This document shows positions 1-64,000 of a stretch of 64,000 bases of DNA, piece after piece. Both the position numbers and the translations under genes were made by a program. The notes beneath the pieces were generated by a model. It was not told the origin of the DNA and did no database searches. It saw only the letters and a list, made by a program, of their open reading frames with translations. The DNA lies in the IMG/VR virus record IMGVR_UViG_3300042502_001233, positions 62,001 to 126,000 of that record. The stretch is one strand, 5' to 3'. How positions within the stretch are numbered: the first letter of the stretch is position 1; each line of letters begins with the position of its first letter.

Positions 1-300
1 ACCAACCCTAACTTGTTTATGACCTTGGTTGAAATGACGACCAAAGATATCATGAAAACCTCTAAACATATCATCTGGGTTGCCTCTGTTATCTGAATTG
101 TGTCCAAATCTGTCATATTTTGCTTTTTTATCATCATCGGACAAAACTTCATAAGCTTCAGACACTTCTTTGAACTTATCTTCATCACCACCCTTATCTG
201 GGTGTAACTCTTTGGCTAGCTTTCTATAAGCTTTCTTGATTTCATCTTGTGAAGCGCCTTTGGCTAACCCTAAAACCTCATAATAATCTCTTTTACTCAT
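1..300 (-). CDS. dnaJ: DnaJ-family chaperone, N-terminal J domain (truncated by window edge; absent from ORF track)
   Basis: Manual translation from ATG at 300: [55 protein letters not shown]...; J-domain with HPD motif. Confidence 0.95.
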
Positions 301-320
301 GTGTAATCTTTATTTTTATG

Positions 321-328
321 CAAATATA
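321..328 (-). promoter_or_regulatory. Bacteroidota-type -7 promoter element (TATATTTG) upstream of dnaJ
   Basis: Matches TAnnTTTG, 20 nt upstream of the ATG. Confidence 0.6.
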
Positions 329-358
329 CTTAAATTTATAATATAAAACAAATAATTT

Positions 359-1012
359 ATGAAATACCGCGTAATTTTAACATCCAATGGTGAATACAAG
401 AAAACTCTACATATAAGTAAGACCAGAGAAACAGCCTTTAAGAACTTTCACAAGATAAAAGATGAAAACAAAGTGTATTTTCCTAAAAAATTCATAAATA
501 GCCATGGTATTAGACCAGTTAAATATGAAATATGTATCACTAAACCAACTGAAGAAGGTGATGTGTTTAGAACGCGTAGAGATGACTATGGAAAATTGTA
601 TACTGAACCACCATTGGGTGATTGGACTATTCTACATTCTGATAATTTTGAAATAGAAGAAACATTTTACATATATGGTTACGAAGAAAAAGAAAGACCT
701 ACTATTACTGAAATAGTTAAACGTCTTATGGTTAACGCTCACTCGAAAAAGATTGTGAAACAAGTTATCGTGGTTTATAATAAGTTAATCATATACAATG
801 AAGAACAATTTGATTTGGTTTTGTGTAAAAACCTAGAAGAAGCTCAAAGATTGCACCATACACTAGCCAAAATAGTAAAAAAGCAAAAGATTAAAAGTTT
901 ATTGTTTATGGGCACCGCTTCAAAAGCGAATATAGGGCGTTTATACGATTTAATTCACGATGAAACAGGTTGGTCGTACAGAAAGATAAGAAGAACCAGT
1001 ACAAAACCTTAA
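359..1012 (+). CDS. Hypothetical protein (217 aa)
   Basis: Long ORF with ATG, divergent from dnaJ; no recognised motif. Confidence 0.8.
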   Translation: MKYRVILTSNGEYKKTLHISKTRETAFKNFHKIKDENKVYFPKKFINSHGIRPVKYEICITKPTEEGDVFRTRRDDYGKLYTEPPLGDWTILHSDNFEIEETFYIYGYEEKERPTITEIVKRLMVNAHSKKIVKQVIVVYNKLIIYNEEQFDLVLCKNLEEAQRLHHTLAKIVKKQKIKSLLFMGTASKANIGRLYDLIHDETGWSYRKIRRTSTKP

Positions 1013-1638
1013 AAAAGTAAAATACAACTAGTTGGTCTAATGGTTAGTTTTATATCCATCAATTCATCTGATGAGTAATCTAACTCACCAAAATCTATTC
1101 GACTAACAAAACCTCTGATAACCCATTCTTCAACCAAGTCACCAACTGGACCCAATAATTGTATTCTATATTCAAATTCTCTATTGGTGTAAGAACTACC
1201 AACTCTCAAAAATAGTTCGTGCATTCTTTCAGCCATTGATGGTCCGATTGGGTCTCTAAAAATTATTTCGATATCTTCCCATTCCACTCTACCATTATTA
1301 AACGTAACACTAGGCCTAACAGTTGTTTTTACAACTTGATGAGGAATTTCAAATTCGTCTGGGAATAACAACATAAATCTATTAGGTCTTTTAGGTTCAT
1401 AAAAACTAGCTAGGTTAGGTTTGCTCCAAAATTTATCTAGGTTTTCTAAATCATCAATTTTGTTTGAAATCCATTGTTTAACTACTTGTTCAGAAATAGA
1501 TAATTCTACAGAAAAAATAAGTGTAATCTCTTCTGCAATATGTCTACCATAATCTTTACCACCAAAATGAGTGTGAACTATGTTTGAATCACCCAACACA
1601 TAGTTCATATCCATATAATCAAACAATCTTTTTTCCAT
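1009..1638 (-). CDS. Tail tube (T4 gp19-like) domain protein with unrelated N-terminal extension
   Basis: C-terminal part KRPNRF...WEDIEIIFRDPIGPS...LLGPVGDLVEEWVI...IDFGELDYSSDELMDIKLTIRPTSCIL resembles gp19-like tube proteins. Confidence 0.65.
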   Translation of the reverse strand: MEKRLFDYMDMNYVLGDSNIVHTHFGGKDYGRHIAEEITLIFSVELSISEQVVKQWISNKIDDLENLDKFWSKPNLASFYEPKRPNRFMLLFPDEFEIPHQVVKTTVRPSVTFNNGRVEWEDIEIIFRDPIGPSMAERMHELFLRVGSSYTNREFEYRIQLLGPVGDLVEEWVIRGFVSRIDFGELDYSSDELMDIKLTIRPTSCILLF

Positions 1639-1826
1639 TATTTAAACAAACCTTCAAGTTTTCCAACTAGTACCGAAATCCTAGCATCATTTTTTCTTAT
1701 TTGTTCTTCTAAGTGTGGTGGTATGTTACCAGCAAATTCAGATTTTATTTTAGAGTTTTGTCTTTGAAGCGCATCGCTTTCTCTAAGACATTCTTCATAT
1801 ATCGCAGCTTTTTGGTCGTTATTCAT
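1638..1826 (-). CDS. Hypothetical protein (62 aa, likely start MNNDQK)
   Basis: Overlap-coupled to both neighbours; helical composition. Confidence 0.6.
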   Translation of the reverse strand: MNNDQKAAIYEECLRESDALQRQNSKIKSEFAGNIPPHLEEQIRKNDARISVLVGKLEGLFK

Positions 1827-2157
1827 TTTTATCACATTTACAGTTACCACCGCATTCGCATGGTTTATTTTCAGTTTCTTCGTCTTCAACATCGATATCA
1901 GTATCTATTGAAAATTGTTCTTTTATATCTTCAACCATTTGGTTAATTTTTGCCATATCAGCCTCAGCTATGATTGATGGGTTGATACATTCTACTCTTT
2001 CTTCACCTTTGGTAGGAATAAAGAATGCCATAGCGTTAGAATTTTTTTCAGCTAACATATGATTTACAGATTCAGCAAAAGGTTGAATAATTTCTTTGAT
2101 TTTCATCATTTCAGCATCCAAGTAAAATACAAGGATAAGTGGATATTGGTTTTCCAT
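1819..2157 (-). CDS. Hypothetical protein with C-terminal CECGGNCKC Cys cluster
   Basis: ORF in operon context; acidic linker followed by a 4-Cys tail. Confidence 0.75.
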   Translation of the reverse strand: MENQYPLILVFYLDAEMMKIKEIIQPFAESVNHMLAEKNSNAMAFFIPTKGEERVECINPSIIAEADMAKINQMVEDIKEQFSIDTDIDVEDEETENKPCECGGNCKCDKNE

Positions 2158-2160
2158 AGT

Positions 2161-2403
2161 TTATTGTTTATAATTTGTTATTTCTTCAACATAATTTGAT
2201 ATATCGTCACTGTTTGGGATAGTTTTGAAATGTGTTACTAAATATTCTGTAACTACCAAGGATTTCTCGGTTTGACCTAAAACTTCTCTACATGCGATGT
2301 TTTTACCATCAATGTTTATATATATTAAGTATTCGCTAATATAGTTTTTTCCTTTTTTTCTACTGTAAAATCTATCAATTTCTTTTACTATTATTTTTGT
2401 CAT
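2161..2403 (-). CDS. Hypothetical protein (likely start MTKIIV)
   Basis: ORF track 2161-2421; the internal ATG at 2403 lies downstream of a TATACTTG promoter-like element at 2419-2426. Confidence 0.6.
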   Translation of the reverse strand: MTKIIVKEIDRFYSRKKGKNYISEYLIYINIDGKNIACREVLGQTEKSLVVTEYLVTHFKTIPNSDDISNYVEEITNYKQ

Positions 2404-2460
2404 AAAATTTATTTTAAACAAGTATAACGAAAAACAATAAATATGTAAATGATATAAATA

Positions 2461-2490
2461 AAAAAAGCCCCATTGCTGGAGCTTTCTTTT
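2461..2490 (-). terminator. Rho-independent terminator
   Basis: Minus strand AAGCTCC-agcaat-GGGGCTT hairpin followed by a U-tract. Confidence 0.75.
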
Positions 2491-2493
2491 TAT

Positions 2494-2694
2494 TCGATTT
2501 GTCTACAAGATGCGGGGGCATTTACTTCTAAACCCAGTTACGAAGTTTCTCTCGATTCAAAAAATTTTAGAGGTTACAAGAGAGGACCTACGTTAAATAG
2601 TGTATCTGAATATTTGTAGTTTTTTTGTTTGCTGCATACAACTTTTAAGCGACAAATCTAGTTAAGACACGGAGCAGTTTCCCACCCCGCACTT
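2494..2694 (-). ncRNA. Candidate structured non-coding RNA downstream of the TROVE-like gene
   Basis: ORF-free, GC-enriched 200 nt with complementary segments 2496-2503/2651-2658, 2511-2517/2685-2691, 2524-2528/2542-2546, 2549-2553/2580-2584, 2599-2605/2636-2643 and a GAAA-capped hairpin at about 2667-2692; followed by a terminator. Confidence 0.5.
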
Positions 2695-2698
2695 AGTT

Positions 2699-4135
2699 TT
2701 AAACAGTTACGCAAGCGTAACGTTCTGAGCCGATAACAGACATCATCATTGAGTATGGTGTCATCTCTTTACCCGCTAGCAAGCTAGTCAATAAAGATGG
2801 TGAGAAACCACTCACTAAAGCAGTACCGTTTTTATCAAACTGAACTGGTTTGTTGTTATCACCTCTTGACTGAATGTTCCAGTATACAACTTTAGGCATA
2901 GCATAACCAGCTTGAGAGTATTTGGCTTCAATCATTTGTTGTGCAGTTGGGTTCCAACTTCCACCACCAGCGTAGTTGAATTCCATATCCGAAAGGATAA
3001 GAATCATTGTTGGCATTTCTTCTTGAGAAACTTTAGAAGCTCTCGCTTTGTCAAGTATCAAGTTGAACACCGCTTCGATGTTGGTAGACATTGCCCACTC
3101 AGCACGTCTCAATTGGTTGTATCTCTCACTAAGAGAACCTTTCAAGATTTGAAGCGAAGGACGACTTGAGAAAGTCACAAACGCATCTTGGAAAGGACCA
3201 ACGTTTCTTTCTGAAATGTATAACCCCAAAGAGATTGCTACATCCATACAAGTTACACTAGCGCTACCACCAGCTGAACAAGACATTGAACCTGACACGT
3301 CAACAACTGGCAAGAATTTCTCGTTGTTGTTTTCCATGTAGTTAGGTAGTGCACCCCATTGTGCGTTAGCACCTTTAGTGTTACCTTGGTTCAAGCTTTT
3401 GATAATGTCGTATGGGTATACGGCACCAGCGTTTATTTTTGTTTCACCTTTTTCAACAGAGTTAAGGTATTCTTGGAAACGAACCAAGTCATTTTTAGAG
3501 AACGCTTTCATGTAGTCACTCATTGCTTTTGAAGGCAATTTAGAATACTCAATTTTAGAGAATTCTTTAGCACACATCAATTGCTCAACGGTGTTAGAGT
3601 TTTCTACTAACATTTTACGGTAGTCTTTTGGTGACATACCCATGTGTTTTCTCAAAGCTGTCGCCCATCTTTTTTTCTCACGATTACCTACGTTTGGACG
3701 TGGCATCCATTTAGCGCAAAGACCATTTTTATTAGCCAACGCACTAGCGATTAACTCCAAAGCATCTTTTTCCAAAGGTGTACCTACCAATACAAGTAAG
3801 TCATCCCATCTACCGAACTCGGCAATCAAGTGTAAATTTTTACGCAAAGCGTCTGTACGGTTAGCCGCAAGATACTCTATGATATCTCTGAAGATTTTTC
3901 TTTCTCCAGCTCCACCACGAACGTCACGTGCCCAGAACAACAAACGCATTGCTGTTAATGAGTTCTCACCAAATGCTTTCGTGAATACATTGATAAGACG
4001 TTGTTTATCTTGCCCTCTCATAGCACCAATCTGGAAGAATAAATCCACACATAGGTTTAATGATGAAGAGTTAGTAGACATACCGTTTTCAGTCAATGAA
4101 TCTTTAGTTTGCATAGCATTTAATAATGTACTCAT
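2699..4135 (-). CDS. DUF2828 / TROVE (Ro60)-like protein with C-terminal VWA domain
   Basis: TENG..N.SS...CVDLFF, RDVRGGAGER, FGRWDDL, AKWMPR, VVDVSGSM (MIDAS-like), ILSDMEF, VSGFSP motifs; likely start MSTLLN at 4135. Confidence 0.85.
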   Translation of the reverse strand: MSTLLNAMQTKDSLTENGMSTNSSSLNLCVDLFFQIGAMRGQDKQRLINVFTKAFGENSLTAMRLLFWARDVRGGAGERKIFRDIIEYLAANRTDALRKNLHLIAEFGRWDDLLVLVGTPLEKDALELIASALANKNGLCAKWMPRPNVGNREKKRWATALRKHMGMSPKDYRKMLVENSNTVEQLMCAKEFSKIEYSKLPSKAMSDYMKAFSKNDLVRFQEYLNSVEKGETKINAGAVYPYDIIKSLNQGNTKGANAQWGALPNYMENNNEKFLPVVDVSGSMSCSAGGSASVTCMDVAISLGLYISERNVGPFQDAFVTFSSRPSLQILKGSLSERYNQLRRAEWAMSTNIEAVFNLILDKARASKVSQEEMPTMILILSDMEFNYAGGGSWNPTAQQMIEAKYSQAGYAMPKVVYWNIQSRGDNNKPVQFDKNGTALVSGFSPSLLTSLLAGKEMTPYSMMMSVIGSERYACVTV

Positions 4136-4171
4136 AATAATAAAATTTTTGATTGTTAATTTTTGATAATG

Positions 4172-4204
4172 CAAAGATACTACTTTTTATATATGCTTGT
4201 CAAG
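4172..4204 (-). promoter_or_regulatory. Bacteroidota-type promoter (TATCTTTG -7, TTGACA-like upstream element)
   Basis: caaagata at 4172-4179 and cttgtcaag at about 4196-4204 on the plus strand. Confidence 0.65.
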
Positions 4205-4220
4205 TTTTTTTTCGTTTTTT

Positions 4221-4820
4221 TTATAAAAAATTTCTAACGTACTGATTTCTATGGTACTTACATATCCCATATTCTTTAATTGCGACTATATGTTGAGGGC
4301 TAAGATACCCTTTATTACCATCCCAAAGGTATATTGGATACAATTTATGTAACTTGGTCATGTATTCATCTCGTCTAACTTTAGCTACGATAGCAGCCGC
4401 AGCTATACAAGTATACGTATCATCACCTTTAGGTACAAGTGTTACTGGAATGTCTTTTGTCCATTTATCCCATACAGTACCATCAACAAGGATTTGTTCT
4501 GGTTCAATTGTTAAACCATCAAGACATCTGTGCATTGTTTTAAACGTTGCTGGGTTAATACCCAAATCGTTTATGTCTTGAATAGTACTGGCCAAACAAA
4601 CAACATCCAGCGCGTTATCTAAAATAAGTTTATACGCATCGTTACGTTGTTTTTCGGTAAGTTGTTTGGAATCTCTTATAAGTTCAGACTTGAATCCTTT
4701 TGGCATGATTACCGCTGCCGTCACAACTGGACCAGCACCACAACCTCTACCTACTTCATCTAACCCAGCAACATAATCATAGTCACCGAAATCCTCAAGA
4801 ATTTTTTTTATCTTAGCCAT
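4221..4820 (-). CDS. rnhB: Ribonuclease HII
   Basis: GLDEVGRGCGAGPVV, DSKQL, LVDG, KGDD...IAAAAIVAKVRRD, NKGY motifs. Confidence 0.95.
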   Translation of the reverse strand: MAKIKKILEDFGDYDYVAGLDEVGRGCGAGPVVTAAVIMPKGFKSELIRDSKQLTEKQRNDAYKLILDNALDVVCLASTIQDINDLGINPATFKTMHRCLDGLTIEPEQILVDGTVWDKWTKDIPVTLVPKGDDTYTCIAAAAIVAKVRRDEYMTKLHKLYPIYLWDGNKGYLSPQHIVAIKEYGICKYHRNQYVRNFL

Positions 4821-4838
4821 TTTATTATATTAATACGG

Positions 4839-4846
4839 CAAAGATA
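4839..4846 (-). promoter_or_regulatory. Bacteroidota-type -7 element (TATCTTTG) upstream of rnhB
   Basis: Exact TAnnTTTG match 18 nt upstream of the ATG. Confidence 0.6.
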
Positions 4847-4858
4847 CTAAATTAAACC

Positions 4859-5089
4859 TTATACTCCAACTATTTTATAAAGTTTTACAACAATACCAGC
4901 AATCTCAATCTCAAACTCATCATCATAAGTTATAAAGTTCGCTGTTGGATTGTTTTTATAAAACAAAACTTCATTGATTTTTCTATACTCATGTTCTGGT
5001 AGTGTATATGACAACATCAACCCTTTCTTTTGTATTCTTTCGTCAGCAATTATTACCGACACTGTTTCTATTAATTGTTCGTAATTCAT
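4859..5089 (-). CDS. Hypothetical protein
   Basis: ORF adjacent to the upstream gene (1 nt gap). Confidence 0.7.
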   Translation of the reverse strand: MNYEQLIETVSVIIADERIQKKGLMLSYTLPEHEYRKINEVLFYKNNPTANFITYDDEFEIEIAGIVVKLYKIVGV

Positions 5090-5090
5090 A

Positions 5091-5303
5091 TTAAAATTTT
5101 GTAAATATTTTTTTTATTGATGTCATTATTTTTTGACCAAGGGTTGGTTTTTTAATGATAGGTTTTGGTTTCTTTTTTATTTCTTCACCTAAACCAGATT
5201 TAACTTCTTCCACAAATTGGGCTTTTTTTAAAGCTGTCTTGTATTTTTCAGCAAGTATTTCTTTTTCTGCTTGCGCAATTTCTCTATTGTTAGTTACACT
5301 CAT
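5091..5303 (-). CDS. Hypothetical basic protein
   Basis: ORF with ATG; Lys-rich amphipathic C-terminus. Confidence 0.7.
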   Translation of the reverse strand: MSVTNNREIAQAEKEILAEKYKTALKKAQFVEEVKSGLGEEIKKKPKPIIKKPTLGQKIMTSIKKIFTKF

Positions 5304-5395
5304 ATTTTTTTTGTTTTAAATATAGTTATTGTTTTTATTTTTGTAAATAACAAAAATATTTGTATATAAATATTGACTATTTTGTACATAAACCG

Positions 5396-5403
5396 TATAT
5401 TTG
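5396..5403 (+). promoter_or_regulatory. Bacteroidota-type -7 element (TATATTTG) for the plus-strand membrane protein
   Basis: TAnnTTTG 10 nt upstream of ATG 5414, with TTGACT about 20 nt further upstream. Confidence 0.6.
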
Positions 5404-5413
5404 AATAAAAATT

Positions 5414-5749
5414 ATGGTTACAATACTTTTTATTCTGATTTGTTACGGTGCATGTAACAATATTATTTACGGTTCACTTTTTGAAGGATTTAGAAATTTT
5501 TTAGCTAAATTCGGACAAGGTGGTTATAGTTTATATAAGTTATTCACATGTTTTATGTGTTTAGGTACTTGGATGGGTTTTGCTGTTTCAGCGTTAATGG
5601 CTCATTTCTCTTACGCGCATTTAACCCCAATGGGTTCTATTGGTGTGGATAGTTTATACTTAATGATTTTTTTAAATGGATTGGTTTCAGCTGGCGGTGT
5701 CTGGCTGATGCATACTCTACAGGAAGCTCTGGAAGGGGTTTCAGCTTAA
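5414..5749 (+). CDS. Small membrane protein, DUF1360-like
   Basis: Three hydrophobic segments; LFTCFMCLGTW (CxxC-x3-W) motif. Confidence 0.6.
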   Translation: MVTILFILICYGACNNIIYGSLFEGFRNFLAKFGQGGYSLYKLFTCFMCLGTWMGFAVSALMAHFSYAHLTPMGSIGVDSLYLMIFLNGLVSAGGVWLMHTLQEALEGVSA

Positions 5750-5763
5750 TGTTTTTGTTTAAC

Positions 5764-5794
5764 AAAAAAAGCCTCAGAAATGAGGCTTTTTTTA
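5764..5794. terminator. Bidirectional rho-independent terminator
   Basis: AAAAAAAGCCTCA-gaaa-TGAGGCTTTTTTT between convergent genes. Confidence 0.85.
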
Positions 5795-6472
5795 TTTAGG
5801 GGGTAATTCAATTTTACTCCTGTTTGATTTTGGTTTCTTGTTGTCAAGATATTTTCTATTGCGCTCGGCCCTAGCCTCTTCTTCCAACATTTCTAATTCT
5901 TCTTCAGAATATTCTATTGGGTTACCATTTTCATCTACATAAGCTATGTGGTTAATGCTATTTATTTCATCTTGTGTGTCATAATCGCTGTAACCATTAA
6001 AACTATCTGGGTCTGTTACAATTATCACTTCTTTTTCTGATTGTGGTTGAATAATTTCTTCCACTATCTCATCGTCAATGTTTAAATCGAAATCATTTAA
6101 TTTTGGTACCAATTCTTCGTCAGAAAATGAAAACTTCAATCGAGTTAATTTCTCCAAAGAGTTTTGTTTAAAGATGTTTTTTAGTTCTTCAACTTTTAAT
6201 TTCAAAAGCTCATGTTTTTTTTCTCGCTCTTGATTCATTTTGATTGTTTTACCAACAAACCCTAGTAATTCGTCAACACCAATATTAGGTGCATCACTGT
6301 AAACCATAAAATAATTCAAAGATTCATCACCTTTAATTGTTTTTATTGTTTGGTCTGTTTGCACCGTCCAACCTTCTTTAAAAACTGCATCTATAACTGG
6401 TACTCCTTCTACATATCTAATACCTACTATATATGGTTGAAGCGCGTCTAATGTTTTTTGTATGTTTGACAT
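5792..6472 (-). CDS. Hypothetical protein
   Basis: 226-aa ORF; acidic central region. Confidence 0.8.
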   Translation of the reverse strand: MSNIQKTLDALQPYIVGIRYVEGVPVIDAVFKEGWTVQTDQTIKTIKGDESLNYFMVYSDAPNIGVDELLGFVGKTIKMNQEREKKHELLKLKVEELKNIFKQNSLEKLTRLKFSFSDEELVPKLNDFDLNIDDEIVEEIIQPQSEKEVIIVTDPDSFNGYSDYDTQDEINSINHIAYVDENGNPIEYSEEELEMLEEEARAERNRKYLDNKKPKSNRSKIELPPK

Positions 6473-6481
6473 ATTTTATTT

Positions 6482-6697
6482 TTAAATTGTAATACCTGTA
6501 AAAATTGCAGATAGTGCGTATGCAAGGGATAAACCTAACAAGAACAATGATTTGTTTGAAATAATGTACTTGCTTGTTTGACCTTCTTCATTGGTTTTGA
6601 ACATTGCTTGGATAAAATAATATCCATGTCTAAACACATTGAATATTGATAACAAGAATAACACTACCAATAATTTGTTAAGTATCGTCTCTAACAT
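6482..6697 (-). CDS. Small membrane protein (2 TM)
   Basis: Two hydrophobic stretches. Confidence 0.7.
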   Translation of the reverse strand: MLETILNKLLVVLFLLSIFNVFRHGYYFIQAMFKTNEEGQTSKYIISNKSLFLLGLSLAYALSAIFTGITI

Positions 6698-6705
6698 AAT
6701 GTTTG

Positions 6706-6885
6706 TTATTTTGCTTCTTTGTTCTTAGCAGAAACGTCTTGTCTCAAAGTTTGAGCCAAAGCTTTAATGTCTTGTAAACCTTTTCTAAGTCTTACACCAG
6801 CAGCTTTGTTGCTTTTTTCATAAAATTTAGTCGCATCTTCTTCTAATGCAATTACTAATCCTTTTAATTCGTTAAATTCATTCAT
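6706..6885 (-). CDS. Histone H1-like Hc1-family protein (59 aa; absent from ORF track)
   Basis: Manual translation MNEFNELKGLVIALEEDATKFYEKSNKAAGVRLRKGLQDIKALAQTLRQDVSAKNKEAK; the KFYEK.NKAAG.R.RK pattern is characteristic of Bacteroidota Hc1-like proteins. Confidence 0.85.
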   Translation of the reverse strand: MNEFNELKGLVIALEEDATKFYEKSNKAAGVRLRKGLQDIKALAQTLRQDVSAKNKEAK

Positions 6886-6887
6886 TG

Positions 6888-7124
6888 TTAATCGTTTTTT
6901 TGTTCAATGTTATTATTGTTATTATTGTTTAGCATAGTTTGGAGTTTAGCCACACTGGCTTCGTTATTAGCTATGCTAGCTAATATCATTTTAATCGAGC
7001 TAGATTTTTGGTCTATAGTTTCACTCGAATTAATTGTTTGTTCTAGTCTATCTTCCAATTTCATTTTATCGGTAGTTAGTTCTAAAAGTACTACGTTAAA
7101 TAATCTTTCTGTATTCATAAGCAT
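6888..7124 (-). CDS. Hypothetical coiled-coil protein
   Basis: Heptad-like pattern; poly-Asn tail. Confidence 0.65.
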   Translation of the reverse strand: MLMNTERLFNVVLLELTTDKMKLEDRLEQTINSSETIDQKSSSIKMILASIANNEASVAKLQTMLNNNNNNNIEQKND

Positions 7125-7162
7125 AAAACTACTATAAAAAAATTAAAAATAAATAGTAAAAC

Positions 7163-7642
7163 CTAATTTTTTTGTGTTTTTAGCGACATTTCCATTAATC
7201 GATAGATTTCTAGGAAGGTATCAATGTCTGCATTGGTCTTTAATTTGTTATAATCGAAGATGTCTAACCATAATTTTAATATAGTGTTATCCGTGTAATC
7301 TGATTTGTTTTTTTCTTTGTTAAAATAAAACACTTCGAACATAAATTCTGAAAAATACTCCATAATTCTTTCATTTTCAAAATAAATACCTTCTTCTTTG
7401 AAAATATCTATTGTTCGATTCCAGCACCAATTAAAATGGTTAGATTGTTCTTGTGGTGGTGTAACATCGTCACCCATATATGTATCAAAAACAGTAATCA
7501 ATAGCGATTGTACGAAATCACTATAAAGTTGACATTTCTCATACTTTATATTATTTTTATTATAGACCATAGATATCGCTTCCCAACTCATTGGGTTATT
7601 AATGTACGCTAAAAAACTTAACTTATTGTACTTATCATTCAT
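7163..7642 (-). CDS. Hypothetical protein
   Basis: 159-aa ORF with ATG. Confidence 0.75.
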   Translation of the reverse strand: MNDKYNKLSFLAYINNPMSWEAISMVYNKNNIKYEKCQLYSDFVQSLLITVFDTYMGDDVTPPQEQSNHFNWCWNRTIDIFKEEGIYFENERIMEYFSEFMFEVFYFNKEKNKSDYTDNTILKLWLDIFDYNKLKTNADIDTFLEIYRLMEMSLKTQKN

Positions 7643-7699
7643 CTTATTATTTTATTATTAATATAAGGCAATAAGGTGAAAAATAAAGTTTATTTAGAA

Positions 7700-8314
7700 T
7701 TATGCGGTTAACCAAGTATAATATCTTTTGGTCAATGATAATCTATCAGCTAACCCCTTGGTACCACCATTTATTCTTCTGGTCAAACTTCTTATTATTT
7801 TATCATTAACACCTAAATCACATATAGACCATAATTTATTAGTATTAAAAAAGAACATAGCCGATTCAAAAGAAAAATTAGTTGCAACTAAATCTGGGTT
7901 AGCCATTATTTCTGGTCTTTTTATTGAATCTGAAAATAATTTATAATTATTTTTACCAGTTAATTGAATAGCACCTCTACCTCTATATGTCCAACCTTCT
8001 TTTGACGCTTCATTACCGTTACCCATTCTGTTTCCATAAACTCTTGAAGCTATTTTTACTGGTTGTCTTGCGTACTCATTAACATTGTCTTTGGTAAAAT
8101 ATTTTGGAAAAGTTTTTAACAATCCAGTGGCGGAATAGTTTAAATTTTCTGTGAATGATTGAAAACCACCAGTCTCGTGAGATAGCTGACCGAAAAAGTG
8201 TGCCGCTCTTTCTGGTGTTAATTTAAAATACGTCATAGCTGCTTTTAATGTTTTTGGACCAAATGACCCATCAGCTGTAACACCTAATTTTTCTTGTAAT
8301 TTGATTAAACTCAT
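7700..8314 (-). CDS. Glycoside hydrolase family 19 endolysin with N-terminal peptidoglycan-binding segment
   Basis: LQEKLGVTADGSFGPKT (PG-binding), FFGQLSHETGGF...ENLNY, YRGRGAIQLTGKNNY, INGGTKGLADR. Confidence 0.9.
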   Translation of the reverse strand: MSLIKLQEKLGVTADGSFGPKTLKAAMTYFKLTPERAAHFFGQLSHETGGFQSFTENLNYSATGLLKTFPKYFTKDNVNEYARQPVKIASRVYGNRMGNGNEASKEGWTYRGRGAIQLTGKNNYKLFSDSIKRPEIMANPDLVATNFSFESAMFFFNTNKLWSICDLGVNDKIIRSLTRRINGGTKGLADRLSLTKRYYTWLTA

Positions 8315-8362
8315 TGTTTTTGTTTTTAAAAAATATTATACCCATAAATATCTTAAAAACAA

Positions 8363-8390
8363 AAAAAGCTACCCATTGAGTAGCTTTTTT
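8363..8390 (-). terminator. Rho-independent terminator
   Basis: AAAAAAGCTAC-ccattga-GTAGCTTTTTTT downstream of the 552-aa gene. Confidence 0.8.
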
Positions 8391-8410
8391 TTATTTATTT
8401 TTATCTTATA

Positions 8411-10069
8411 TTATTTGAATAATTCATCAACATTCATTGGTGCAAAATCAATACCGTTTAATTTAACACCTTCATTCATGCTAACATGTTTTTTAGCGTC
8501 AGCAGCTTGTGGTACACTTACTTTATCCCATTCACCAGTTTTTGGAGCTGGAGCATAAGTAGTATTTGATGGATTACCATGAGCAGCAGCTTGTTTTACA
8601 TCCATTTGGTCCCATTCTCCTTCACCTTCTGATTGGTCACCTAACCCCATACCGATTTTAGAGTCACCAGTAGTTCCAACGTGAACATTTTTCTTAGCTT
8701 CTGGAGCTTGTTTTTTAACTTTTTCTAACGAATCAGCTGAACCTGTTTTAGCAGCTGGCGCTTTGGTACCTTTATCTGTCGATACAGAACCTTCTACGTG
8801 TTTTTTAGCGTCAGCAGCTTGAGATACCTTCTCGTCAGTTTTTTTCTCAGAAGCTTTTTTACCTTCGATGTCTTCAGCTTCCATTAATATTTTAGTTTTG
8901 TCCCAGATTTTTCCGAAAGTAGCATTTTCTTCAATTCTTGATTTACCCTTAACAAGACCCAAAGTGTCTTGAGATTTGTAACCCATAAGGTGTTTCATCT
9001 TTTGCATGTCTTCGTTAATCATTGTTTTATCTGAAGCTGTTAGAACTACCGCTCTACCTTCAGATAATGTTCCTTCCCAACGCATTGTGTATGACTCATT
9101 TCCATCAGTCATTTCAAATACTTTGTTATCAACTCTATATGATTCAGGAATCATTTTTAAAGCGTTACCAACGCCATTGAATTCTTGTTTGAATTTAAGT
9201 CTTTTCATCGATTCTTTTTGTGTTTGTTTTGTATTATTATCGTTATGGTTAACTACTTGGTCATTTTTATCTAATGTTTGAATATTTACACCACCTTTTG
9301 TTTTTGTTGGTACTTTATAATCTTTACCGTTTGGTAAAAATTGAACACCTGTAGCAATAGTTTTTCCACCTCTTTTAACATCAAATTTGTTTTTTGTGTC
9401 AACTTTATTTTCAGTAGAAATTTCTCTGTTAGTTTTTTCGTAAGCATCACCTGATGCATCAGCTTGTTCCATATCATCTGGGTCGTCCTTTTTGTCTTTA
9501 TTTTCATTAAGTGCTGAAAAACTTGACATAGGTGCGTAATCATCTGGCACTACTTCAAAATCATCACCAAAGCTAATAACACCTTTAACAGCGTCTTGTC
9601 TTTTCTTGTGAGAAGCTTTGATTGCTTTAACCAAGTTTTTACCAAAATCTGGACCAGTAAACCCTTGTTGTTTTGGAACAACGTTAGCCCATTCTGGGTT
9701 GTTACCCATAGTAGAATCTCCTTCAATAGCTTTTTTAGCTCTATCTTTGAACATTTTGTTTGGGTCTCTGTCATACTCAATCATTTCTTGACCATTCATA
9801 TCTTCCATTTGTTGATGATATGTTTGTTCGTTGTCGTCGTTGTAGTTGAATTTGTTTTGTGGCATCTCTTTGGTTCCCTCAGCTTGTTTCTTAACAGACT
9901 TGTCATAATCTTTAAGATTATCTTGCATGTCTTTGATACCAGCTTTGTTTTCTTTTCCAGATTTTGTACGTATAGCGTTTGTGACTGTGATGCCTGGGGT
10001 ATCGGTAGTCGGTTTAGCTTCGTTCAAGAATCTTTCAACCAAAAAATCTTTTATTATTTTTTTATCCAT
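8411..10069 (-). CDS. Hypothetical low-complexity protein, possibly an internal virion protein, with C-terminal QAADAKKHV repeats
   Basis: 552-aa hydrophilic ORF; GATATTTAT motif upstream; repeats SQAADAKKHVEG / PQAADAKKHVSM / KQAPEAKKNVHVG. Confidence 0.7.
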   Translation of the reverse strand: MDKKIIKDFLVERFLNEAKPTTDTPGITVTNAIRTKSGKENKAGIKDMQDNLKDYDKSVKKQAEGTKEMPQNKFNYNDDNEQTYHQQMEDMNGQEMIEYDRDPNKMFKDRAKKAIEGDSTMGNNPEWANVVPKQQGFTGPDFGKNLVKAIKASHKKRQDAVKGVISFGDDFEVVPDDYAPMSSFSALNENKDKKDDPDDMEQADASGDAYEKTNREISTENKVDTKNKFDVKRGGKTIATGVQFLPNGKDYKVPTKTKGGVNIQTLDKNDQVVNHNDNNTKQTQKESMKRLKFKQEFNGVGNALKMIPESYRVDNKVFEMTDGNESYTMRWEGTLSEGRAVVLTASDKTMINEDMQKMKHLMGYKSQDTLGLVKGKSRIEENATFGKIWDKTKILMEAEDIEGKKASEKKTDEKVSQAADAKKHVEGSVSTDKGTKAPAAKTGSADSLEKVKKQAPEAKKNVHVGTTGDSKIGMGLGDQSEGEGEWDQMDVKQAAAHGNPSNTTYAPAPKTGEWDKVSVPQAADAKKHVSMNEGVKLNGIDFAPMNVDELFK

Positions 10070-10083
10070 TTTTAAAGTTTTAT

Positions 10084-10093
10084 TATAAATATC
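10084..10093 (-). promoter_or_regulatory. Putative phage late-promoter motif GATATTTATA
   Basis: Same motif recurs 5-40 nt upstream of many structural genes and the inserted endonucleases. Confidence 0.55.
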
Positions 10094-10140
10094 TATATTT
10101 TATGTAAAATCTATGTAAATACCTATTATCTATCATTTTT

Positions 10141-12606
10141 TTATCTGTTATCAACACGTGTGTCAATTTTATCAATAATAAATTGAGATACTTTAGATAT
10201 AATTTCTAAATTGTTTTGAATTCTGTCTTTATTAGCCTTCCATAACGCTAAATAAGTAGCATGGTGAGCTACTGGGATTCCATAGTGTTTCAACACAACA
10301 TAGGAAACACTTTCAGCTTGTAGTTCTTGTAACTCATTTTTAGTTCTACCTTCACCATTATCTATATAATATATTGACGATTTTTTCCAGTGCATCAACT
10401 CATGCGCTATTTCGTGAATCGTTGTTGATAACCTAGCAGCACCTGTAACGTCTGAAGAAATATTTATATGGTCACCAGCACTGTATCCTTTTTCACCACC
10501 TTTGGCATCACTTTGTGTTACTCTAATACCCAAATCAGCAGCTACTTCAGTTACTGCGTTATATAACATATCAGCAGTTTCTGATGGTGTGTTATCACCC
10601 CACCATTGTGGTGTGTCAGGAACATCACCTCTTTCATCAATTGGTTCGGTATCACTAATATCAAAAACGTTTACCGCTTTAAATCTAGTTATTTGTGGTC
10701 TATTTGTCATACCCATTTGACCCATCAATTCAGTTGTTTCATCATCGTATTGAGTCATTTCTGGTTTACCAGCTGGTGCTAATATTTTAATTGCTTTTGA
10801 ACCTTTTTTAACTCTTCTAAATTTTGATTCCCACAATTTAAATGAACCAACTTTTGTTGCGTCAGGTTTTTGGATGAATATTAACATTCTATTATAAAAA
10901 CTGTATCCGTGAAATTTAGAGAAGAATGTTAAATATCTTCTAATTTCAGCCGATAACGCAACTTCATCAGTTGCGTTGGCTAAATCCATAATGTATTGGT
11001 CGAGCCTAGCTTTTAAAAAATCTTTATTGTCTGCTGATGAATTTTCAACAGCATCTTCCAAGTCTTCTAATTGGTCTATAATATATTCTGCTTTGTTAAC
11101 TAATGTAAGCGTTTTTTTAGCTATCTCTAATTTGTCAGCATCTATAACCCAATTAGTGCCATTCCAATTAAAACCATTTTGTTTTAAAACAGCTTTATTA
11201 TGAAATGTTTCTTGACTAGCCGCTCTACCTTCTAAATCTGACAAGACAATAAGTTTATTTTGAGTTTTATCGTGTTGTAGTTTTAAAGCTTCGCGAACTA
11301 TACCTTCGTTTAATGAAGGTGCGTTTATATTACCACTAGTTTTTCTTTGTTTTACAACATTATTTACCGCACCAGTACTACATCCACCATTTTGAGCTTT
11401 TTTGTTGTTATTTAGTTTTGTACAATCGTCGATATCAACAAACGAACCACCAGCCCATTGTGTTTTTTCTTCCGCTTTGGTTTTCTTTCGGTTTTTAGGA
11501 AAATTTCCATCTCTAGATATCCCAACAAACCCAGGGTTATCATACCCAATGTTGCCAGCATCAGCTGTATCCATTTCATAAACAACTTTAACATTTAATT
11601 TATCATCGTCAATTGGCATACCTTTACTAATAGGTCCAACACTCATTGGTGCTACAAAAGAACCACCAACACTACCAGCTGTAGTTGATTCACTTACCGT
11701 GTTTAACACGCTAACCAATTTTTTATCTTTGTCATATAAACCTAACAATTCATTTTTTAAAGAACCATCAATTTTTACAATATCGTATTCACCACTCATA
11801 AAAGCATCAGCACCTTCACCAACATTTGATGAAGCCATTACATCGTTGAAATATCTTTGTATTGCAGAATTATCCACTTCCCAATCATCATAATATTCCA
11901 TATCACCATCAGCATCGATAAACCCTTGTTTTTCTGCGTAATCTTCAAAATCATTTTTATTTATATTTGCATGGTTAAATGCAAACATATCATCACTAGT
12001 TTTACTTTTTAAAATTGAAAACTCTGTATTATTGTAAACTAATTCATAATTCTTATTATCTGGTTTATTACCTATTGACGATATTGGGTCTGGTCTATTT
12101 AATGGGTTGTTAGGGTCAAAATCTGAGCCTAACGGAGAGTTATCTTCTTGCATGTTGTGGTTTAACATTTCTGATAATGTTTCGTATATCGATTTTTTTA
12201 TTTCATCTGGCGTACCTAATGACTTAGGAATTCTATAGGTATTTTCTTTTGTGACAAATAGTCCTTTGCTTTCCAATGCTTCACATAAATCTTCATAAGC
12301 CAAATTGTTTTCTCCCCAATATTTTGAAAACTCTTCATTAACACCATAAACATATTTAATAAAATCTTCTACTTCGTTTATATTTAATTTTGGTATTGAG
12401 GTGTTTTTATTATCAATATTAAAATTATTTTTTTTAACAATCTCTTCTTCTGGTATATATTCAAAGTTTGAAATGTCTTTACCAGCAAAAGCTTTTTTAA
12501 AAGTTTTGTTAACTGGGTTTTTTGTATCAAAAGAAACACCTTCATTAATTAAACCAGCAGCTTTTAATTTTTGATATTGTTCTTTGGTTATTTTAATTTT
12601 TTTCAT
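10141..12606 (-). CDS. Large protein with C-terminal ArdC-like ssDNA-binding domain and HExxH metallopeptidase (MPTase/ImmA-IrrE-like) domain
   Basis: FHGYSFYNRMLIFIQKPDATKVGSFKLWE...VKKGSKAIKILAP...FKAVNVFDISDT (ArdC-N-like); TTIHEIAHELMH...ELQAESVSYVV...Y (MPTase-like). Confidence 0.8.
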   Translation of the reverse strand: MKKIKITKEQYQKLKAAGLINEGVSFDTKNPVNKTFKKAFAGKDISNFEYIPEEEIVKKNNFNIDNKNTSIPKLNINEVEDFIKYVYGVNEEFSKYWGENNLAYEDLCEALESKGLFVTKENTYRIPKSLGTPDEIKKSIYETLSEMLNHNMQEDNSPLGSDFDPNNPLNRPDPISSIGNKPDNKNYELVYNNTEFSILKSKTSDDMFAFNHANINKNDFEDYAEKQGFIDADGDMEYYDDWEVDNSAIQRYFNDVMASSNVGEGADAFMSGEYDIVKIDGSLKNELLGLYDKDKKLVSVLNTVSESTTAGSVGGSFVAPMSVGPISKGMPIDDDKLNVKVVYEMDTADAGNIGYDNPGFVGISRDGNFPKNRKKTKAEEKTQWAGGSFVDIDDCTKLNNNKKAQNGGCSTGAVNNVVKQRKTSGNINAPSLNEGIVREALKLQHDKTQNKLIVLSDLEGRAASQETFHNKAVLKQNGFNWNGTNWVIDADKLEIAKKTLTLVNKAEYIIDQLEDLEDAVENSSADNKDFLKARLDQYIMDLANATDEVALSAEIRRYLTFFSKFHGYSFYNRMLIFIQKPDATKVGSFKLWESKFRRVKKGSKAIKILAPAGKPEMTQYDDETTELMGQMGMTNRPQITRFKAVNVFDISDTEPIDERGDVPDTPQWWGDNTPSETADMLYNAVTEVAADLGIRVTQSDAKGGEKGYSAGDHINISSDVTGAARLSTTIHEIAHELMHWKKSSIYYIDNGEGRTKNELQELQAESVSYVVLKHYGIPVAHHATYLALWKANKDRIQNNLEIISKVSQFIIDKIDTRVDNR

Positions 12607-12608
12607 GA

Positions 12609-12860
12609 TTAATTTGCTTTGTTACTTAAACTATCTCTCCACAAACCTCTTTTAACCCATAAGGCTTTATAAAGTTGTGTGAGAACATTTTTTGTTATAT
12701 CAACTATTTTATCTTCTAATTCTTTTTCATTTTTAAGTCTATCTTTAACAATTTTTTCAATTTTCTTTTTGAATTCATTGCTATCCATATAAACTTTAAT
12801 CTCTTTAGAGACATCAGATTTTGATAGTGTTTCGTTTATTTTTTTACTATTTTTAGTCAT
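12609..12860 (-). CDS. Hypothetical protein (likely start MTKNSKK)
   Basis: ATATTTATA motif at 12875-12884 lies inside the longer ORF call, so the downstream ATG is favoured. Confidence 0.7.
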   Translation of the reverse strand: MTKNSKKINETLSKSDVSKEIKVYMDSNEFKKKIEKIVKDRLKNEKELEDKIVDITKNVLTQLYKALWVKRGLWRDSLSNKAN

Positions 12861-12894
12861 AGTGTAGTTTTTATTATAAATATTAAGAATAAAC

Positions 12895-12924
12895 AAAAAA
12901 AGCCCTATATAGGGCTCTTTTATT
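12895..12924 (-). terminator. Rho-independent terminator
   Basis: AGCCCTA-t-ATAGGGCT-type hairpin flanked by A/T tracts. Confidence 0.75.
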
Positions 12925-12937
12925 AAAGATATATTGT

Positions 12938-13660
12938 TTAAAAATCAAACATCAAACCAACACCTAATTGGCTGTTCGTGTTCACAGAACCCAACACGTT
13001 TAATTTTTTGTATCTAAAACCACCTAGGATTTCATAATTTTGTGTTGCTCTATCTGAAGTGGTATTATACTTGGCACCACCAAAATATTTCCAATTTTTT
13101 ATTTTTTGTTCAGCAACTGGTAATGTATGTACGTCAAGACTGTTAACTTCTACAAATTCGCTATCTGTTTTAAGCGTAGCTTTCCATATACCCTCTTTGG
13201 TCTCAGAAATAACCAAATCAAGACTTTGAGGTTGAAATTGGAACTTACCCTTACCTTGTTTGGTAGCTAGGCTTATACCGCCTGTATACTTCAAAGTTTG
13301 TTTTTCTTTGCTTGGGTAATAATCTTCAATATGAACGGAATCATTTTCAACAATTACGTTATCCATTGGTTTTTCAACATCTTTTTGTCTGTATTCAATT
13401 CTGGTGATTATCTTAGGGTTTTTAATATCCATTTCCAAATCTTTAATAATCTTAGCCATATCTCTTTTGGTAACTGTGTCGGCTACTAACTTTTCATATT
13501 GGTTATCACTTATTTTTTTAAGTTTGTCCATTTTAATTTCGTTTTTATGTAGTTCAGCTCTTAACCCTTCAGTTTCTCTATCTGAACTACACTTGGTTAT
13601 ATAAAAAGCCATAAAAGCAAATAACCCAGCAATAACTATTGTTTTAAAATCTAATTTCAT
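12938..13660 (-). CDS. Hypothetical protein with N-terminal membrane anchor and coiled coil, beta-rich C-terminus
   Basis: IVIAGLFAFMAFYITKC hydrophobic segment ending in Cys; alternating aromatic strands ending in ...GLMFDF. Confidence 0.7.
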   Translation of the reverse strand: MKLDFKTIVIAGLFAFMAFYITKCSSDRETEGLRAELHKNEIKMDKLKKISDNQYEKLVADTVTKRDMAKIIKDLEMDIKNPKIITRIEYRQKDVEKPMDNVIVENDSVHIEDYYPSKEKQTLKYTGGISLATKQGKGKFQFQPQSLDLVISETKEGIWKATLKTDSEFVEVNSLDVHTLPVAEQKIKNWKYFGGAKYNTTSDRATQNYEILGGFRYKKLNVLGSVNTNSQLGVGLMFDF

Positions 13661-13661
13661 A

Positions 13662-14195
13662 TTATTGATTGTTTTGTTTACCCATGTAATCTTCTTGTAA
13701 TTTTATCGCCCATTCATCTTCCCAATTTTGATAAAACCCTGGCAATTTTTTAAGCAACTCTGATAAATCTGGGTTTGACACGTTTTTAACAACTGGTTCT
13801 TTAAAACCATCTAACAACGATAATTCAAAATAAACACCAGAACGGTTTCCTTCGTTCATCCAACTACGTTCTAAATTAGGGTCGTTACCACCAGCACCAC
13901 TACCAATAGCTCCTTCCAAATACACAACACCCATATGTACGTTAGCATTTTTTTCATCAGTATATATCTTGAAGAACTTTATAGTAACTCTAGGGTTTAT
14001 CGCTTGTAATTTTTTCAATTCTTCACTGTAAACAGCATCACCTTTGTTAACATCCATAACTTCTTTTTCAACCATAGAATCTGATTGTTGTTCAGGTTGT
14101 TCTTCAGCTTCAGTTAATAATCTTGACTTGTAACCACCTCTCATGATATCCATCATTTTTTTGGTCATATCGTGTTCGTCAATTCTTTCTTTCAT
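13662..14195 (-). CDS. Hypothetical protein
   Basis: 177-aa ORF in operon; LLTEA motif. Confidence 0.75.
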   Translation of the reverse strand: MKERIDEHDMTKKMMDIMRGGYKSRLLTEAEEQPEQQSDSMVEKEVMDVNKGDAVYSEELKKLQAINPRVTIKFFKIYTDEKNANVHMGVVYLEGAIGSGAGGNDPNLERSWMNEGNRSGVYFELSLLDGFKEPVVKNVSNPDLSELLKKLPGFYQNWEDEWAIKLQEDYMGKQNNQ

Positions 14196-14201
14196 ATTAT
14201 T

Positions 14202-14813
14202 TTATTTTAATTCTAATTTATTTTTAAATTTTAGATAATCCCAACTTGGTGATAAATCAGTATAGTGTTTTTCAAGATTGCTTTTATATATAACACCTTT
14301 GTAATCAAAGAAATTATCAATTTTTGTATTGTGTGGTAACACAGCTTTTGGTATGTTGAATTGTTCGCAAAGCATTTTAACTAGCTCTAATGTTGATTCA
14401 AATTGTTCATCAGTGTATTTATCCCAATACTTATAGTTTCTCCATCGCCTTTCAGAAATATCAATTGGTTTATTATAAATATTACCAACCCATGTAATGT
14501 ATTCATTTTTTTCAATATCTTTAACCAACCAACCATTATTTTCTAACAATATAATGATTGACTTGTTATTCAACTCATCACTATCTAAAAATTCTGAAGA
14601 ATATTTAGGGTCAAAATGTTTATAAACAAAACCAGCCGCATCTATTGTAAATGCAGCTGTTTTTTTATATTTTCCGTTATATCTTTTTTTCCACCCTAGG
14701 AAATGTTTCATATCTGAATTAAAAGTATGTCCTATAACTATTTGTGTTTTTTCACTTTCAATCGGTGTAAAATTCTTTTCTGTTAAAGAATATGTTGTAT
14801 CATCTAAAACCAT
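14202..14813 (-). CDS. N-acetylmuramoyl-L-alanine amidase (Amidase_2)-like protein, possibly degenerate
   Basis: KTQIVIGHT, FTIDAAG.VYKHFDP, SIIILLEN.G, YTDEQFESTLELVKMLCEQFNIP, TDLSP.WD pattern. Confidence 0.7.
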   Translation of the reverse strand: MVLDDTTYSLTEKNFTPIESEKTQIVIGHTFNSDMKHFLGWKKRYNGKYKKTAAFTIDAAGFVYKHFDPKYSSEFLDSDELNNKSIIILLENNGWLVKDIEKNEYITWVGNIYNKPIDISERRWRNYKYWDKYTDEQFESTLELVKMLCEQFNIPKAVLPHNTKIDNFFDYKGVIYKSNLEKHYTDLSPSWDYLKFKNKLELK

Positions 14814-16045
14814 TAACTACGTCTAAAGTAATTGTTATTTTTATTTATAGGTTTTTCATTGGTGCCACTAACTTTTTGAATAGTGTTACCTTTTGGATAA
14901 GGTACGTTTACTGAAAACCCTCTATTTCTATCTTTAACTTCTTTGATGTCATCAAGTTTTATCTTACCATAAGTTTGTTGTTCCGCTGAAGGTAAAACAA
15001 CTTCTTCAATTTCTGGTTCTGGTTCTGGAATATCTTCTAGGATTGATTCTTCATTATCCACTATAGGTTCTATAGGTAAATCATCAAACTCTCTAGTAAA
15101 AACTCCAGGTGACTTAAATTTAGTGATATCAACATCAGGTTTAGTTTGTGCTCCAACGTTTTTTACTTCTTTAATTTTTCGCTTGTAATTTTTTATTTTG
15201 GTTAATATGGATTCTTTTTTTCTTTTTGCAACTTCTGGTTCTGGTATGTATTGACCACTTTCAATTTGAAATACTCTGTTTGTAATCAAAATCAACGCTA
15301 CAGCTAACGGGTCAAACACAAATATCAATAATAATATCAAATAGTTAACAACTTTTGCCATTGATACCCCAGTTAATTCTGCAATATATTTCAACGGACC
15401 AACCTCTGCTGCTACTTCACTACCAGATTTTAATTCTAGCGCTTTTGTGTTGTATACACTGATGGAATCCGATAAACTAGCATTTTTAATATTTAACACA
15501 TCTATATCTGTTGATAATTTTTGAATTTCAGTGTTGGCAGTTGAAATATCACCTCTAACACTGTTTCTAGCTCTATTTGAATTAGAACCGTCTAGTCTAG
15601 CTTCTTGTGTTGTTCTTAACCCACTTAATTGGTCAATACGTTTGTTTTTACTATCTATGATTTTTTGATTGTCTGCAACGCTTTTTTCAAATATTTGTTT
15701 TTTACCATCTAACACACTTAATTCACCTTCATGAATTTCTAGTTTGTTAGCGGTCTTTTGATAAGCATTTGAAAGGAAACCGTAAATACCAGCTGAGGTT
15801 ATAAGCATTAGTACAACAACACTAAACGTTAAGTAAGTTCTAAGCCCTTTAGCTAGTTTACCCCAATAAGTATGAAGAGCTGTTGTTGTAACAATTTTAC
15901 CAACTTCTAATACTGAAGCCATAATAATGACCGCAGTACTAGCGCCAGCGAATAATTGACTTAAACCCCAAACTGAGAAATAGGCTGCGCAACCAGCTAC
16001 TGATAACGCAAGCAATAACATAATATATTTAATCTTAAACTTCAT
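14813..16045 (-). CDS. Membrane protein with long coiled coil between TM segments
   Basis: Three N-terminal TM helices, heptad region, EVGPLKY, FVFDPLAVAL TM, acidic/Pro tail. Confidence 0.75.
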   Translation of the reverse strand: MKFKIKYIMLLLALSVAGCAAYFSVWGLSQLFAGASTAVIIMASVLEVGKIVTTTALHTYWGKLAKGLRTYLTFSVVVLMLITSAGIYGFLSNAYQKTANKLEIHEGELSVLDGKKQIFEKSVADNQKIIDSKNKRIDQLSGLRTTQEARLDGSNSNRARNSVRGDISTANTEIQKLSTDIDVLNIKNASLSDSISVYNTKALELKSGSEVAAEVGPLKYIAELTGVSMAKVVNYLILLLIFVFDPLAVALILITNRVFQIESGQYIPEPEVAKRKKESILTKIKNYKRKIKEVKNVGAQTKPDVDITKFKSPGVFTREFDDLPIEPIVDNEESILEDIPEPEPEIEEVVLPSAEQQTYGKIKLDDIKEVKDRNRGFSVNVPYPKGNTIQKVSGTNEKPINKNNNYFRRS

Positions 16046-16076
16046 AGTAATAAATATTACGATTATATAATTGTTA

Positions 16077-16910
16077 TTATTGGTTTATTAATTCTTGCAA
16101 TGTTTGTGTATGGTGTCTTAACTTTCTGATTGCTTTTTCTTTGATTTGTCTGATTCTTTCTTTTGTCAAATCATATTTATCACCAATGGCTTCAAGTGTC
16201 ATTGCTTCGTGTGTTATGTTCATTCCGAAATATGATTCAACAATCATTTTCTCTCTTTCATCCAACACACTTAATATTTTATTTAATTCGTCTTTAACTT
16301 TATCGTTAACCTCAATCTCATCAATGTTTAAAGTTAACGGTTCACTTACTAACAAATCAACAATTTCACCACCTTCTTCACCAATCAATTTGTTCAATGA
16401 AGAAGTTTTTGAATAATTTAATATTGATAAATCATTTTCTTCATTAAACATATCAACATAAATAGGGTCTGTTTCGTTTTCTTGTTCTGTATTTGACATT
16501 TCTTTATTCAATTTTGAAATTTTGTTAATAACGTTAGCTGGTAATCTTACTACTCTAGCGTTATCGTTAAGACTTTGAATAATTGATTGTTTTACCCACC
16601 ATACAGCGTAAGAGATAAATCTAAACCCTCTTTTATGGTCAAATCTGTGAGCAGCTTTGATTAGGCCGTAATTACCTTCATTTATCAAATCTGATAATGG
16701 AAGACCTTGCCCTTGATATTCTTTTGCGATTGAAATCACAAATTTAAGGTTGGCTTCCACCAACTCGGTAGTCGCTTTTGTATCACCTTTTTTTATTCTT
16801 TTTGCTAATTCTATCTCTTGACTAGGAGTCAAGATAATAGATTTTTTTACTTCTTTAAAATACTTTGAAACTGTGTCATCTGTACTATAATTTACATACT
16901 TTTTGTTCAT
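16077..16910 (-). CDS. RNA polymerase sigma-70 factor, RpoD-like (regions 1.2-4)
   Basis: YFKEV...LT..QEIELA (1.2), ANLKFVISIAKEYQGQGLPLSDLINEGN.GL..AA.RFD..RGFRFISYAVWW (2), TLEAIGDKYDLTKERIRQIKEKAIRKLR (4.2). Confidence 0.95.
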   Translation of the reverse strand: MNKKYVNYSTDDTVSKYFKEVKKSIILTPSQEIELAKRIKKGDTKATTELVEANLKFVISIAKEYQGQGLPLSDLINEGNYGLIKAAHRFDHKRGFRFISYAVWWVKQSIIQSLNDNARVVRLPANVINKISKLNKEMSNTEQENETDPIYVDMFNEENDLSILNYSKTSSLNKLIGEEGGEIVDLLVSEPLTLNIDEIEVNDKVKDELNKILSVLDEREKMIVESYFGMNITHEAMTLEAIGDKYDLTKERIRQIKEKAIRKLRHHTQTLQELINQ

Positions 16911-16998
16911 TAAAATTGTTCATACTTTTTCTTTTTTTGTTATGTTTAACTTATTAAATATACGACATATTGTTAATAAAGTCAAGGGTTTACGGTAA

Positions 16999-17526
16999 TT
17001 ATTTTACCAAAAACCCCAATATTTTTTTGTCATAATCTGTTAAGTTTTGAACACCTTTATCAATAATGTTGTCATACAATTTTTTCTTTTCTGTTTTGCA
17101 CATATTGTTGATGTCTTCTTGACTTAACTCGATAGTAACTGCTGTTGTTTCAGTACACGCACTAATTTTGTTTGTGTCTCTTTCACTATTGTTAATGGTT
17201 TTGATAGTGTTTAAAAAGTCTATCGTGTTTTCTCCAAGTATTCTATCGTTGTTTTCTTTTAAAAAACCGAATAACCCTTCGTGGATATCTTTTTTGTTGA
17301 TAAAAAACCCAGAATTCTCTTGGTCCAAATCAAAAACTAAAAAACTTCTATTATTTGATTTAAACCATTCGGATAGTTCCTTGGGTTCCATAAACGAAGT
17401 AAATGTAGCAATAACTATACCTTTTGCATCCAAAACGTTTGATTTTGACTCACTAACTTTATCTATTTCGGGGACAACACCTATTGTGTCTCCCATGATT
17501 ACTACGCAATAATTTCTGAATTTCAT
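16999..17526 (-). CDS. Hypothetical protein (likely start MKFRNY)
   Basis: TATATTTG element at 17545-17552 favours the downstream ATG. Confidence 0.7.
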   Translation of the reverse strand: MKFRNYCVVIMGDTIGVVPEIDKVSESKSNVLDAKGIVIATFTSFMEPKELSEWFKSNNRSFLVFDLDQENSGFFINKKDIHEGLFGFLKENNDRILGENTIDFLNTIKTINNSERDTNKISACTETTAVTIELSQEDINNMCKTEKKKLYDNIIDKGVQNLTDYDKKILGFLVK

Positions 17527-17575
17527 ATCATTTATTTTATAATACAAATATATTACTTTTTTGGGTAATATGCAA

Positions 17576-19816
17576 TTAATTAAACGTTATTTTAGAAATA
17601 TTATTTTCTTTAACTACAGTAACCACGTTTGTTGACCAATCTTTAACGATATCGTTGTGTGTGATAAAGAAGACGATATCATACATGTCTTTTACTTTAT
17701 CAAACAACAATTTTAGTTTTTCAAGATTCTCTGGAGCCACTTTACCCAACACTTCATCAAACGTGATGAAATTAGGCATAGGTAGTGTAGATAGTTTCCC
17801 TAACACAGCTCTTAAAGCTAGACTGGCAGCAGTTTTTTCTAACCCAGACCCAGATTTTAACAATTTAGAAACACCATCTTTAACTAATAAAAACTGAACA
17901 TCGTTCTTATCATTAATAAATATCTCGATTTCAAAATCTACAACATCTTCTAATAATCTTTGAACTTCTGAATTGATAATTGGGAGAACTGAGCGCAATA
18001 CCAATTTACTAATACCTTTCTTACCAACCAATTCAATGTATATCTTGAATATTTTATCAACTTCCTCTTCTTTTTTTATAGTTTCAATAAGTTTTGTTTT
18101 TATACCAATATGTTCCGCGTTGATTCTTAATTCACTTTGAACTCGTTCGAGACTTCTGATTGTTTCGTCTTTTTTATATTCTTTAACTGAAATATCTGTA
18201 ATAATTTTACTAACAGCTATTTCTACACTACGATTTAACTCTATCGCTTCTAAGTTTAATTTGTATTTTTTCAAATCATTCTTTTTAGCAACAATTTGGT
18301 TTCTTAATCCACCCATTTCAACTTCTAATCTGTCTATATCCAATTCCTTTTTACCAATTGAGTCAGCAATTTTTTTGGTTTCATTTAAACCTTCAAGTTC
18401 TTCAACACTTTTTAAAAGTTTATCAGTAAGTTCTTTTACTTCTTTGTTTATTTTTTCAATCTCAACCTCATGTTTAGCTATATGTGCTGAATTATCAACA
18501 TCATCTAATTTTCTGTTACATGATTGACAAATACCACCAGCAATTAAATCGGATACAACTTTTTTAAGTCTTTTTGATTCGGCTTCTTTAACTGCTTTAT
18601 CCATATTTAATTTACTACCTAATTTTGTCAACTCATGATGTCTATCTTCATCAAATTCAATTTTACCTATCTCTTCGATTTCACTTTTTATAGTTGTTAC
18701 TTTACCACTTAACTCAACACCTTTATCAATGAGTGTTTTAATGTCATCTTCAAGTCTTTGGGGGTTTAATTCTGAAATTGTTACGTCAATTTTCTCTTTG
18801 CTGTTTAAAAGAGCATCTTTTTCAGTTTTTAACTCTTCCAAAGATTGTTTAGTAGTTTCTAAAGTTTCGTTTAAATCACTTTCTAGTTCATTATAGTTCA
18901 CAATTTTTTCATTGTGGTCATCAATCTCTTGACCCAAAGTTATAACGTCGTATTCGTTAGATTTCTTCTTTTTAGAAAATTCATTGTACATCGTTCTAGC
19001 GATTGCTTCTTTCATTTCAAGAACTTCTAAACCAATAAGTCTAGTAAGTATCTTACCAGATTCAGTTGTTGTCAATCCAATCAATTCATCCAAGTTTTTT
19101 TCAGTAGCCAAAACCAACATTTCAAAATCTTTTTCGGTTCCGATGCTTTCTTTTAACTTTTTAGTTGTTTGTTTGGCATCTTCTTCATTTAATTCCTCTT
19201 CTTCACCATCTGGTTGAATTTTATAGTAGTTTACTTTGTTTACAACAGTCCAACCACCACCTTTTTTAGAAGTACGTCTCATTTTTCTTTCAATGATAGT
19301 CTCTTCACCTTCAATTTCAATCATTCCACGAACAACCAACTCATTCTTTTCAGAGTATGTGTTGAATATTTGCTCGTTGGTATCTGTTTTGGTTGTACTA
19401 CCATGAAGCAAAAACTTAATAGCGTCGATTGTAAGCGTTGTATTATGTGATACGATTCCATTGGTATAATATTGATGGACTTCGGCTACTTGAATATCGT
19501 ATAATGTATCTTTTTCTTTTAATAATTCAATAGTAGCAACAGCACTATCACCATCGTTTGTTTGAATCATCTCACCAACTTTTATCTCTTTAAGGACAAC
19601 AAACTCATCATCCGTTTTCTTTAAACGATGATAATCAGCACCTTCAACAAACATTCCGTTTTGAAGTTCACATCTATAAACATCAGCATTTTCTTCTGTA
19701 ATTCCACACCACTCAATGTCTTTATAACCATATGGTGTATCAACTTTAAATCCTAGGTCTCCGTATTTTTGGTAAATATTATTTAATTCACCAATTGTAA
19801 TTTCTTTATTCTCCAT
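17576..19816 (-). CDS. sbcC: SbcC/Rad50 (gp46-like) ATPase, C-terminal fragment preceded by split-intein C part
   Basis: After ...GIVSHN comes TTLTIDAIKF (end of Walker A), coiled coils, CQSC zinc hook, SGSGLEK signature, ITFDEVLG Walker B; likely start MENKEIT at 19816. Confidence 0.9.
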   Translation of the reverse strand: MENKEITIGELNNIYQKYGDLGFKVDTPYGYKDIEWCGITEENADVYRCELQNGMFVEGADYHRLKKTDDEFVVLKEIKVGEMIQTNDGDSAVATIELLKEKDTLYDIQVAEVHQYYTNGIVSHNTTLTIDAIKFLLHGSTTKTDTNEQIFNTYSEKNELVVRGMIEIEGEETIIERKMRRTSKKGGGWTVVNKVNYYKIQPDGEEEELNEEDAKQTTKKLKESIGTEKDFEMLVLATEKNLDELIGLTTTESGKILTRLIGLEVLEMKEAIARTMYNEFSKKKKSNEYDVITLGQEIDDHNEKIVNYNELESDLNETLETTKQSLEELKTEKDALLNSKEKIDVTISELNPQRLEDDIKTLIDKGVELSGKVTTIKSEIEEIGKIEFDEDRHHELTKLGSKLNMDKAVKEAESKRLKKVVSDLIAGGICQSCNRKLDDVDNSAHIAKHEVEIEKINKEVKELTDKLLKSVEELEGLNETKKIADSIGKKELDIDRLEVEMGGLRNQIVAKKNDLKKYKLNLEAIELNRSVEIAVSKIITDISVKEYKKDETIRSLERVQSELRINAEHIGIKTKLIETIKKEEEVDKIFKIYIELVGKKGISKLVLRSVLPIINSEVQRLLEDVVDFEIEIFINDKNDVQFLLVKDGVSKLLKSGSGLEKTAASLALRAVLGKLSTLPMPNFITFDEVLGKVAPENLEKLKLLFDKVKDMYDIVFFITHNDIVKDWSTNVVTVVKENNISKITFN
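19442..19816 (-). mobile_element. Split intein C part (125 aa) of sbcC
   Basis: ITIGEL, EGADYHRL (block B-like His), LYDIQV (block F), YYTNGIVSHN/T (block G, His-Asn followed by Thr). Confidence 0.9.
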
Positions 19817-20021
19817 CTTTTTTATATAAATTAATTTCTTCAATTTCAAATTCAATACCACGAAGTTTATCTTTAGATTCAATACGGTTATTAATTAAAT
19901 CAAACACAGTTTCAATTTGTAAAAAAGGGCTATCGCCACTAATTATTACTAGGTATTGTATTCTTCTATATGATTTTTGTGTATATTTATAAACACCTTT
20001 TTTAATTTTATTTATTTCCAT
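19806..20021 (-). CDS. Small hypothetical protein (71 aa) inside the sbcC interruption
   Basis: Overlaps the endonuclease stop by 14 nt and the IntC start by 11 nt. Confidence 0.55.
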   Translation of the reverse strand: MEINKIKKGVYKYTQKSYRRIQYLVIISGDSPFLQIETVFDLINNRIESKDKLRGIEFEIEEINLYKKDGE

Positions 20022-21024
20022 TTTTTAAAAATTTTTTACATTTATTTATTATCTCTTGTTTGTTTTTTTTATATTCGGAATCCCAAACAACTAAAACTTC
20101 AAAACCTTTATTATTAGCTATTAACATTTTTTGTTTATCTTTATCCCAAATATCTTTAGCTGTTAAGTCTTTTCTAAAAGGGTTTGGATAATCATCTTTA
20201 TCATATTTATTTGGATTACCATGATAATCATCACCATTATACTCAATTATTTTTTTATTTTTTAAGTCAGTAAAATCATATCTATAAAAACCATTATCAT
20301 CAGTTAAAACAAATTCACCACCTTTTTTTGCAAAAAGAAAATAATTAATATCATTAATGTCAACTTTTTCTATTAACGTATAAAACAACTCTTGACTTAC
20401 TTCGGAATAACCAGATTTTAATTTACCATTTTTATAAAGTGTTTTTTGCCATTTTATTTGTCTTTCATTAAACTTAACTAACCCTTCTTCTGAACCATAT
20501 TTTTTAATACAGGTTTTTAAACTAAACGTTTGTTGTCTTTTAGAAACCATTTGTTTACTTTCTTTATCATCAAAACCTTTATTTAACCAATATTGGATAT
20601 TAGCACTTCCAAGTTTACCAGCGGCACTTCTTTTACCTTCTCGTTCTCCCCATTTTTTAGTACCTTCTTTTTCACCAAACCTAGCTATACAACCTCTTAA
20701 AGAAACCATTTTTTGACCTTCAATTTGTAGTATCGCTTCTTCTTCGGTATAACCATTTTTAACCCAATATTCAATATTTACTGGTCTTAAAGTTCTAATG
20801 TGGTCTTCAATTTTGTTTTCATTTAAACCTCTATCTATCCAATATTGTTTTGAATAAGGTGAACCTTTTGGTATTACAATCCCTAAATTTTTTAACCTAC
20901 TAGTTATAACACTAGGGTCAACATTAAATCTTAGTGCTATCTTATTAGTAGATTCAAAATTCTCATTATACAATTTTAACATTATTTTGATTTCATCATC
21001 ACTAAATTCTTTTCTTTTTCCCAT
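20008..21024 (-). CDS. Free-standing Vsr-like (EDxHD/DUF559-type) homing endonuclease with N-terminal HTH and repeated YW..xG motifs
   Basis: IIEYNGDDYHGNP...WDKD..K...GFEVLVVWDSEY; repeats YWIDRG / YWVKNG / YWLNKG and SL..CI..(F/Y)G..EG. Confidence 0.8.
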   Translation of the reverse strand: MGKRKEFSDDEIKIMLKLYNENFESTNKIALRFNVDPSVITSRLKNLGIVIPKGSPYSKQYWIDRGLNENKIEDHIRTLRPVNIEYWVKNGYTEEEAILQIEGQKMVSLRGCIARFGEKEGTKKWGEREGKRSAAGKLGSANIQYWLNKGFDDKESKQMVSKRQQTFSLKTCIKKYGSEEGLVKFNERQIKWQKTLYKNGKLKSGYSEVSQELFYTLIEKVDINDINYFLFAKKGGEFVLTDDNGFYRYDFTDLKNKKIIEYNGDDYHGNPNKYDKDDYPNPFRKDLTAKDIWDKDKQKMLIANNKGFEVLVVWDSEYKKNKQEIINKCKKFLKNGNK

Positions 21025-21055
21025 TTTAACTTTTATATCTATAATTATTATTTAC

Positions 21056-21065
21056 TATAAATATA
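21056..21065 (-). promoter_or_regulatory. Late-type motif TATATTTATA upstream of the sbcC-inserted endonuclease
   Basis: Same core ATTTAT as structural-gene motif. Confidence 0.5.
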
Positions 21066-21100
21066 ACCGTTTAACCAAAAAGGTAAAGACAAAGAAATAA

Positions 21101-21682
21101 TTATTTTAGTTCATCTGGTAAAAAACCTAACTTTTTAATGATTTCATTTTTGTTAAATTGTATATTAACCTTAGTATCAGCTCTAACGCATTTACCACCT
21201 TGGTTAGCTGGAATAGAGTTAACGATAGTTAATCCATTTAAACGGCTAAAAGGTACGTAATTCTGTTCGCCAAAAGATAAGAAGTTATCAATCATAATCC
21301 ATTTGATGGCCCATGATTTATGTTGAATATTGTTTAGGTCAATATTTAGTTCACCGTTAACTCTTTCATCTAATGCAAGTATTCTTTTAAAATCAACATT
21401 TTTGTTATCTCTTTCAATAAGCTCTTTCATAAGGGCTCTTTGATAACTTATGTCCATAATGTTTTCAATACCAGCACCTGTAATCTCAACCATATCGCCT
21501 TTGTCAGTTTTTCTGACTGGACGATAGATTACGTTGATATTGTTTTTGTTAACCCCGTACTTAGTAGCAAAGTAAGTTTTGATTCTATTCTTTGCTTCAC
21601 GACTATAGTTGTGTGGTTGGTCTGACCATTCTACCTTAACTTTAGAATTTGGAGATAAAATTTTCATTTCGTTTTTCATCAT
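21101..21682 (-). CDS. sbcC: SbcC/Rad50 N-terminal fragment ending in split-intein N part
   Basis: IKWIMIDNFLSFGEQN...LNGLTIVNSIPANQGGK (Walker A start), then CVRADTKVNI..., then stop. Confidence 0.9.
   Translation of the reverse strand: MMKNEMKILSPNSKVKVEWSDQPHNYSREAKNRIKTYFATKYGVNKNNINVIYRPVRKTDKGDMVEITGAGIENIMDISYQRALMKELIERDNKNVDFKRILALDERVNGELNIDLNNIQHKSWAIKWIMIDNFLSFGEQNYVPFSRLNGLTIVNSIPANQGGKCVRADTKVNIQFNKNEIIKKLGFLPDELK
21104..21190 (-). mobile_element. Split intein N part (29 aa) of sbcC
   Basis: CVRADTKVNIQFNKNEIIKKLGFLPDELK; block A-like C-x3-DT-x-V immediately after the Walker A Lys. Confidence 0.85.
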
Positions 21683-21696
21683 ATTTTTTTTTATAA

Positions 21697-21704
21697 CAAA
21701 TATA
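21697..21704 (-). promoter_or_regulatory. Bacteroidota-type -7 element (TATATTTG) upstream of sbcC-N
   Basis: Exact TAnnTTTG match. Confidence 0.6.
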
Positions 21705-21779
21705 CGAAATATTTATTAAAAATACAATTAAAATCGTATTTTTTAATAAAACTAGATATTTATAAATAAAAACATTATT

Positions 21780-21950
21780 ATGAGAAAAAAACTAAATGAA
21801 TCAGATAAAAAAGTAAAATTAACCACGACAATAAACCCTAAGCTATATAATATTATATATAATAGAGAAACAAACTTATCAAAATATATTGAAAAATTAG
21901 TTTATAATGATTTAATTAAAAATAACGAAATTGAAACTTTTTATTTATAA
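21780..21950 (+). CDS. Small ribbon-helix-helix-like protein (56 aa; absent from ORF track)
   Basis: MRKKLNESDKKVKLTTTINPKLYNIIYNRETNLSKYIEKLVYNDLIKNNEIETFYL; strand-helix-helix pattern; GATATTTATA at 21755-21764; TAATG overlap with the HNH gene. Confidence 0.6.
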   Translation: MRKKLNESDKKVKLTTTINPKLYNIIYNRETNLSKYIEKLVYNDLIKNNEIETFYL

Positions 21951-22462
21951 TGGGGAAACCAAATCTATATAATACATACGAAGAACGATTGGAAGCTAGG
22001 AGAGAAACGGTAAGAGCTTATTATCAAAGAAATAAAGAAAAATGTGCTGAACGTAAAAAAATTTACAATCAAAAAAATAAAGTTGAATTGCAAAAGAAAA
22101 GAAACGAATATAGAAAAAAAAGAAAAGAAACTGATGAACTATATAAACTAACAAATTCAATTAGACGTAATATAAATAACGCATTTAAACGAAATGGGTA
22201 TAATAAAACATCTAAAACATTTGAGTTATTATCTTGTTCTTTTGAAGAATTCAAAACATATCTTGAATCATCGTGGGAATCATGGATGAACTGGGATAAT
22301 TATGGGTTATATAATGGAAAACCAAATTATGGTTGGGATATTGACCATATTATACCATCTTCTAGTGCAATGACAGAAGAGGAATTAATTAAATTAAACC
22401 ATTTTACTAACCTACAACCACTTTGTAGTTATATTAATAGAAACATAAAAAGGGATTATTAA
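21950..22462 (+). CDS. Free-standing HNH endonuclease
   Basis: GWDIDHIIP...LNHFTNLQPLCSYIN; basic N-terminal helix. Confidence 0.85.
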   Translation: MGKPNLYNTYEERLEARRETVRAYYQRNKEKCAERKKIYNQKNKVELQKKRNEYRKKRKETDELYKLTNSIRRNINNAFKRNGYNKTSKTFELLSCSFEEFKTYLESSWESWMNWDNYGLYNGKPNYGWDIDHIIPSSSAMTEEELIKLNHFTNLQPLCSYINRNIKRDY

Positions 22463-22519
22463 GTTTATACCCAATATACTTTGATTTTAGAGTACTGTGA
22501 AATTAATTGTGTGTCTGTA

Positions 22520-22924
22520 TTACTCACCATATAAATCTTTTTTCTTTTTATTTTTTTCTTGTTCTAATTCTATTTTTAGTTTCTTGTGTTCGATTTCAAG
22601 GTCACCCAACTCTTTTAATGCTTTGTCTTTAGCCTCAGAAGCTAATTTACCGTTTTTGTTTAGTTTATCAATTTCTTTTGTTAGTTTTTGCATTTCTTTG
22701 TTGTCGGAAATAAAAACTTCTTTTTCAACCGTTACTTCCACAATCTTTTCAACCTCTACAATCTTTTCAACAATTTTTTCTTTTTGTTCAAAAGGTGTAG
22801 AACCAAACTTTGTAGCTGTAAAACCTTGTTTTAAACACTTGGTAATAAACTCATCAATATTGGTTATGTTGTTGGCTCTACAGTAATCCCAGATTTCATC
22901 TTTAAGTTCTTTATTCACCTCCAT
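22520..22924 (-). CDS. Hypothetical coiled-coil protein with EKIVE repeats
   Basis: EKIVEKIVEVEKIVEVTVEKEV; DNA repeat caatcttttcaac at 22741 and 22759. Confidence 0.75.
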   Translation of the reverse strand: MEVNKELKDEIWDYCRANNITNIDEFITKCLKQGFTATKFGSTPFEQKEKIVEKIVEVEKIVEVTVEKEVFISDNKEMQKLTKEIDKLNKNGKLASEAKDKALKELGDLEIEHKKLKIELEQEKNKKKKDLYGE

Positions 22925-23141
22925 CTAACAAGCGTGTTACGTCTTCTTGCGTTTGGTGGAACAAACATATCTCTTGTGAGTGTTGGTCCACATATAGCGC
23001 TATAATTGGTTTGTCTACACGATAAATCATACTATCGTTATCACTAGGGTCTAAATACCCAACTTCTCCGTTCACAACTGACCATTCACCCATTTCCTCT
23101 GGTAATCCGTTAATGAACCCTTTTAGTTCGTTTAATGTCAT
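22911..23141 (-). CDS. Hypothetical protein
   Basis: TAATG-coupled to sbcD-C. Confidence 0.7.
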   Translation of the reverse strand: MTLNELKGFINGLPEEMGEWSVVNGEVGYLDPSDNDSMIYRVDKPIIALYVDQHSQEICLFHQTQEDVTRLLDGGE

Positions 23142-23371
23142 TATAAATTTGTTATTACCTCTGTCCCGTTTTCGAGGTCTTCAAGGGATTTTATTTTAAA
23201 TTGATAGTATGGTGATTTGTTATCAACATCGTGCTCTGTAAAGCTCTTAGAATCCAAATCCCACAATAAAAACCCATGTTTGGTTACATTCTCACCAAAG
23301 TTTTGTTGGATAAGACTAGAAGGCATAACAACTGGTATTATTTTTTTAATTTTAATTTTCTTTTTTTCCAT
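23141..23371 (-). CDS. sbcD: SbcD/Mre11 (gp47-like) nuclease, C-terminal fragment (76 aa, likely start MEKKK)
   Basis: IPVVMPSSLIQQNFGENVTKHGFLLWD corresponds to the (Y/M)xGSxxQxxFGE...KG region that follows motif V in SbcD. Confidence 0.8.
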   Translation of the reverse strand: MEKKKIKIKKIIPVVMPSSLIQQNFGENVTKHGFLLWDLDSKSFTEHDVDNKSPYYQFKIKSLEDLENGTEVITNL

Positions 23372-24281
23372 ATTCTTTAATTTTATTAAATAAAACATAC
23401 TTAAAATTTTTCTTTTTGATATCCGACTCCCAAAACCTAACCAAATTATAAGATTTGTCTTTAGCTAATTTATTTTTAAATTTATCATTTTCGACATTTA
23501 TTTGTTGTGTTTCAGTTAATATATCACTTTCATTATATTTTATTGGATTAACATGCCAATAATCACCATCAGCTTCTATTAACAAATTAAAATCGATTAG
23601 ATAAAAATCATAAGTTTTAAATTTATTTTCGTCATAATAAACATCATATTGTGTTTCAAATTTAACATTATTATCCATTAATAACTTACCAATTTTAACT
23701 TCAATACCGCTTTTTTTCATTTTTTTTAACCCATCTCTCATTAATTCAAATGACGTTTTACCGTATTTTTCTAAACATATGTTTTCCCTATTTTTTATTT
23801 GTTTTTCTAAAGTCAATATACATTCAACACCATATCGTTTTAAATTACTATTAATTCTTTTGTTATTAGATGTTTCATTAGTCCCCATCCAAAAACCATT
23901 ATCCTCAAAGAATTTTTCTTGACCAATTTTTACTTTTTCTTTATGTTCTTCGGTTTCCCATAATTTTTTAACCCTTTCAGAATTCCATTTTTTCCATTCA
24001 TCAGTATGTTTAATGTTATAAGCTGGGTTACCTTCTTTAAGATAAAGTTCTTTTTGGTGAGAATCTTTACAAACTCTAGAACAGTATTTTTTACCATTAT
24101 CTATTTTATTTGGTAATACTTCAAACTCTTTATCACATAATAAACAATTAATTTTAACTCTATCAACTTTTAACTTTTTATATCCAATATGTTGACATTC
24201 TATTGAACAATAAACTTTATTTTTAGTTTCTTTTTGACAATTTTTACAGTTATTCATTTCTCTAAATTTTTGTTGTATCAT
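23352..24281 (-). CDS. Free-standing Vsr-like (EDxHD/DUF559-type) homing endonuclease with N-terminal Cys-rich zinc-binding repeats
   Basis: CKNC...YCSIEC, CLLC...YCSRVC; YDFYLIDFNLLIEADGDYWHVNP...ND.FK...YNLVRFWESDI. Confidence 0.85.
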   Translation of the reverse strand: MIQQKFREMNNCKNCQKETKNKVYCSIECQHIGYKKLKVDRVKINCLLCDKEFEVLPNKIDNGKKYCSRVCKDSHQKELYLKEGNPAYNIKHTDEWKKWNSERVKKLWETEEHKEKVKIGQEKFFEDNGFWMGTNETSNNKRINSNLKRYGVECILTLEKQIKNRENICLEKYGKTSFELMRDGLKKMKKSGIEVKIGKLLMDNNVKFETQYDVYYDENKFKTYDFYLIDFNLLIEADGDYWHVNPIKYNESDILTETQQINVENDKFKNKLAKDKSYNLVRFWESDIKKKNFKYVLFNKIKEYGKKEN

Positions 24282-24289
24282 TATTTATT

Positions 24290-24298
24290 AATAAATAC
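24290..24298 (-). promoter_or_regulatory. Late-type motif GTATTTATT upstream of the sbcD-inserted endonuclease
   Basis: Same core as the structural-gene motif, within a 39-nt intergenic gap. Confidence 0.5.
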
Positions 24299-24320
24299 AA
24301 CAACAAAACTAAAAAGATAA

Positions 24321-25001
24321 TTATTCATCTAAAACCCACCCAATTTTTTCATATTCATATAATTCTTCTTCATATATTTCTTTAGTTTCCTTAAAAATTA
24401 AAACACCTCTTTTATGGATATCACCGCACATAACCATGTCACAACCTTTAAATATATCTAAATTATAACCATGTTCTATTTCGTAACCAATATCTGTAGT
24501 TGAACCAACTAATGGACCATGAAATAAACCTATATACGTTTTATCTTCACCAAACTGTACTCTAGCTGCTTCAATATCTGGCCTTGAATTACCTTCAAAA
24601 ATTGAATATACACACCAAACAACGTTGTCATCCAAATAACATTTAGATTCTTTGAAATAGTTTATTTCTTTGTCTGGAAGGAATTGTACCATTGGTGTGA
24701 TTGAATCCATACGGTCTTTGTTATTCTCTAACAAATCGTGGTTTCCAGCTATCATAACCACTGGGGCTATTTCTTCTAGTTTTCTAAGAAACCACGTACC
24801 AAGCAATAATTGCTCGTTTGAAATCACAATCTTTTGGTGAACCAAGTCACCAGCCACTACGATTCTAATTTCTTCTCTTTTGTAGTCAACCAATAAATCG
24901 GTTAAATCTGCCATAAGCGTTTTAAACACATCCAAGTACTCATCGTGCATTCGAAAAGTTCTTATGTGTATATCAGCTAAGTGAACTATCTTCTTTATCA
25001 T
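24321..25001 (-). CDS. sbcD: SbcD/Mre11 nuclease, N-terminal fragment
   Basis: All five metallophosphoesterase motifs: ADIH, AGD, GNHD, FHG, GDIH; ends in an acidic tail and a stop. Confidence 0.9.
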   Translation of the reverse strand: MIKKIVHLADIHIRTFRMHDEYLDVFKTLMADLTDLLVDYKREEIRIVVAGDLVHQKIVISNEQLLLGTWFLRKLEEIAPVVMIAGNHDLLENNKDRMDSITPMVQFLPDKEINYFKESKCYLDDNVVWCVYSIFEGNSRPDIEAARVQFGEDKTYIGLFHGPLVGSTTDIGYEIEHGYNLDIFKGCDMVMCGDIHKRGVLIFKETKEIYEEELYEYEKIGWVLDE

Positions 25002-25248
25002 TTTCTTCGTTGTATTTGTTTAATTTATAAGTGTATTTATCCATAATACCTATTCTATCTAATAATTCTTCTCTATCCATTAATAAAATAGATGCGATGC
25101 TTTCATGTAATAAAGCTACAGCGATAGCTTTGTCTGTACCATGTTTAATCTCATGAAGCAACGCTTCATGAAATTCATAATAACCATTATGAACTATTTT
25201 GTATAATTGTTCGTCGTTAAACGGTTCGTATAAACTTCTATTATACAT
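24973..25248 (-). CDS. Hypothetical protein
   Basis: Overlaps both neighbours in operon. Confidence 0.65.
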   Translation of the reverse strand: MYNRSLYEPFNDEQLYKIVHNGYYEFHEALLHEIKHGTDKAIAVALLHESIASILLMDREELLDRIGIMDKYTYKLNKYNEENDKEDSSLS

Positions 25249-26023
25249 TTTTCATAAGATTATAGTGGTGCATCTCAATAAGTTTTTTGGCCTCATGTTT
25301 AAGATACATTATTTGTATTTTTTGAAATGTCATCGTTGTTTTATCCCAATACCCAATACATATTTGTCTACATTTTCTGTGTGGAAATTCTAACTCATAC
25401 ATGTAAGCATATACACTCAACTGCAATGTATAAATTGACCATTGACATGCTTGTAAGTGGTCAAATGGTTTAAACAATGTTTCGTTTCCGAATGGGTTAA
25501 AGAAGTTGAATTCTCTGTTTGTTTTCCAATCCCAAACATCAAAAAAAGTGTCATCTATGTCAATAACTAAATCTGACATACCAGCCAACTCATATTGTTC
25601 AGCAAACATAATACGTTCTGGCCACATTGCAATACCTTCATCTATTTTTAGAGCTTCAAACCCGTCAATAACTTTCTTTTCAAATTGTCCATCTTCATCA
25701 TCTTTTGGGAAATACCATTTGTTGGCTAACAAATAACGTTCTACAATGTCGTGAACTTTGGTACCATATATATTGGCTTCGTCGTTAAGCATTTGCCAAT
25801 AATCTAATATTTGTTGTTGGTTTAAACCTATATAACGTTCTTGTTTGACTGTGTCTAATTGATTGACAATAGCGGCCGATACAGCCTCAGCGTCAAAGTG
25901 TGGTTCGATTGATGTAAGTGTAGTAGTAACCGACTTGTAAATTTTACCAGTGGTCCTATGATGATATTTGTGTTCTATCGGTTCCAGATATACTGGACCT
26001 TCCCATAATTTTGCTTTACTCAT
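25241..26023 (-). CDS. PD-(D/E)xK superfamily exonuclease (RecB/Cas4-like fold)
   Basis: SVTTTL, GTKVH, PERIMF...LAGMSDL, DWKT, YTLQLSVY motifs. Confidence 0.8.
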   Translation of the reverse strand: MSKAKLWEGPVYLEPIEHKYHHRTTGKIYKSVTTTLTSIEPHFDAEAVSAAIVNQLDTVKQERYIGLNQQQILDYWQMLNDEANIYGTKVHDIVERYLLANKWYFPKDDEDGQFEKKVIDGFEALKIDEGIAMWPERIMFAEQYELAGMSDLVIDIDDTFFDVWDWKTNREFNFFNPFGNETLFKPFDHLQACQWSIYTLQLSVYAYMYELEFPHRKCRQICIGYWDKTTMTFQKIQIMYLKHEAKKLIEMHHYNLMKNV

Positions 26024-26096
26024 TTATAATATTTTTTAATACAAATATACTACAAAATTGTTTATTTTGCAACTTTTATATGAATTATTTACTTGG

Positions 26097-27035
26097 TTAA
26101 TCTTTAAGTTTATGCGCGGTTTTTAAAAGTTTAACAATACCTTGGTTACCTAGTCTTTCGTATATCTTAGATGGGTCAAAACCTTCTGGTGGTCTAACTA
26201 TCCTAACTCTACCTTCCAAATCATAATTATCCAACTGCCTATATAGGTTTTGAGCATCTTGATAAGCGTCATCATCCAACACAACAACAACAAAAGACTT
26301 GGCTTTTTCTTGTAATAAATCAAATAATTTGTCAGAAACATATTTACCCAGTAGAGGTATTGAGTTCGGGGTTACTATATGGTCTGTGACACCTTCAACC
26401 AAATAGATTGTTGCGTCCCAATTAACTCTACCTTCATTGAAAACTATCTCTTGTTTTTCAGCGTCTGGGTTTAAGTATTTTATTTTTGTATATTTTTTGT
26501 CAAACCATCTGGCCACAAAATAGTTTAAGTTGTCGTCAACATCAAATGATGGAACGACAACTCTATTGTAAAAGTCTCCTTTGATTGTGTATCCTATGTC
26601 AAAATCTTTGATTATTTTATCTGTAATACCACGTTGATATAAATAATCTTTGGCTATTTCTGATTTGTAGTCTTTAAATGTACAGTCAGCTAGTTTCTTA
26701 TAACCCTCTGGTAGTTTTACAACAACTTTCTTCTGTTCTCTGTCTTTAAACTCATCAGGTTTTAATAAGAAATAATCCGCTAAATTTTTTTTGGTACCGT
26801 ATTTTTTGATTAGTTTTGAAATGGGTCCATGCATGTGGTTTGTATCGTGACAAACCCAACAGTTATAAACACCTTTGTCGTAATTAAGTTCTAGGTTTCC
26901 TTTTCCGTCACCGTTGACCAAACCTTTTTCAGCTGAACAAGCTGGACAATCAAAAGCGATTTGCCCAGTATCCTCATTATGCTTTCTAGGGTCACCTAAA
27001 AATGATTCGAATATGTCTACCAAATATAAACTCAT
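26097..27035 (-). CDS. DNA primase (zinc-binding domain + TOPRIM)
   Basis: CPAC...CWVC; RGI; FYNRVVVP; KYLN; VEGVTD; VLDDDA; DP. Confidence 0.9.
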   Translation of the reverse strand: MSLYLVDIFESFLGDPRKHNEDTGQIAFDCPACSAEKGLVNGDGKGNLELNYDKGVYNCWVCHDTNHMHGPISKLIKKYGTKKNLADYFLLKPDEFKDREQKKVVVKLPEGYKKLADCTFKDYKSEIAKDYLYQRGITDKIIKDFDIGYTIKGDFYNRVVVPSFDVDDNLNYFVARWFDKKYTKIKYLNPDAEKQEIVFNEGRVNWDATIYLVEGVTDHIVTPNSIPLLGKYVSDKLFDLLQEKAKSFVVVVLDDDAYQDAQNLYRQLDNYDLEGRVRIVRPPEGFDPSKIYERLGNQGIVKLLKTAHKLKD

Positions 27036-27055
27036 TTGGCAAAGATACTACTTTT

Positions 27056-27703
27056 TTAGGAAACTTGCAAATTACGTTTATTAATATACGCTAAACCACA
27101 AACATAAGCATCTGAAGTATCGAATGTTTCCTTTTTAAGTTTGTTGTTTTTGTCATAGAACCAAGTTACTTGTGGTTCCAATTCAGCGACTTTTTCCCAA
27201 AGAACATATTTCTTATCCACATCAAATGGATAAGCGCCAAACAACACAGGAGCGTTTTTAGCGATTTGTTTTTCATTTAGGTCTGTTCCATCCTTTTTCT
27301 TGGTACGAACCGCCATAAGGTCTGGAAATGCGTATTTACGTGCATCGTATGATGATATGAACTCTGGTACAATTCCAAGAGTATCGTAAACGGATTTTGA
27401 AATCATTCCGTTGAAACGTAAAAGGGTTGCGATAGTATAAACGTTATTAGATTGTAAAAGCGGTTCTTCAATGATTACATTGGTGATGCCGAAATCAGCA
27501 TAGTTAGATAAGAATTCTTTTTCGAAAATTTCTACTTTTCTAAATAATTCTTCCATTTTGCTTTCTGGTTTTGGTTTAACCTTAGGGGATACGTGGTGTA
27601 ACAATTTCAATTCAAGTTTGTCACCCAAGTCTTGAAATAATGCAATACCGATGGTTGAAGTTGACACGTCTAAAGCTAATAAAAATTCTGGTTCTTTTTC
27701 CAT
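27056..27703 (-). CDS. RuvC-like Holliday junction resolvase
   Basis: LLALDVSTSTIG, VIIEEP, DTSDA acidic catalytic motifs. Confidence 0.75.
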   Translation of the reverse strand: MEKEPEFLLALDVSTSTIGIALFQDLGDKLELKLLHHVSPKVKPKPESKMEELFRKVEIFEKEFLSNYADFGITNVIIEEPLLQSNNVYTIATLLRFNGMISKSVYDTLGIVPEFISSYDARKYAFPDLMAVRTKKKDGTDLNEKQIAKNAPVLFGAYPFDVDKKYVLWEKVAELEPQVTWFYDKNNKLKKETFDTSDAYVCGLAYINKRNLQVS

Positions 27704-27751
27704 ATTAAATTTTTATTACTAATTTAGACGTGTTTTTCAAAAAATAAAGTG

Positions 27752-28954
27752 TTACATAGTAATTTTTATCGATAAAGCTAAAAATTCATTAACATTTTTG
27801 GTAATGTGTCTATCCGTTTTAGCAACAGCGATAAGATTTCCAATGTCATCATACAACCCAACTTCACTAATTCTAGGTGTATTTCCAGAGCTAAAAGTTT
27901 TGTTAGTTGTTGAAGCGAACTCACCTCTATCTGCAATACAGTTGATTATTTGAAATACGTTTGTTGATACACTGTCTAAAGTTAATGTTGTTGCAGTTGA
28001 AGCTGATGTTGTAAAATTATTTACTATTGTTGGATGTGTGATTACTATAAAACCTTTATCCAAATATGCTAAACCTACTATCGTATCACCAGTTTGACCA
28101 ATATTAGTGTTGGTTTGCGCGTTAAATGTTTGTTTACCATTTAAACTAAATGGTCTGTTAAGTCCGTAACCTGTAGCCCAACTTAATGAAGGAACACCAC
28201 CGTTAGGTCTTAATATATTGTCAGAAAATAACATAGCAATATTTTGACCAAATTGTTTTGTAGTAACGTTTGTTTCGGATATTGTATTATCTAAAACATT
28301 CAAAGCTTGTTGATTGCTTTCAAAGGTAGAATACAAAGTATATGTACCACCACTAGTTGGTAATTCTAATTTAACTGTTTTACCGTCTATACATTCACCA
28401 AATGTTGAATTGTTAATTGCTACAACCAATATTTTATTTGTTGCAACACCACTATATGATGTATTTGAATAACCACCAAAATTTGTTGTTGTCGCTGTAA
28501 ATAAATTGAAATCCGATGTTGTTATTGGTAAACCAAAAGAACTGAACAAATTAACCATTTTATCACTAGTGTAATTTAAACTATTTATCACATTAAAACT
28601 AAGGTTTGTACCGCTAATTGTTGTTAAACCATTAGGTAATGTTTCCGAAAGAATGTTTACTGATTGTGACGATACTGGTTTGGTAATCATCCCACTAGTA
28701 TTTAAAATTAATACAGACTTTAAGGCTACAGCTGATGCAGTGCTATTGCTTGTTGTGTTACCAAAACCTATGTTACCATTAATAGCTGGCACTTCACCAG
28801 TGTTTAACAACAAAGATGTTTGGTAATTTGCGTCTGAATCACCTAAACTAAAAGTTTTGATTAATGAATTATTGGTAGACACCATTCTTTGTCTACCTAT
28901 TGGTGTTAACTTTGCTGTTAAACTAAGCGTTGTCGCTGTACTATTATATCCCAT
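27752..28954 (-). CDS. Putative tail/baseplate protein (tail-collar fibre DUF3751-like termini)
   Basis: KLTPIGRQ..., FSLGDSD.NY, ISEVGLYDDIGNLIAVAK; paralogous to 29592-31718. Confidence 0.6.
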   Translation of the reverse strand: MGYNSTATTLSLTAKLTPIGRQRMVSTNNSLIKTFSLGDSDANYQTSLLLNTGEVPAINGNIGFGNTTSNSTASAVALKSVLILNTSGMITKPVSSQSVNILSETLPNGLTTISGTNLSFNVINSLNYTSDKMVNLFSSFGLPITTSDFNLFTATTTNFGGYSNTSYSGVATNKILVVAINNSTFGECIDGKTVKLELPTSGGTYTLYSTFESNQQALNVLDNTISETNVTTKQFGQNIAMLFSDNILRPNGGVPSLSWATGYGLNRPFSLNGKQTFNAQTNTNIGQTGDTIVGLAYLDKGFIVITHPTIVNNFTTSASTATTLTLDSVSTNVFQIINCIADRGEFASTTNKTFSSGNTPRISEVGLYDDIGNLIAVAKTDRHITKNVNEFLALSIKITM

Positions 28955-28984
28955 TTTATATTTTATTAAAAATCCATACTTAAT

Positions 28985-29590
28985 TTATAAATTATTTCTT
29001 TTTACATCTCTGTTAATTTTGCTACAAAGAGGTTGAAGGTTAAAATAATGATTAAGTTTTATTATATCTGTTTCATTTATTGCAGATGATAAAGGAATTA
29101 TGTGGTCAATATCCCAACCAAACCCTTCTGTTCCATTGTATAAACCATGGTTATCCCAAGTCATCCAAGATTCAAATTTAGATTCCAAATGAGTTTTAAA
29201 TTCCTCAAATGAACAACCTAATATGTTTGCCGTTTTAGATGTTTTTTTAAATTTATATTTTTTAAACGAATTAGAAATTAGCGTTCTAATATTTTGAGTT
29301 AATTTATATAAACTGTCTATTTTTTTCCTATTTATTCTATAAATATTATTATTTATAATCTCTTTTTCTTTATTTTTTAAATAGTATTTTTTCCTATTTT
29401 CTTTAATTTTATTTGGATTATTAATATTATATGTTTTAACGTATTGAATAGGTTTATCTGGGTTTTTTTCTATCCAACTTCTTTTTTGTTTGTAAACTTT
29501 TTCTTTATTATTAACCACATACTTCTTTCTAGCTAATTTTTTAGCTTCTTTTTTTTCAGCTTCTGTATGATATTTTTTTACTCGACCCAT
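28985..29590 (-). CDS. Free-standing HNH endonuclease (paralog of 21950-22462)
   Basis: TSKT..ILGCSFEEFK..LES....WM.WDN.GLYNG...GWDIDHIIP...LNH..NLQPLCS.INR shared with the other copy; likely start MGRVKK. Confidence 0.85.
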   Translation of the reverse strand: MGRVKKYHTEAEKKEAKKLARKKYVVNNKEKVYKQKRSWIEKNPDKPIQYVKTYNINNPNKIKENRKKYYLKNKEKEIINNNIYRINRKKIDSLYKLTQNIRTLISNSFKKYKFKKTSKTANILGCSFEEFKTHLESKFESWMTWDNHGLYNGTEGFGWDIDHIIPLSSAINETDIIKLNHYFNLQPLCSKINRDVKRNNL

Positions 29591-29591
29591 A

Positions 29592-31718
29592 TTAAAAATC
29601 AAGAGATAATTCTATCATTATTGTGTTTCCATCACTTAAAGGAACTGGGTTAGATAGTTTACCAATACACACAAGGTTTTTACTACTATCATAAATCCCA
29701 ACTTCTGAAACTTTTATAGTTGGCGGGTTAGTTGCTGCATCAGTACTTCTACTTGGATTAGATGTAGTGTCGAATTGACTCGCATTAACTCTAATGTCGA
29801 ATATTGTTTTATATATTGTTGCTCCAATATATGTTGTTAAATTACCATAGAAAAATCTTTCGTCACCAAATTGTAAATCTGTCGGTGATGTGTTTGGTGT
29901 CATATTCAAAATACTAATAAGGTCAAAAGTTGTTGAACCAGTAGCTTTGTTTTTATCCAAGATAAATCCAATTGTTGATGAAGTTTGGTTTTCTAATAGT
30001 TTTGGGTCGATTGTTTCTCCAGCAACGCTAGTTATAGCTGTTGTTGTAAAATCAGCAACTTTCCAACTATCTGAACTTGGTCTCATACCTGAATCACCTA
30101 CTATTTGATAAACTAATTTGAATTTATCCGCATGGAAACCTAAACCATCATAACCAGCATCCTCAATTTTACGCATGTATGGTAATAAATCAGTTTCTTT
30201 AATTCTAAAAGCAATATCTTTAGATGATTGTGTATTGTTGGTTATTTTTATATATTTTTGACATGGCATAGCTGTTTGTAACCCAGCATTTGCGTTGTTT
30301 TCTAATATGTAAGTTAAATACATTGTCTCACCAACATTCAAAGCACCGCTAGACGTTGTGCCAGTAGGTGCGTTAAGAACCGCTGCTAATTCTGGAAGTG
30401 TCCAGTTTCTGTTTGATTTATAAGATATTGCTGACACAATTTCATCATCAGTAAACACAGCTATTTTTAATTGTGGATATATTTTACCAACAACTTGTGG
30501 TATTGATGGGGTAATATATTCTGGGTCTTCAATCAAGTCTATATATTCTAAATCAGTAGTGCCTAGTGTTTGAGTCGCACCAGTTGCTATAAACGCCATA
30601 CCTTGAGAAGTACCACTGGCTGTTGATGCACTATACTTATGATACATCATGTCAGGGAAATATACTTTAAAATATTTACCATTAAGTGTATCGGTATAGA
30701 AAAACTCACCATACAAATTAGAAATTGTATTATTTGTATAATGAAGGATAGATATTGATTTGCTTATTTCATCTGCATAACTTAAACCAACACCGTCACA
30801 ATTTGTTGTACCTGTAGTTGCTGAAGAATCACATCCAAATCTTAAGAAAGGATATTTTTGACCTAAATAAGTGTAAGAACCGAATTTAGTGTAATCTTCG
30901 TAAGTCGTACCAGTTATACCAGCTGGTGATTCACACCATACGTTATTCATGTTCCATACTGGTACATCATCACAAGTTACGTTGTTTGCAGAATCAAAAG
31001 ACAAAGTTCCAGTGTCCCAATATGCTGTTGTGTTACCAGTCGCTATTGTATCCCAAACTTCACCACCTCTATACACAATAATTTGTGAGTTAGATGAGTC
31101 GCCACTATAATTAGGTAAATTTCTATCAACAGTTACTGATGTACTAGTTTTTGTTTTAACTTTAAACCATAAATTAGGTAAAGCTCTAGTGTTTTCGTTT
31201 ACAATTAAACCACCACAATCATCATTAGCAACTTTTATTAAAATTATATCACCAACACTAAACCCAGAGGTTGCAGTTAAATTTAAAACAGTACCACCAG
31301 TCAACACACTATTTGCTATGTTTTCTGTGTATGCTATGTAAGTACTACCAGTTAAAGTTGTGAATACATTACCATTACGCATAAAAAAACCTCTTTCATC
31401 AGCAGCATTATTTACAACCGCTTTAACTACGTTAAGAACTCCAGCATCAATAGTTTGTAATGGGTCTGTAGTTGTTGATGGTTTGATATAGTATTGAATG
31501 TTAGGTTCTCTATCTACTGGTCTTAAAACCATACTAGATGCTGATAAAGTCACGTTAGCTGAGTTGGTATCAACAACTTGCTCTCTTTCGTAATTAAGTT
31601 CAGAATCACCAATAGCCCAAAAATTAAAATTTAATCTACCTAATGCTAATTGTTCTCTTCCAGTTTGTGTTAGTTTTATACTAACGAACGGACTTGTGCT
31701 TTTTATAATGTAACTCAT
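29592..31718 (-). CDS. Putative tail/baseplate protein (DUF3751-like termini)
   Basis: KLTQTGREQL, WAIGDSE.NY, VSEVGIYDSSKNLVCIGK; GATATTTATA motif at 31723-31732. Confidence 0.6.
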   Translation of the reverse strand: MSYIIKSTSPFVSIKLTQTGREQLALGRLNFNFWAIGDSELNYEREQVVDTNSANVTLSASSMVLRPVDREPNIQYYIKPSTTTDPLQTIDAGVLNVVKAVVNNAADERGFFMRNGNVFTTLTGSTYIAYTENIANSVLTGGTVLNLTATSGFSVGDIILIKVANDDCGGLIVNENTRALPNLWFKVKTKTSTSVTVDRNLPNYSGDSSNSQIIVYRGGEVWDTIATGNTTAYWDTGTLSFDSANNVTCDDVPVWNMNNVWCESPAGITGTTYEDYTKFGSYTYLGQKYPFLRFGCDSSATTGTTNCDGVGLSYADEISKSISILHYTNNTISNLYGEFFYTDTLNGKYFKVYFPDMMYHKYSASTASGTSQGMAFIATGATQTLGTTDLEYIDLIEDPEYITPSIPQVVGKIYPQLKIAVFTDDEIVSAISYKSNRNWTLPELAAVLNAPTGTTSSGALNVGETMYLTYILENNANAGLQTAMPCQKYIKITNNTQSSKDIAFRIKETDLLPYMRKIEDAGYDGLGFHADKFKLVYQIVGDSGMRPSSDSWKVADFTTTAITSVAGETIDPKLLENQTSSTIGFILDKNKATGSTTFDLISILNMTPNTSPTDLQFGDERFFYGNLTTYIGATIYKTIFDIRVNASQFDTTSNPSRSTDAATNPPTIKVSEVGIYDSSKNLVCIGKLSNPVPLSDGNTIMIELSLDF

Positions 31719-31775
31719 GTTTTATAAATATCTTTTGTTTTTATTTTAATAATAAATATCTAATAGTAAATAATA

Positions 31776-33245
31776 TTAGTATGAATTTATCGAATTAGTT
31801 GTAATTGTTATAGGCACTGTTTCACTGTAAACAATACTATTTAAAATATTACCACAAATCGTAGTATAATGTTTGGTGTTTTTAACTCTGTAATATAACT
31901 TTGTACCAGTTGTACCAGTTGCTATAAACGAATTGTTATAATGTTGACCACCCGAAAAATAATCAGTATTTCCAGTATAATAAAACGAACCAAAATTAAC
32001 ATCTGAACTAACTTCTAAAGTAAAATAACCATTATTGTTTGTTGGTGGGTTGGAAATATACCAACTGATAGTTGGGTTATTTGTATTTAACGCATTAACG
32101 ACATCAATTACTGGAAAATAAACAATTGTGATTATATCATTAACTACTATTTCACCTTCAAATATAATTCTTTTAGCGTTAGTTTTTGATTGGTAAAAAT
32201 CAATACCATTTGCCAAGGTAATACCATTTAACATTACAATCATAGTGCTAAAATTTTGCGGTGTTACTGAAGCATAGGCTTCATATTTGTTTGTGCTTGT
32301 GTTATAATAGATTAAATTATTACCTTGGTTGTTTGTAGCACCACTAACTATTGTAGTTGCCACGTTAATCACATCACTATTTAATACATTATCACCATTT
32401 GTTGTGTATATAATCGTAATTACATCATCTTTGGTTGTATAACCACTTAATGTTACAAGAGTGTTATCCACAGTATAATCTAAATCTTTAGCCAATACCA
32501 ATCCATTTAAAGTTAAAACAAAACTACCATAATAATTGTTGGGGATTGTAACTACGTTTGTTGGGTATGGACCTTCATAATCTGGGTCTGAATTAATAGT
32601 CCCATCATCAACCCTTAATATTGTTTGAGATAGCGAACCACTACTGATATAATTACTACCATTTGACGTGAACAATGGAGTTTCAGCTTCTTTAAACGCA
32701 ATAAAATAATAATCACTATTTCCGTTATATATACCATATTGTGTACCAAATACATTATTACCAGTGTATTGTTTTTTACCCATTTTATTCAAATAGTTAG
32801 TACACGCATCAAACGTATAGTAACCTTTTATTATGTAATCACCATCCAAACTTAAATTAGTGACTGGGATTGATTGTGTTGTTGCACTAGTAGCGCTAAA
32901 TGTTGAAAATTCTATGTTATTAGATTTATAAACAGCCGTTGATGAAAAACCAGAAAAATTTGGATTATATTTATATACTTGATATTGAAAAACAGCATTG
33001 TTTTGAATAAAACTATTAGTGTTTGCTGTGAATATAAATGTCATTGGTATAGATGAAGTATCGGCAGATAAAATATATGTATTACCACTTGTTGAACCAG
33101 TGCAGTCTATTTTAGAAGCGCCAGAAACTGAAAAACTAGGCGCGTTAAATATGCACATATCTGAACTCATATTAAAACTATTTATATCTTTATTTCTAAC
33201 ACCGTTGTATTCGTTTTGTATGTATATTCTCTCTTGATATCTCAT
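31776..33245 (-). CDS. Putative virion structural protein with tandem beta repeats
   Basis: LNGLVLAKDLDY...ITIIY / LNGITLANGIDF...ITIVY repeats; T/N/S-rich; structural cluster. Confidence 0.6.
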   Translation of the reverse strand: MRYQERIYIQNEYNGVRNKDINSFNMSSDMCIFNAPSFSVSGASKIDCTGSTSGNTYILSADTSSIPMTFIFTANTNSFIQNNAVFQYQVYKYNPNFSGFSSTAVYKSNNIEFSTFSATSATTQSIPVTNLSLDGDYIIKGYYTFDACTNYLNKMGKKQYTGNNVFGTQYGIYNGNSDYYFIAFKEAETPLFTSNGSNYISSGSLSQTILRVDDGTINSDPDYEGPYPTNVVTIPNNYYGSFVLTLNGLVLAKDLDYTVDNTLVTLSGYTTKDDVITIIYTTNGDNVLNSDVINVATTIVSGATNNQGNNLIYYNTSTNKYEAYASVTPQNFSTMIVMLNGITLANGIDFYQSKTNAKRIIFEGEIVVNDIITIVYFPVIDVVNALNTNNPTISWYISNPPTNNNGYFTLEVSSDVNFGSFYYTGNTDYFSGGQHYNNSFIATGTTGTKLYYRVKNTKHYTTICGNILNSIVYSETVPITITTNSINSY

Positions 33246-34015
33246 TATTCTGTAATTGTATTTGTTTCACAATTGTAATTAACATTGTCTGTTGCTTTAT
33301 AGTAACCCAAACCAGTAAGTGGACCACCAATACTTCCGTTACTGTAAACCAAGGACGTAGGAAAACCACTATTACTAGCTGTACTTAAAGAAAACACATC
33401 ATTTTCTGGATATATCAAATAAAAACCATTGTTGCTATTTGACCCTAAATTATATTCAACCAAAGATACTTGTGCTCTATAATTAACACCCAAATTCCAA
33501 AATGTTGTGTTTAAAAAATCCACAAAATCAGTGTATGTCAAACCAGTTGTTTTACCTGTACATGCTGATACGACTGTGTTGTTGGCTGGTATCCAATTTG
33601 CTGTTAATGAATTAACAGATGCAGACAATGGTGTTGTTATTTTTTCAATACCATTTATTACAAAACTATTTATAGTAAAAATAACTGTGCTTGGACCAGG
33701 ATAAATACCACAACTCAAACCCATCATATAATCTGGGCTTTCTTGCATGTTGTACCATGTAGCTTTTTTGTTACATGTGCTAAAATTTAATTCTTGTACC
33801 ACTTGATTATATTGAACTTGGTAACCGAATAAGTTTGGAATGGTCAACGCAGCAGTTTCTTCAGTATTTGATAAATTTTGTAGGAAGGCAGTAAACCCAT
33901 AAATTTGTATACAATCATTATTTTGAAGTTCAGCGTTTATTTTATTCGCATAGTTTATGTTACCAATTACATTGGTAACAAAATTCCCTTCTATATTCTT
34001 AATTAAGTTTAACAT
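33245..34015 (-). CDS. Putative virion protein duplicating the C-terminal domain of the 1137-aa neighbour
   Basis: WYNMQ.SP, VVSACTG.TTGLTYT.FVD.LN, AQVSLVE shared; ATATTTATA at 34019-34028. Confidence 0.7.
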   Translation of the reverse strand: MLNLIKNIEGNFVTNVIGNINYANKINAELQNNDCIQIYGFTAFLQNLSNTEETAALTIPNLFGYQVQYNQVVQELNFSTCNKKATWYNMQESPDYMMGLSCGIYPGPSTVIFTINSFVINGIEKITTPLSASVNSLTANWIPANNTVVSACTGKTTGLTYTDFVDFLNTTFWNLGVNYRAQVSLVEYNLGSNSNNGFYLIYPENDVFSLSTASNSGFPTSLVYSNGSIGGPLTGLGYYKATDNVNYNCETNTITE

Positions 34016-34026
34016 ATTTATAAATA

Positions 34027-34332
34027 TTATGGTATCATAATATTACCTAACTTATTTTCAGTAAAAAACACATTTACTTTTAAATTGGTTTTTTGTGATA
34101 TTATATCATTCAAATTAACATTTGATTTTCCTATTAAATTTACATCATAATCTGATTCTTCATCCCAAAACCCATGATTGAAGCTTCCAAAAATATATAT
34201 GTTAAATTTATCGTTTAATGTTTCTTCAATCGATTGTTTTATCGATTTAAAATTGTTTTGTTTGTCTATTGGTAAATCTGAAAAATTTTCTAAAACACCT
34301 CTAAAAAACCTTTCTCTACCTTTATGTATCAT
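34027..34332 (-). CDS. Minimal nucleotidyltransferase (Pol beta superfamily)-like protein (101 aa, likely start MIHKG)
   Basis: IYIFGSFNHGFWDEESDYDV fits hGS-x10-DhDh. Confidence 0.7.
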   Translation of the reverse strand: MIHKGRERFFRGVLENFSDLPIDKQNNFKSIKQSIEETLNDKFNIYIFGSFNHGFWDEESDYDVNLIGKSNVNLNDIISQKTNLKVNVFFTENKLGNIMIP

Positions 34333-34333
34333 C

Positions 34334-37300
34334 TTATTCATTAATTTCTTCAGTAAAACAATTGTAATTATTGGTGCTTCTGTATAAGTAATAACTTGAA
34401 TCAAAATCTTCAACAAACAAATTATTATTAGTGTATGTTAATATTGCTGGTGTTGGTCCATCACTTGTCGTTGTTATTGTAAACACATCATTCGTTGGGA
34501 AGACAAGATACATACCATTACCACTTTCGTTACCAATTGGTGTTCTTTCAACTAACGAAACTTCAGCTTTATAATCAACCCCAAAACTAACAAACATATT
34601 GTTTAATAAATCAACAAAGTTTGTATAAGTTAAACCAGTTGTTGTACCCGTACATGCAGATACAACTAAATTATCAGCAGCAACCCAATTTGTTGTTGCG
34701 TTAGTGACGAAACCAGATAATGGTGTTGTTATATATTCAGCACCGTTTATCATAAAGCTTTGAATTATATAATTAAAATCTGTTGCTGCCGAAATTGGAC
34801 CACATTTGAAGTGATTCATAAGGAATTCTGGGCTATCTTGCATGTTATACCATCCAGCTGTTTTTTCACAAGACACAACGTCTTCACAAAAATCACTATA
34901 TGAAATAATTGAATCACCGTTTATAACGTTAACGTTACCAATAAATTCAGAACCATAGTTAAATTGAGACAAACATACTCTACTAAAAGTTGTTATATTT
35001 GAACCAGTATTTAAAGCTGTTGTTGGTACATTACCAGTTGGAATATTTCTAGTAGTAACCTCAACAGTAGCACATTGCCCAGAAGAACCGTTTATTGGAC
35101 TTGGAACACCTAAAACGTTTAATGGGTCATTACAAAATATTGATGAATAAGGTTTATATTTTAATTTTTGTTGGTCGAACATGGTGTTTGTGTACACTTT
35201 AATACTACCCCATAATGTTGTTGACGGAATAACTTGTTCAATAAGGTCATCCCAATAGGTTGTGATTAAATTACTAAACTCATCCATTTTGTAATAATCA
35301 AAACCTAAACTAGATGTAGCACAATATTTATCGCTATTTAAATATCTATCATAAATCGCTCTAAGAGTTGGATAACCAGATAATATTTTTCTGGATTTTA
35401 CATCTATAAAATCACCCATTAAATATTCAAAATTTTCAATAGTTTTTACTTCGGTAATGTTGTCAGTTAAATAGGTAGAAAAATCTATATTGTTATCACC
35501 ATATGTAATAGTGTTAACATTACAACAATTTTCGTTTGTGTAATCAATTGCGTTATTTTCTAAATATAAAGTCCCACCACCAAAAGGTGAGTTAACATAG
35601 GGAATCCAACCATCTTCTGGTGGGTTTAAACCAATACTAGGATTAGATGATATACTAGTAATATTACCCGATATTACTGGAGGTGTAACAAAATTAGAAG
35701 TTTGAGTGGCAACCCAATCAGAACCATCGAAATATATTGTTAAATTTGAATTAAATATTGTAACTAGTTTTGTTGAAAACCATTTTTTTCCATTATATAC
35801 ACCCATATGTCGCATAGGGAAAAAATTAGATTCTGTGTTAATAGATTCATTAATCCACCTCACTTGAATACATGTTGAACCAGTTAATAAACATGGGTTT
35901 TCACTCATATAACACCAAACATCATATTCTACAGCTGATGCTATATTCATATTCAAATCAATTTCTTTGCTGTTGATAATTAATCTATCATCATTTACAT
36001 CATATTCTGTTTGACGAATAGGGTTTGTATCAAATACGTTTGTGATGTTAAAGTCTCTATAATCGTATTCAGTGTTGTTTAACCATGATTTTTTGTTATC
36101 TATTATTTTGGTTAAATTAAAACCTGGAGATTCATTTAATAGTATTGTGGAAACGAAACTATCTTCACATTCTCTCTGTAAAGTTATTTGGTCTATTAAA
36201 AGACAAAATACACCACAACTATTGTTTATATTGATACTTAATTTTATTTTCTTATTAGCTATTTGTGAAATTAAATCATCACCAGTTAATAATTGGTCAA
36301 ATGTAATCCAATTTGATGCTAATACTGTTGGTGATAATGCTGCGTTAAACGAATCGTAATCACTAGTAGTATCGTAACCAGATTGAGCAAATAACTCGTC
36401 GTAAATTGCATTTTTAACTGTTTCACAAACATTATCGTCTACAGTTTCTGGTAATTCTCCATTAGTGAATTCTGGATAAATCAATGGGGTACAACTATTT
36501 AGCGCTTCTGAAGCACCACAAACATAAAACCCACTATCGCTAGGGTGTTGTGTTAACCAGTTATACAAGCTTGTTGTTTGCAACCCAAATAATTGTAATG
36601 GTTGTACTGGAGTTAATGTATTATCATCATTAACCACGTCAATAGAAGCTGTTAATGTTAAATTTTCAAAATAATCTAAAATGTTTGTACAAGATGTGTC
36701 TACTATACCAATATCTATTGCTGATATTTGACCATTTAATTCATTAACAATTGCATCTGATTTTTGTTTAAGTATAATATTCTCGTTAATAGTTTTTTTT
36801 AACTCTGTTTTAGCACCAAAAGGTGTATCACACTCAACAATAATTTGATTATTACCTTGTTTAGCTAAATCATTGTTTAAATTATACATTTCAATGACGT
36901 GTTTACAAGTGTAACTACTTGGGTCACCTTCAATAAACCCAACATAATTATTTTCACCAATTATTTTTCTCCAATATTCTAACCCATCATTTATTATACA
37001 AAAAGTAGCAACCCTAGTTGGTAACGCAAAAGACATCGGTGCTAAATTACCAAATCCAGTTTTGCTAAACGCTGATTTTTGTTCACTATTTAAAGTTACT
37101 GTGTCAGCGCTAGTATTAGGTGCGATATCTGGTGATATTTGTTTTGAATTAGCGTCATATGGAAATAAATCGCAAACAATTGAATAATTGGTTTTAGAAT
37201 ATTCATCGGCCAAAGATGATAATTTATACGAAATTTGTTCTGAGTTTGATGTTTCTTCAGCTAGTTTATTTTTTAACGATATAAGTTCTTCGTTCTGACT

Positions 37301-37747
37301 TGTAGGAGATGTTTTATTATTATTAACAATTACATTTACCAAATCCTCACAGTTAAATTTAATGAGATAATTAAATTTAACACGTAATGAGCAATTTTCA
37401 TCACCACCAATATCAAAAATAGACCCATCGTTACCTTTAGGGTTTAAAACTATTTTAATATTTTGAATAGATTCATTACATGAGTTACTTTTTTCACGCC
37501 ATCTACATTTTTGTTCTTGTAAATCAAAATAATAACCTTGAGAGGTTGTCGGTACTGAAGGGTTTGTTGGGTCAAAAGTATCTAAAACTTTACAACATGG
37601 TTCAGATAATATAAACGGTTGGGGTACATTATTAATTTGTGTATAAACTGATATAGTACCATCCGTATTTTTAATTATCGAAGTCCCTTGAGTTGCAAAA
37701 TTTTTTTTACATTTTTTTGTTACCTCATCTAATGTGTATCTCGCCAT
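34334..37747 (-). CDS. Large putative virion structural protein (1137 aa)
   Basis: Cys/Asn/Thr-rich, structural cluster; ATATTTATA motif at 37759-37768. Confidence 0.65.
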   Translation of the reverse strand: MARYTLDEVTKKCKKNFATQGTSIIKNTDGTISVYTQINNVPQPFILSEPCCKVLDTFDPTNPSVPTTSQGYYFDLQEQKCRWREKSNSCNESIQNIKIVLNPKGNDGSIFDIGGDENCSLRVKFNYLIKFNCEDLVNVIVNNNKTSPTSQNEELISLKNKLAEETSNSEQISYKLSSLADEYSKTNYSIVCDLFPYDANSKQISPDIAPNTSADTVTLNSEQKSAFSKTGFGNLAPMSFALPTRVATFCIINDGLEYWRKIIGENNYVGFIEGDPSSYTCKHVIEMYNLNNDLAKQGNNQIIVECDTPFGAKTELKKTINENIILKQKSDAIVNELNGQISAIDIGIVDTSCTNILDYFENLTLTASIDVVNDDNTLTPVQPLQLFGLQTTSLYNWLTQHPSDSGFYVCGASEALNSCTPLIYPEFTNGELPETVDDNVCETVKNAIYDELFAQSGYDTTSDYDSFNAALSPTVLASNWITFDQLLTGDDLISQIANKKIKLSININNSCGVFCLLIDQITLQRECEDSFVSTILLNESPGFNLTKIIDNKKSWLNNTEYDYRDFNITNVFDTNPIRQTEYDVNDDRLIINSKEIDLNMNIASAVEYDVWCYMSENPCLLTGSTCIQVRWINESINTESNFFPMRHMGVYNGKKWFSTKLVTIFNSNLTIYFDGSDWVATQTSNFVTPPVISGNITSISSNPSIGLNPPEDGWIPYVNSPFGGGTLYLENNAIDYTNENCCNVNTITYGDNNIDFSTYLTDNITEVKTIENFEYLMGDFIDVKSRKILSGYPTLRAIYDRYLNSDKYCATSSLGFDYYKMDEFSNLITTYWDDLIEQVIPSTTLWGSIKVYTNTMFDQQKLKYKPYSSIFCNDPLNVLGVPSPINGSSGQCATVEVTTRNIPTGNVPTTALNTGSNITTFSRVCLSQFNYGSEFIGNVNVINGDSIISYSDFCEDVVSCEKTAGWYNMQDSPEFLMNHFKCGPISAATDFNYIIQSFMINGAEYITTPLSGFVTNATTNWVAADNLVVSACTGTTTGLTYTNFVDLLNNMFVSFGVDYKAEVSLVERTPIGNESGNGMYLVFPTNDVFTITTTSDGPTPAILTYTNNNLFVEDFDSSYYLYRSTNNYNCFTEEINE

Positions 37748-37796
37748 TTCTTTTTATTTATAAATATGTTTTTTTAATTTTTAATTTGGATAGTCA

Positions 37797-40472
37797 TCAC
37801 ACTCCAACTACTTCTGAAGGCATAAAATCCCAATCACAACATCTAGCCAAACCTTCAGCGCTATAAGCTTTATCTTGAAACATAGAGACCAAATTTGGGT
37901 AAAAAGCTAAATAAGCATTATCCACTATTTTACAACCCATACCTTGCAACCCAGTATATGGGTCAATAATTTGAATAGGTGTAGTCCATTGTGTTGGACA
38001 GTTAGTTCCGTCAGCAGTAACCAAAGTCGACGCACCAAGACCATAAAGTGTGGTAAAATCTAAATAATATTGACCACTACCGACATTAGGGTATTCTTTT
38101 GGAACATTTTTTATAATCCAATTACATGATACCATACAACCACAATTTGGTCTATTAAAACCACAACACACATAACCTGATTCAGACGCTACTAAATCAT
38201 TAATAGACCCATCAACTACACCGAATTCAGTATACATAGAGATACCACCTATTGTTTTACAACACTCTGACCCTATAAAAGAGGTTGTATTGGTTATTGG
38301 GATAGTGTTGCTAGTGTATATAGAACCATCTGGATTGTATTGGTATAAATTGAAAACATAATACCCACTTTCATTAAGTTCTGGTTCTTTTTCAAATGGT
38401 GGACAAGCTAAAGGTGGTTCAACACTTTTAGTCTTTTCTAAACAAATACTTAACATATCATCCTCATCAGTTGATGGACAACCACAAGCTGAAATAACTG
38501 TTTCTGGTTTTGGGTCAGTTTCTATCGTTGTTATTGCTGTAACACAACCATCTAAATCACTACCATCAGTGTTGATAATATCTACATATATTTCCCCGTC
38601 ATAATTAGTTATTTCACCATTATTGTAATTTGTGAATATATCGTAAGAACTTGTGGTTACCGTTTCAGAAGTTATTGTAAGTGGTGAAAAATTAGGTATA
38701 AGTGTTCTTAATTGTTCTAAATAAGCACTACCATTATCATAAGGACCAACGTGTGGGTTGTTACCTGTTTTAATGTCAATAACAGAATTAGCACCACCAG
38801 TTTCTCTATACCATAAACCAAAATTTTGAAAGTACATATTTTCCGTATCAGGTAAAAATCTAGGGTACCCATCTGAATCAATAGGGTATTCTGAGATATC
38901 CGTTGAAAGCTCGTTTAATTCCAAAATAGTTATAAACTTTTCAACATCTATAGGTCCATCCGCTTTGTATATATATTCATTAAATTTTACCAAACCATTA
39001 GGTGTTCCGATGAATCTTAGTAAAAACTCAACACTTTTTCTAGCACCTTTAGATTTCCAAAGCCATGGTGAATTTAATATTATCCTACGCCACATTTCGA
39101 TATCTGCTTCAACTGGAGTTAAACCAGATGATTGACCACTGTAACTAGATTCACCGCTTCTAACATAATTGGATAATAAATCATTATTATTTATTGACGA
39201 GATAAGTTCCCAACCCAAAACTCTAGCCAAATCTTTTAAATATTTATCTGGCATGTTATCTAATTTATCATAAGTAACTGTGTTGGCAAAAGAAATACCA
39301 TCAATAAATTTGTTTATATCATCAAAAGACCTACCATAAACATTTAAAAGTTTTGTAACTTTACCTTCAGATGTATCTTGTTGACGTTCATCCAAATAAT
39401 AAGGCAACGTATCAAAACCAGTTATAGCTTCAGTAACTAAAAATCTAGACATTAGGTTACTTCTAGTTAAATCATTGTTGTTTGCCAATTCTAACAAACC
39501 TGATACATAAGTAACATAATTGTCTGTGTCAAAATCCAAATTATAACCATCAGTTGTTGGCCACGTATATGATTTTGACGTATATAATAACACACCACTA
39601 TCTGTTCTTATTGGAAATGAAAATATAGAAGTGTATTTTGGGTAAGTCATTCTATTTAACAGATAATATTCAAATTCATCTAAACCGTTGTAAAACAATT
39701 CTTCATAAATGTTTTTAGGTTTTATATGATATGTAACTGTTTGTGGTACACCAGAAAATGGGTCACCTTTTACAACAAAATAAATATAATCATTTACCGT
39801 GTCAGTTGAACCTGTGAAATTAACTACATCATACTCAACATTGTTTAAATAGATGCAGTATGCTCCATAGTTAACTGTTAGGTTTCTAAGGTCATTTGTT
39901 TCATTAAAAGTGTTTTCCAAAGTGCCAGTGGTCAAATAATTAATGTTGTAAATATTTTTGATAAAATTAACATTAATTCTAAAGGAAGCTTCATCTAAAA
40001 GGTGGTTATATGAATAATTTTCATACGTATTACCTTGAGATTGAATGAAATCTGAATTTAAATAAATTGGTGTAAGGTATAAGGCTGCTGGCCAAGACAT
40101 GATAATTTTTTCCAACGCTACCCTAATGTATTCAGTCATAGAACCAAATTTAGCATAATAGTTTAAATTTGTTTTATCTAAGTTTAAATAAACACCAGTG
40201 TTATTGTTTAATAATGTTTCAGTTTGTGAAACATCTAAACCAATGTTTGATAAAGTAATAAAGTTGGAAAAACTATTTGTAATATAAGTTCTACTAAGTT
40301 TAGGGTCCAAGTTAGTGGTGATAGAAAAATTACCCATTGTAAACAATGGGGTTCCACCTTCACTAGTTAATTGTAAACCAACTAAATCTGGAGAAAAATT
40401 TCTATATTCTATATTACCATTGTACAACTCTTTTTTAGCATACCCCGATACTTTAATTTTTTTATCGCTCAT
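37797..40472 (-). CDS. Putative baseplate/tail protein with P2 gpI-like segment
   Basis: DKYLKDLARVLGW...LWKSKGARKSVEFLLRFIG resembles the gpI/gp7-type wedge motif. Confidence 0.6.
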   Translation of the reverse strand: MSDKKIKVSGYAKKELYNGNIEYRNFSPDLVGLQLTSEGGTPLFTMGNFSITTNLDPKLSRTYITNSFSNFITLSNIGLDVSQTETLLNNNTGVYLNLDKTNLNYYAKFGSMTEYIRVALEKIIMSWPAALYLTPIYLNSDFIQSQGNTYENYSYNHLLDEASFRINVNFIKNIYNINYLTTGTLENTFNETNDLRNLTVNYGAYCIYLNNVEYDVVNFTGSTDTVNDYIYFVVKGDPFSGVPQTVTYHIKPKNIYEELFYNGLDEFEYYLLNRMTYPKYTSIFSFPIRTDSGVLLYTSKSYTWPTTDGYNLDFDTDNYVTYVSGLLELANNNDLTRSNLMSRFLVTEAITGFDTLPYYLDERQQDTSEGKVTKLLNVYGRSFDDINKFIDGISFANTVTYDKLDNMPDKYLKDLARVLGWELISSINNNDLLSNYVRSGESSYSGQSSGLTPVEADIEMWRRIILNSPWLWKSKGARKSVEFLLRFIGTPNGLVKFNEYIYKADGPIDVEKFITILELNELSTDISEYPIDSDGYPRFLPDTENMYFQNFGLWYRETGGANSVIDIKTGNNPHVGPYDNGSAYLEQLRTLIPNFSPLTITSETVTTSSYDIFTNYNNGEITNYDGEIYVDIINTDGSDLDGCVTAITTIETDPKPETVISACGCPSTDEDDMLSICLEKTKSVEPPLACPPFEKEPELNESGYYVFNLYQYNPDGSIYTSNTIPITNTTSFIGSECCKTIGGISMYTEFGVVDGSINDLVASESGYVCCGFNRPNCGCMVSCNWIIKNVPKEYPNVGSGQYYLDFTTLYGLGASTLVTADGTNCPTQWTTPIQIIDPYTGLQGMGCKIVDNAYLAFYPNLVSMFQDKAYSAEGLARCCDWDFMPSEVVGV

Positions 40473-40480
40473 TACATAAA

Positions 40481-41410
40481 TTAAATTTGAGTTATATTAT
40501 TAAATGTTTTTGTAAAATCTATACTAGTTCTTTTGCTTCTAACTTCAAACAATGGTTTACCGCTAAATTGGTCTTTAATTTCATAAAGGTCGTATTGTTT
40601 GTAAATTTGATTACCAAAATTGTAAATTGTGTAAATACCGTCATCAAGACTTTTAGTTTGGTTACCAAACAACGCAAATGCCAATGTTTCAATATCATGT
40701 TCAACCATTTCAACTTCAATCATGATTGGGTTAAAGAACGTATTTGTAATAATAACTGGTTGGTTTGGTTGCCCTATGAAAGGTAACGCATTTGGTTTAA
40801 CATTGCTGGCAGATGCTGGTGATACAGTCGCGAAAGTCAATGTTGAATTATCGTTAAATCTATAACGGATAGCTTTTTGATTACTGTTTGTTAAATTTTG
40901 GTTAACTGGTTCTGCTCTGTTGTTAGAAGTGATAACTCTAAAAAAGTTATTTACTTTAGAGTCAATTGGGTTGTTTGAATCTAAATACTCAATTCTATAA
41001 CCAACCAAGCCATCATTTTCAAATTTACTTTGAAAAGCTACTGGAATTTGTGATAAGTCAAAAACTAACCCTTTTATATCTGGATATGCTGATAACACTC
41101 CAACATCAACTATTGTAGTTCTAATTTCAACTGGTTTAATTATTATCGTGTAAAACCCTTTATTACCAAATGTAGCTGTTGGTAATTTAAGTGTGTATAA
41201 ACCACCAAAAATTTGAAACCCAGTTAAATTTGATTGGTCTTTCAATGATTGTGGTGTGTCTACTTTAAATAACATAGTTGTTGAATCATCAATTTTAGTT
41301 AATGTTGTATCACCAATTGTATCTCTACTAGCTGTATAATGATAAAAAATTTCCACATCTGTTGGTGAAATGTCTGCTGGTCTAACTATACCGTATGTTC
41401 CGCTTGCCAT
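40481..41410 (-). CDS. Putative virion structural protein
   Basis: 309-aa beta-rich ORF in the structural operon. Confidence 0.6.
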   Translation of the reverse strand: MASGTYGIVRPADISPTDVEIFYHYTASRDTIGDTTLTKIDDSTTMLFKVDTPQSLKDQSNLTGFQIFGGLYTLKLPTATFGNKGFYTIIIKPVEIRTTIVDVGVLSAYPDIKGLVFDLSQIPVAFQSKFENDGLVGYRIEYLDSNNPIDSKVNNFFRVITSNNRAEPVNQNLTNSNQKAIRYRFNDNSTLTFATVSPASASNVKPNALPFIGQPNQPVIITNTFFNPIMIEVEMVEHDIETLAFALFGNQTKSLDDGIYTIYNFGNQIYKQYDLYEIKDQFSGKPLFEVRSKRTSIDFTKTFNNITQI

Positions 41411-41421
41411 ATTTTATTTAT

Positions 41422-41544
41422 TTAATTCTTTTTTATTTGTTTTGCCATTTCGTTAATTTCATACTCTGACATTTCTTGTAATTGTTCGATACATAATTTT
41501 CCGTGGTGAATCAAAAGGTAATGATTATTGTGTTTCTCCATCAT
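41422..41544 (-). CDS. Small protein (40 aa; absent from ORF track), possibly a gp51-like baseplate assembly peptide
   Basis: MMEKHNNHYLLIHHGKLCIEQLQEMSEYEINEMAKQIKKN; ATGA overlap with the upstream stop; fills the gap exactly. Confidence 0.5.
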   Translation of the reverse strand: MMEKHNNHYLLIHHGKLCIEQLQEMSEYEINEMAKQIKKN

Positions 41545-42434
41545 TGTTTATTTATTTTATAAAAACCATTTCCGTACCCACTTAATTGACCTAAATTTTT
41601 AATTTCGGAAAGTTTTAAATGTGAATCCATAACACTAGTTGCACCTCTATCAATAAATACATCGTTTTGTAGTTCTGGTCTAGAAATTATTCCAAATAGA
41701 AACTCTTCTTTGGTCAAAGCTGATAAAGATACGTTGGTTTGGTTCCACCCTTCACCAATATACCTAAAAGTTGTCAATGGTAAAGGGTTTGTGTCGCCAT
41801 TAACTACTTGTGCCCTAGTAATACCTGTATAATCTGCATATTGTAAACCGTATAGTTGGTTATTTTGGGCCAACGTAGAACCAGTTATAGCGTCAAAAAC
41901 ATATTTTGTTGGTTCACCGATAGAATACACTTGATTTACACCGCTAACACTAACACCAGCATAATTAACATAACCTTCAGTCGATATATTAAATCCAGGT
42001 CTATACACATCCGTATATGTTACCGAAGAATAAGCTCTAACATCTAATAATTTACTATCAGTAGCACCAGTTATTGGTTTGTTACCAAAATAATAATAAT
42101 AACTAGAATCTGAAAAACTTGGATACCTTAACGTAGCTCTTTCAGTAGGTGTTGCAAATAATGGTGATACATTAACATACATATTCGGTGTCATAAAAGG
42201 AAAAGTAAACCCAAGTCCTTGCAATTTACTAATCAACAAACTATTATTTGGTGGTGTAATTGGAGTTGTTTTTTGGGTATATGATATATCTGTAAATAAA
42301 CCCATATCATCAATATTTTGAGTAATCATGATATTAAGATAAAATGTTGTCGCTGTCATAACACCCCATGTAGGGCTGCTAGCATTTCTATCTATGCTTT
42401 CTTCTAAAAGTATTTTTCTTTTTATTATCTCCAT
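41541..42434 (-). CDS. Putative virion structural protein
   Basis: Coupled ORF in the structural operon. Confidence 0.6.
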   Translation of the reverse strand: MEIIKRKILLEESIDRNASSPTWGVMTATTFYLNIMITQNIDDMGLFTDISYTQKTTPITPPNNSLLISKLQGLGFTFPFMTPNMYVNVSPLFATPTERATLRYPSFSDSSYYYYFGNKPITGATDSKLLDVRAYSSVTYTDVYRPGFNISTEGYVNYAGVSVSGVNQVYSIGEPTKYVFDAITGSTLAQNNQLYGLQYADYTGITRAQVVNGDTNPLPLTTFRYIGEGWNQTNVSLSALTKEEFLFGIISRPELQNDVFIDRGATSVMDSHLKLSEIKNLGQLSGYGNGFYKINKQ

Positions 42435-43285
42435 TATATCGCTTTTACTTCATATAAATTAATTGTTGGTCCGTTACCAAAATAAGTTACGTTATTAACA
42501 CCGATAGGGTTAATACCTTGGTATTGGTCATCAACTTCATAATAATACCCAGTTAATGTTCTAGTTATCTTATATCTCGTATATAGTTCATGCACCAAAT
42601 TTTCAATATTTTGTGGTGTGTTTTTAACCATTAAATTAGTTTTTTTACCTGTTTTAGCATTGTTGAATGATGCTTTCATAAATAAATACTTTGTTTCACC
42701 AATATTTAAACTATCTTTGTAATAATATAAATGAAACCCCTCACCGAAACCTCTTTTGTTAATCAAAGGGTTTTCAACTGTGAATTTTATCGGTATTTGA
42801 TTTATAGGTTTCGGTAAACCTGTAGATAAAACACCAGTAGTACTAGTTAATAAATCATCTGGGGCTAACCTACAAAATAAAGTTGTATAGGCAACCAAGT
42901 TTTGAACCATAGGGTCATCTGAATCATAAAATGATAACCTTAAAAAACTTTGAGTAAACGAATTTTTACTAAATTTAACATCATCATAATTAAAACCAAT
43001 ATCACTATAAAAATTACCATAAACACCTACATTATTAAGTAATTTGATATCATATGTTAACGACGTAACTGGGTTGTCTGCTGGATTTATTGGTATAAAC
43101 CTAACTCTATCATAATTTAAAATTGGGTTTATAGCGTTTTCGGTTTCGGTTTCAACAAAAACACGTTCTATTAGTTCGGCAGTATCAACTAATTGATATT
43201 TCATACTAATAGGTATGTTGATAGTAGTGGTTGTTGAACTACTAGGTATCGTTGAAAGATTTATTTTGTAATTATTAACATACAT
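42434..43285 (-). CDS. Putative virion structural protein
   Basis: Coupled ORF in the structural operon. Confidence 0.6.
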   Translation of the reverse strand: MYVNNYKINLSTIPSSSTTTTINIPISMKYQLVDTAELIERVFVETETENAINPILNYDRVRFIPINPADNPVTSLTYDIKLLNNVGVYGNFYSDIGFNYDDVKFSKNSFTQSFLRLSFYDSDDPMVQNLVAYTTLFCRLAPDDLLTSTTGVLSTGLPKPINQIPIKFTVENPLINKRGFGEGFHLYYYKDSLNIGETKYLFMKASFNNAKTGKKTNLMVKNTPQNIENLVHELYTRYKITRTLTGYYYEVDDQYQGINPIGVNNVTYFGNGPTINLYEVKAI

Positions 43286-45068
43286 CGTCTGCTGAGTTTA
43301 CTATAAATTTGTCTGTTATTCTATCTCCAGATTTGTCTGAAGGGTATTTATCGTAAAATAAACCCCAAAGACCATATGGGTCTTGTCTTTTTATATTAAA
43401 ACAATAATTTTGATACATATAATGAGAATTATTTAAAAATGGGTAATCCAAAGGTTTTTCCTCTGATTCGTTAAACCCAATTGGTAATAAATCTCTCCAT
43501 ATATAACTATCTACCGAAGTTTTAATTGAGTAAATCGGTAATTCATCTACACTAGCTTCACCTTCTTCAACGTAGTTAGAAAATTCTCTAATTTTTATCA
43601 AATGATGTGCTTTATAGTAATAACCTTCTTGTCTTGGACCTAAAGTTACTGTTGACGTTAAACCATTAGCTCTTACCATATTCATTGTAGGTGCTGTTTG
43701 CCTATTTATAGTATTAAATCTGTGATGTACATCTGCCAAAACCGTTTCATTCAAAGTTGTTTTATTAAATTCAACCAAATCACCATAGAAGAATTGATTA
43801 CCAATTTGTACGTTGTTTTCCAAAGGTGTATTTGAAACGTATGGTAATAGTGGTGCGTTATGGATTCTGTTAATTACTGGCACATCTCTCAAATAAGTTT
43901 GTGCGTTGGTTTGAGTTAAATTAAATATAAATGGTGTTTCAATACCAGACTTAACTTGTGTAAATAAGAAATTACTATCTGTTTTTATCATTGTAAGATA
44001 TAATTCACTTAGTGGTCTATTTAGGTTATCAGTCAATTCCGAAACATCAATATCTTCATTAAAAACAAATTGAATTATTTGGTCATTAAAAAAATTCTCA
44101 CTAAATCCAGCTTGATATGTTTCATAATCATCAGTTTCAATTACTGGTGAATTTTTTGTTTTTATTTTTGTAAATAATCTAAAATAATATTCAGATTCAA
44201 CATCATTAACAATTTTTCTCATTCTAGAAGTGTTAGATATTGAACCAGTATTTGGTAGGTCAATCACAAAATAATAATCTTTTAAGTTTCCATTGTCTAA
44301 ACCTGTTCTAATAACCACATGGTCACCATTATAACCATTTGTACCAAAAATTCTAACTGTATCACCAATTTCTAAATTGTGTTTACAAGCCATACCTAAC
44401 GCTGTCATATTTCTAGTTGATTGGACCGCCAAAGTGTCATCAACAATTAACAAACCGTTACCATTGGTTGTGTCATAAACCATTTTATGTTTTGTGTCTG
44501 CACTAACTGGATATGTTATAGTCAATTCCCAATTTTTAACAAAATTTGGAAGTGTAGCGCTAGGATTAGCTACAAATGGGTGATAGTCTGGTAAAAAAGA
44601 AAATCTTTCTCTTTTAGGTTCCATATCAAAATAATTACATAACGAAGCAGATGCTATATTTGGGTTATAATAACCAAACCAACCATCTTTTTCTTTTAAA
44701 AAAGTTTTAAAAGCTAAATCGTAAGTTAAATCTTCATCATCATTAACACTTTGGTCTCTTGGATATGAACGGTCTAAAAATAAACCCTCATTAAACCCAG
44801 CATAGGTATATAAGTTGTTATTGTTAGGGTCGTTTAGATTAAACAACGTATTACTAACCAAAGGGTTTATAGTACCAATTATTCTATAAAACGTACAACG
44901 TTCTCTTTCTGTGTCAAAACGTTTTGCCACATCAACAATCTCATTTATCTGATTGGTTGGTAATAATCTCTCATCACCAACCATGTTGATTTTTAAATAT
45001 GTATCTGTGTTAACGTTATTTGCAGATGTTTGACTGTTTAGTCTATGTTGTGTTCTTTCTGTACTCAT
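43275..45068 (-). CDS. Putative virion structural protein
   Basis: 597-aa ORF in the structural operon. Confidence 0.6.
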   Translation of the reverse strand: MSTERTQHRLNSQTSANNVNTDTYLKINMVGDERLLPTNQINEIVDVAKRFDTERERCTFYRIIGTINPLVSNTLFNLNDPNNNNLYTYAGFNEGLFLDRSYPRDQSVNDDEDLTYDLAFKTFLKEKDGWFGYYNPNIASASLCNYFDMEPKRERFSFLPDYHPFVANPSATLPNFVKNWELTITYPVSADTKHKMVYDTTNGNGLLIVDDTLAVQSTRNMTALGMACKHNLEIGDTVRIFGTNGYNGDHVVIRTGLDNGNLKDYYFVIDLPNTGSISNTSRMRKIVNDVESEYYFRLFTKIKTKNSPVIETDDYETYQAGFSENFFNDQIIQFVFNEDIDVSELTDNLNRPLSELYLTMIKTDSNFLFTQVKSGIETPFIFNLTQTNAQTYLRDVPVINRIHNAPLLPYVSNTPLENNVQIGNQFFYGDLVEFNKTTLNETVLADVHHRFNTINRQTAPTMNMVRANGLTSTVTLGPRQEGYYYKAHHLIKIREFSNYVEEGEASVDELPIYSIKTSVDSYIWRDLLPIGFNESEEKPLDYPFLNNSHYMYQNYCFNIKRQDPYGLWGLFYDKYPSDKSGDRITDKFIVNSADDVC

Positions 45069-45079
45069 TTTTAATTAGA

Positions 45080-48000
45080 TTAAATTGGTGATGTTGTTGT
45101 AAATTGGCAACCAGAACTATCTGTTAGTACTGAAGACACAGCACCACCAGATGTTGGTGCTAGATAGCCTGGGAAAGTTGTTTGGTTTATCGACCCAACC
45201 CCACCAACTGGTGCTGGACCTTGATAAGGTACTGGTCCAGAGAAACCAGTGTAAGGTGGTAAACCACCTGTTATATACACCCAATATCTACTAAACCCAC
45301 TAGGTATACTAGAATTAGTTTGTTTAAGCCATTGAGCTGTCATAGCTTGTGTTGGCAATTGAATAGATGGTAATGTAATCGAGTTTGATTCACAACCAAC
45401 GTTATCAATAACTTTAACTATAGTTACTGCCACATTACTAGTGTTAGGTGGTAATTGAAACGGACATAGAATTTCTTGTAAATTGTTTGATACAGTAGTT
45501 GTAAACACTGGGTTTGGGTTAGCAACGCTTGGAGTTGGAAAAACCGTTGAGGTAGCACCAACTAATGCTGTTAACTTATATTCAACAAGATATGGTGCTC
45601 TATATGTCATACCTAATGCTAATTGGTTGATAGCAAATTTGAATTTAACTTTTCCAATAATACATTGCGCTGAGTTATTAATCGCAACACCTGTTATATA
45701 ATCTGTAGTACTAATTTCCAAAGGCATCAATGGTACTTTAACTTCATTTTTTGTAATCGAATAAAAATCACTAAAACAAGTACCAGCTGGGTTACAAATT
45801 CTAATTCTAAGTTCAGTATTAAAACTAACATTTGATGGTGAAGCTGGATAATTAACTGTATAATTCAAACCACCAATTGAAGTTGCGATTAAAGGCGTTT
45901 GTGATAGGTTAAATGTAGGATTACCATTTTCATCTTCTTCACCATCTTTACTTGTTTGAACATAAACAACCCCACCAAATGCTGGTAAATAAGCAGCAGC
46001 GCTAGATGTTGTCAATGCGAAAGTTATTGTATGAACTAATGGGTCACATTGTTTTTTTAATATATCAGCATTAGCCAACTCAATCTCCATTTCAGGGTTT
46101 TGTGTTGTCAAAGTATATGTTGATGTAACACTTTGACCTGCAATGTCGGTGGCTATCGCTGTATAAGTACCAACGGTAAGACCGCTAATATTAAAACCAA
46201 CAATAGATGAATCATCTACACTATTAGTTGTAGTGACAAATATTGGTTGATTACCACCTAAAACTGTATAGGTTGCGGTTCCAGAATCATCTCCAAAACA
46301 TAATGGGTTTACTGTTGATACACTCAAAGAAATTGGTGTTGCCCCACCAACTGCTAAGTTTGGTATAGTTACTGAATCACCATTTGAATCGGTTACTACT
46401 ATATAATAACCAACACCAGTGGTTCCAGATGTAATATCTACACACAATCCACCAATAATTATTGGTGTAGTAGTAACTAGTTGTGGTGACGTTGAACCGT
46501 TTATTGGCACTATTGAATCATTACTATGGTGAACGACGTAATAATATGTACCACTACCACCACCTATAGGTGATAAACTTATTTCACCATTACACGTAGC
46601 ACCAGAACTATCTCTAATAACATATGCATCAGCGTACAACGGTGTTGGACCTGATATTGTAAATGTTTGTGAAATAAGTGTCCCATTTGTGTCCTGAACA
46701 GTTATAATATAATCACCATCAGCTAAATTACCAATAATTGTTAAATTTCCAGTAGGTGATTCAATAACTGTACCAGTAATAAATGTTGCGTTAGGTCCAC
46801 TAATAGTATATGTGTAACTTGTACTAACACCATTAATAATCGAGAACGAAAAAGCACCATCGGTTGATGTGTTAGTGGTTGTTGCCGTAGTGCTGACAAT
46901 TTTAATCAAAAACTCTTGGGTTACTTCAGGGAAGCATCTTGTGAAAAATTTACTATTCATAAGGTCTAACCCAGTTGAACCAGGAACAATACCAAAATAA
47001 AAATAATATGAATGTTCTGGTTGTGAAAAACTAGAGTTTGTGTAACCACTACCTCTAAATTTCAAATAATCAGAACCATTAGCTCGTATTGTTGGTTGAC
47101 TTGGATTACAGAATTCATTACCACCAAAATTATACGTACTACAATTTGGTAAGTTAAAATCTGTAGAGTATGGATAGTTAGTAAACATGTTGTTTGTTGA
47201 AATATTCAAACCAAACAACACATCTCTAACAAATCTACTGTTACTTTCAATTTCTTGTGAACCAATAATATAATCTGGAAGTATATCGTTCCCATTAGGA
47301 GCTATATCTATTTCATCTAAATCAACACCAAATTCACAAATATGTCTAAAGTTTAAACATTGTCTATAATCAGACGTTAAACCAGCACAACTAATGTCAA
47401 AAAACAACCCTTCATTACCACCAATATCAACCTGACCAGAGGTTTCAATAATTCTTGCAGTTTCATCATACTCGTCTAATATAGGTGGCATTTTAAATGT
47501 TGTTGGTACTAAAAATGGTTGTATTTTAGGTATACCTTGCCAGTCACAATTAAATACCGAACCTAAATTTGTTATTTCAGTTGCGTATAATTTAAACGCA
47601 CCATTTTTTGTTGTTGGAGCATAGTAAAATTCACCTTTATATTTTTTTATTACACCTTCTCTAAAAGTAATACTTTTTAATTCATTTTGTGAATCACCAC
47701 CACCATTATAACATGTATCCAAAGCTACTTTTGTAACACAATTACTACCAGAGCAATCATTACTACAATATTTTTCTCTACGTCTTCGTCTTTTATATTT
47801 TAATAAATAAGCATATAGCGTTCCATTTATCCAATCATTATAAAAATCAAATTGAAATAAATTCATAGCTCTAGCTAACTCAAACGCAACACAATTTGAT
47901 AATTCAAATAAATCATCGTAAATTTTTGTGGGTGTACCAGCAGCACCAGCTTGTATTAATGCTTCTCGTCTACCATTCCTATCAGAACACCCAGGTATAA

Positions 48001-49654
48001 ACAAAGCTGAACTTTCATCATCAAAAGGACATGTAGCAAAAATACATGGGACCCAATAACTTTTATTACACCAATTTGGTCTTTTTATAACACCACCTAA
48101 ACCTATAAATTTTAATATACGCCTAATCGTTTTAATTATAGTACAAATAAGTCCAATAATAGCGTTAACAATAATCATAATAAGGTTAAGTATAGTTACA
48201 ACAACTTTATTTATAATAAAAATAACAAATTCCAAAACTTTCATTATCAAACAAATAATAAAAAATAATGGATTAAATTGTGTGTTGATTTTTGAATATG
48301 GAAATGGGTTTTTATCACCAACACAACTATCAATATCTTTGATAGCTACCATATTCCTATTTTTTACTGGTTTAACCAATACCGAGTTGGCTCTTTGAAA
48401 TCTAGTAATAAAATTTGAAACAGTGTATATTTTATTCCAATACATATCTCTGAAACTAGAGTCTTGTGTTTCAGTACTAAATTCATAATCTATTTCATTA
48501 ACCGATTTAGGGTTGTGTGGAACTAGATATTTTGCTCTAGTTCTAAGTCTTCCTAGGCTACCAGTTTCATCCAAGGATATTTTAAATCTAACACTTGTTC
48601 TAGTTGGAATACCTTTATTTGGGTCCTCGGATGGTACTAAATCTCCAAATTCGTTGGTTACTAGGTAATCTAAATTCATAGGTATTTGATACGCCCAAGC
48701 TCCCTTGTCGTCAATAAGTTTACCACCTTCAATATCTAATTTTTCAATATTTCCATCAATATTTTTTCTAATCATTTCAATAGTACCCTCACCCGTAGAT
48801 TGTTTACACAATTCACCCATATCTCTTCTAGGTCTACAGTTTTTATTAACACTATTTTTTTCGTTGTCACCAAAAATACTACCAGTAAAAATAGCACACG
48901 GTTTAATGTTGTAATTTAAATCAATATCTAAACGAGAAATACCTAATTCACAAGAATTTACATCACCCCAAAAAGGTTGTACATTAACTGATGAATTGGC
49001 TGATTTTATTTGAACTAAATTATCTAAATTTGTACCACCTTTAAACTTTGTAGAACTGTCAAACATAGCAACTGGTGAACCTTGGCTTATACTATCATAA
49101 GGTCTTTGAGATGCAATACCCATATCTGAAATATCAACATCAACGTGTACTGCATGATTACCTACTGGTAAACCAAAAAACATAAAATCACCAGCGTAAT
49201 TTGTGGTTGTTGTAAATTTATAGTATTTACAATAAACATCTAAAAGAGTTGAATTATCTAATATTTCTCTTTTGGTTGGAAAGGTACCGACTGGTGTAAA
49301 ACATTCATTATCTGTTTCTGAATTTCTTGGTAAAAGATTATATCTAATACCTTCTGAATCTTTATCTGTTAGAACCTCATACGGATATAAACCTTTTATT
49401 TCAGGGTTGTTAATATCTACATCATCAATTGGAATGAATATACTAACTTTGGCGTTTGGCACTCCAAAACCACTGTTAATTATTACTCTACCAACAACAA
49501 CACCATAATCAGAACAAAAATTTCTATAAGCTTCTTCCTGAGATATTTTCAAAGAAAGAACTTCAATAAAATCAAATTCTTGGTCTAGTTTTACTTTTAA
49601 ATATTTATCTGAACCATCTGGTGTGGTTCTAATTCTAATTGTTTTATTTGACAT
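45080..49654 (-). CDS. Very large putative baseplate/tail-tip protein (1524 aa) with internal hydrophobic helix and SprB-like repeats
   Basis: Ile-rich hydrophobic run at about 48085-48280; NPLCFGDDSGTATYTVLGG...SGLTVGTYTAIATD-type repeats at about 46100-46910. Confidence 0.65.
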   Translation of the reverse strand: MSNKTIRIRTTPDGSDKYLKVKLDQEFDFIEVLSLKISQEEAYRNFCSDYGVVVGRVIINSGFGVPNAKVSIFIPIDDVDINNPEIKGLYPYEVLTDKDSEGIRYNLLPRNSETDNECFTPVGTFPTKREILDNSTLLDVYCKYYKFTTTTNYAGDFMFFGLPVGNHAVHVDVDISDMGIASQRPYDSISQGSPVAMFDSSTKFKGGTNLDNLVQIKSANSSVNVQPFWGDVNSCELGISRLDIDLNYNIKPCAIFTGSIFGDNEKNSVNKNCRPRRDMGELCKQSTGEGTIEMIRKNIDGNIEKLDIEGGKLIDDKGAWAYQIPMNLDYLVTNEFGDLVPSEDPNKGIPTRTSVRFKISLDETGSLGRLRTRAKYLVPHNPKSVNEIDYEFSTETQDSSFRDMYWNKIYTVSNFITRFQRANSVLVKPVKNRNMVAIKDIDSCVGDKNPFPYSKINTQFNPLFFIICLIMKVLEFVIFIINKVVVTILNLIMIIVNAIIGLICTIIKTIRRILKFIGLGGVIKRPNWCNKSYWVPCIFATCPFDDESSALFIPGCSDRNGRREALIQAGAAGTPTKIYDDLFELSNCVAFELARAMNLFQFDFYNDWINGTLYAYLLKYKRRRRREKYCSNDCSGSNCVTKVALDTCYNGGGDSQNELKSITFREGVIKKYKGEFYYAPTTKNGAFKLYATEITNLGSVFNCDWQGIPKIQPFLVPTTFKMPPILDEYDETARIIETSGQVDIGGNEGLFFDISCAGLTSDYRQCLNFRHICEFGVDLDEIDIAPNGNDILPDYIIGSQEIESNSRFVRDVLFGLNISTNNMFTNYPYSTDFNLPNCSTYNFGGNEFCNPSQPTIRANGSDYLKFRGSGYTNSSFSQPEHSYYFYFGIVPGSTGLDLMNSKFFTRCFPEVTQEFLIKIVSTTATTTNTSTDGAFSFSIINGVSTSYTYTISGPNATFITGTVIESPTGNLTIIGNLADGDYIITVQDTNGTLISQTFTISGPTPLYADAYVIRDSSGATCNGEISLSPIGGGSGTYYYVVHHSNDSIVPINGSTSPQLVTTTPIIIGGLCVDITSGTTGVGYYIVVTDSNGDSVTIPNLAVGGATPISLSVSTVNPLCFGDDSGTATYTVLGGNQPIFVTTTNSVDDSSIVGFNISGLTVGTYTAIATDIAGQSVTSTYTLTTQNPEMEIELANADILKKQCDPLVHTITFALTTSSAAAYLPAFGGVVYVQTSKDGEEDENGNPTFNLSQTPLIATSIGGLNYTVNYPASPSNVSFNTELRIRICNPAGTCFSDFYSITKNEVKVPLMPLEISTTDYITGVAINNSAQCIIGKVKFKFAINQLALGMTYRAPYLVEYKLTALVGATSTVFPTPSVANPNPVFTTTVSNNLQEILCPFQLPPNTSNVAVTIVKVIDNVGCESNSITLPSIQLPTQAMTAQWLKQTNSSIPSGFSRYWVYITGGLPPYTGFSGPVPYQGPAPVGGVGSINQTTFPGYLAPTSGGAVSSVLTDSSGCQFTTTSPI

Positions 49655-50027
49655 TACTTATTTCTGTTATATCTTCTACGTTTACCGCATCAAATTCGTC
49701 TTCATCGAATTCTTCATCATCTTCGTAAATTTCTTCTTCATCATCTTCGTTATCAAAGGGGTCAAAACTCTCGTTCATGAATGAAAGTTTACTTGATACA
49801 CCAGCAATTAATTTTTTTAAATCTACTTGTTTATTTAAAACTAACATTTCAAACATAAACCAAAGAACAAAAGCATTTATAATTGGCATCATTAAAACTG
49901 CTAATGAAAACCCTAATGTTTTTGTAATAATTTTTACAATTATGTCTAATCCGTCTATTTTTGAAATTTCAATTGGTCCTAACGCACTTGTTTTTTTAGC
50001 GTTTTTAGTGTTACATCCACATCCCAT
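49644..50027 (-). CDS. Small membrane protein with MGCGC N-terminus and acidic tail
   Basis: Hydrophobic TLGFSLAVLMMPIINAFVLWFMF; TATATTTG at 50057-50064. Confidence 0.7.
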   Translation of the reverse strand: MGCGCNTKNAKKTSALGPIEISKIDGLDIIVKIITKTLGFSLAVLMMPIINAFVLWFMFEMLVLNKQVDLKKLIAGVSSKLSFMNESFDPFDNEDDEEEIYEDDEEFDEDEFDAVNVEDITEISNVK

Positions 50028-50092
50028 ATTAACTTTTTTTATTTATTTGTTATCCACAAATATAGTTATTATCTATGAATAAGGAAAGGTTA

Positions 50093-51913
50093 TTATTTAA
50101 CTCTAACCATGATATCTGTGTTTGGAAATTTTATTTCAAACATTGATGTTGGTTCACCGAAAATAGTGTAGTCACCACTGATGTCCACTTGTCTAGTTTC
50201 TGTATCTAAATAAGGTTGTGAAATCTCATTTAAACTATATTTACCGCTACCAACTTTATTATACACTCTAAGGTCGATAACATTAAGTACACCACCAACA
50301 TTGTTTATTGTTTCAATTAACGGTGAAAGATAAATATTATCACCCATATCAAATTTATTGATATCCATATAATCTTTAACATTTGTAATTACTTCTGTAA
50401 TAATTTGCGATTGTGGCATTTTTTTGTCAACATATAAATCAATCTCAAAACCTAAATTGATTATCTTACCGTTACTAACTGAAATATAATCGTTTAACAT
50501 TCTGTAATCTGACAAATATGTTGCTATGTTTTCTCTAAGAGCGCTAGTTGATTCATTACTTAATTTACTTGAAGCGTCTAACCCCATAACATAAACTTTT
50601 ACCTTGTTTTGTTCTTCAAAAACACCACATCTGAATGGTACACCGAATTGACCTGGCATTAGACCTATTCTAGATTGATAATCTTTGATTGTTACAGCTC
50701 TATTTTGTGCAGAAAAATTATATTTAACCATATATCTTATTTCTTCAACACTTGGTCCATTTCTACCCCCTAACGCTGGAAACGCATTATTGACTACTAA
50801 TGAATTTCTAACAGCAGCATTTATTGATTGATTACTACCATTTACACTCATATTAATAATACCAACATTTCTTAAAACGTTTGGTCCAACGTTTGTGTCC
50901 GAACCACCACCAATCCTATATTTAATATACATAGTTGTGTTAGCTGTTGGTGTTTCCCCTAATGAACTATTGTTGATAATATTACCAATTTGATTAACCA
51001 AAGGAATATTTGTATCAAAATCAGAAAGACTTGATGTATCTTTGGTACCTGCTCCAAATATTAATTTTGTGAAACCTAAATCTGTATATTCACTAATAAA
51101 TTTTTTTGTTATTGTTACCCATTTTCCTGGTTTTACACCAGAATTATCGGTTACCCTAGAATAATCTTCAATAAAAACTTTATTCTCAGCCAAAGCATCA
51201 ACTTCGAACCATCTGTTGTCAAAATTATAAAATTGACTAAATGAAGGTTCTGTGTTAAAGTTTGTACCATCAAGCGTAATAACCGATTCTATTGAAATAA
51301 CATTATTTTCTGGTAATACTATTTCGAAAAACGGTCTAACATCATTGATATTTATTACTTTTTTATAGGTTCTTGAGTAACCGTTAGTTACTATTTCTCT
51401 TTTGGTTATTGTATAGTTTGACAACACACCGTTAGAATTAAAATTTGGTAAAATAATTCTGTTTGGTATGCCGTTTATATTGAATGGATTACTAAAATCA
51501 ATATCGTTTGTGGTTTCAAAAATTTTACCACCACCAGATACTTGCGAACCAGCTCTAAGTAGTGGAGCATAAGATATATCAAAAGTATCACCTAAAACTG
51601 GGAGTGTAACGCTAAAATCAACTATTGTTACACTTGGACGTTTTCCTGGTATTTTTAACCCAAAGGTTCTAGCCATTGACAATACTGATTTTCTTTCTTT
51701 TGCGTAATCAATTTGTGTTTCTTGGAACATTCTATCGGTGTTATACGATAACATGTCTCCAACGGCCGCATTTAGTTCTAACAACATCATACCGACTGAT
51801 GCGTCATTAAAATCGCTAAGCACCTCTGGGTAATATTGTTTTACCATATCTACCAACCCAGCTCTAATATCGGCATAGTTTCTAGATGCGTAATTTATTC
51901 CTGTATTTGCCAT
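50093..51913 (-). CDS. Baseplate wedge subunit (T4 gp6 / Baseplate J-like)
   Basis: SRNYADIRAGL...DFNDASVGMMLLELNAAVGDMLSY.TD...E..IDYA.ERKSV; GG...SVEEIR...NFSAQNRAVT.KDY. Confidence 0.85.
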   Translation of the reverse strand: MANTGINYASRNYADIRAGLVDMVKQYYPEVLSDFNDASVGMMLLELNAAVGDMLSYNTDRMFQETQIDYAKERKSVLSMARTFGLKIPGKRPSVTIVDFSVTLPVLGDTFDISYAPLLRAGSQVSGGGKIFETTNDIDFSNPFNINGIPNRIILPNFNSNGVLSNYTITKREIVTNGYSRTYKKVININDVRPFFEIVLPENNVISIESVITLDGTNFNTEPSFSQFYNFDNRWFEVDALAENKVFIEDYSRVTDNSGVKPGKWVTITKKFISEYTDLGFTKLIFGAGTKDTSSLSDFDTNIPLVNQIGNIINNSSLGETPTANTTMYIKYRIGGGSDTNVGPNVLRNVGIINMSVNGSNQSINAAVRNSLVVNNAFPALGGRNGPSVEEIRYMVKYNFSAQNRAVTIKDYQSRIGLMPGQFGVPFRCGVFEEQNKVKVYVMGLDASSKLSNESTSALRENIATYLSDYRMLNDYISVSNGKIINLGFEIDLYVDKKMPQSQIITEVITNVKDYMDINKFDMGDNIYLSPLIETINNVGGVLNVIDLRVYNKVGSGKYSLNEISQPYLDTETRQVDISGDYTIFGEPTSMFEIKFPNTDIMVRVK

Positions 51914-51920
51914 AATAAAA

Positions 51921-52307
51921 TTATAAATTTATTGTTAAAATGTCTGATGATTCAAAAACTCCATCAGTTATTGTGTATTGTATTGTTACAACAACAGCGT
52001 ATTCGTTATCTGGTGACTCCTCTATTAGTAAATCATCCATCTGAAGATTAGGTAAGTATTTTTGAATTTCGTTGCTTATATCGGTTTTAATCGCTTCAAA
52101 CGTAATACCGTCTTCAGGTTCAAAAATGAATTTTAATAAATCTGTCCCAAAATCTGGTAAATATAATCTCTGACCTTTTCTGGTTAATAATAAATGAAGT
52201 AAATCAGCTTTAATTGCTTCGTTGTCGGTGTTGTTTAAATCTAAGAAAAATCCTTGTCTACTATCTTTAAATGGGAAATTAATATTTATGAATCTACCTG
52301 TTGCCAT
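51921..52307 (-). CDS. Baseplate wedge subunit, gp25/GPW-like
   Basis: INFPF...AIKADLLHLLLTRKGQRLYLPDFGTDL..FIFEP. Confidence 0.9.
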   Translation of the reverse strand: MATGRFININFPFKDSRQGFFLDLNNTDNEAIKADLLHLLLTRKGQRLYLPDFGTDLLKFIFEPEDGITFEAIKTDISNEIQKYLPNLQMDDLLIEESPDNEYAVVVTIQYTITDGVFESSDILTINL

Positions 52308-52366
52308 ATTGTTCTTTATTTGATAAATATTATAATAAAGTATTTTTATAAGTAAATATGTGAAAT

Positions 52367-52396
52367 AAAAAAAGGGTCCTTATTTAGGACCCTTTT
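52367..52396 (-). terminator. Rho-independent terminator after nrdA-C
   Basis: AAAAGGGTCCT-tattt-AGGACCCTTTT perfect stem. Confidence 0.85.
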
Positions 52397-52421
52397 AAAT
52401 AAATAAAATGAAAAATGAAAA

Positions 52422-53519
52422 TTAAGTTGAGCAACCGAAACATTCAAACTGGCTATCTTTTGGTTTTTCAGGTTGATTTGCAATTTGGCTACTAGCTAGT
52501 TTTGAATTTGCTTCTAATTTTGATTTTGTTCTAGTATAATATACACCAGTCTTTAGACCACCTTTCCAAGCATACATAAGTGCACTAGCTATTTTACCGT
52601 ATTTTGCATCAGAATGATATACGTTTAATGATTGTGATTGGTCAACATATTTGTTTCTGATGATTGATAAATCTAACAATACTCTTTGAGAAATTTCCCA
52701 AACATCTTTGTATCTAAATCTTATTTCTTCTGGTATTTCCACAATGTTTTGGATACTACCTTGGTTTTTAATGACTTTGTCAATAATAGTTGAAGTCCAA
52801 AGATTATTTTCAATTAGTTCATTAACCAAATATTTGTTAACAACCAAAAACTCACCTTGACCTACTCTTCTTGTAAATAAGTTAGCTGTGGCTGGTTCAA
52901 AAGATTCAAATACACCTAACAAAATTGCTGAAGACGCTGTTGGCATCAATCCTAACAATAAACTGTTGTACATTGGAATTGCTTCTCCTTCTGCTTTTGG
53001 TGACCACCCTTCAATATATGTTTCACCTTTTGAATAACGACTGCCTTCCCACGCTGGATAGTTTTCACCTTTTTCTTCAGCCAATAACATAGATTCAATA
53101 ACAGCTGTTTTATACATTGTTTCGAATATATCGTTATTCCATTGTTTAGCTTCTTCACTTTCAAAAGCAATTTTCTTTTTAGCAAAGAAATCAGCCAACC
53201 CAGCAACACCAATAGCCAAAGCTCTTTGGTCCATTCCAGCTTTCTCACTCCAACTGTCACTCCATTTGTTTTTGTCGATTACTTGGTTAAGCGCTCTAAC
53301 CAAAACTCTAGTTGTCTGTGCAATTGTTTCCAATGTATCGTGTTCGGCCAAATTAACTGATGCCAACGTACATTGTGGTGTGTATTTTGGTTTAGACGCT
53401 TGCATTACCTCAATACAATTGTGCACCAATATATCATTAGCGAAAAAATTATGATTATCTTTTATTGTTAAATCATAAACTGGTAACTTTGTTTCTATTT
53501 TTTTTATTTTAATCCCCAT
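52422..53519 (-). CDS. nrdA: Ribonucleotide reductase class Ia alpha subunit, C-terminal fragment preceded by split-intein C part
   Basis: ...LVHN then CIE (catalytic Cys/Glu), CTLASVNL, RALAIGVAGL, MPTASS, DQSQS, KTGVYYTR, C-terminal CFGC. Confidence 0.95.
   Translation of the reverse strand: MGIKIKKIETKLPVYDLTIKDNHNFFANDILVHNCIEVMQASKPKYTPQCTLASVNLAEHDTLETIAQTTRVLVRALNQVIDKNKWSDSWSEKAGMDQRALAIGVAGLADFFAKKKIAFESEEAKQWNNDIFETMYKTAVIESMLLAEEKGENYPAWEGSRYSKGETYIEGWSPKAEGEAIPMYNSLLLGLMPTASSAILLGVFESFEPATANLFTRRVGQGEFLVVNKYLVNELIENNLWTSTIIDKVIKNQGSIQNIVEIPEEIRFRYKDVWEISQRVLLDLSIIRNKYVDQSQSLNVYHSDAKYGKIASALMYAWKGGLKTGVYYTRTKSKLEANSKLASSQIANQPEKPKDSQFECFGCST
53418..53519 (-). mobile_element. Split intein C part (34 aa) of nrdA
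   Basis: MGIKIKKIETKLPVYDLTIKDNHNFFANDILVHN/C; blocks F and G. Confidence 0.95.
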
Positions 53520-53520
53520 A

Positions 53521-54561
53521 TTAATTTATTATTTCATTTATATTTGTTAATATTTTTTGTAGATAAATGTATTTTATATTATTTTCACTACAATATTTTT
53601 TAGCCGCTTTAATTTTCATTTCTTCATTTATTTTTCCTTTTTCACCTCTAATAAACCCTTTAATTTCTAATAATATTTTATGACCTTCATATTCAATAAG
53701 AAAATCTGGCAAATAAAGAGTACCATCTTCTTTTTGTATATAAAACGATTCATAACTATATTTAATTCCATTTAGTTCTAAAAATTCTATTGTCTTTAAC
53801 TCCCAAGAACTTCTATATCTAACAATAGTTTTATTTAAACAATTTTTAACTTTAATAAAACCAGTTTTAAAAAACTTTGTTTTACCCATATTTTCATTTC
53901 TAACAATACTAATACTTGATATTATGGACATCATTTCTGGATAAATTTTTTCCACATTTTCATCAGTTATTACAACATTTTTAAGTTTATCTCTAAAATT
54001 CAAATACGTTGATTCATCTAAATATTTATCAGATTTTAAAAATTTTTTAAGTTTTTTTATTTTAAAGTCTTTTGATTTTCTATTATTAGAATTAATTAAT
54101 TTATATAATTCTTTTATTTCACTATCTGTCTTATATAAAACATCTATTTTTTTATTTCTTAAAACCTTTATCTTAAAATCAATACTAGAATTTTGTTTTC
54201 TTTTTGTTTCTCTAAAATTATCACCTCTATTAATACCCTTCATTTTAATCTTCATATTTTCTGAATGTTCTGGTCTTAATTTATTTCTAAAACTAGAACC
54301 TTTCATAAAATTAGTTAAATTATCAGGCCAACCAAATCTACTACCTTTCCATATTTTTAAATTATCGTTTTTAGAATGTTTATTTTTAAAATCATTAAAA
54401 GTTAAAATATTATCTAGATATAAGTTTTTTAAAGCTTTGTATTTTTCATCATTACCATTTGTTATTTTTGTAATATAATTTATTAATTCAATTTCAAATA
54501 AATTAATAAAACATTCGTTATTTATTAAATCTTTTAATTTTGTTTGTTTTTTTATTATCAT
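53521..54561 (-). CDS. Free-standing TnsA-like PD-(D/E)xK homing endonuclease
   Basis: YRSSWE...YSYE......YLPDFLI....LLEIKG; GATATTTATT at 54575-54584. Confidence 0.8.
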   Translation of the reverse strand: MIIKKQTKLKDLINNECFINLFEIELINYITKITNGNDEKYKALKNLYLDNILTFNDFKNKHSKNDNLKIWKGSRFGWPDNLTNFMKGSSFRNKLRPEHSENMKIKMKGINRGDNFRETKRKQNSSIDFKIKVLRNKKIDVLYKTDSEIKELYKLINSNNRKSKDFKIKKLKKFLKSDKYLDESTYLNFRDKLKNVVITDENVEKIYPEMMSIISSISIVRNENMGKTKFFKTGFIKVKNCLNKTIVRYRSSWELKTIEFLELNGIKYSYESFYIQKEDGTLYLPDFLIEYEGHKILLEIKGFIRGEKGKINEEMKIKAAKKYCSENNIKYIYLQKILTNINEIIN

Positions 54562-54617
54562 AATCAGTTTTTCTAATAAATATCTAAAATTATTATAAAA
54601 ACCAATTTATGTATAGG

Positions 54618-56099
54618 TTATTGTAAAATTTTTAATATATCTGTTTCAAATAAATCTTTAGCCATTACATACCCTCTATTAATAGTATAAATTTGATGTT
54701 CTGGGGTACAAATTATCTTTTTATTTGATTCATAATCTGTTATCTCTAACACGTCAGCATTTTTGTTTGTCATAGCAGAAGCTAGTAACTCTTTATATTC
54801 AACAACATTGTTTTCAATATTAAAAGATTTTACCAAAATATTTTTATTTTCTTTAAATAATTCATTTAATGTTTTAATATCAGTTCTATGTTCTTCACCT
54901 TCTAAAATTATATCAATCAACGAATCTTCTGAGATACATAAGTTTGATTGTTTAATAGGGCCTATGTTATCTTGCATGTTACGTTTGTTCGCGTTATCTT
55001 TGAACATTACGTAAGGTCTACCACTTTCAACTTGTGATTTAACAATAGCATCAAAAATATCTTTAGGGTTAACTTTTTTACCCAACCCTAAATCAACAGC
55101 TTTTTGGTATTCAGCGTTGAATTTCTCACCATGTAAATTATATAACGGTTTTAAACCAGCTTTTTTAATGTCGTTAGGACAGAACAAATACCAATCCTCA
55201 CCTTTCTCCAATTTTTCCATAAACAAGTCGTTTACGATAATTGAAGTAAACAAATCTTTTGTTCTTAATTCAGCAGAACCAATAGGTAATGTTAATTCTA
55301 AGAAATCTATGATATCTCTATGCCATAATGACAAATACAATGCACAACTTCCAGAACGAGAACCTTGTTTGTAAAACCTCATTTTAGCTTGCACCATATC
55401 AGCTAATCTAACAACACCACCAGCATTACCTTGAAAAGACTCTACAATGCTTTCTTTACTACGAAGTGGGTCAATTAATAATCCAATACCAGAACCTTCT
55501 TTAGATGCCGAAGAAATCTTCTTAAGGGTTTCTTCGATACCTTCAAATGAATCATCTTCTAAGTGTGTAAGGTTACAGCTAATCATACCGTTTCTTTTAG
55601 GTATACCAGCGTTTGTATACGTAGGTGTGGCAAAGTTACCTCTTTTAGATTTTAATTCTTCTAATAATTCTTCTCTGTCAGCTTCATTATCTTCATGTAA
55701 ATGCATAGCTACTCTTTCGTACATACATGAAGGTAATTCTAATGGAGTTTTCTTTTCATCTCTCATTGAGTATTTACTCAAAAAAGTTGTAGCGGCAAAG
55801 AAGTCGTAGGTTAAATCTACTGGTTGTAATTCTTTACCTATTAATTTTGATTGGCGACTTAATAAAATACGACCACCCAGCAATGAATAGTCTGGGTGTT
55901 GTATAATTTTATCAGCAGCTTTGAAAGCGATAATCTCGTCGATTTCAGTTGTTGTGATGTTATCCGTAATCAATGGAATAACCTCTTGGAACAAAACGTC
56001 AGAATCAATTTTCAACCCTTTGGCTTGTGTTTTGATTCTCGTTAAAATTTTGTTAGGCGTAAAAGCCTGTGTCGATTTGTCTCTTTTTTGTATTTTCAT
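54618..56099 (-). CDS. nrdA: Ribonucleotide reductase alpha subunit, N-terminal fragment ending in split-intein N part
   Basis: ATP-cone-like N-terminus, ATPT..NAG, SCNL, GGGIG-like GSGIG, RSGSCALYL..WH, ESGRPY..FKD.AN, KQSNL, then CISEDS... Confidence 0.95.
   Translation of the reverse strand: MKIQKRDKSTQAFTPNKILTRIKTQAKGLKIDSDVLFQEVIPLITDNITTTEIDEIIAFKAADKIIQHPDYSLLGGRILLSRQSKLIGKELQPVDLTYDFFAATTFLSKYSMRDEKKTPLELPSCMYERVAMHLHEDNEADREELLEELKSKRGNFATPTYTNAGIPKRNGMISCNLTHLEDDSFEGIEETLKKISSASKEGSGIGLLIDPLRSKESIVESFQGNAGGVVRLADMVQAKMRFYKQGSRSGSCALYLSLWHRDIIDFLELTLPIGSAELRTKDLFTSIIVNDLFMEKLEKGEDWYLFCPNDIKKAGLKPLYNLHGEKFNAEYQKAVDLGLGKKVNPKDIFDAIVKSQVESGRPYVMFKDNANKRNMQDNIGPIKQSNLCISEDSLIDIILEGEEHRTDIKTLNELFKENKNILVKSFNIENNVVEYKELLASAMTNKNADVLEITDYESNKKIICTPEHQIYTINRGYVMAKDLFETDILKILQ
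54621..54938 (-). mobile_element. Split intein N part (106 aa) of nrdA
   Basis: CISEDSLIDI (block A), IICTPEHQIYT (block B TxxH), GYVMAKDL. Confidence 0.95.
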
Positions 56100-56112
56100 A
56101 TTTATATTTTAA

Positions 56113-57066
56113 TTAGAAGTCTTCATCAAACATACCATCAGTAGTTGTAGGTATTTCAACTCTTGTGTATTCACCATCTCTTTTCTCAAAGAAATTGTTT
56201 TTTGCCGATAAACCAATTCTGGCCATGTAATCCAACGGGTTTGTTACGTTGAATTCTAAATCACAACCAAAATCGTTAAGAACGATATCTGTTACGTATT
56301 GTACATAACGAACCATATCATCTTTGGTCATACCTTGTAAACCATCTGGCATGCTGTCTTCAACAAAAACCTTTTCAATTTCATAACACCCTAAGATGAT
56401 ATTTCTTAATTCTTCTTTTGAAAGTTTATAATCATCTTTCAAATAATTTTTGTATAAGTTAAGTGCAAACTCATAATGGAATGTTTCATCTCTAAGGATT
56501 AATTCATTCATACCACCCAATCCAGGCATTTTATTCTTGCTTCTAAACCAAAACACACCAGAGAATACACTAGCAAATGAAATCCCTTCAACACAAGCAA
56601 AAGCCACAAGTCTGTGACCAAAAGATGGGTGATGAATCCAATCTTCAGCCCATGAAGCTTTTTTAGCAACCGCTTGGTTGTTTTCCATGGAATTAAATAA
56701 TTCATCTCTTTCGATAAGGTTTTTTATGTATGTTTCAATCAATAAAGAATAACCATTCGCATGAACTTGTTCGATAAATGTTTGATGTCCATAGAAGTAT
56801 TGTGCTTCTAATAATTCAACTTCATTTAAGAAGTTTGTTGCTAAGTTATCAATAACCAAACCATCTGATATAGCAAAAAATGCTAAAATATTTTTTAGAT
56901 AAATTTTTTCAGCATCTTTCAACCCATCAAAATCATCCTTACTTAAATCTATTTCTTCCGCAACCCATGTTTGGGCTTCGGCTTTTTTATACATTTGCCA
57001 CAAGTCATTATGTATGACTGGGAAAATGGAATACCTTTTTTTTAGTGTACTGTCTTTTAAATACAT
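56113..57066 (-). CDS. nrdB: Ribonucleotide reductase class Ia beta subunit
   Basis: W..EEIDLSKD, FFA.SD, E.VH...Y, EGI.F...F, RDE..H motifs. Confidence 0.95.
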   Translation of the reverse strand: MYLKDSTLKKRYSIFPVIHNDLWQMYKKAEAQTWVAEEIDLSKDDFDGLKDAEKIYLKNILAFFAISDGLVIDNLATNFLNEVELLEAQYFYGHQTFIEQVHANGYSLLIETYIKNLIERDELFNSMENNQAVAKKASWAEDWIHHPSFGHRLVAFACVEGISFASVFSGVFWFRSKNKMPGLGGMNELILRDETFHYEFALNLYKNYLKDDYKLSKEELRNIILGCYEIEKVFVEDSMPDGLQGMTKDDMVRYVQYVTDIVLNDFGCDLEFNVTNPLDYMARIGLSAKNNFFEKRDGEYTRVEIPTTTDGMFDEDF

Positions 57067-57086
57067 TTTGTTAATTTTTTTATTTG

Positions 57087-58520
57087 TTATTCTTCTGTTA
57101 ATTTTATTGAATTAAGCATATCCGTACTCAATATATTAGTTCGAGCACCCATAACCTCATTAATTCTTTTTTGACTAAATTCTGCTTTGTCTTGTTTGTG
57201 TTCACTATTGGTTCTAGCTCCTTTGCTATCCCCCATATCAATTTGAATACTAGCGTTATCAAATCTGATATCTGTAAAAACAACACCATCTTTACCAAAA
57301 CGAGATTTAAGAATAGCCATAGTCGCTGTTCCGTCCTCTTTTTGGTCTAGTGTTTTGGCGATTGACACAATAAAGTGACCAATTTGCCCTTTTTTAATAG
57401 AACCACCCATTTGATTAGCATGTACTACGTCAGCACCAATAGATGTTCTATTACCTTGTACTGCGGTCCAACCAGCGATATCTAGCTCTGACAACAAACT
57501 TTCGTACTGTCTCATTACACTACCTTCTCCAGCGTTTATATCATCAAATTTTCTTGATGGTTCAACACAATCAATATAGTCCAACAACACCATATCTGGT
57601 TTAAAACCTTGTGCTGTTAATTTTCTGATGTATTGTCTAATCACTGGCATAGTTGTACCATCACTTGAAAACTTTTTAAGTTTTAACCCACCTTTTTTAG
57701 CTTTGATTTCAGCATCCATTTTGGCCGCCATTTCATAAATCTCTTCTTTGTGTAAAGACAAACTATTCAAGTCGTGGTTTGACCAACAAGATAAATGTTT
57801 TCTTTGAATTACCTTAGGGTTGTCTTCAAAAAAGATTTGTAAAACTTTATAACCCATGTTAACCGCTGTATTGGCTAATTTTGTCATCATGGTTGTCTTA
57901 CCAACACCAAACGGTGCTAATATAACACCTAATTCTGTTTTTGATAAACCACCATCCATAATTTCATCTAACCCTTTAATACCAGTTGGGATTGGTTTTC
58001 TGAAATCGTCTATAAGAACGTCTTTAATGTTGTCAAAGATATCCATACCATCATCTTTCATATCACCGTGTTCCAAAGCTTTACGAAGCTTTGACTCACA
58101 TTCGTGATAATCATTGATATCACCTCTATCAATGATTTTAGAAATCTCTTCGATTGTTTTCTTAACTTCTTTGTACTTACAAAAATTCATAGCGATTTCT
58201 TGTATTTTTAAAGAATCGTTTAAATCACTTTCTTCTATTTTTCTAAGTTGTCTACCAATTTGTTTAAGAACCATATCTGATTTAATTCCATCATATAATC
58301 TAATTTCTAAACTTGGTATATCTAGGTTAACTTCATCAATAGTTTTAGCATCTTTAATAGCTGCTACAATAGTTTTTAGAGCTGGGTCTTTAAAATAGTT
58401 TGGACTTACAATGTCCAAAATTGAATTAGCAAATTTTCTATCGCTAAGTATTTGCGCTATCAGCTTAATCTGATACGTATCCCCTAAATATGAAAAATCG
58501 CTCGTGTCTACTCTAATCAT
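57087..58520 (-). CDS. Replicative DNA helicase (DnaB/T4 gp41-like)
   Basis: APFGVGKTT Walker A, LLDYID Walker B, TAVQGNR, ILKSRFG; ATATTTATT at 58557-58566. Confidence 0.9.
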   Translation of the reverse strand: MIRVDTSDFSYLGDTYQIKLIAQILSDRKFANSILDIVSPNYFKDPALKTIVAAIKDAKTIDEVNLDIPSLEIRLYDGIKSDMVLKQIGRQLRKIEESDLNDSLKIQEIAMNFCKYKEVKKTIEEISKIIDRGDINDYHECESKLRKALEHGDMKDDGMDIFDNIKDVLIDDFRKPIPTGIKGLDEIMDGGLSKTELGVILAPFGVGKTTMMTKLANTAVNMGYKVLQIFFEDNPKVIQRKHLSCWSNHDLNSLSLHKEEIYEMAAKMDAEIKAKKGGLKLKKFSSDGTTMPVIRQYIRKLTAQGFKPDMVLLDYIDCVEPSRKFDDINAGEGSVMRQYESLLSELDIAGWTAVQGNRTSIGADVVHANQMGGSIKKGQIGHFIVSIAKTLDQKEDGTATMAILKSRFGKDGVVFTDIRFDNASIQIDMGDSKGARTNSEHKQDKAEFSQKRINEVMGARTNILSTDMLNSIKLTEE

Positions 58521-58584
58521 TTTTACCCTTATCTTATTTTTAAAAACTTTGTTATTAATAAATATGATAAAGTAGTATCAACTA

Positions 58585-59100
58585 CTACTTTATCAAAAAA
58601 TCTTTTTGAGATTTTTCCCAAACCTCTGTTTTACTGTCAATCGTGTATTTTTTTAAACTTAAATATTGTCTAATTTCACTCATAATCTCTGGAATTATTT
58701 CTCTAACATCAACCGCATATCTAATTTTTGGTTGAAACAGATTTCCACTGAATTCAGATTTAGCTACAGTACGTTCATCCACTTTAATTTCGAATTGGAA
58801 ATTGTCTTTCTTGTCAGAACCATTTCTAGCCGAATCTTCGTTTTGTAAGAAATAAGGATTGTAAGTATCCCATAAATAGGTTATTGATTTTCTCTTCAAG
58901 TGTCTTGGTATGATACCTTGAGAACTGTAATCACCATTATTTACACCAGTTATAGCGTTCATAAGGTCTTTTAATTCTATAGATTTTAATGAATCTTCAT
59001 TAAAATCATAGATGTTGAAGTAACGTTGACATATAATGTTTTCGTTAATGTAAAGTACGAATTGAAATCTCAATTCTTCATTTTTAATGTATTCACTCAT
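58585..59100 (-). CDS. Hypothetical protein
   Basis: 171-aa ORF in the replication operon. Confidence 0.75.
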   Translation of the reverse strand: MSEYIKNEELRFQFVLYINENIICQRYFNIYDFNEDSLKSIELKDLMNAITGVNNGDYSSQGIIPRHLKRKSITYLWDTYNPYFLQNEDSARNGSDKKDNFQFEIKVDERTVAKSEFSGNLFQPKIRYAVDVREIIPEIMSEIRQYLSLKKYTIDSKTEVWEKSQKDFLIK

Positions 59101-59104
59101 TTTT

Positions 59105-60157
59105 TTAAAATATTAAATTTTCTCTTTGTTTTAGTTGTTTAAATGGTGTTAGATAATCTTCATATCTGCTTTCACCAATAGTTATTCTTAACCCATCCTC
59201 GTTTATGTATTTGAATACTTTTTGGATATCTCTAACTGGTTCGTGTAACGTGCCTTCCATTAGATTATGTAATTCCTCGATACCGTCTTCGGTCATCATG
59301 GGTTGTTTTAGATTAACCAGAGCGTAGTTGATTTCGTAGATGTTTTCTCCTTGAACTCCATCAGTTACTCGGTTAATAATGTTGTCTAGTGCGACAAGCG
59401 GTTTCTGTTTTTTTGTTTTTCTTTGTTCTTGTAGTTGTTCTGCTTTTTCTAAAATTTCGGTTAAACTTACTTTTCTTTCACTCAATTCTGGAAATAGATT
59501 TACCAATGTTTTGGTTCCTACCCCTCGAATACCTTTTATACTATCAGCCGTATCACCAGTCATTAATTTGACCAACGCAGCATTTTCGTAATAATAACAA
59601 AAATACGAAGAAAAATTGGATTTATCAACATATTGTTTGAAATTTAAAAAATAAATTCTAACATTGTCGTCAATCAATTGAGCCATATCACTATCGTTCG
59701 TACAAATGGTTATTTTCTCGTTTTCTTTTTTGTTTAGGCAGTAATAAGCAATAAAATCATCACTTTCTATTATTTCGTGTTTTAATTGTCTAACATATAA
59801 CTCGTTTAGATACTCATAAGCGCGCTCTCTTTGCGATAATTCGGATTCATCGATAGGATGTGTCCCATTGATGTAATCTTTGCCTCTATCGCTCTTATAT
59901 GGATGATAAATTTCATATCTTAGTTTACCGCTAAAATTTCCATCCCAAAATACATAGACTCTATGGTATAAATCTTCAGTTAACAACATTCTAAGTGTTG
60001 TCATGAATTGAAATAAACCACCTATGTGTTGGCCGTGAATGTTGTAGGAGTCTTTGGCTCCGAAAAACCCTGTTTTAAACAGGGCGTTTCCGTCAACCAA
60101 TAGAGTATTTTGTGTTTTTTTAACTATTTCACCAGTTCTTGGTGGTCTTTTGTTCAT
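59105..60157 (-). CDS. 5'-3' exonuclease (PolA N-terminal / T4 RNase H-like flap nuclease)
   Basis: LLVDGNAL, WDG, YKSDR, ESDDFIA, DSDMAQL, GDTADSIKGIRGVGTKT (H3TH). Confidence 0.9.
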   Translation of the reverse strand: MNKRPPRTGEIVKKTQNTLLVDGNALFKTGFFGAKDSYNIHGQHIGGLFQFMTTLRMLLTEDLYHRVYVFWDGNFSGKLRYEIYHPYKSDRGKDYINGTHPIDESELSQRERAYEYLNELYVRQLKHEIIESDDFIAYYCLNKKENEKITICTNDSDMAQLIDDNVRIYFLNFKQYVDKSNFSSYFCYYYENAALVKLMTGDTADSIKGIRGVGTKTLVNLFPELSERKVSLTEILEKAEQLQEQRKTKKQKPLVALDNIINRVTDGVQGENIYEINYALVNLKQPMMTEDGIEELHNLMEGTLHEPVRDIQKVFKYINEDGLRITIGESRYEDYLTPFKQLKQRENLIF

Positions 60158-60180
60158 TATGAACTTTTTAAAGGTTAATA

Positions 60181-61290
60181 CTATTGTTTTTCGTAGGCAT
60201 CTGATTCTAGTTCAATTTCTTTAACTGCGAAATCTTCAAAAGTAGTACCTAACTTTTCGTTTATGAAATCTTTTTGAGATTTAACATAATCGTTCTTTTC
60301 AGCTGGATTAACAAATCCGTGTGGTGTAGAACAAATAGAACCCAATTGTTCTATTCCGTTAACGTGATTTTTAACACATTTTATGTCAGTCATAACACCG
60401 AATTGGTAATTTCTACCAGAGTTAACCGCTTCCAATTTTTTAGCTGATGATGTTGACATACCTCCCATGTGGAAAATCAATCTAACACCATATTTGAATC
60501 CTTCACCACCATTGTGCATTACAGTTGGTTGTCCAACAGCGTTTGGTCTTAACCAAATCTTTTGTACAGTAACAAATGTGTTAATGAACGGTGATGTCTC
60601 TCTTCTTGACGCTGGAATTCTAAAGTTAAGAATACTTTCAAAGCTTCTTTTCAATGCACCAGCTGTCCATTGGTTGTTGTTTGTGTTTGATACAGCGCCT
60701 TCGTAACATCCAATTGAACCAATTGAATCCCATACAAACGTGATGTTCATGTTTAGTTCACCTCTTGCTTGTTGGTCCATCAATTCATTCATGGCTCTAG
60801 CAATATCCTCAACAACTGGGATAAATCTTTGAGGTGATTGTGTCATTTTACCAGATTTGTAGTCGAAATTCGCATACATATCTACTAAATCTTGACCACC
60901 TAGATAAATAAAATCTTCGCCTTCGTAGTTGATAAGACCAGTTTCCTCGTCTACAGTTTCTTCATATTTGAAACCTACTAATCTAGCGTGTTCCCAGTTA
61001 AAACTACCTTCGGTGTCAAATATTACAATGTAATCACCTAGTAGTTGTGCACCAGCAATAGTTTCATAGATACTCGTTGATTTACCTACATCGGAGAACC
61101 CTCTAAATTGAGAGGTGTAACCTCTCGGAACTCCAGGCAATCCAACAGCATCATGAAAAGCTTTTTTGAAAGGAATCCAACTCATTTCTTTTTCTTTAAC
61201 GTTTTGTTTGCCTAATCCTAACGCGGCTTTGACAGACTTATTACTAAATGGTTTTTTTTCGATTGGTTTCTTTTCTGGTTTTTTACTCAT
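60181..61290 (-). CDS. RecA/UvsX-like recombinase
   Basis: GFSDVGKST Walker A, DTEGSF, VWDSIG Walker B, GGEGFKY, KNHV. Confidence 0.85.
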   Translation of the reverse strand: MSKKPEKKPIEKKPFSNKSVKAALGLGKQNVKEKEMSWIPFKKAFHDAVGLPGVPRGYTSQFRGFSDVGKSTSIYETIAGAQLLGDYIVIFDTEGSFNWEHARLVGFKYEETVDEETGLINYEGEDFIYLGGQDLVDMYANFDYKSGKMTQSPQRFIPVVEDIARAMNELMDQQARGELNMNITFVWDSIGSIGCYEGAVSNTNNNQWTAGALKRSFESILNFRIPASRRETSPFINTFVTVQKIWLRPNAVGQPTVMHNGGEGFKYGVRLIFHMGGMSTSSAKKLEAVNSGRNYQFGVMTDIKCVKNHVNGIEQLGSICSTPHGFVNPAEKNDYVKSQKDFINEKLGTTFEDFAVKEIELESDAYEKQ

Positions 61291-61326
61291 TTTTTTGTTT
61301 TATTTATAAAATTGTTATTTTAGAAC

Positions 61327-61356
61327 AAAAAAGAGCCAATTTCTCAGCTCTTTTTG
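61327..61356 (-). terminator. Rho-independent terminator after the SSB gene
   Basis: AAGAGC...GCTCTT stem with flanking A/T tracts. Confidence 0.65.
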
Positions 61357-61412
61357 TTTGTTTACCAGTTTAATATCTAGAAAGTTTAAAAAGGTAGAAT
61401 TATTTTACCGTT

Positions 61413-62309
61413 CTAAAAGGGCAAATCGTCTTCGTCTTCATCAGAGGTAACGCTAACTTCTTTAGCAACTGGTTCAGCTGCTTTCATAGTAGATTTTACG
61501 TTTTCCACACCCATAGTTAATTCAGACTCTAATTTTGCGTTCTCGTCAGCTTTAGCAGCGTCTTTAGCAACCCAACGTTTTTCGTCTTTGTCCCATACTG
61601 GTGTTTCACCTTTTACGATTAAATACAAGTAGTCGTAATTTCTAACAGAATATACGTCTTCCCATGTTCTTTCGTCAGAAGACCATTCAGCCATTTGTGC
61701 TGCGTTTTCTGACAGCGGACTTGAGTCCAAAGCTTGGATACCAGATACTACTGGAACGTCATTTTGATTTCTGTTAAGTGTGATTACTAAGTCACGACCA
61801 GTCTCTGGGTCTGTAATGTCTTTTTTCAAAGCACTCCATGCTGCAAAGATTTTGTCGTAAACTCCTTCTTTACGGAAATCGTGGTTAAATCTCCAGAATT
61901 TAACACCATCTGCTTCGTTGTCTCTGTCGATAACTTTAACAACATACATTAAACGTGCGTTAAATTTTTTAGCTAACTCTTTGTCAGAATCTTTTCCAGT
62001 CGCTTGTAATGCAGCTCTAGCTTCGCAGAAAGGACAGTCTTCACCTTTTTCATGTTTCAAACAAGGGTAAGTTTTCCATTCACCATCTACTAATACTTTA
62101 TGTGCATGCATTTCAACGAAAGGTGTTCCCCCATTGGTTGCTGGTAATATACGAATTGTTTTTGTACCAGTTTTAACTCCTTTTTCTAAAAAAGTGTTAA
62201 AGTAGTTTTTCAAATCGTAAGTTTTTGCTTCTGTTTTTTCGTACTTCGGAGCATTGTTCTTTTCGTACTGTGCCAACATTTCAGCTAAGGCATTTTTTTG
62301 TTCACTCAT
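61413..62309 (-). CDS. Single-stranded DNA-binding protein, T4 gp32-like
   Basis: IRILP, H.H...C...CPFCE zinc site, GRDLVI, acidic tail DEDEDDLPF. Confidence 0.85.
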   Translation of the reverse strand: MSEQKNALAEMLAQYEKNNAPKYEKTEAKTYDLKNYFNTFLEKGVKTGTKTIRILPATNGGTPFVEMHAHKVLVDGEWKTYPCLKHEKGEDCPFCEARAALQATGKDSDKELAKKFNARLMYVVKVIDRDNEADGVKFWRFNHDFRKEGVYDKIFAAWSALKKDITDPETGRDLVITLNRNQNDVPVVSGIQALDSSPLSENAAQMAEWSSDERTWEDVYSVRNYDYLYLIVKGETPVWDKDEKRWVAKDAAKADENAKLESELTMGVENVKSTMKAAEPVAKEVSVTSDEDEDDLPF

Positions 62310-62358
62310 TTTTAAAATTTATATATATTTACGTTATTTTCTTTGTTTGTAAGTTATG

Positions 62359-62453
62359 CAAATATACTAATTAAATTAACAAAAGTCAATATTTAAAATA
62401 GTATTTTTTTACTAATGATTTAAGTTTTTTTCAAAACTATTTTTACAAATATA
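62359..62453 (-). promoter_or_regulatory. Tandem Bacteroidota-type promoters upstream of the SSB gene
   Basis: TATATTTG at 62359-62366 and 62446-62453, each with a TTG-containing upstream element. Confidence 0.65.
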
Positions 62454-62502
62454 CGAATGTTTTTATCAAGTTGCAATATTTTTTATGAATATTTTTTAAA
62501 AT

Positions 62503-62528
62503 AAAAAAAGCCCCTATTAGGGGCTCTT
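62503..62528 (-). terminator. Rho-independent terminator
   Basis: AGCCCCTA-t-TAGGGGCT hairpin with minus-strand U-tract. Confidence 0.8.
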
Positions 62529-62544
62529 ATTATAATTTATTTGG

Positions 62545-63348
62545 TTAAATATCTTCTTCTTCATAATCGTCAGCATCAAAACTATTTCTTATTGACGAAT
62601 CACTGTAGGTTGAATCTATATCATCTTTTGTCAACACATATTCTTTTGGTTTGTCATCTTTACTCATTACATCATAAGCACCTTCTTTATCACTCCAATA
62701 ATCAGTTAACTTTTGAGAATATGGGTAAGAACTCAATGAACGCATTTCTAGTTTTTCAACTGGTGTTGGGTTTCTTTTGATTATTTCTTTTTCCAAACCA
62801 TCTATTTTAGCTGTAACCGCATCCATTCTACCTAATTTATTTTCCAAATCAGCTAATTTCTGCATCAATACTTGCGCTACTTTGCTAGATTCTTTTTCAG
62901 CGTTTTCAGCCGCTTCTTTTGCTTCTTCAGTTCCTTTTACAATTTGAGATACATCTATTTCAACAGAATCATCAGCTGGTTCTTCCATCGCTGGCTCGGC
63001 TGGTATGTCTTCAGCGCTTGGTTCTGCTGGTGCTTCATCACCACCAAAGCCAAAGTCTAAATCATCCTCAGCTGGTGTTTCATCTGCTGGCGCTTCTGCA
63101 TCTACTGGTGTTTCATCTGAAAGGCCAGTTTCCCCACCCATATCATTAACATCACCACCTTCAGCAGCATCTTGATTTGGGTCTGGAGCGTTAGGGTCTT
63201 CATCCGCTTCTTCCAAGTCAGTTCCTAGAATAAGTGGTTTTTCGTAATCAGACGTTTCTTTCTCAGTATAAAAACTATATTCATTCAACAGTCTGAATCT
63301 TTTAAGTTCTTCGTTAAGTAATTCAGGGTTTAACTTAGTTTTTTTCAT
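62545..63348 (-). CDS. Hypothetical acidic protein, possibly head-associated
   Basis: LLNEEL..F.LLNEY N-terminus, long D/E/P/A linker, coiled coil. Confidence 0.75.
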   Translation of the reverse strand: MKKTKLNPELLNEELKRFRLLNEYSFYTEKETSDYEKPLILGTDLEEADEDPNAPDPNQDAAEGGDVNDMGGETGLSDETPVDAEAPADETPAEDDLDFGFGGDEAPAEPSAEDIPAEPAMEEPADDSVEIDVSQIVKGTEEAKEAAENAEKESSKVAQVLMQKLADLENKLGRMDAVTAKIDGLEKEIIKRNPTPVEKLEMRSLSSYPYSQKLTDYWSDKEGAYDVMSKDDKPKEYVLTKDDIDSTYSDSSIRNSFDADDYEEEDI

Positions 63349-63548
63349 TAGAATAATAATTGTCTACCGTCTTCTGTTATAATTTTTTTGTTGATTCTTT
63401 CTAGAATACTTTTATCACCTTTGATTACACACACACCAGAGCTGCAATCTAAATTTGGGTCTTGGTTTTCAGTGTTAAGGAAACCTTTTAAAGCATCGTT
63501 AAGCTCATCAGATTTTTTTATTTGTTGTGTATTTTTTGATTGTTCCAT
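63348..63548 (-). CDS. Hypothetical protein
   Basis: TAATG-coupled; GATATTTATA at 63582-63591. Confidence 0.7.
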   Translation of the reverse strand: MEQSKNTQQIKKSDELNDALKGFLNTENQDPNLDCSSGVCVIKGDKSILERINKKIITEDGRQLLF

Positions 63549-63600
63549 AATTACTATTATTAAATATATTTTATGTTTTAATATAAATATCTAAAAATCA

Positions 63601-63999
63601 TTAAAAAACTCTGTTTATATTAAAAAGACATAGTTTATTATCGTTTATTAATATGAATTTATTCTGATATTCGGACCAATCTAGTTTAACGTTCTTATTA
63701 TCCATATTTCCTATTGAATCTGGGTATTTTTCTTCAATAAGTTTGTTCAACGCATTTATGGTATATAAAGCATTGCCTTTTTTGTGTATAATTACAGCGT
63801 TAGGAAATAAATTTTTAAGGTTTAATTGTTTACCATCCTCAATGGTTAACCTAAAAGTGATAATAACCTTTGATTCATCATCAAGGTTTTCGAAACAGAA
63901 AACTTTTTCTTTTTCGATGTTAAATTTGTTTTTTAAATAGCTAAGGAACCATTCAACCCTTTCAGGAAATATGAATGACGCTAGTAATATTGTTCTGTC
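63601..63999 (-). CDS. Hypothetical protein (5'-truncated; absent from ORF track)
   Basis: Open frame DRTILLASFIFPERVEWF...IIHKKGNALYTINALN...NRVF-stop. Confidence 0.7.
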   Translation of the reverse strand, partial: DRTILLASFIFPERVEWFLSYLKNKFNIEKEKVFCFENLDDESKVIITFRLTIEDGKQLNLKNLFPNAVIIHKKGNALYTINALNKLIEEKYPDSIGNMDNKNVKLDWSEYQNKFILINDNKLCLFNINRVF

Positions 64000-64000
64000 C

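Follow-up and report, generated by a model that had tools for sequence, protein, structure and literature searches.

The nrdA locus comprises three adjoining genes

A 362-kb lake phage carries an nrdA gene, encoding the ribonucleotide reductase (RNR) large subunit, that is split in two by a mobile cassette at the position of the catalytic cysteine. Within the window, the 64,000-nucleotide stretch of this phage's DNA that was analysed and to which all positions refer, the open reading frame (ORF) list and translations place three adjoining minus-strand genes at 52422-56099: 54618-56099 (493 aa), 53521-54561 (346 aa) and 52422-53519 (365 aa). In this order, they encode NrdA residues 1-387 followed by a 106-aa N-intein (IntN), a 346-aa endonuclease, and a 34-aa C-intein (IntC) followed by NrdA residues 388-718. 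The cassette is flanked by the nrdA halves, with nrdB and a baseplate gene as further neighbours. The features are as follows.

56113..57066, minus strand: nrdB, RNR small subunit, 317 aa, given for context only (ORF directly upstream of nrdA, same orientation)
54939..56099, minus strand: nrdA N-extein, residues 1-387, ending ...KQSNL (Pfam PF03477, PF00317, PF02867)
54618..54938, minus strand: N-intein, 106 aa, including the stop codon (Cys1 = residue 388; block B TPEH, intein position 78)
54556..54615, minus strand: hairpin in the 56-nt spacer ahead of the nuclease gene (folding against shuffles)
53521..54561, minus strand: free-standing 346-aa endonuclease gene (about 225 helical N-terminal residues, then a C-terminal PD-(D/E)xK domain)
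53524-53889, minus strand: PD-(D/E)xK nuclease domain, residues 225-346 (C-terminal part of the endonuclease gene)
53800-53802 (E254), 53704-53706 (D286), 53665-53667 (E299) and 53659-53661 (K301), minus strand: nuclease catalytic candidates, invariant in homologues
53418..53519, minus strand: C-intein, 34 aa, blocks F and G, ending ...HNFFANDILVHN (ATG 1 nt past the nuclease stop codon)
52422..53417, minus strand: nrdA C-extein, residues 388-718, from CIE... to the CFGC tail and stop codon (Pfam PF02867)

Three Pfam profiles exceed their cut-offs on nrdA, PF03477, PF00317 and PF02867, corresponding to the ATP-cone, all-alpha and barrel domains. The barrel profile ends at position 213 in the first gene and restarts at 204 in the third, where the C-extein covers PF02867 positions 204-523. 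In the third gene, Cys35 falls opposite the radical cysteine of human R1, Cys429, within the N427/C429/E431 triad. Together with the C-terminal CFGC cysteine pair and the adjacent nrdB, whose syntenic counterpart in the sister phages L027 and L030 matches Pfam Ribonuc_red_sm, the three domains and the Asn/Cys/Glu triad identify the product as a class Ia RNR large subunit. The first-pass annotation had described an nrdA fractured at the catalytic cysteine by a split intein whose +1 nucleophile is the thiyl-radical cysteine itself; the ORFs, translations and Pfam matches bear out the fracture to the base, and the alignment of Cys35 with human R1 C429 confirms the identity of the nucleophile. It had further claimed that dNTP synthesis depends on trans-splicing. 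As this nrdA is the sole large-subunit gene in the phage genome, the claim stands for the phage's own enzyme, but it does not hold as a general statement, which would leave the host enzyme aside.

An assembly artefact is ruled out, because both cassette junctions are spanned, without a single difference, by lake-metagenome contigs from three other studies (X2, 53143-54714; X3, 53588-55092; X4, 52826-54108), so that the assembly on which the earlier annotation depended is supported across both. The same three-gene layout occurs in more than 20 independent contigs. A contig joint in run X2, linking 52701 to 55089 (20-nt side), lies off the cassette boundaries and is taken as coming from another organism. 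Contigs from RNA libraries contain extein parts only; they derive from a variant that is 95-99% similar and are no evidence of transcription.

A split intein directly precedes the radical cysteine

After ...KQSNL/CISEDS (the slash marks the insertion point), the tail of the first gene runs for 106 aa from Cys388 to the stop codon, and the third gene starts MGIK...LVHN/CIEVMQ, by which its first 34 aa are assigned to the C-intein. The Pfam profile Intein_splicing (PF14890) aligns through positions 1-92 with the first-gene tail and through positions 125-155 with the third-gene head; the halves score 27.5 and 29.2 bits against a curated cut-off of 35.8, each covering its own part of the model only. 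All class 1 intein residues are present, namely Cys388 as Cys1, TPEH at intein position 78, the terminal ...LVHN and the +1 Cys, and the intein evolves under a dN/dS of 0.11-0.19. N-inteins that occupy this site in unrelated phages, Yersinia phage TG1 among them, share 45-59% identity with IntN, and IntC is 53-91% identical to C-inteins at this site elsewhere. IntN carries a net charge of -8, while the N-terminal strand of IntC is basic. The predicted IntN/IntC complex has an ipSAE of 0.79, versus 0.00 for the best of three controls, with at least 92% of contacts shared among three runs and a partner pLDDT of at least 74; of 78 solved complexes, 51 attain the score mark used, compared with 2 of 108 mismatched pairs. 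This score may, however, stem from the model's memory of solved split inteins. Taken together, these features support a split class 1 intein placed exactly before the thiyl-radical cysteine, and we infer from them that it splices.

NrdA-2, an intein from the GOS metagenome at the same insertion site, splices both in cis and in trans (PMC7090010, Pinto 2020). The two share clear homology, the SNL/C type of junction, lengths of 106 and 33-34 aa and charge polarity (PMC7090010), and about half of the IntN and 23 of 33 IntC positions are identical as counted by eye on the printed sequence. They are nevertheless different alleles, with Ile at the +2 residue here and Asn in NrdA-2. The last 13 intein residues are nearly equal to those of NrdJ-1 and NrdA-2, and it is plausible from this conserved C-terminal block that the pair would cross-react with either. 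Since NrdA-2 already belongs to an orthogonal intein library (PMC7090010), the proposal that the present pair could serve as an orthogonal tool is weak, and little would be gained for protein ligation over this already characterised relative.

The cassette is polymorphic at one exact site

The syntenic sister phage L027 has an uninterrupted 718-aa nrdA (387 + 331 aa), with a protein identity of 99% and a DNA identity of about 96%, in which the empty site reads ...AACTTG/TGTATTGAA... and the junction is exactly SNL/CIE. Because sister alleles are uncut with this exact junction, the cassette is a precise 1521-nt in-frame insert. Against the intact 718-aa allele P0039, 386 of 389 N-extein residues and 327 of 330 C-extein residues are identical. 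The predicted 718-aa spliced NrdA matches the uninterrupted sister alleles at about 99% of residues, and its predicted junction is theirs, in agreement with the earlier claim that splicing rebuilds the NLCxE active-site loop.

A set of 113 close N-exteins comprises 101 intact and 12 split alleles. The tree built on this set requires at least nine state changes, seven of them forced by well-supported branches, although it shows changes of state only and gain is indistinguishable from loss. Identical exteins were found in both the split and the intact state. By these data, the presence of the cassette is still in flux among sister phages. In distant hosts, the exteins are only 22-26% identical, compared with 59% for IntN, 68% for IntC and 45% for the nuclease; as the cassette outconserves the host gene across distant phage backbones, transfer between lineages is required. 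Presence/absence polymorphism at one exact site and an element common to distant hosts make up a pattern of the homing type. Other sister phages carry a second, unrelated split-intein cassette with a GIY-YIG nuclease one codon downstream.

Compared with the nearest intact allele, the C-extein is 90.6% identical over its first 180 nt and about 96% over the remainder. This was considered as a co-conversion tract beside the cassette and rejected, since the first 180-240 nt are equally divergent in other pairs, including split versus split; being divergent in every pairwise comparison, the start of the C-extein is simply a variable region. Likewise, two silent changes initially linked to the cassette, at -1 (TTG to TTA) and +9 (GAA to GAG), are ordinary polymorphisms, both variants being common in 79 intact alleles.

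The endonuclease has a canonical PD-(D/E)xK core

The core of the 346-aa endonuclease is canonical PD-(D/E)xK, with E254, P285-D286 and E299-x-K301. Across 27 homologues, some as little as 37% identical, neither the catalytic E/D/E/K nor about 20 other positions vary, and the four catalytic residues are also kept in distant nrdJ-associated relatives. A profile search matched T7 endonuclease I (PDB 1M0D, E 9.5e-5), with E20/D55/E65/K67 aligning with E254/D286/E299/K301. In the AF2 model (mean pLDDT 87.9), the top fold matches all belong to the PD-(D/E)xK superfamily, the best being the N-domain of TnsA (PDB 1T0F residues 37-168; Z 9.0, rmsd 3.7 A over 109 residues), ahead of Vsr (7.3) and I-Bth0305I (7.1). 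The nuclease is thus a member of the PD-(D/E)xK superfamily.

Two Pfam families approach it from below their cut-offs. Tn7_TnsA-like_N (PF08722) scores 25.3 bits against 26.5, matches 15 of the 27 family members at E<=0.01 (best 3.5e-8) and reaches exactly 26.5 in the distant relative P0178, and endonuclease I (PF05367) scores 24.5 bits against 29.1 and matches 19 of the 27 at E<=0.01. A true TnsA was rejected: the domain is C-terminal, there is no TnsA_C match, and TnsB and TnsC are missing from the neighbourhood. TnsA, Vsr and I-Bth0305I share one superfamily fold, leaving a small fold-level margin for TnsA; given this margin, the different domain order and the sub-cut-off Pfam scores, the term 'TnsA-like' fits the catalytic core only.

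An EDxHD or Vsr-like assignment was rejected as well. The EDxHD signature of I-Bth0305I comprises E170, D196, H213 and D222 (PMC3239194), and the nuclease family alignment contains neither a conserved His nor a second Asp after the ExK strand, leaving likeness at the fold level only (Z 7.1-7.3). The profile search of solved structures with the nuclease returned neither Vsr nor 3R3P, and a profile comparison with an EDxHD-like nuclease of the same window was negative. The window's two EDxHD-like nucleases themselves miss 3R3P and Vsr by single-sequence search; as this positive control failed, the absence of Vsr matches is drawn from the profile search and the motif. Of the first-pass description of the nuclease as TnsA-like rather than Vsr-like, the contrast with Vsr stands, with a core of the endonuclease-I/TnsA kind and no EDxHD signature, but the likeness to TnsA does not extend beyond that core in domain order or Pfam score.

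The N-terminal 225 residues gave no family, Atlas or clear fold match. They contain a motif, R-P-E-H-S-x-x-M-K, which we take to resemble NUMOD3; no Pfam match to NUMOD3 was obtained on the excised region, and the motif is kept as a lead only. An Atlas cluster that is similarly shaped bears the name 'NUMOD3/TnsA-like'.

The nuclease gene is single-copy in the phage genome, and all 13 distinct placements of its relatives, close or distant, lie between RNR split-intein halves, in nrdA or nrdJ. The nuclease at the same site in Yersinia phage TG1 shows no similarity to the 346-aa protein and matches no Pfam family. We could not find a published description of the homing-nuclease lineage to which the 346-aa protein belongs. 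Our tentative reading, which we hold somewhat short of even confidence, is that this undescribed lineage combines an endonuclease-I/TnsA-kind core with a modular phage-type scaffold, is specialised on the thiyl-radical-Cys codons of nrdA and nrdJ, always sits inside a split intein and rivals the GIY-YIG cassette one codon away.

A hairpin covers the nuclease start codon

The spacer hairpin (-11.4 kcal/mol, z -3.2; none of 200 shuffles folds as well) pairs its 3' arm with the nuclease start codon at 54559-54561. Hairpins with different stem sequences occupy the same place in five of seven related loci (z -3.1 to -9.7). RNAalifold found no consensus structure in the MAFFT-aligned spacers, which were folded individually because the hairpin lengths differ too much. 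At the other end of the gene, the nuclease/C-intein joint is TAA-T-ATG, a 1-nt gap without overlap; in relatives, this joint ranges from a 10-nt overlap to a 27-nt gap.

The motif ACATAAATT recurs ahead of the nuclease gene in several loci. As a promoter-like motif it was rejected, with four matches in the window against 4.9 expected, and the exact TATAAATA is absent from the spacer.

Proposed mechanism and alternatives

Based on these results, we consider it likely that the locus is a fractured gene, in which a mobile 1521-nt cassette lies in frame between the Leu387 and Cys388 codons and works through trans-splicing and homing as follows. The two nrdA genes would be translated separately, and the acidic N-intein and the C-intein with its basic N-terminal strand would associate and trans-splice by the standard class 1 route: Cys1 would form a thioester, which would be attacked by the +1 Cys, the future thiyl-radical cysteine, and the terminal Asn of the C-intein would then cyclise, followed by an S-to-N shift, giving a 718-aa NrdA in which the SNLCIE loop is native. 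The nuclease most likely cuts intact nrdA near the Leu/Cys codons during co-infection by related phages, and recombinational repair would copy the whole cassette into the intact allele. On read-through transcripts, translation of the nuclease is probably held down by the hairpin that covers its start codon.

The alternative that survives best is that the nuclease is an inactive or domesticated passenger and the cassette is inherited vertically, its patchiness arising from loss by recombination with intact alleles rather than from homing. Several observations are consistent with a passenger: the nuclease has a dN/dS (0.32-0.34) roughly threefold the extein value, the cassette is flanked by no recognisable co-conversion tract and is present in only 12 of 113 close alleles, and gains are inseparable from losses on the allele tree. 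The nuclease dN/dS is nevertheless well below 1, and the invariance of E/D/E/K and about 20 further positions in the 27 homologues, with E/D/E/K kept even in the nrdJ-associated relatives, argues against decay, as does the inter-lineage transfer required by a cassette that outconserves its host gene. On balance, we regard a passenger as unlikely.

A regulatory split in addition to selfish mobility, in which splicing through two reduced cysteines or late timing of one half gates RNR during infection, would suit the two cysteine nucleophiles, the three separate gene starts and the hairpin before the middle gene. However, about 90% of close sister phages are without the cassette and others carry the second, unrelated one at the neighbouring codon, so a parasite of a conserved site fits better than an adaptation, and a regulatory role appears highly improbable. 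Slightly more improbable still is that the NrdA fragments work unspliced and non-covalently, as in Aeromonas phage Aeh1, with the intein halves as a dimerisation handle only: a fragmented nrdA that functions unligated is on record (PMC3045599; Dassa et al. 2009, PMC2677866), but the break here splits the active-site loop itself, separating Leu from the radical Cys at a point where about 140 intein residues would probably block catalysis, Cys1, T-x-x-H, the terminal H-N and the +1 Cys are all kept under purifying selection, and NrdA-2 at the same site splices (PMC7090010).

Relation to known systems and significance

As the first-pass annotation recognised, split-intein nrdA loci are already known: Dassa et al. 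2009 (PMC2677866) described the 'fractured gene' layout, including NrdA-1 to NrdA-7, with this arrangement at the same nrdA site. According to the text of that paper, those loci resemble the present one in lying on one strand, in the insertion directly N-terminal to the thiyl-radical Cys, in phage origin, and in having a hairpin within the 5' UTR of the nuclease gene, where the short spacer measures 56 nt here versus 27-51 nt there (PMC2677866). In 15 of the 27 published loci, the nuclease and C-intein genes overlap by 6-69 bp (PMC2677866), an overlap that is not obligatory and is replaced here by the 1-nt gap. The text names only GIY-YIG and Vsr-like nucleases for fractured loci, the type at each NrdA locus being given in a figure (PMC2677866); the canonical D...ExK core found here differs from the types named in that text. 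The arrangement has thus been known since 2009, and the less ordinary part is the nuclease.

The nuclease also differs in build from its closest matches by profile and fold. T7 endonuclease I (1M0D) is a 149-aa junction resolvase, whereas the nuclease domain here is C-terminal, after a 225-aa helical region, and inside an intein. TnsA (1T0F) has an N-terminal nuclease and a TnsC-binding C-terminal domain and acts inside a transposon, in contrast to the C-terminal, intein-borne domain here. The EDxHD enzymes of the I-Bth0305I kind (PMC3239194) share several traits with it: these phage nucleases, free-standing or borne by introns, also occur between split-intein halves, and are likewise modular, with an N-terminal DNA-binding part and a restriction-enzyme-like fold (Z 7.1 to 3R3P). 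I-Ssp6803I, a recognised PD-(D/E)xK homing endonuclease (PMC2677866; PMC3384342), has a canonical core as here. Unlike the split-intein nuclease, it is intron-encoded in a cyanobacterial tRNA gene, and it is absent among the sequence and fold matches of our protein. I-Ssp6803I is a small tetramer.

Within a single lake jumbo phage lineage, one and the same codon pair in an essential gene is found in three states: empty (79 intact alleles), with a split intein and a PD-(D/E)xK nuclease, and with a split intein and a GIY-YIG nuclease one codon downstream. This is a well-populated natural experiment, in which cleavage specificity, homing and competition between the two endonucleases are directly testable with synthetic DNA because the empty site is defined at single-base precision. 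An active nuclease would widen the set of catalytic scaffolds that serve split-intein homing and would provide a second example of a canonical PD-(D/E)xK homing enzyme, of a quite different build.

A split intein and an endonuclease gene interrupt nrdA at its radical cysteine

The window occupies bases 62001-126000 of a virus record of 362,018 bp that is rated complete (CheckV). Its G+C content is ~30%, and it occurs in lake-water metagenome runs from numerous studies. On the minus strand, a gene for a DnaB-type helicase and nrdB precede three closely packed genes that form the nrdA locus:

54618-56099, minus strand: N-extein and N-intein gene, 493 aa
53521-54561, minus strand: nuclease gene, 346 aa
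52422-53519, minus strand: C-intein and C-extein gene, 365 aa

Pfam analysis showed that the 493-aa product contains an ATP-cone, the all-alpha domain and positions 2-213 of the RNR barrel, with the N part of the intein model in its last 100 residues, and that the 365-aa product carries the C part of this model in its first 34 residues, together with barrel positions 204-523. The N-intein (106 aa) begins at Cys388 and has T-P-E-H at position 78; the C-intein (34 aa) ends in H-N and is followed by a Cys. This Cys aligns with human R1 Cys429, the thiyl-radical residue in the Asn/Cys/Glu triad, which bears out the proposal of the first-pass annotation that the +1 nucleophile is the radical-forming Cys itself. 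Its description of the locus was exact. The annotation had also made its reading depend on the assembly, and both junctions of the cassette (the intein halves and the nuclease gene between them) are covered with 0 differences by lake metagenome contigs from three other studies. The identical three-gene layout was found in >20 independent contigs. Contigs from a freshwater metatranscriptome library, which can show neither absence nor transcription, cover parts of both exteins (52743-53192 and 55489-56200) at 95-99% identity and leave the cassette uncovered.

The empty site is preserved in intact alleles

A word search with the N-extein retrieved dozens of NrdA proteins 718 aa long, encoded on contigs as large as 345 kb and 95-100% identical over the searched residues 200-387. 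Their length is the sum of the two exteins (387 + 331), which were compared with the intact alleles separately. P0039, the intact NrdA of a related phage locus (L027) with the gene order of the window, is identical to the exteins at 386/389 and 327/330 residues, and its junction is unbroken (...KQSNL-CIEVMQ...). At the DNA level, the cassette is a precise in-frame insert of 1521 nt (53418-54938) between ...AACTT(A/G) and TGTATTGA....

The nuclease belongs to a lineage associated with RNR split inteins

Using a word-based search, 29 clusters of full-length nuclease relatives were collected; in their alignment, 23 positions are invariant, among them E254, P285-D286 and E299-x-K301. The family profile matches T7 endonuclease I (E 9.5e-5), the catalytic residues of which align at all four positions, and gave no match to Vsr or I-Bth0305I. 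Phage_endo_I was detected by Pfam in 19/27 members and TnsA-like_N in 15/27, while the window nuclease itself scores slightly below the curated cut-offs of both. Its AlphaFold model (mean pLDDT 87.9) has a helical N-terminal region and an alpha/beta C-terminal domain. In an exhaustive structural comparison, the top match was the TnsA N-domain (Z 9.0, rmsd 3.7 Å, 109 residues), followed by Vsr (Z 7.3), VRR-NUC (7.2), I-Bth0305I (7.1) and Bax1 (7.0); with such scores for TnsA, Vsr and I-Bth0305I, the fold alone gives no sharp separation of TnsA-like from Vsr-like enzymes. Judged from the sequence, the catalytic motif, unlike the fold, does set the nuclease apart from Vsr-like enzymes. Different from the EDxHD family, which is defined by a His and a second Asp (PMC3239194), the nuclease family described here has the canonical Lys and lacks both defining residues. 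The earlier assignment as TnsA-like rather than Vsr-like is thus favored by the catalytic motif and the best fold match, but the separation by fold is not sharp and the protein is not an actual TnsA. TnsA itself is ruled out by the reversed domain order and by the lack of a TnsA C-domain and of transposition partners.

When 1.84 billion representatives were searched exhaustively with the profile, 113 proteins matched at E<=1e-10, of which 30 reached E<=1e-30. Five distant relatives matching over most of their length, a small sample of this list, were placed. All five lie between the split-intein halves of RNR genes, and the distant relatives retain the S-x-x-E, P-D-F and E-x-K-G motifs:

L031, L032 and L116: class I RNR genes
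L033 and L034: class II nrdJ genes

The cassette is mobile and under purifying selection

Of the 113 N-exteins in a maximum-likelihood tree, 12 are split and 101 intact (8 rows that were incomplete or lacked the junction motif having been left out). The split state changes at least nine times in this tree, with seven changes forced by well-supported branches. Moreover, two sets of identical exteins occur in both split and intact states. In distant phage backbones, extein identity to the window is only 22-26%, compared to 59% for the N-intein, 68% for the C-intein and 45% for the nuclease. This better conservation of the cassette parts indicates that the cassette is transferred between phage lineages. 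The exteins had dN/dS values of ~0.1, the intein halves of 0.11-0.19 and the nuclease of 0.32-0.34, indicating that every part of the locus is under purifying selection; these values are rough because synonymous sites are near saturation.

In a more distant phage with the same cassette (L005/L006, 5739-7699), the nrdA C-extein is broken a second time, its two pieces flanking a 501-aa ORF without a Pfam family (6110-7615).

A different split intein was found in the same nrdA of some sister phages, whose exteins are 85-96% identical:

L028, 5029-6228: rival cassette
L029, 5010-6188: rival cassette

Its halves (~103 and 33 aa) share 35-40% and 50-56% identity with the window intein, and its nuclease is a GIY-YIG/NUMOD3 protein of 392-399 aa. 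The junctions are ...SNLC-CLDGE... in the N gene and ...VHN-CEIF... in the C gene, of which the simplest reading is that this cassette apparently sits one codon further downstream, behind the radical Cys. The NrdJ insertion point in Dassa et al. 2009 (PMC2677866) is likewise after the radical Cys.

Expression signals around the nuclease gene

The 56-nt spacer 5' of the nuclease gene forms a hairpin whose 3' arm spans the start codon (z -3.2). Among the seven related loci folded, a hairpin with differing stem sequences is present at the equivalent spot in five (z -3.1 to -9.7) and was not found in two. Dassa et al. also reported a hairpin before the nuclease gene and, on the basis of studies of Aeh1, interpreted it as a means of translational repression (PMC2677866). 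The nuclease stop codon and the start of the C-intein gene are 1 nt apart. The window contains 30 copies of the T4-type late-promoter word TATAAATA versus 16 expected (0/100 shuffles reach 30), and the 56-nt spacer contains none. Several copies were observed closely 5' of minus-strand gene starts, for example at 61301, 37755, 34015 and 21757.

Other inteins and nucleases in the same and related phages

A second fractured gene, sbcC/gp46-like, lies at 17576-21682 on the minus strand:

21101-21682, minus strand: N gene, ending in the P-loop ...GGK and then just ~29 intein residues (CVRADTKV...)
20008-21024, minus strand: nuclease gene, 338 aa, with an E-x-N-G-D-D-Y-H motif plus weak matches to DUF559 and HTH
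17576-19882, minus strand: C gene, starting with a long C-intein (Pfam Intein_splicing, residues 11-147) that ends in HN, with Thr at +1

This intein looks like an atypically split one with a very short N half; a terminase intein with a comparable split was reported by Dassa et al. (PMC2677866). The sbcD/gp47-like phosphoesterase ORF (24321-25001, minus strand) is just 226 aa, and is followed by a 309-aa ORF (23352-24281, minus strand) with zinc-finger-like Cys pairs, an E-A-D-G-D-Y-W-H motif and a PvuRts1I-like N match (E 1.2e-4). This region (23352-25001) resembles the SbcD-like fracture without intein of Dassa et al.; no C-terminal sbcD half was identified. The sole sizeable plus-strand ORF there (21950-22462, 170 aa), with a weak HNH match (E 0.026), may represent one more free-standing nuclease gene, located between sbcC and sbcD.

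Outside the window, intein-like matches were observed in the same genome at G000:C1:25692-27052, 221328-221645 and 238325-238792, one apparently another split pair, and thus the phage genome has at least four or five inteins. The neighboring DnaB helicase gene of relatives contains inteins (L029 1-2510; L007 1-1002), with an 842-aa LAGLIDADG-domain product and a HINT match; no intein was found in the DnaB of the window (57087-58520, 477 aa).

Relation to known split-intein loci

Dassa et al. described 26 fractured loci, whose nucleases are GIY-YIG or Vsr-like; seven of these loci are nrdA genes with an insertion point identical to that in the window (PMC2677866), consistent with the earlier remark that split-intein nrdA loci were already known. 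NrdA-2 of that set, with the junction SNL/CNE and equal half-lengths, is clearly homologous to the window intein; it splices in cis and in trans and is a member of an orthogonal library (PMC7090010). At this nrdA site, the cultured T4-like Yersinia phage vB_YenM_TG1 (L001 2726-6373) carries an allelic split intein, but its nuclease, a 316-aa 'homing endonuclease' without a Pfam family, is unrelated. A second nuclease gene lies between its nrdA-C and nrdB, and its record labels the nrdA halves as two separate RNR proteins.

In the limited literature searched in full text, no description of a TnsA- or endonuclease-I-like nuclease in an intein or fractured gene was found. Members of the family may already have been reported under the Vsr-like label among the published NrdA and NrdJ loci. 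We infer that the intein halves splice and that the nuclease cleaves. Together, our data confirm the observation of the first-pass annotation and support its interpretation. The fractured-gene layout and the intein are of known kinds; what appears new is the lineage of the nuclease, which among the relatives placed keeps strictly to RNR split inteins, and the polymorphism of three states.
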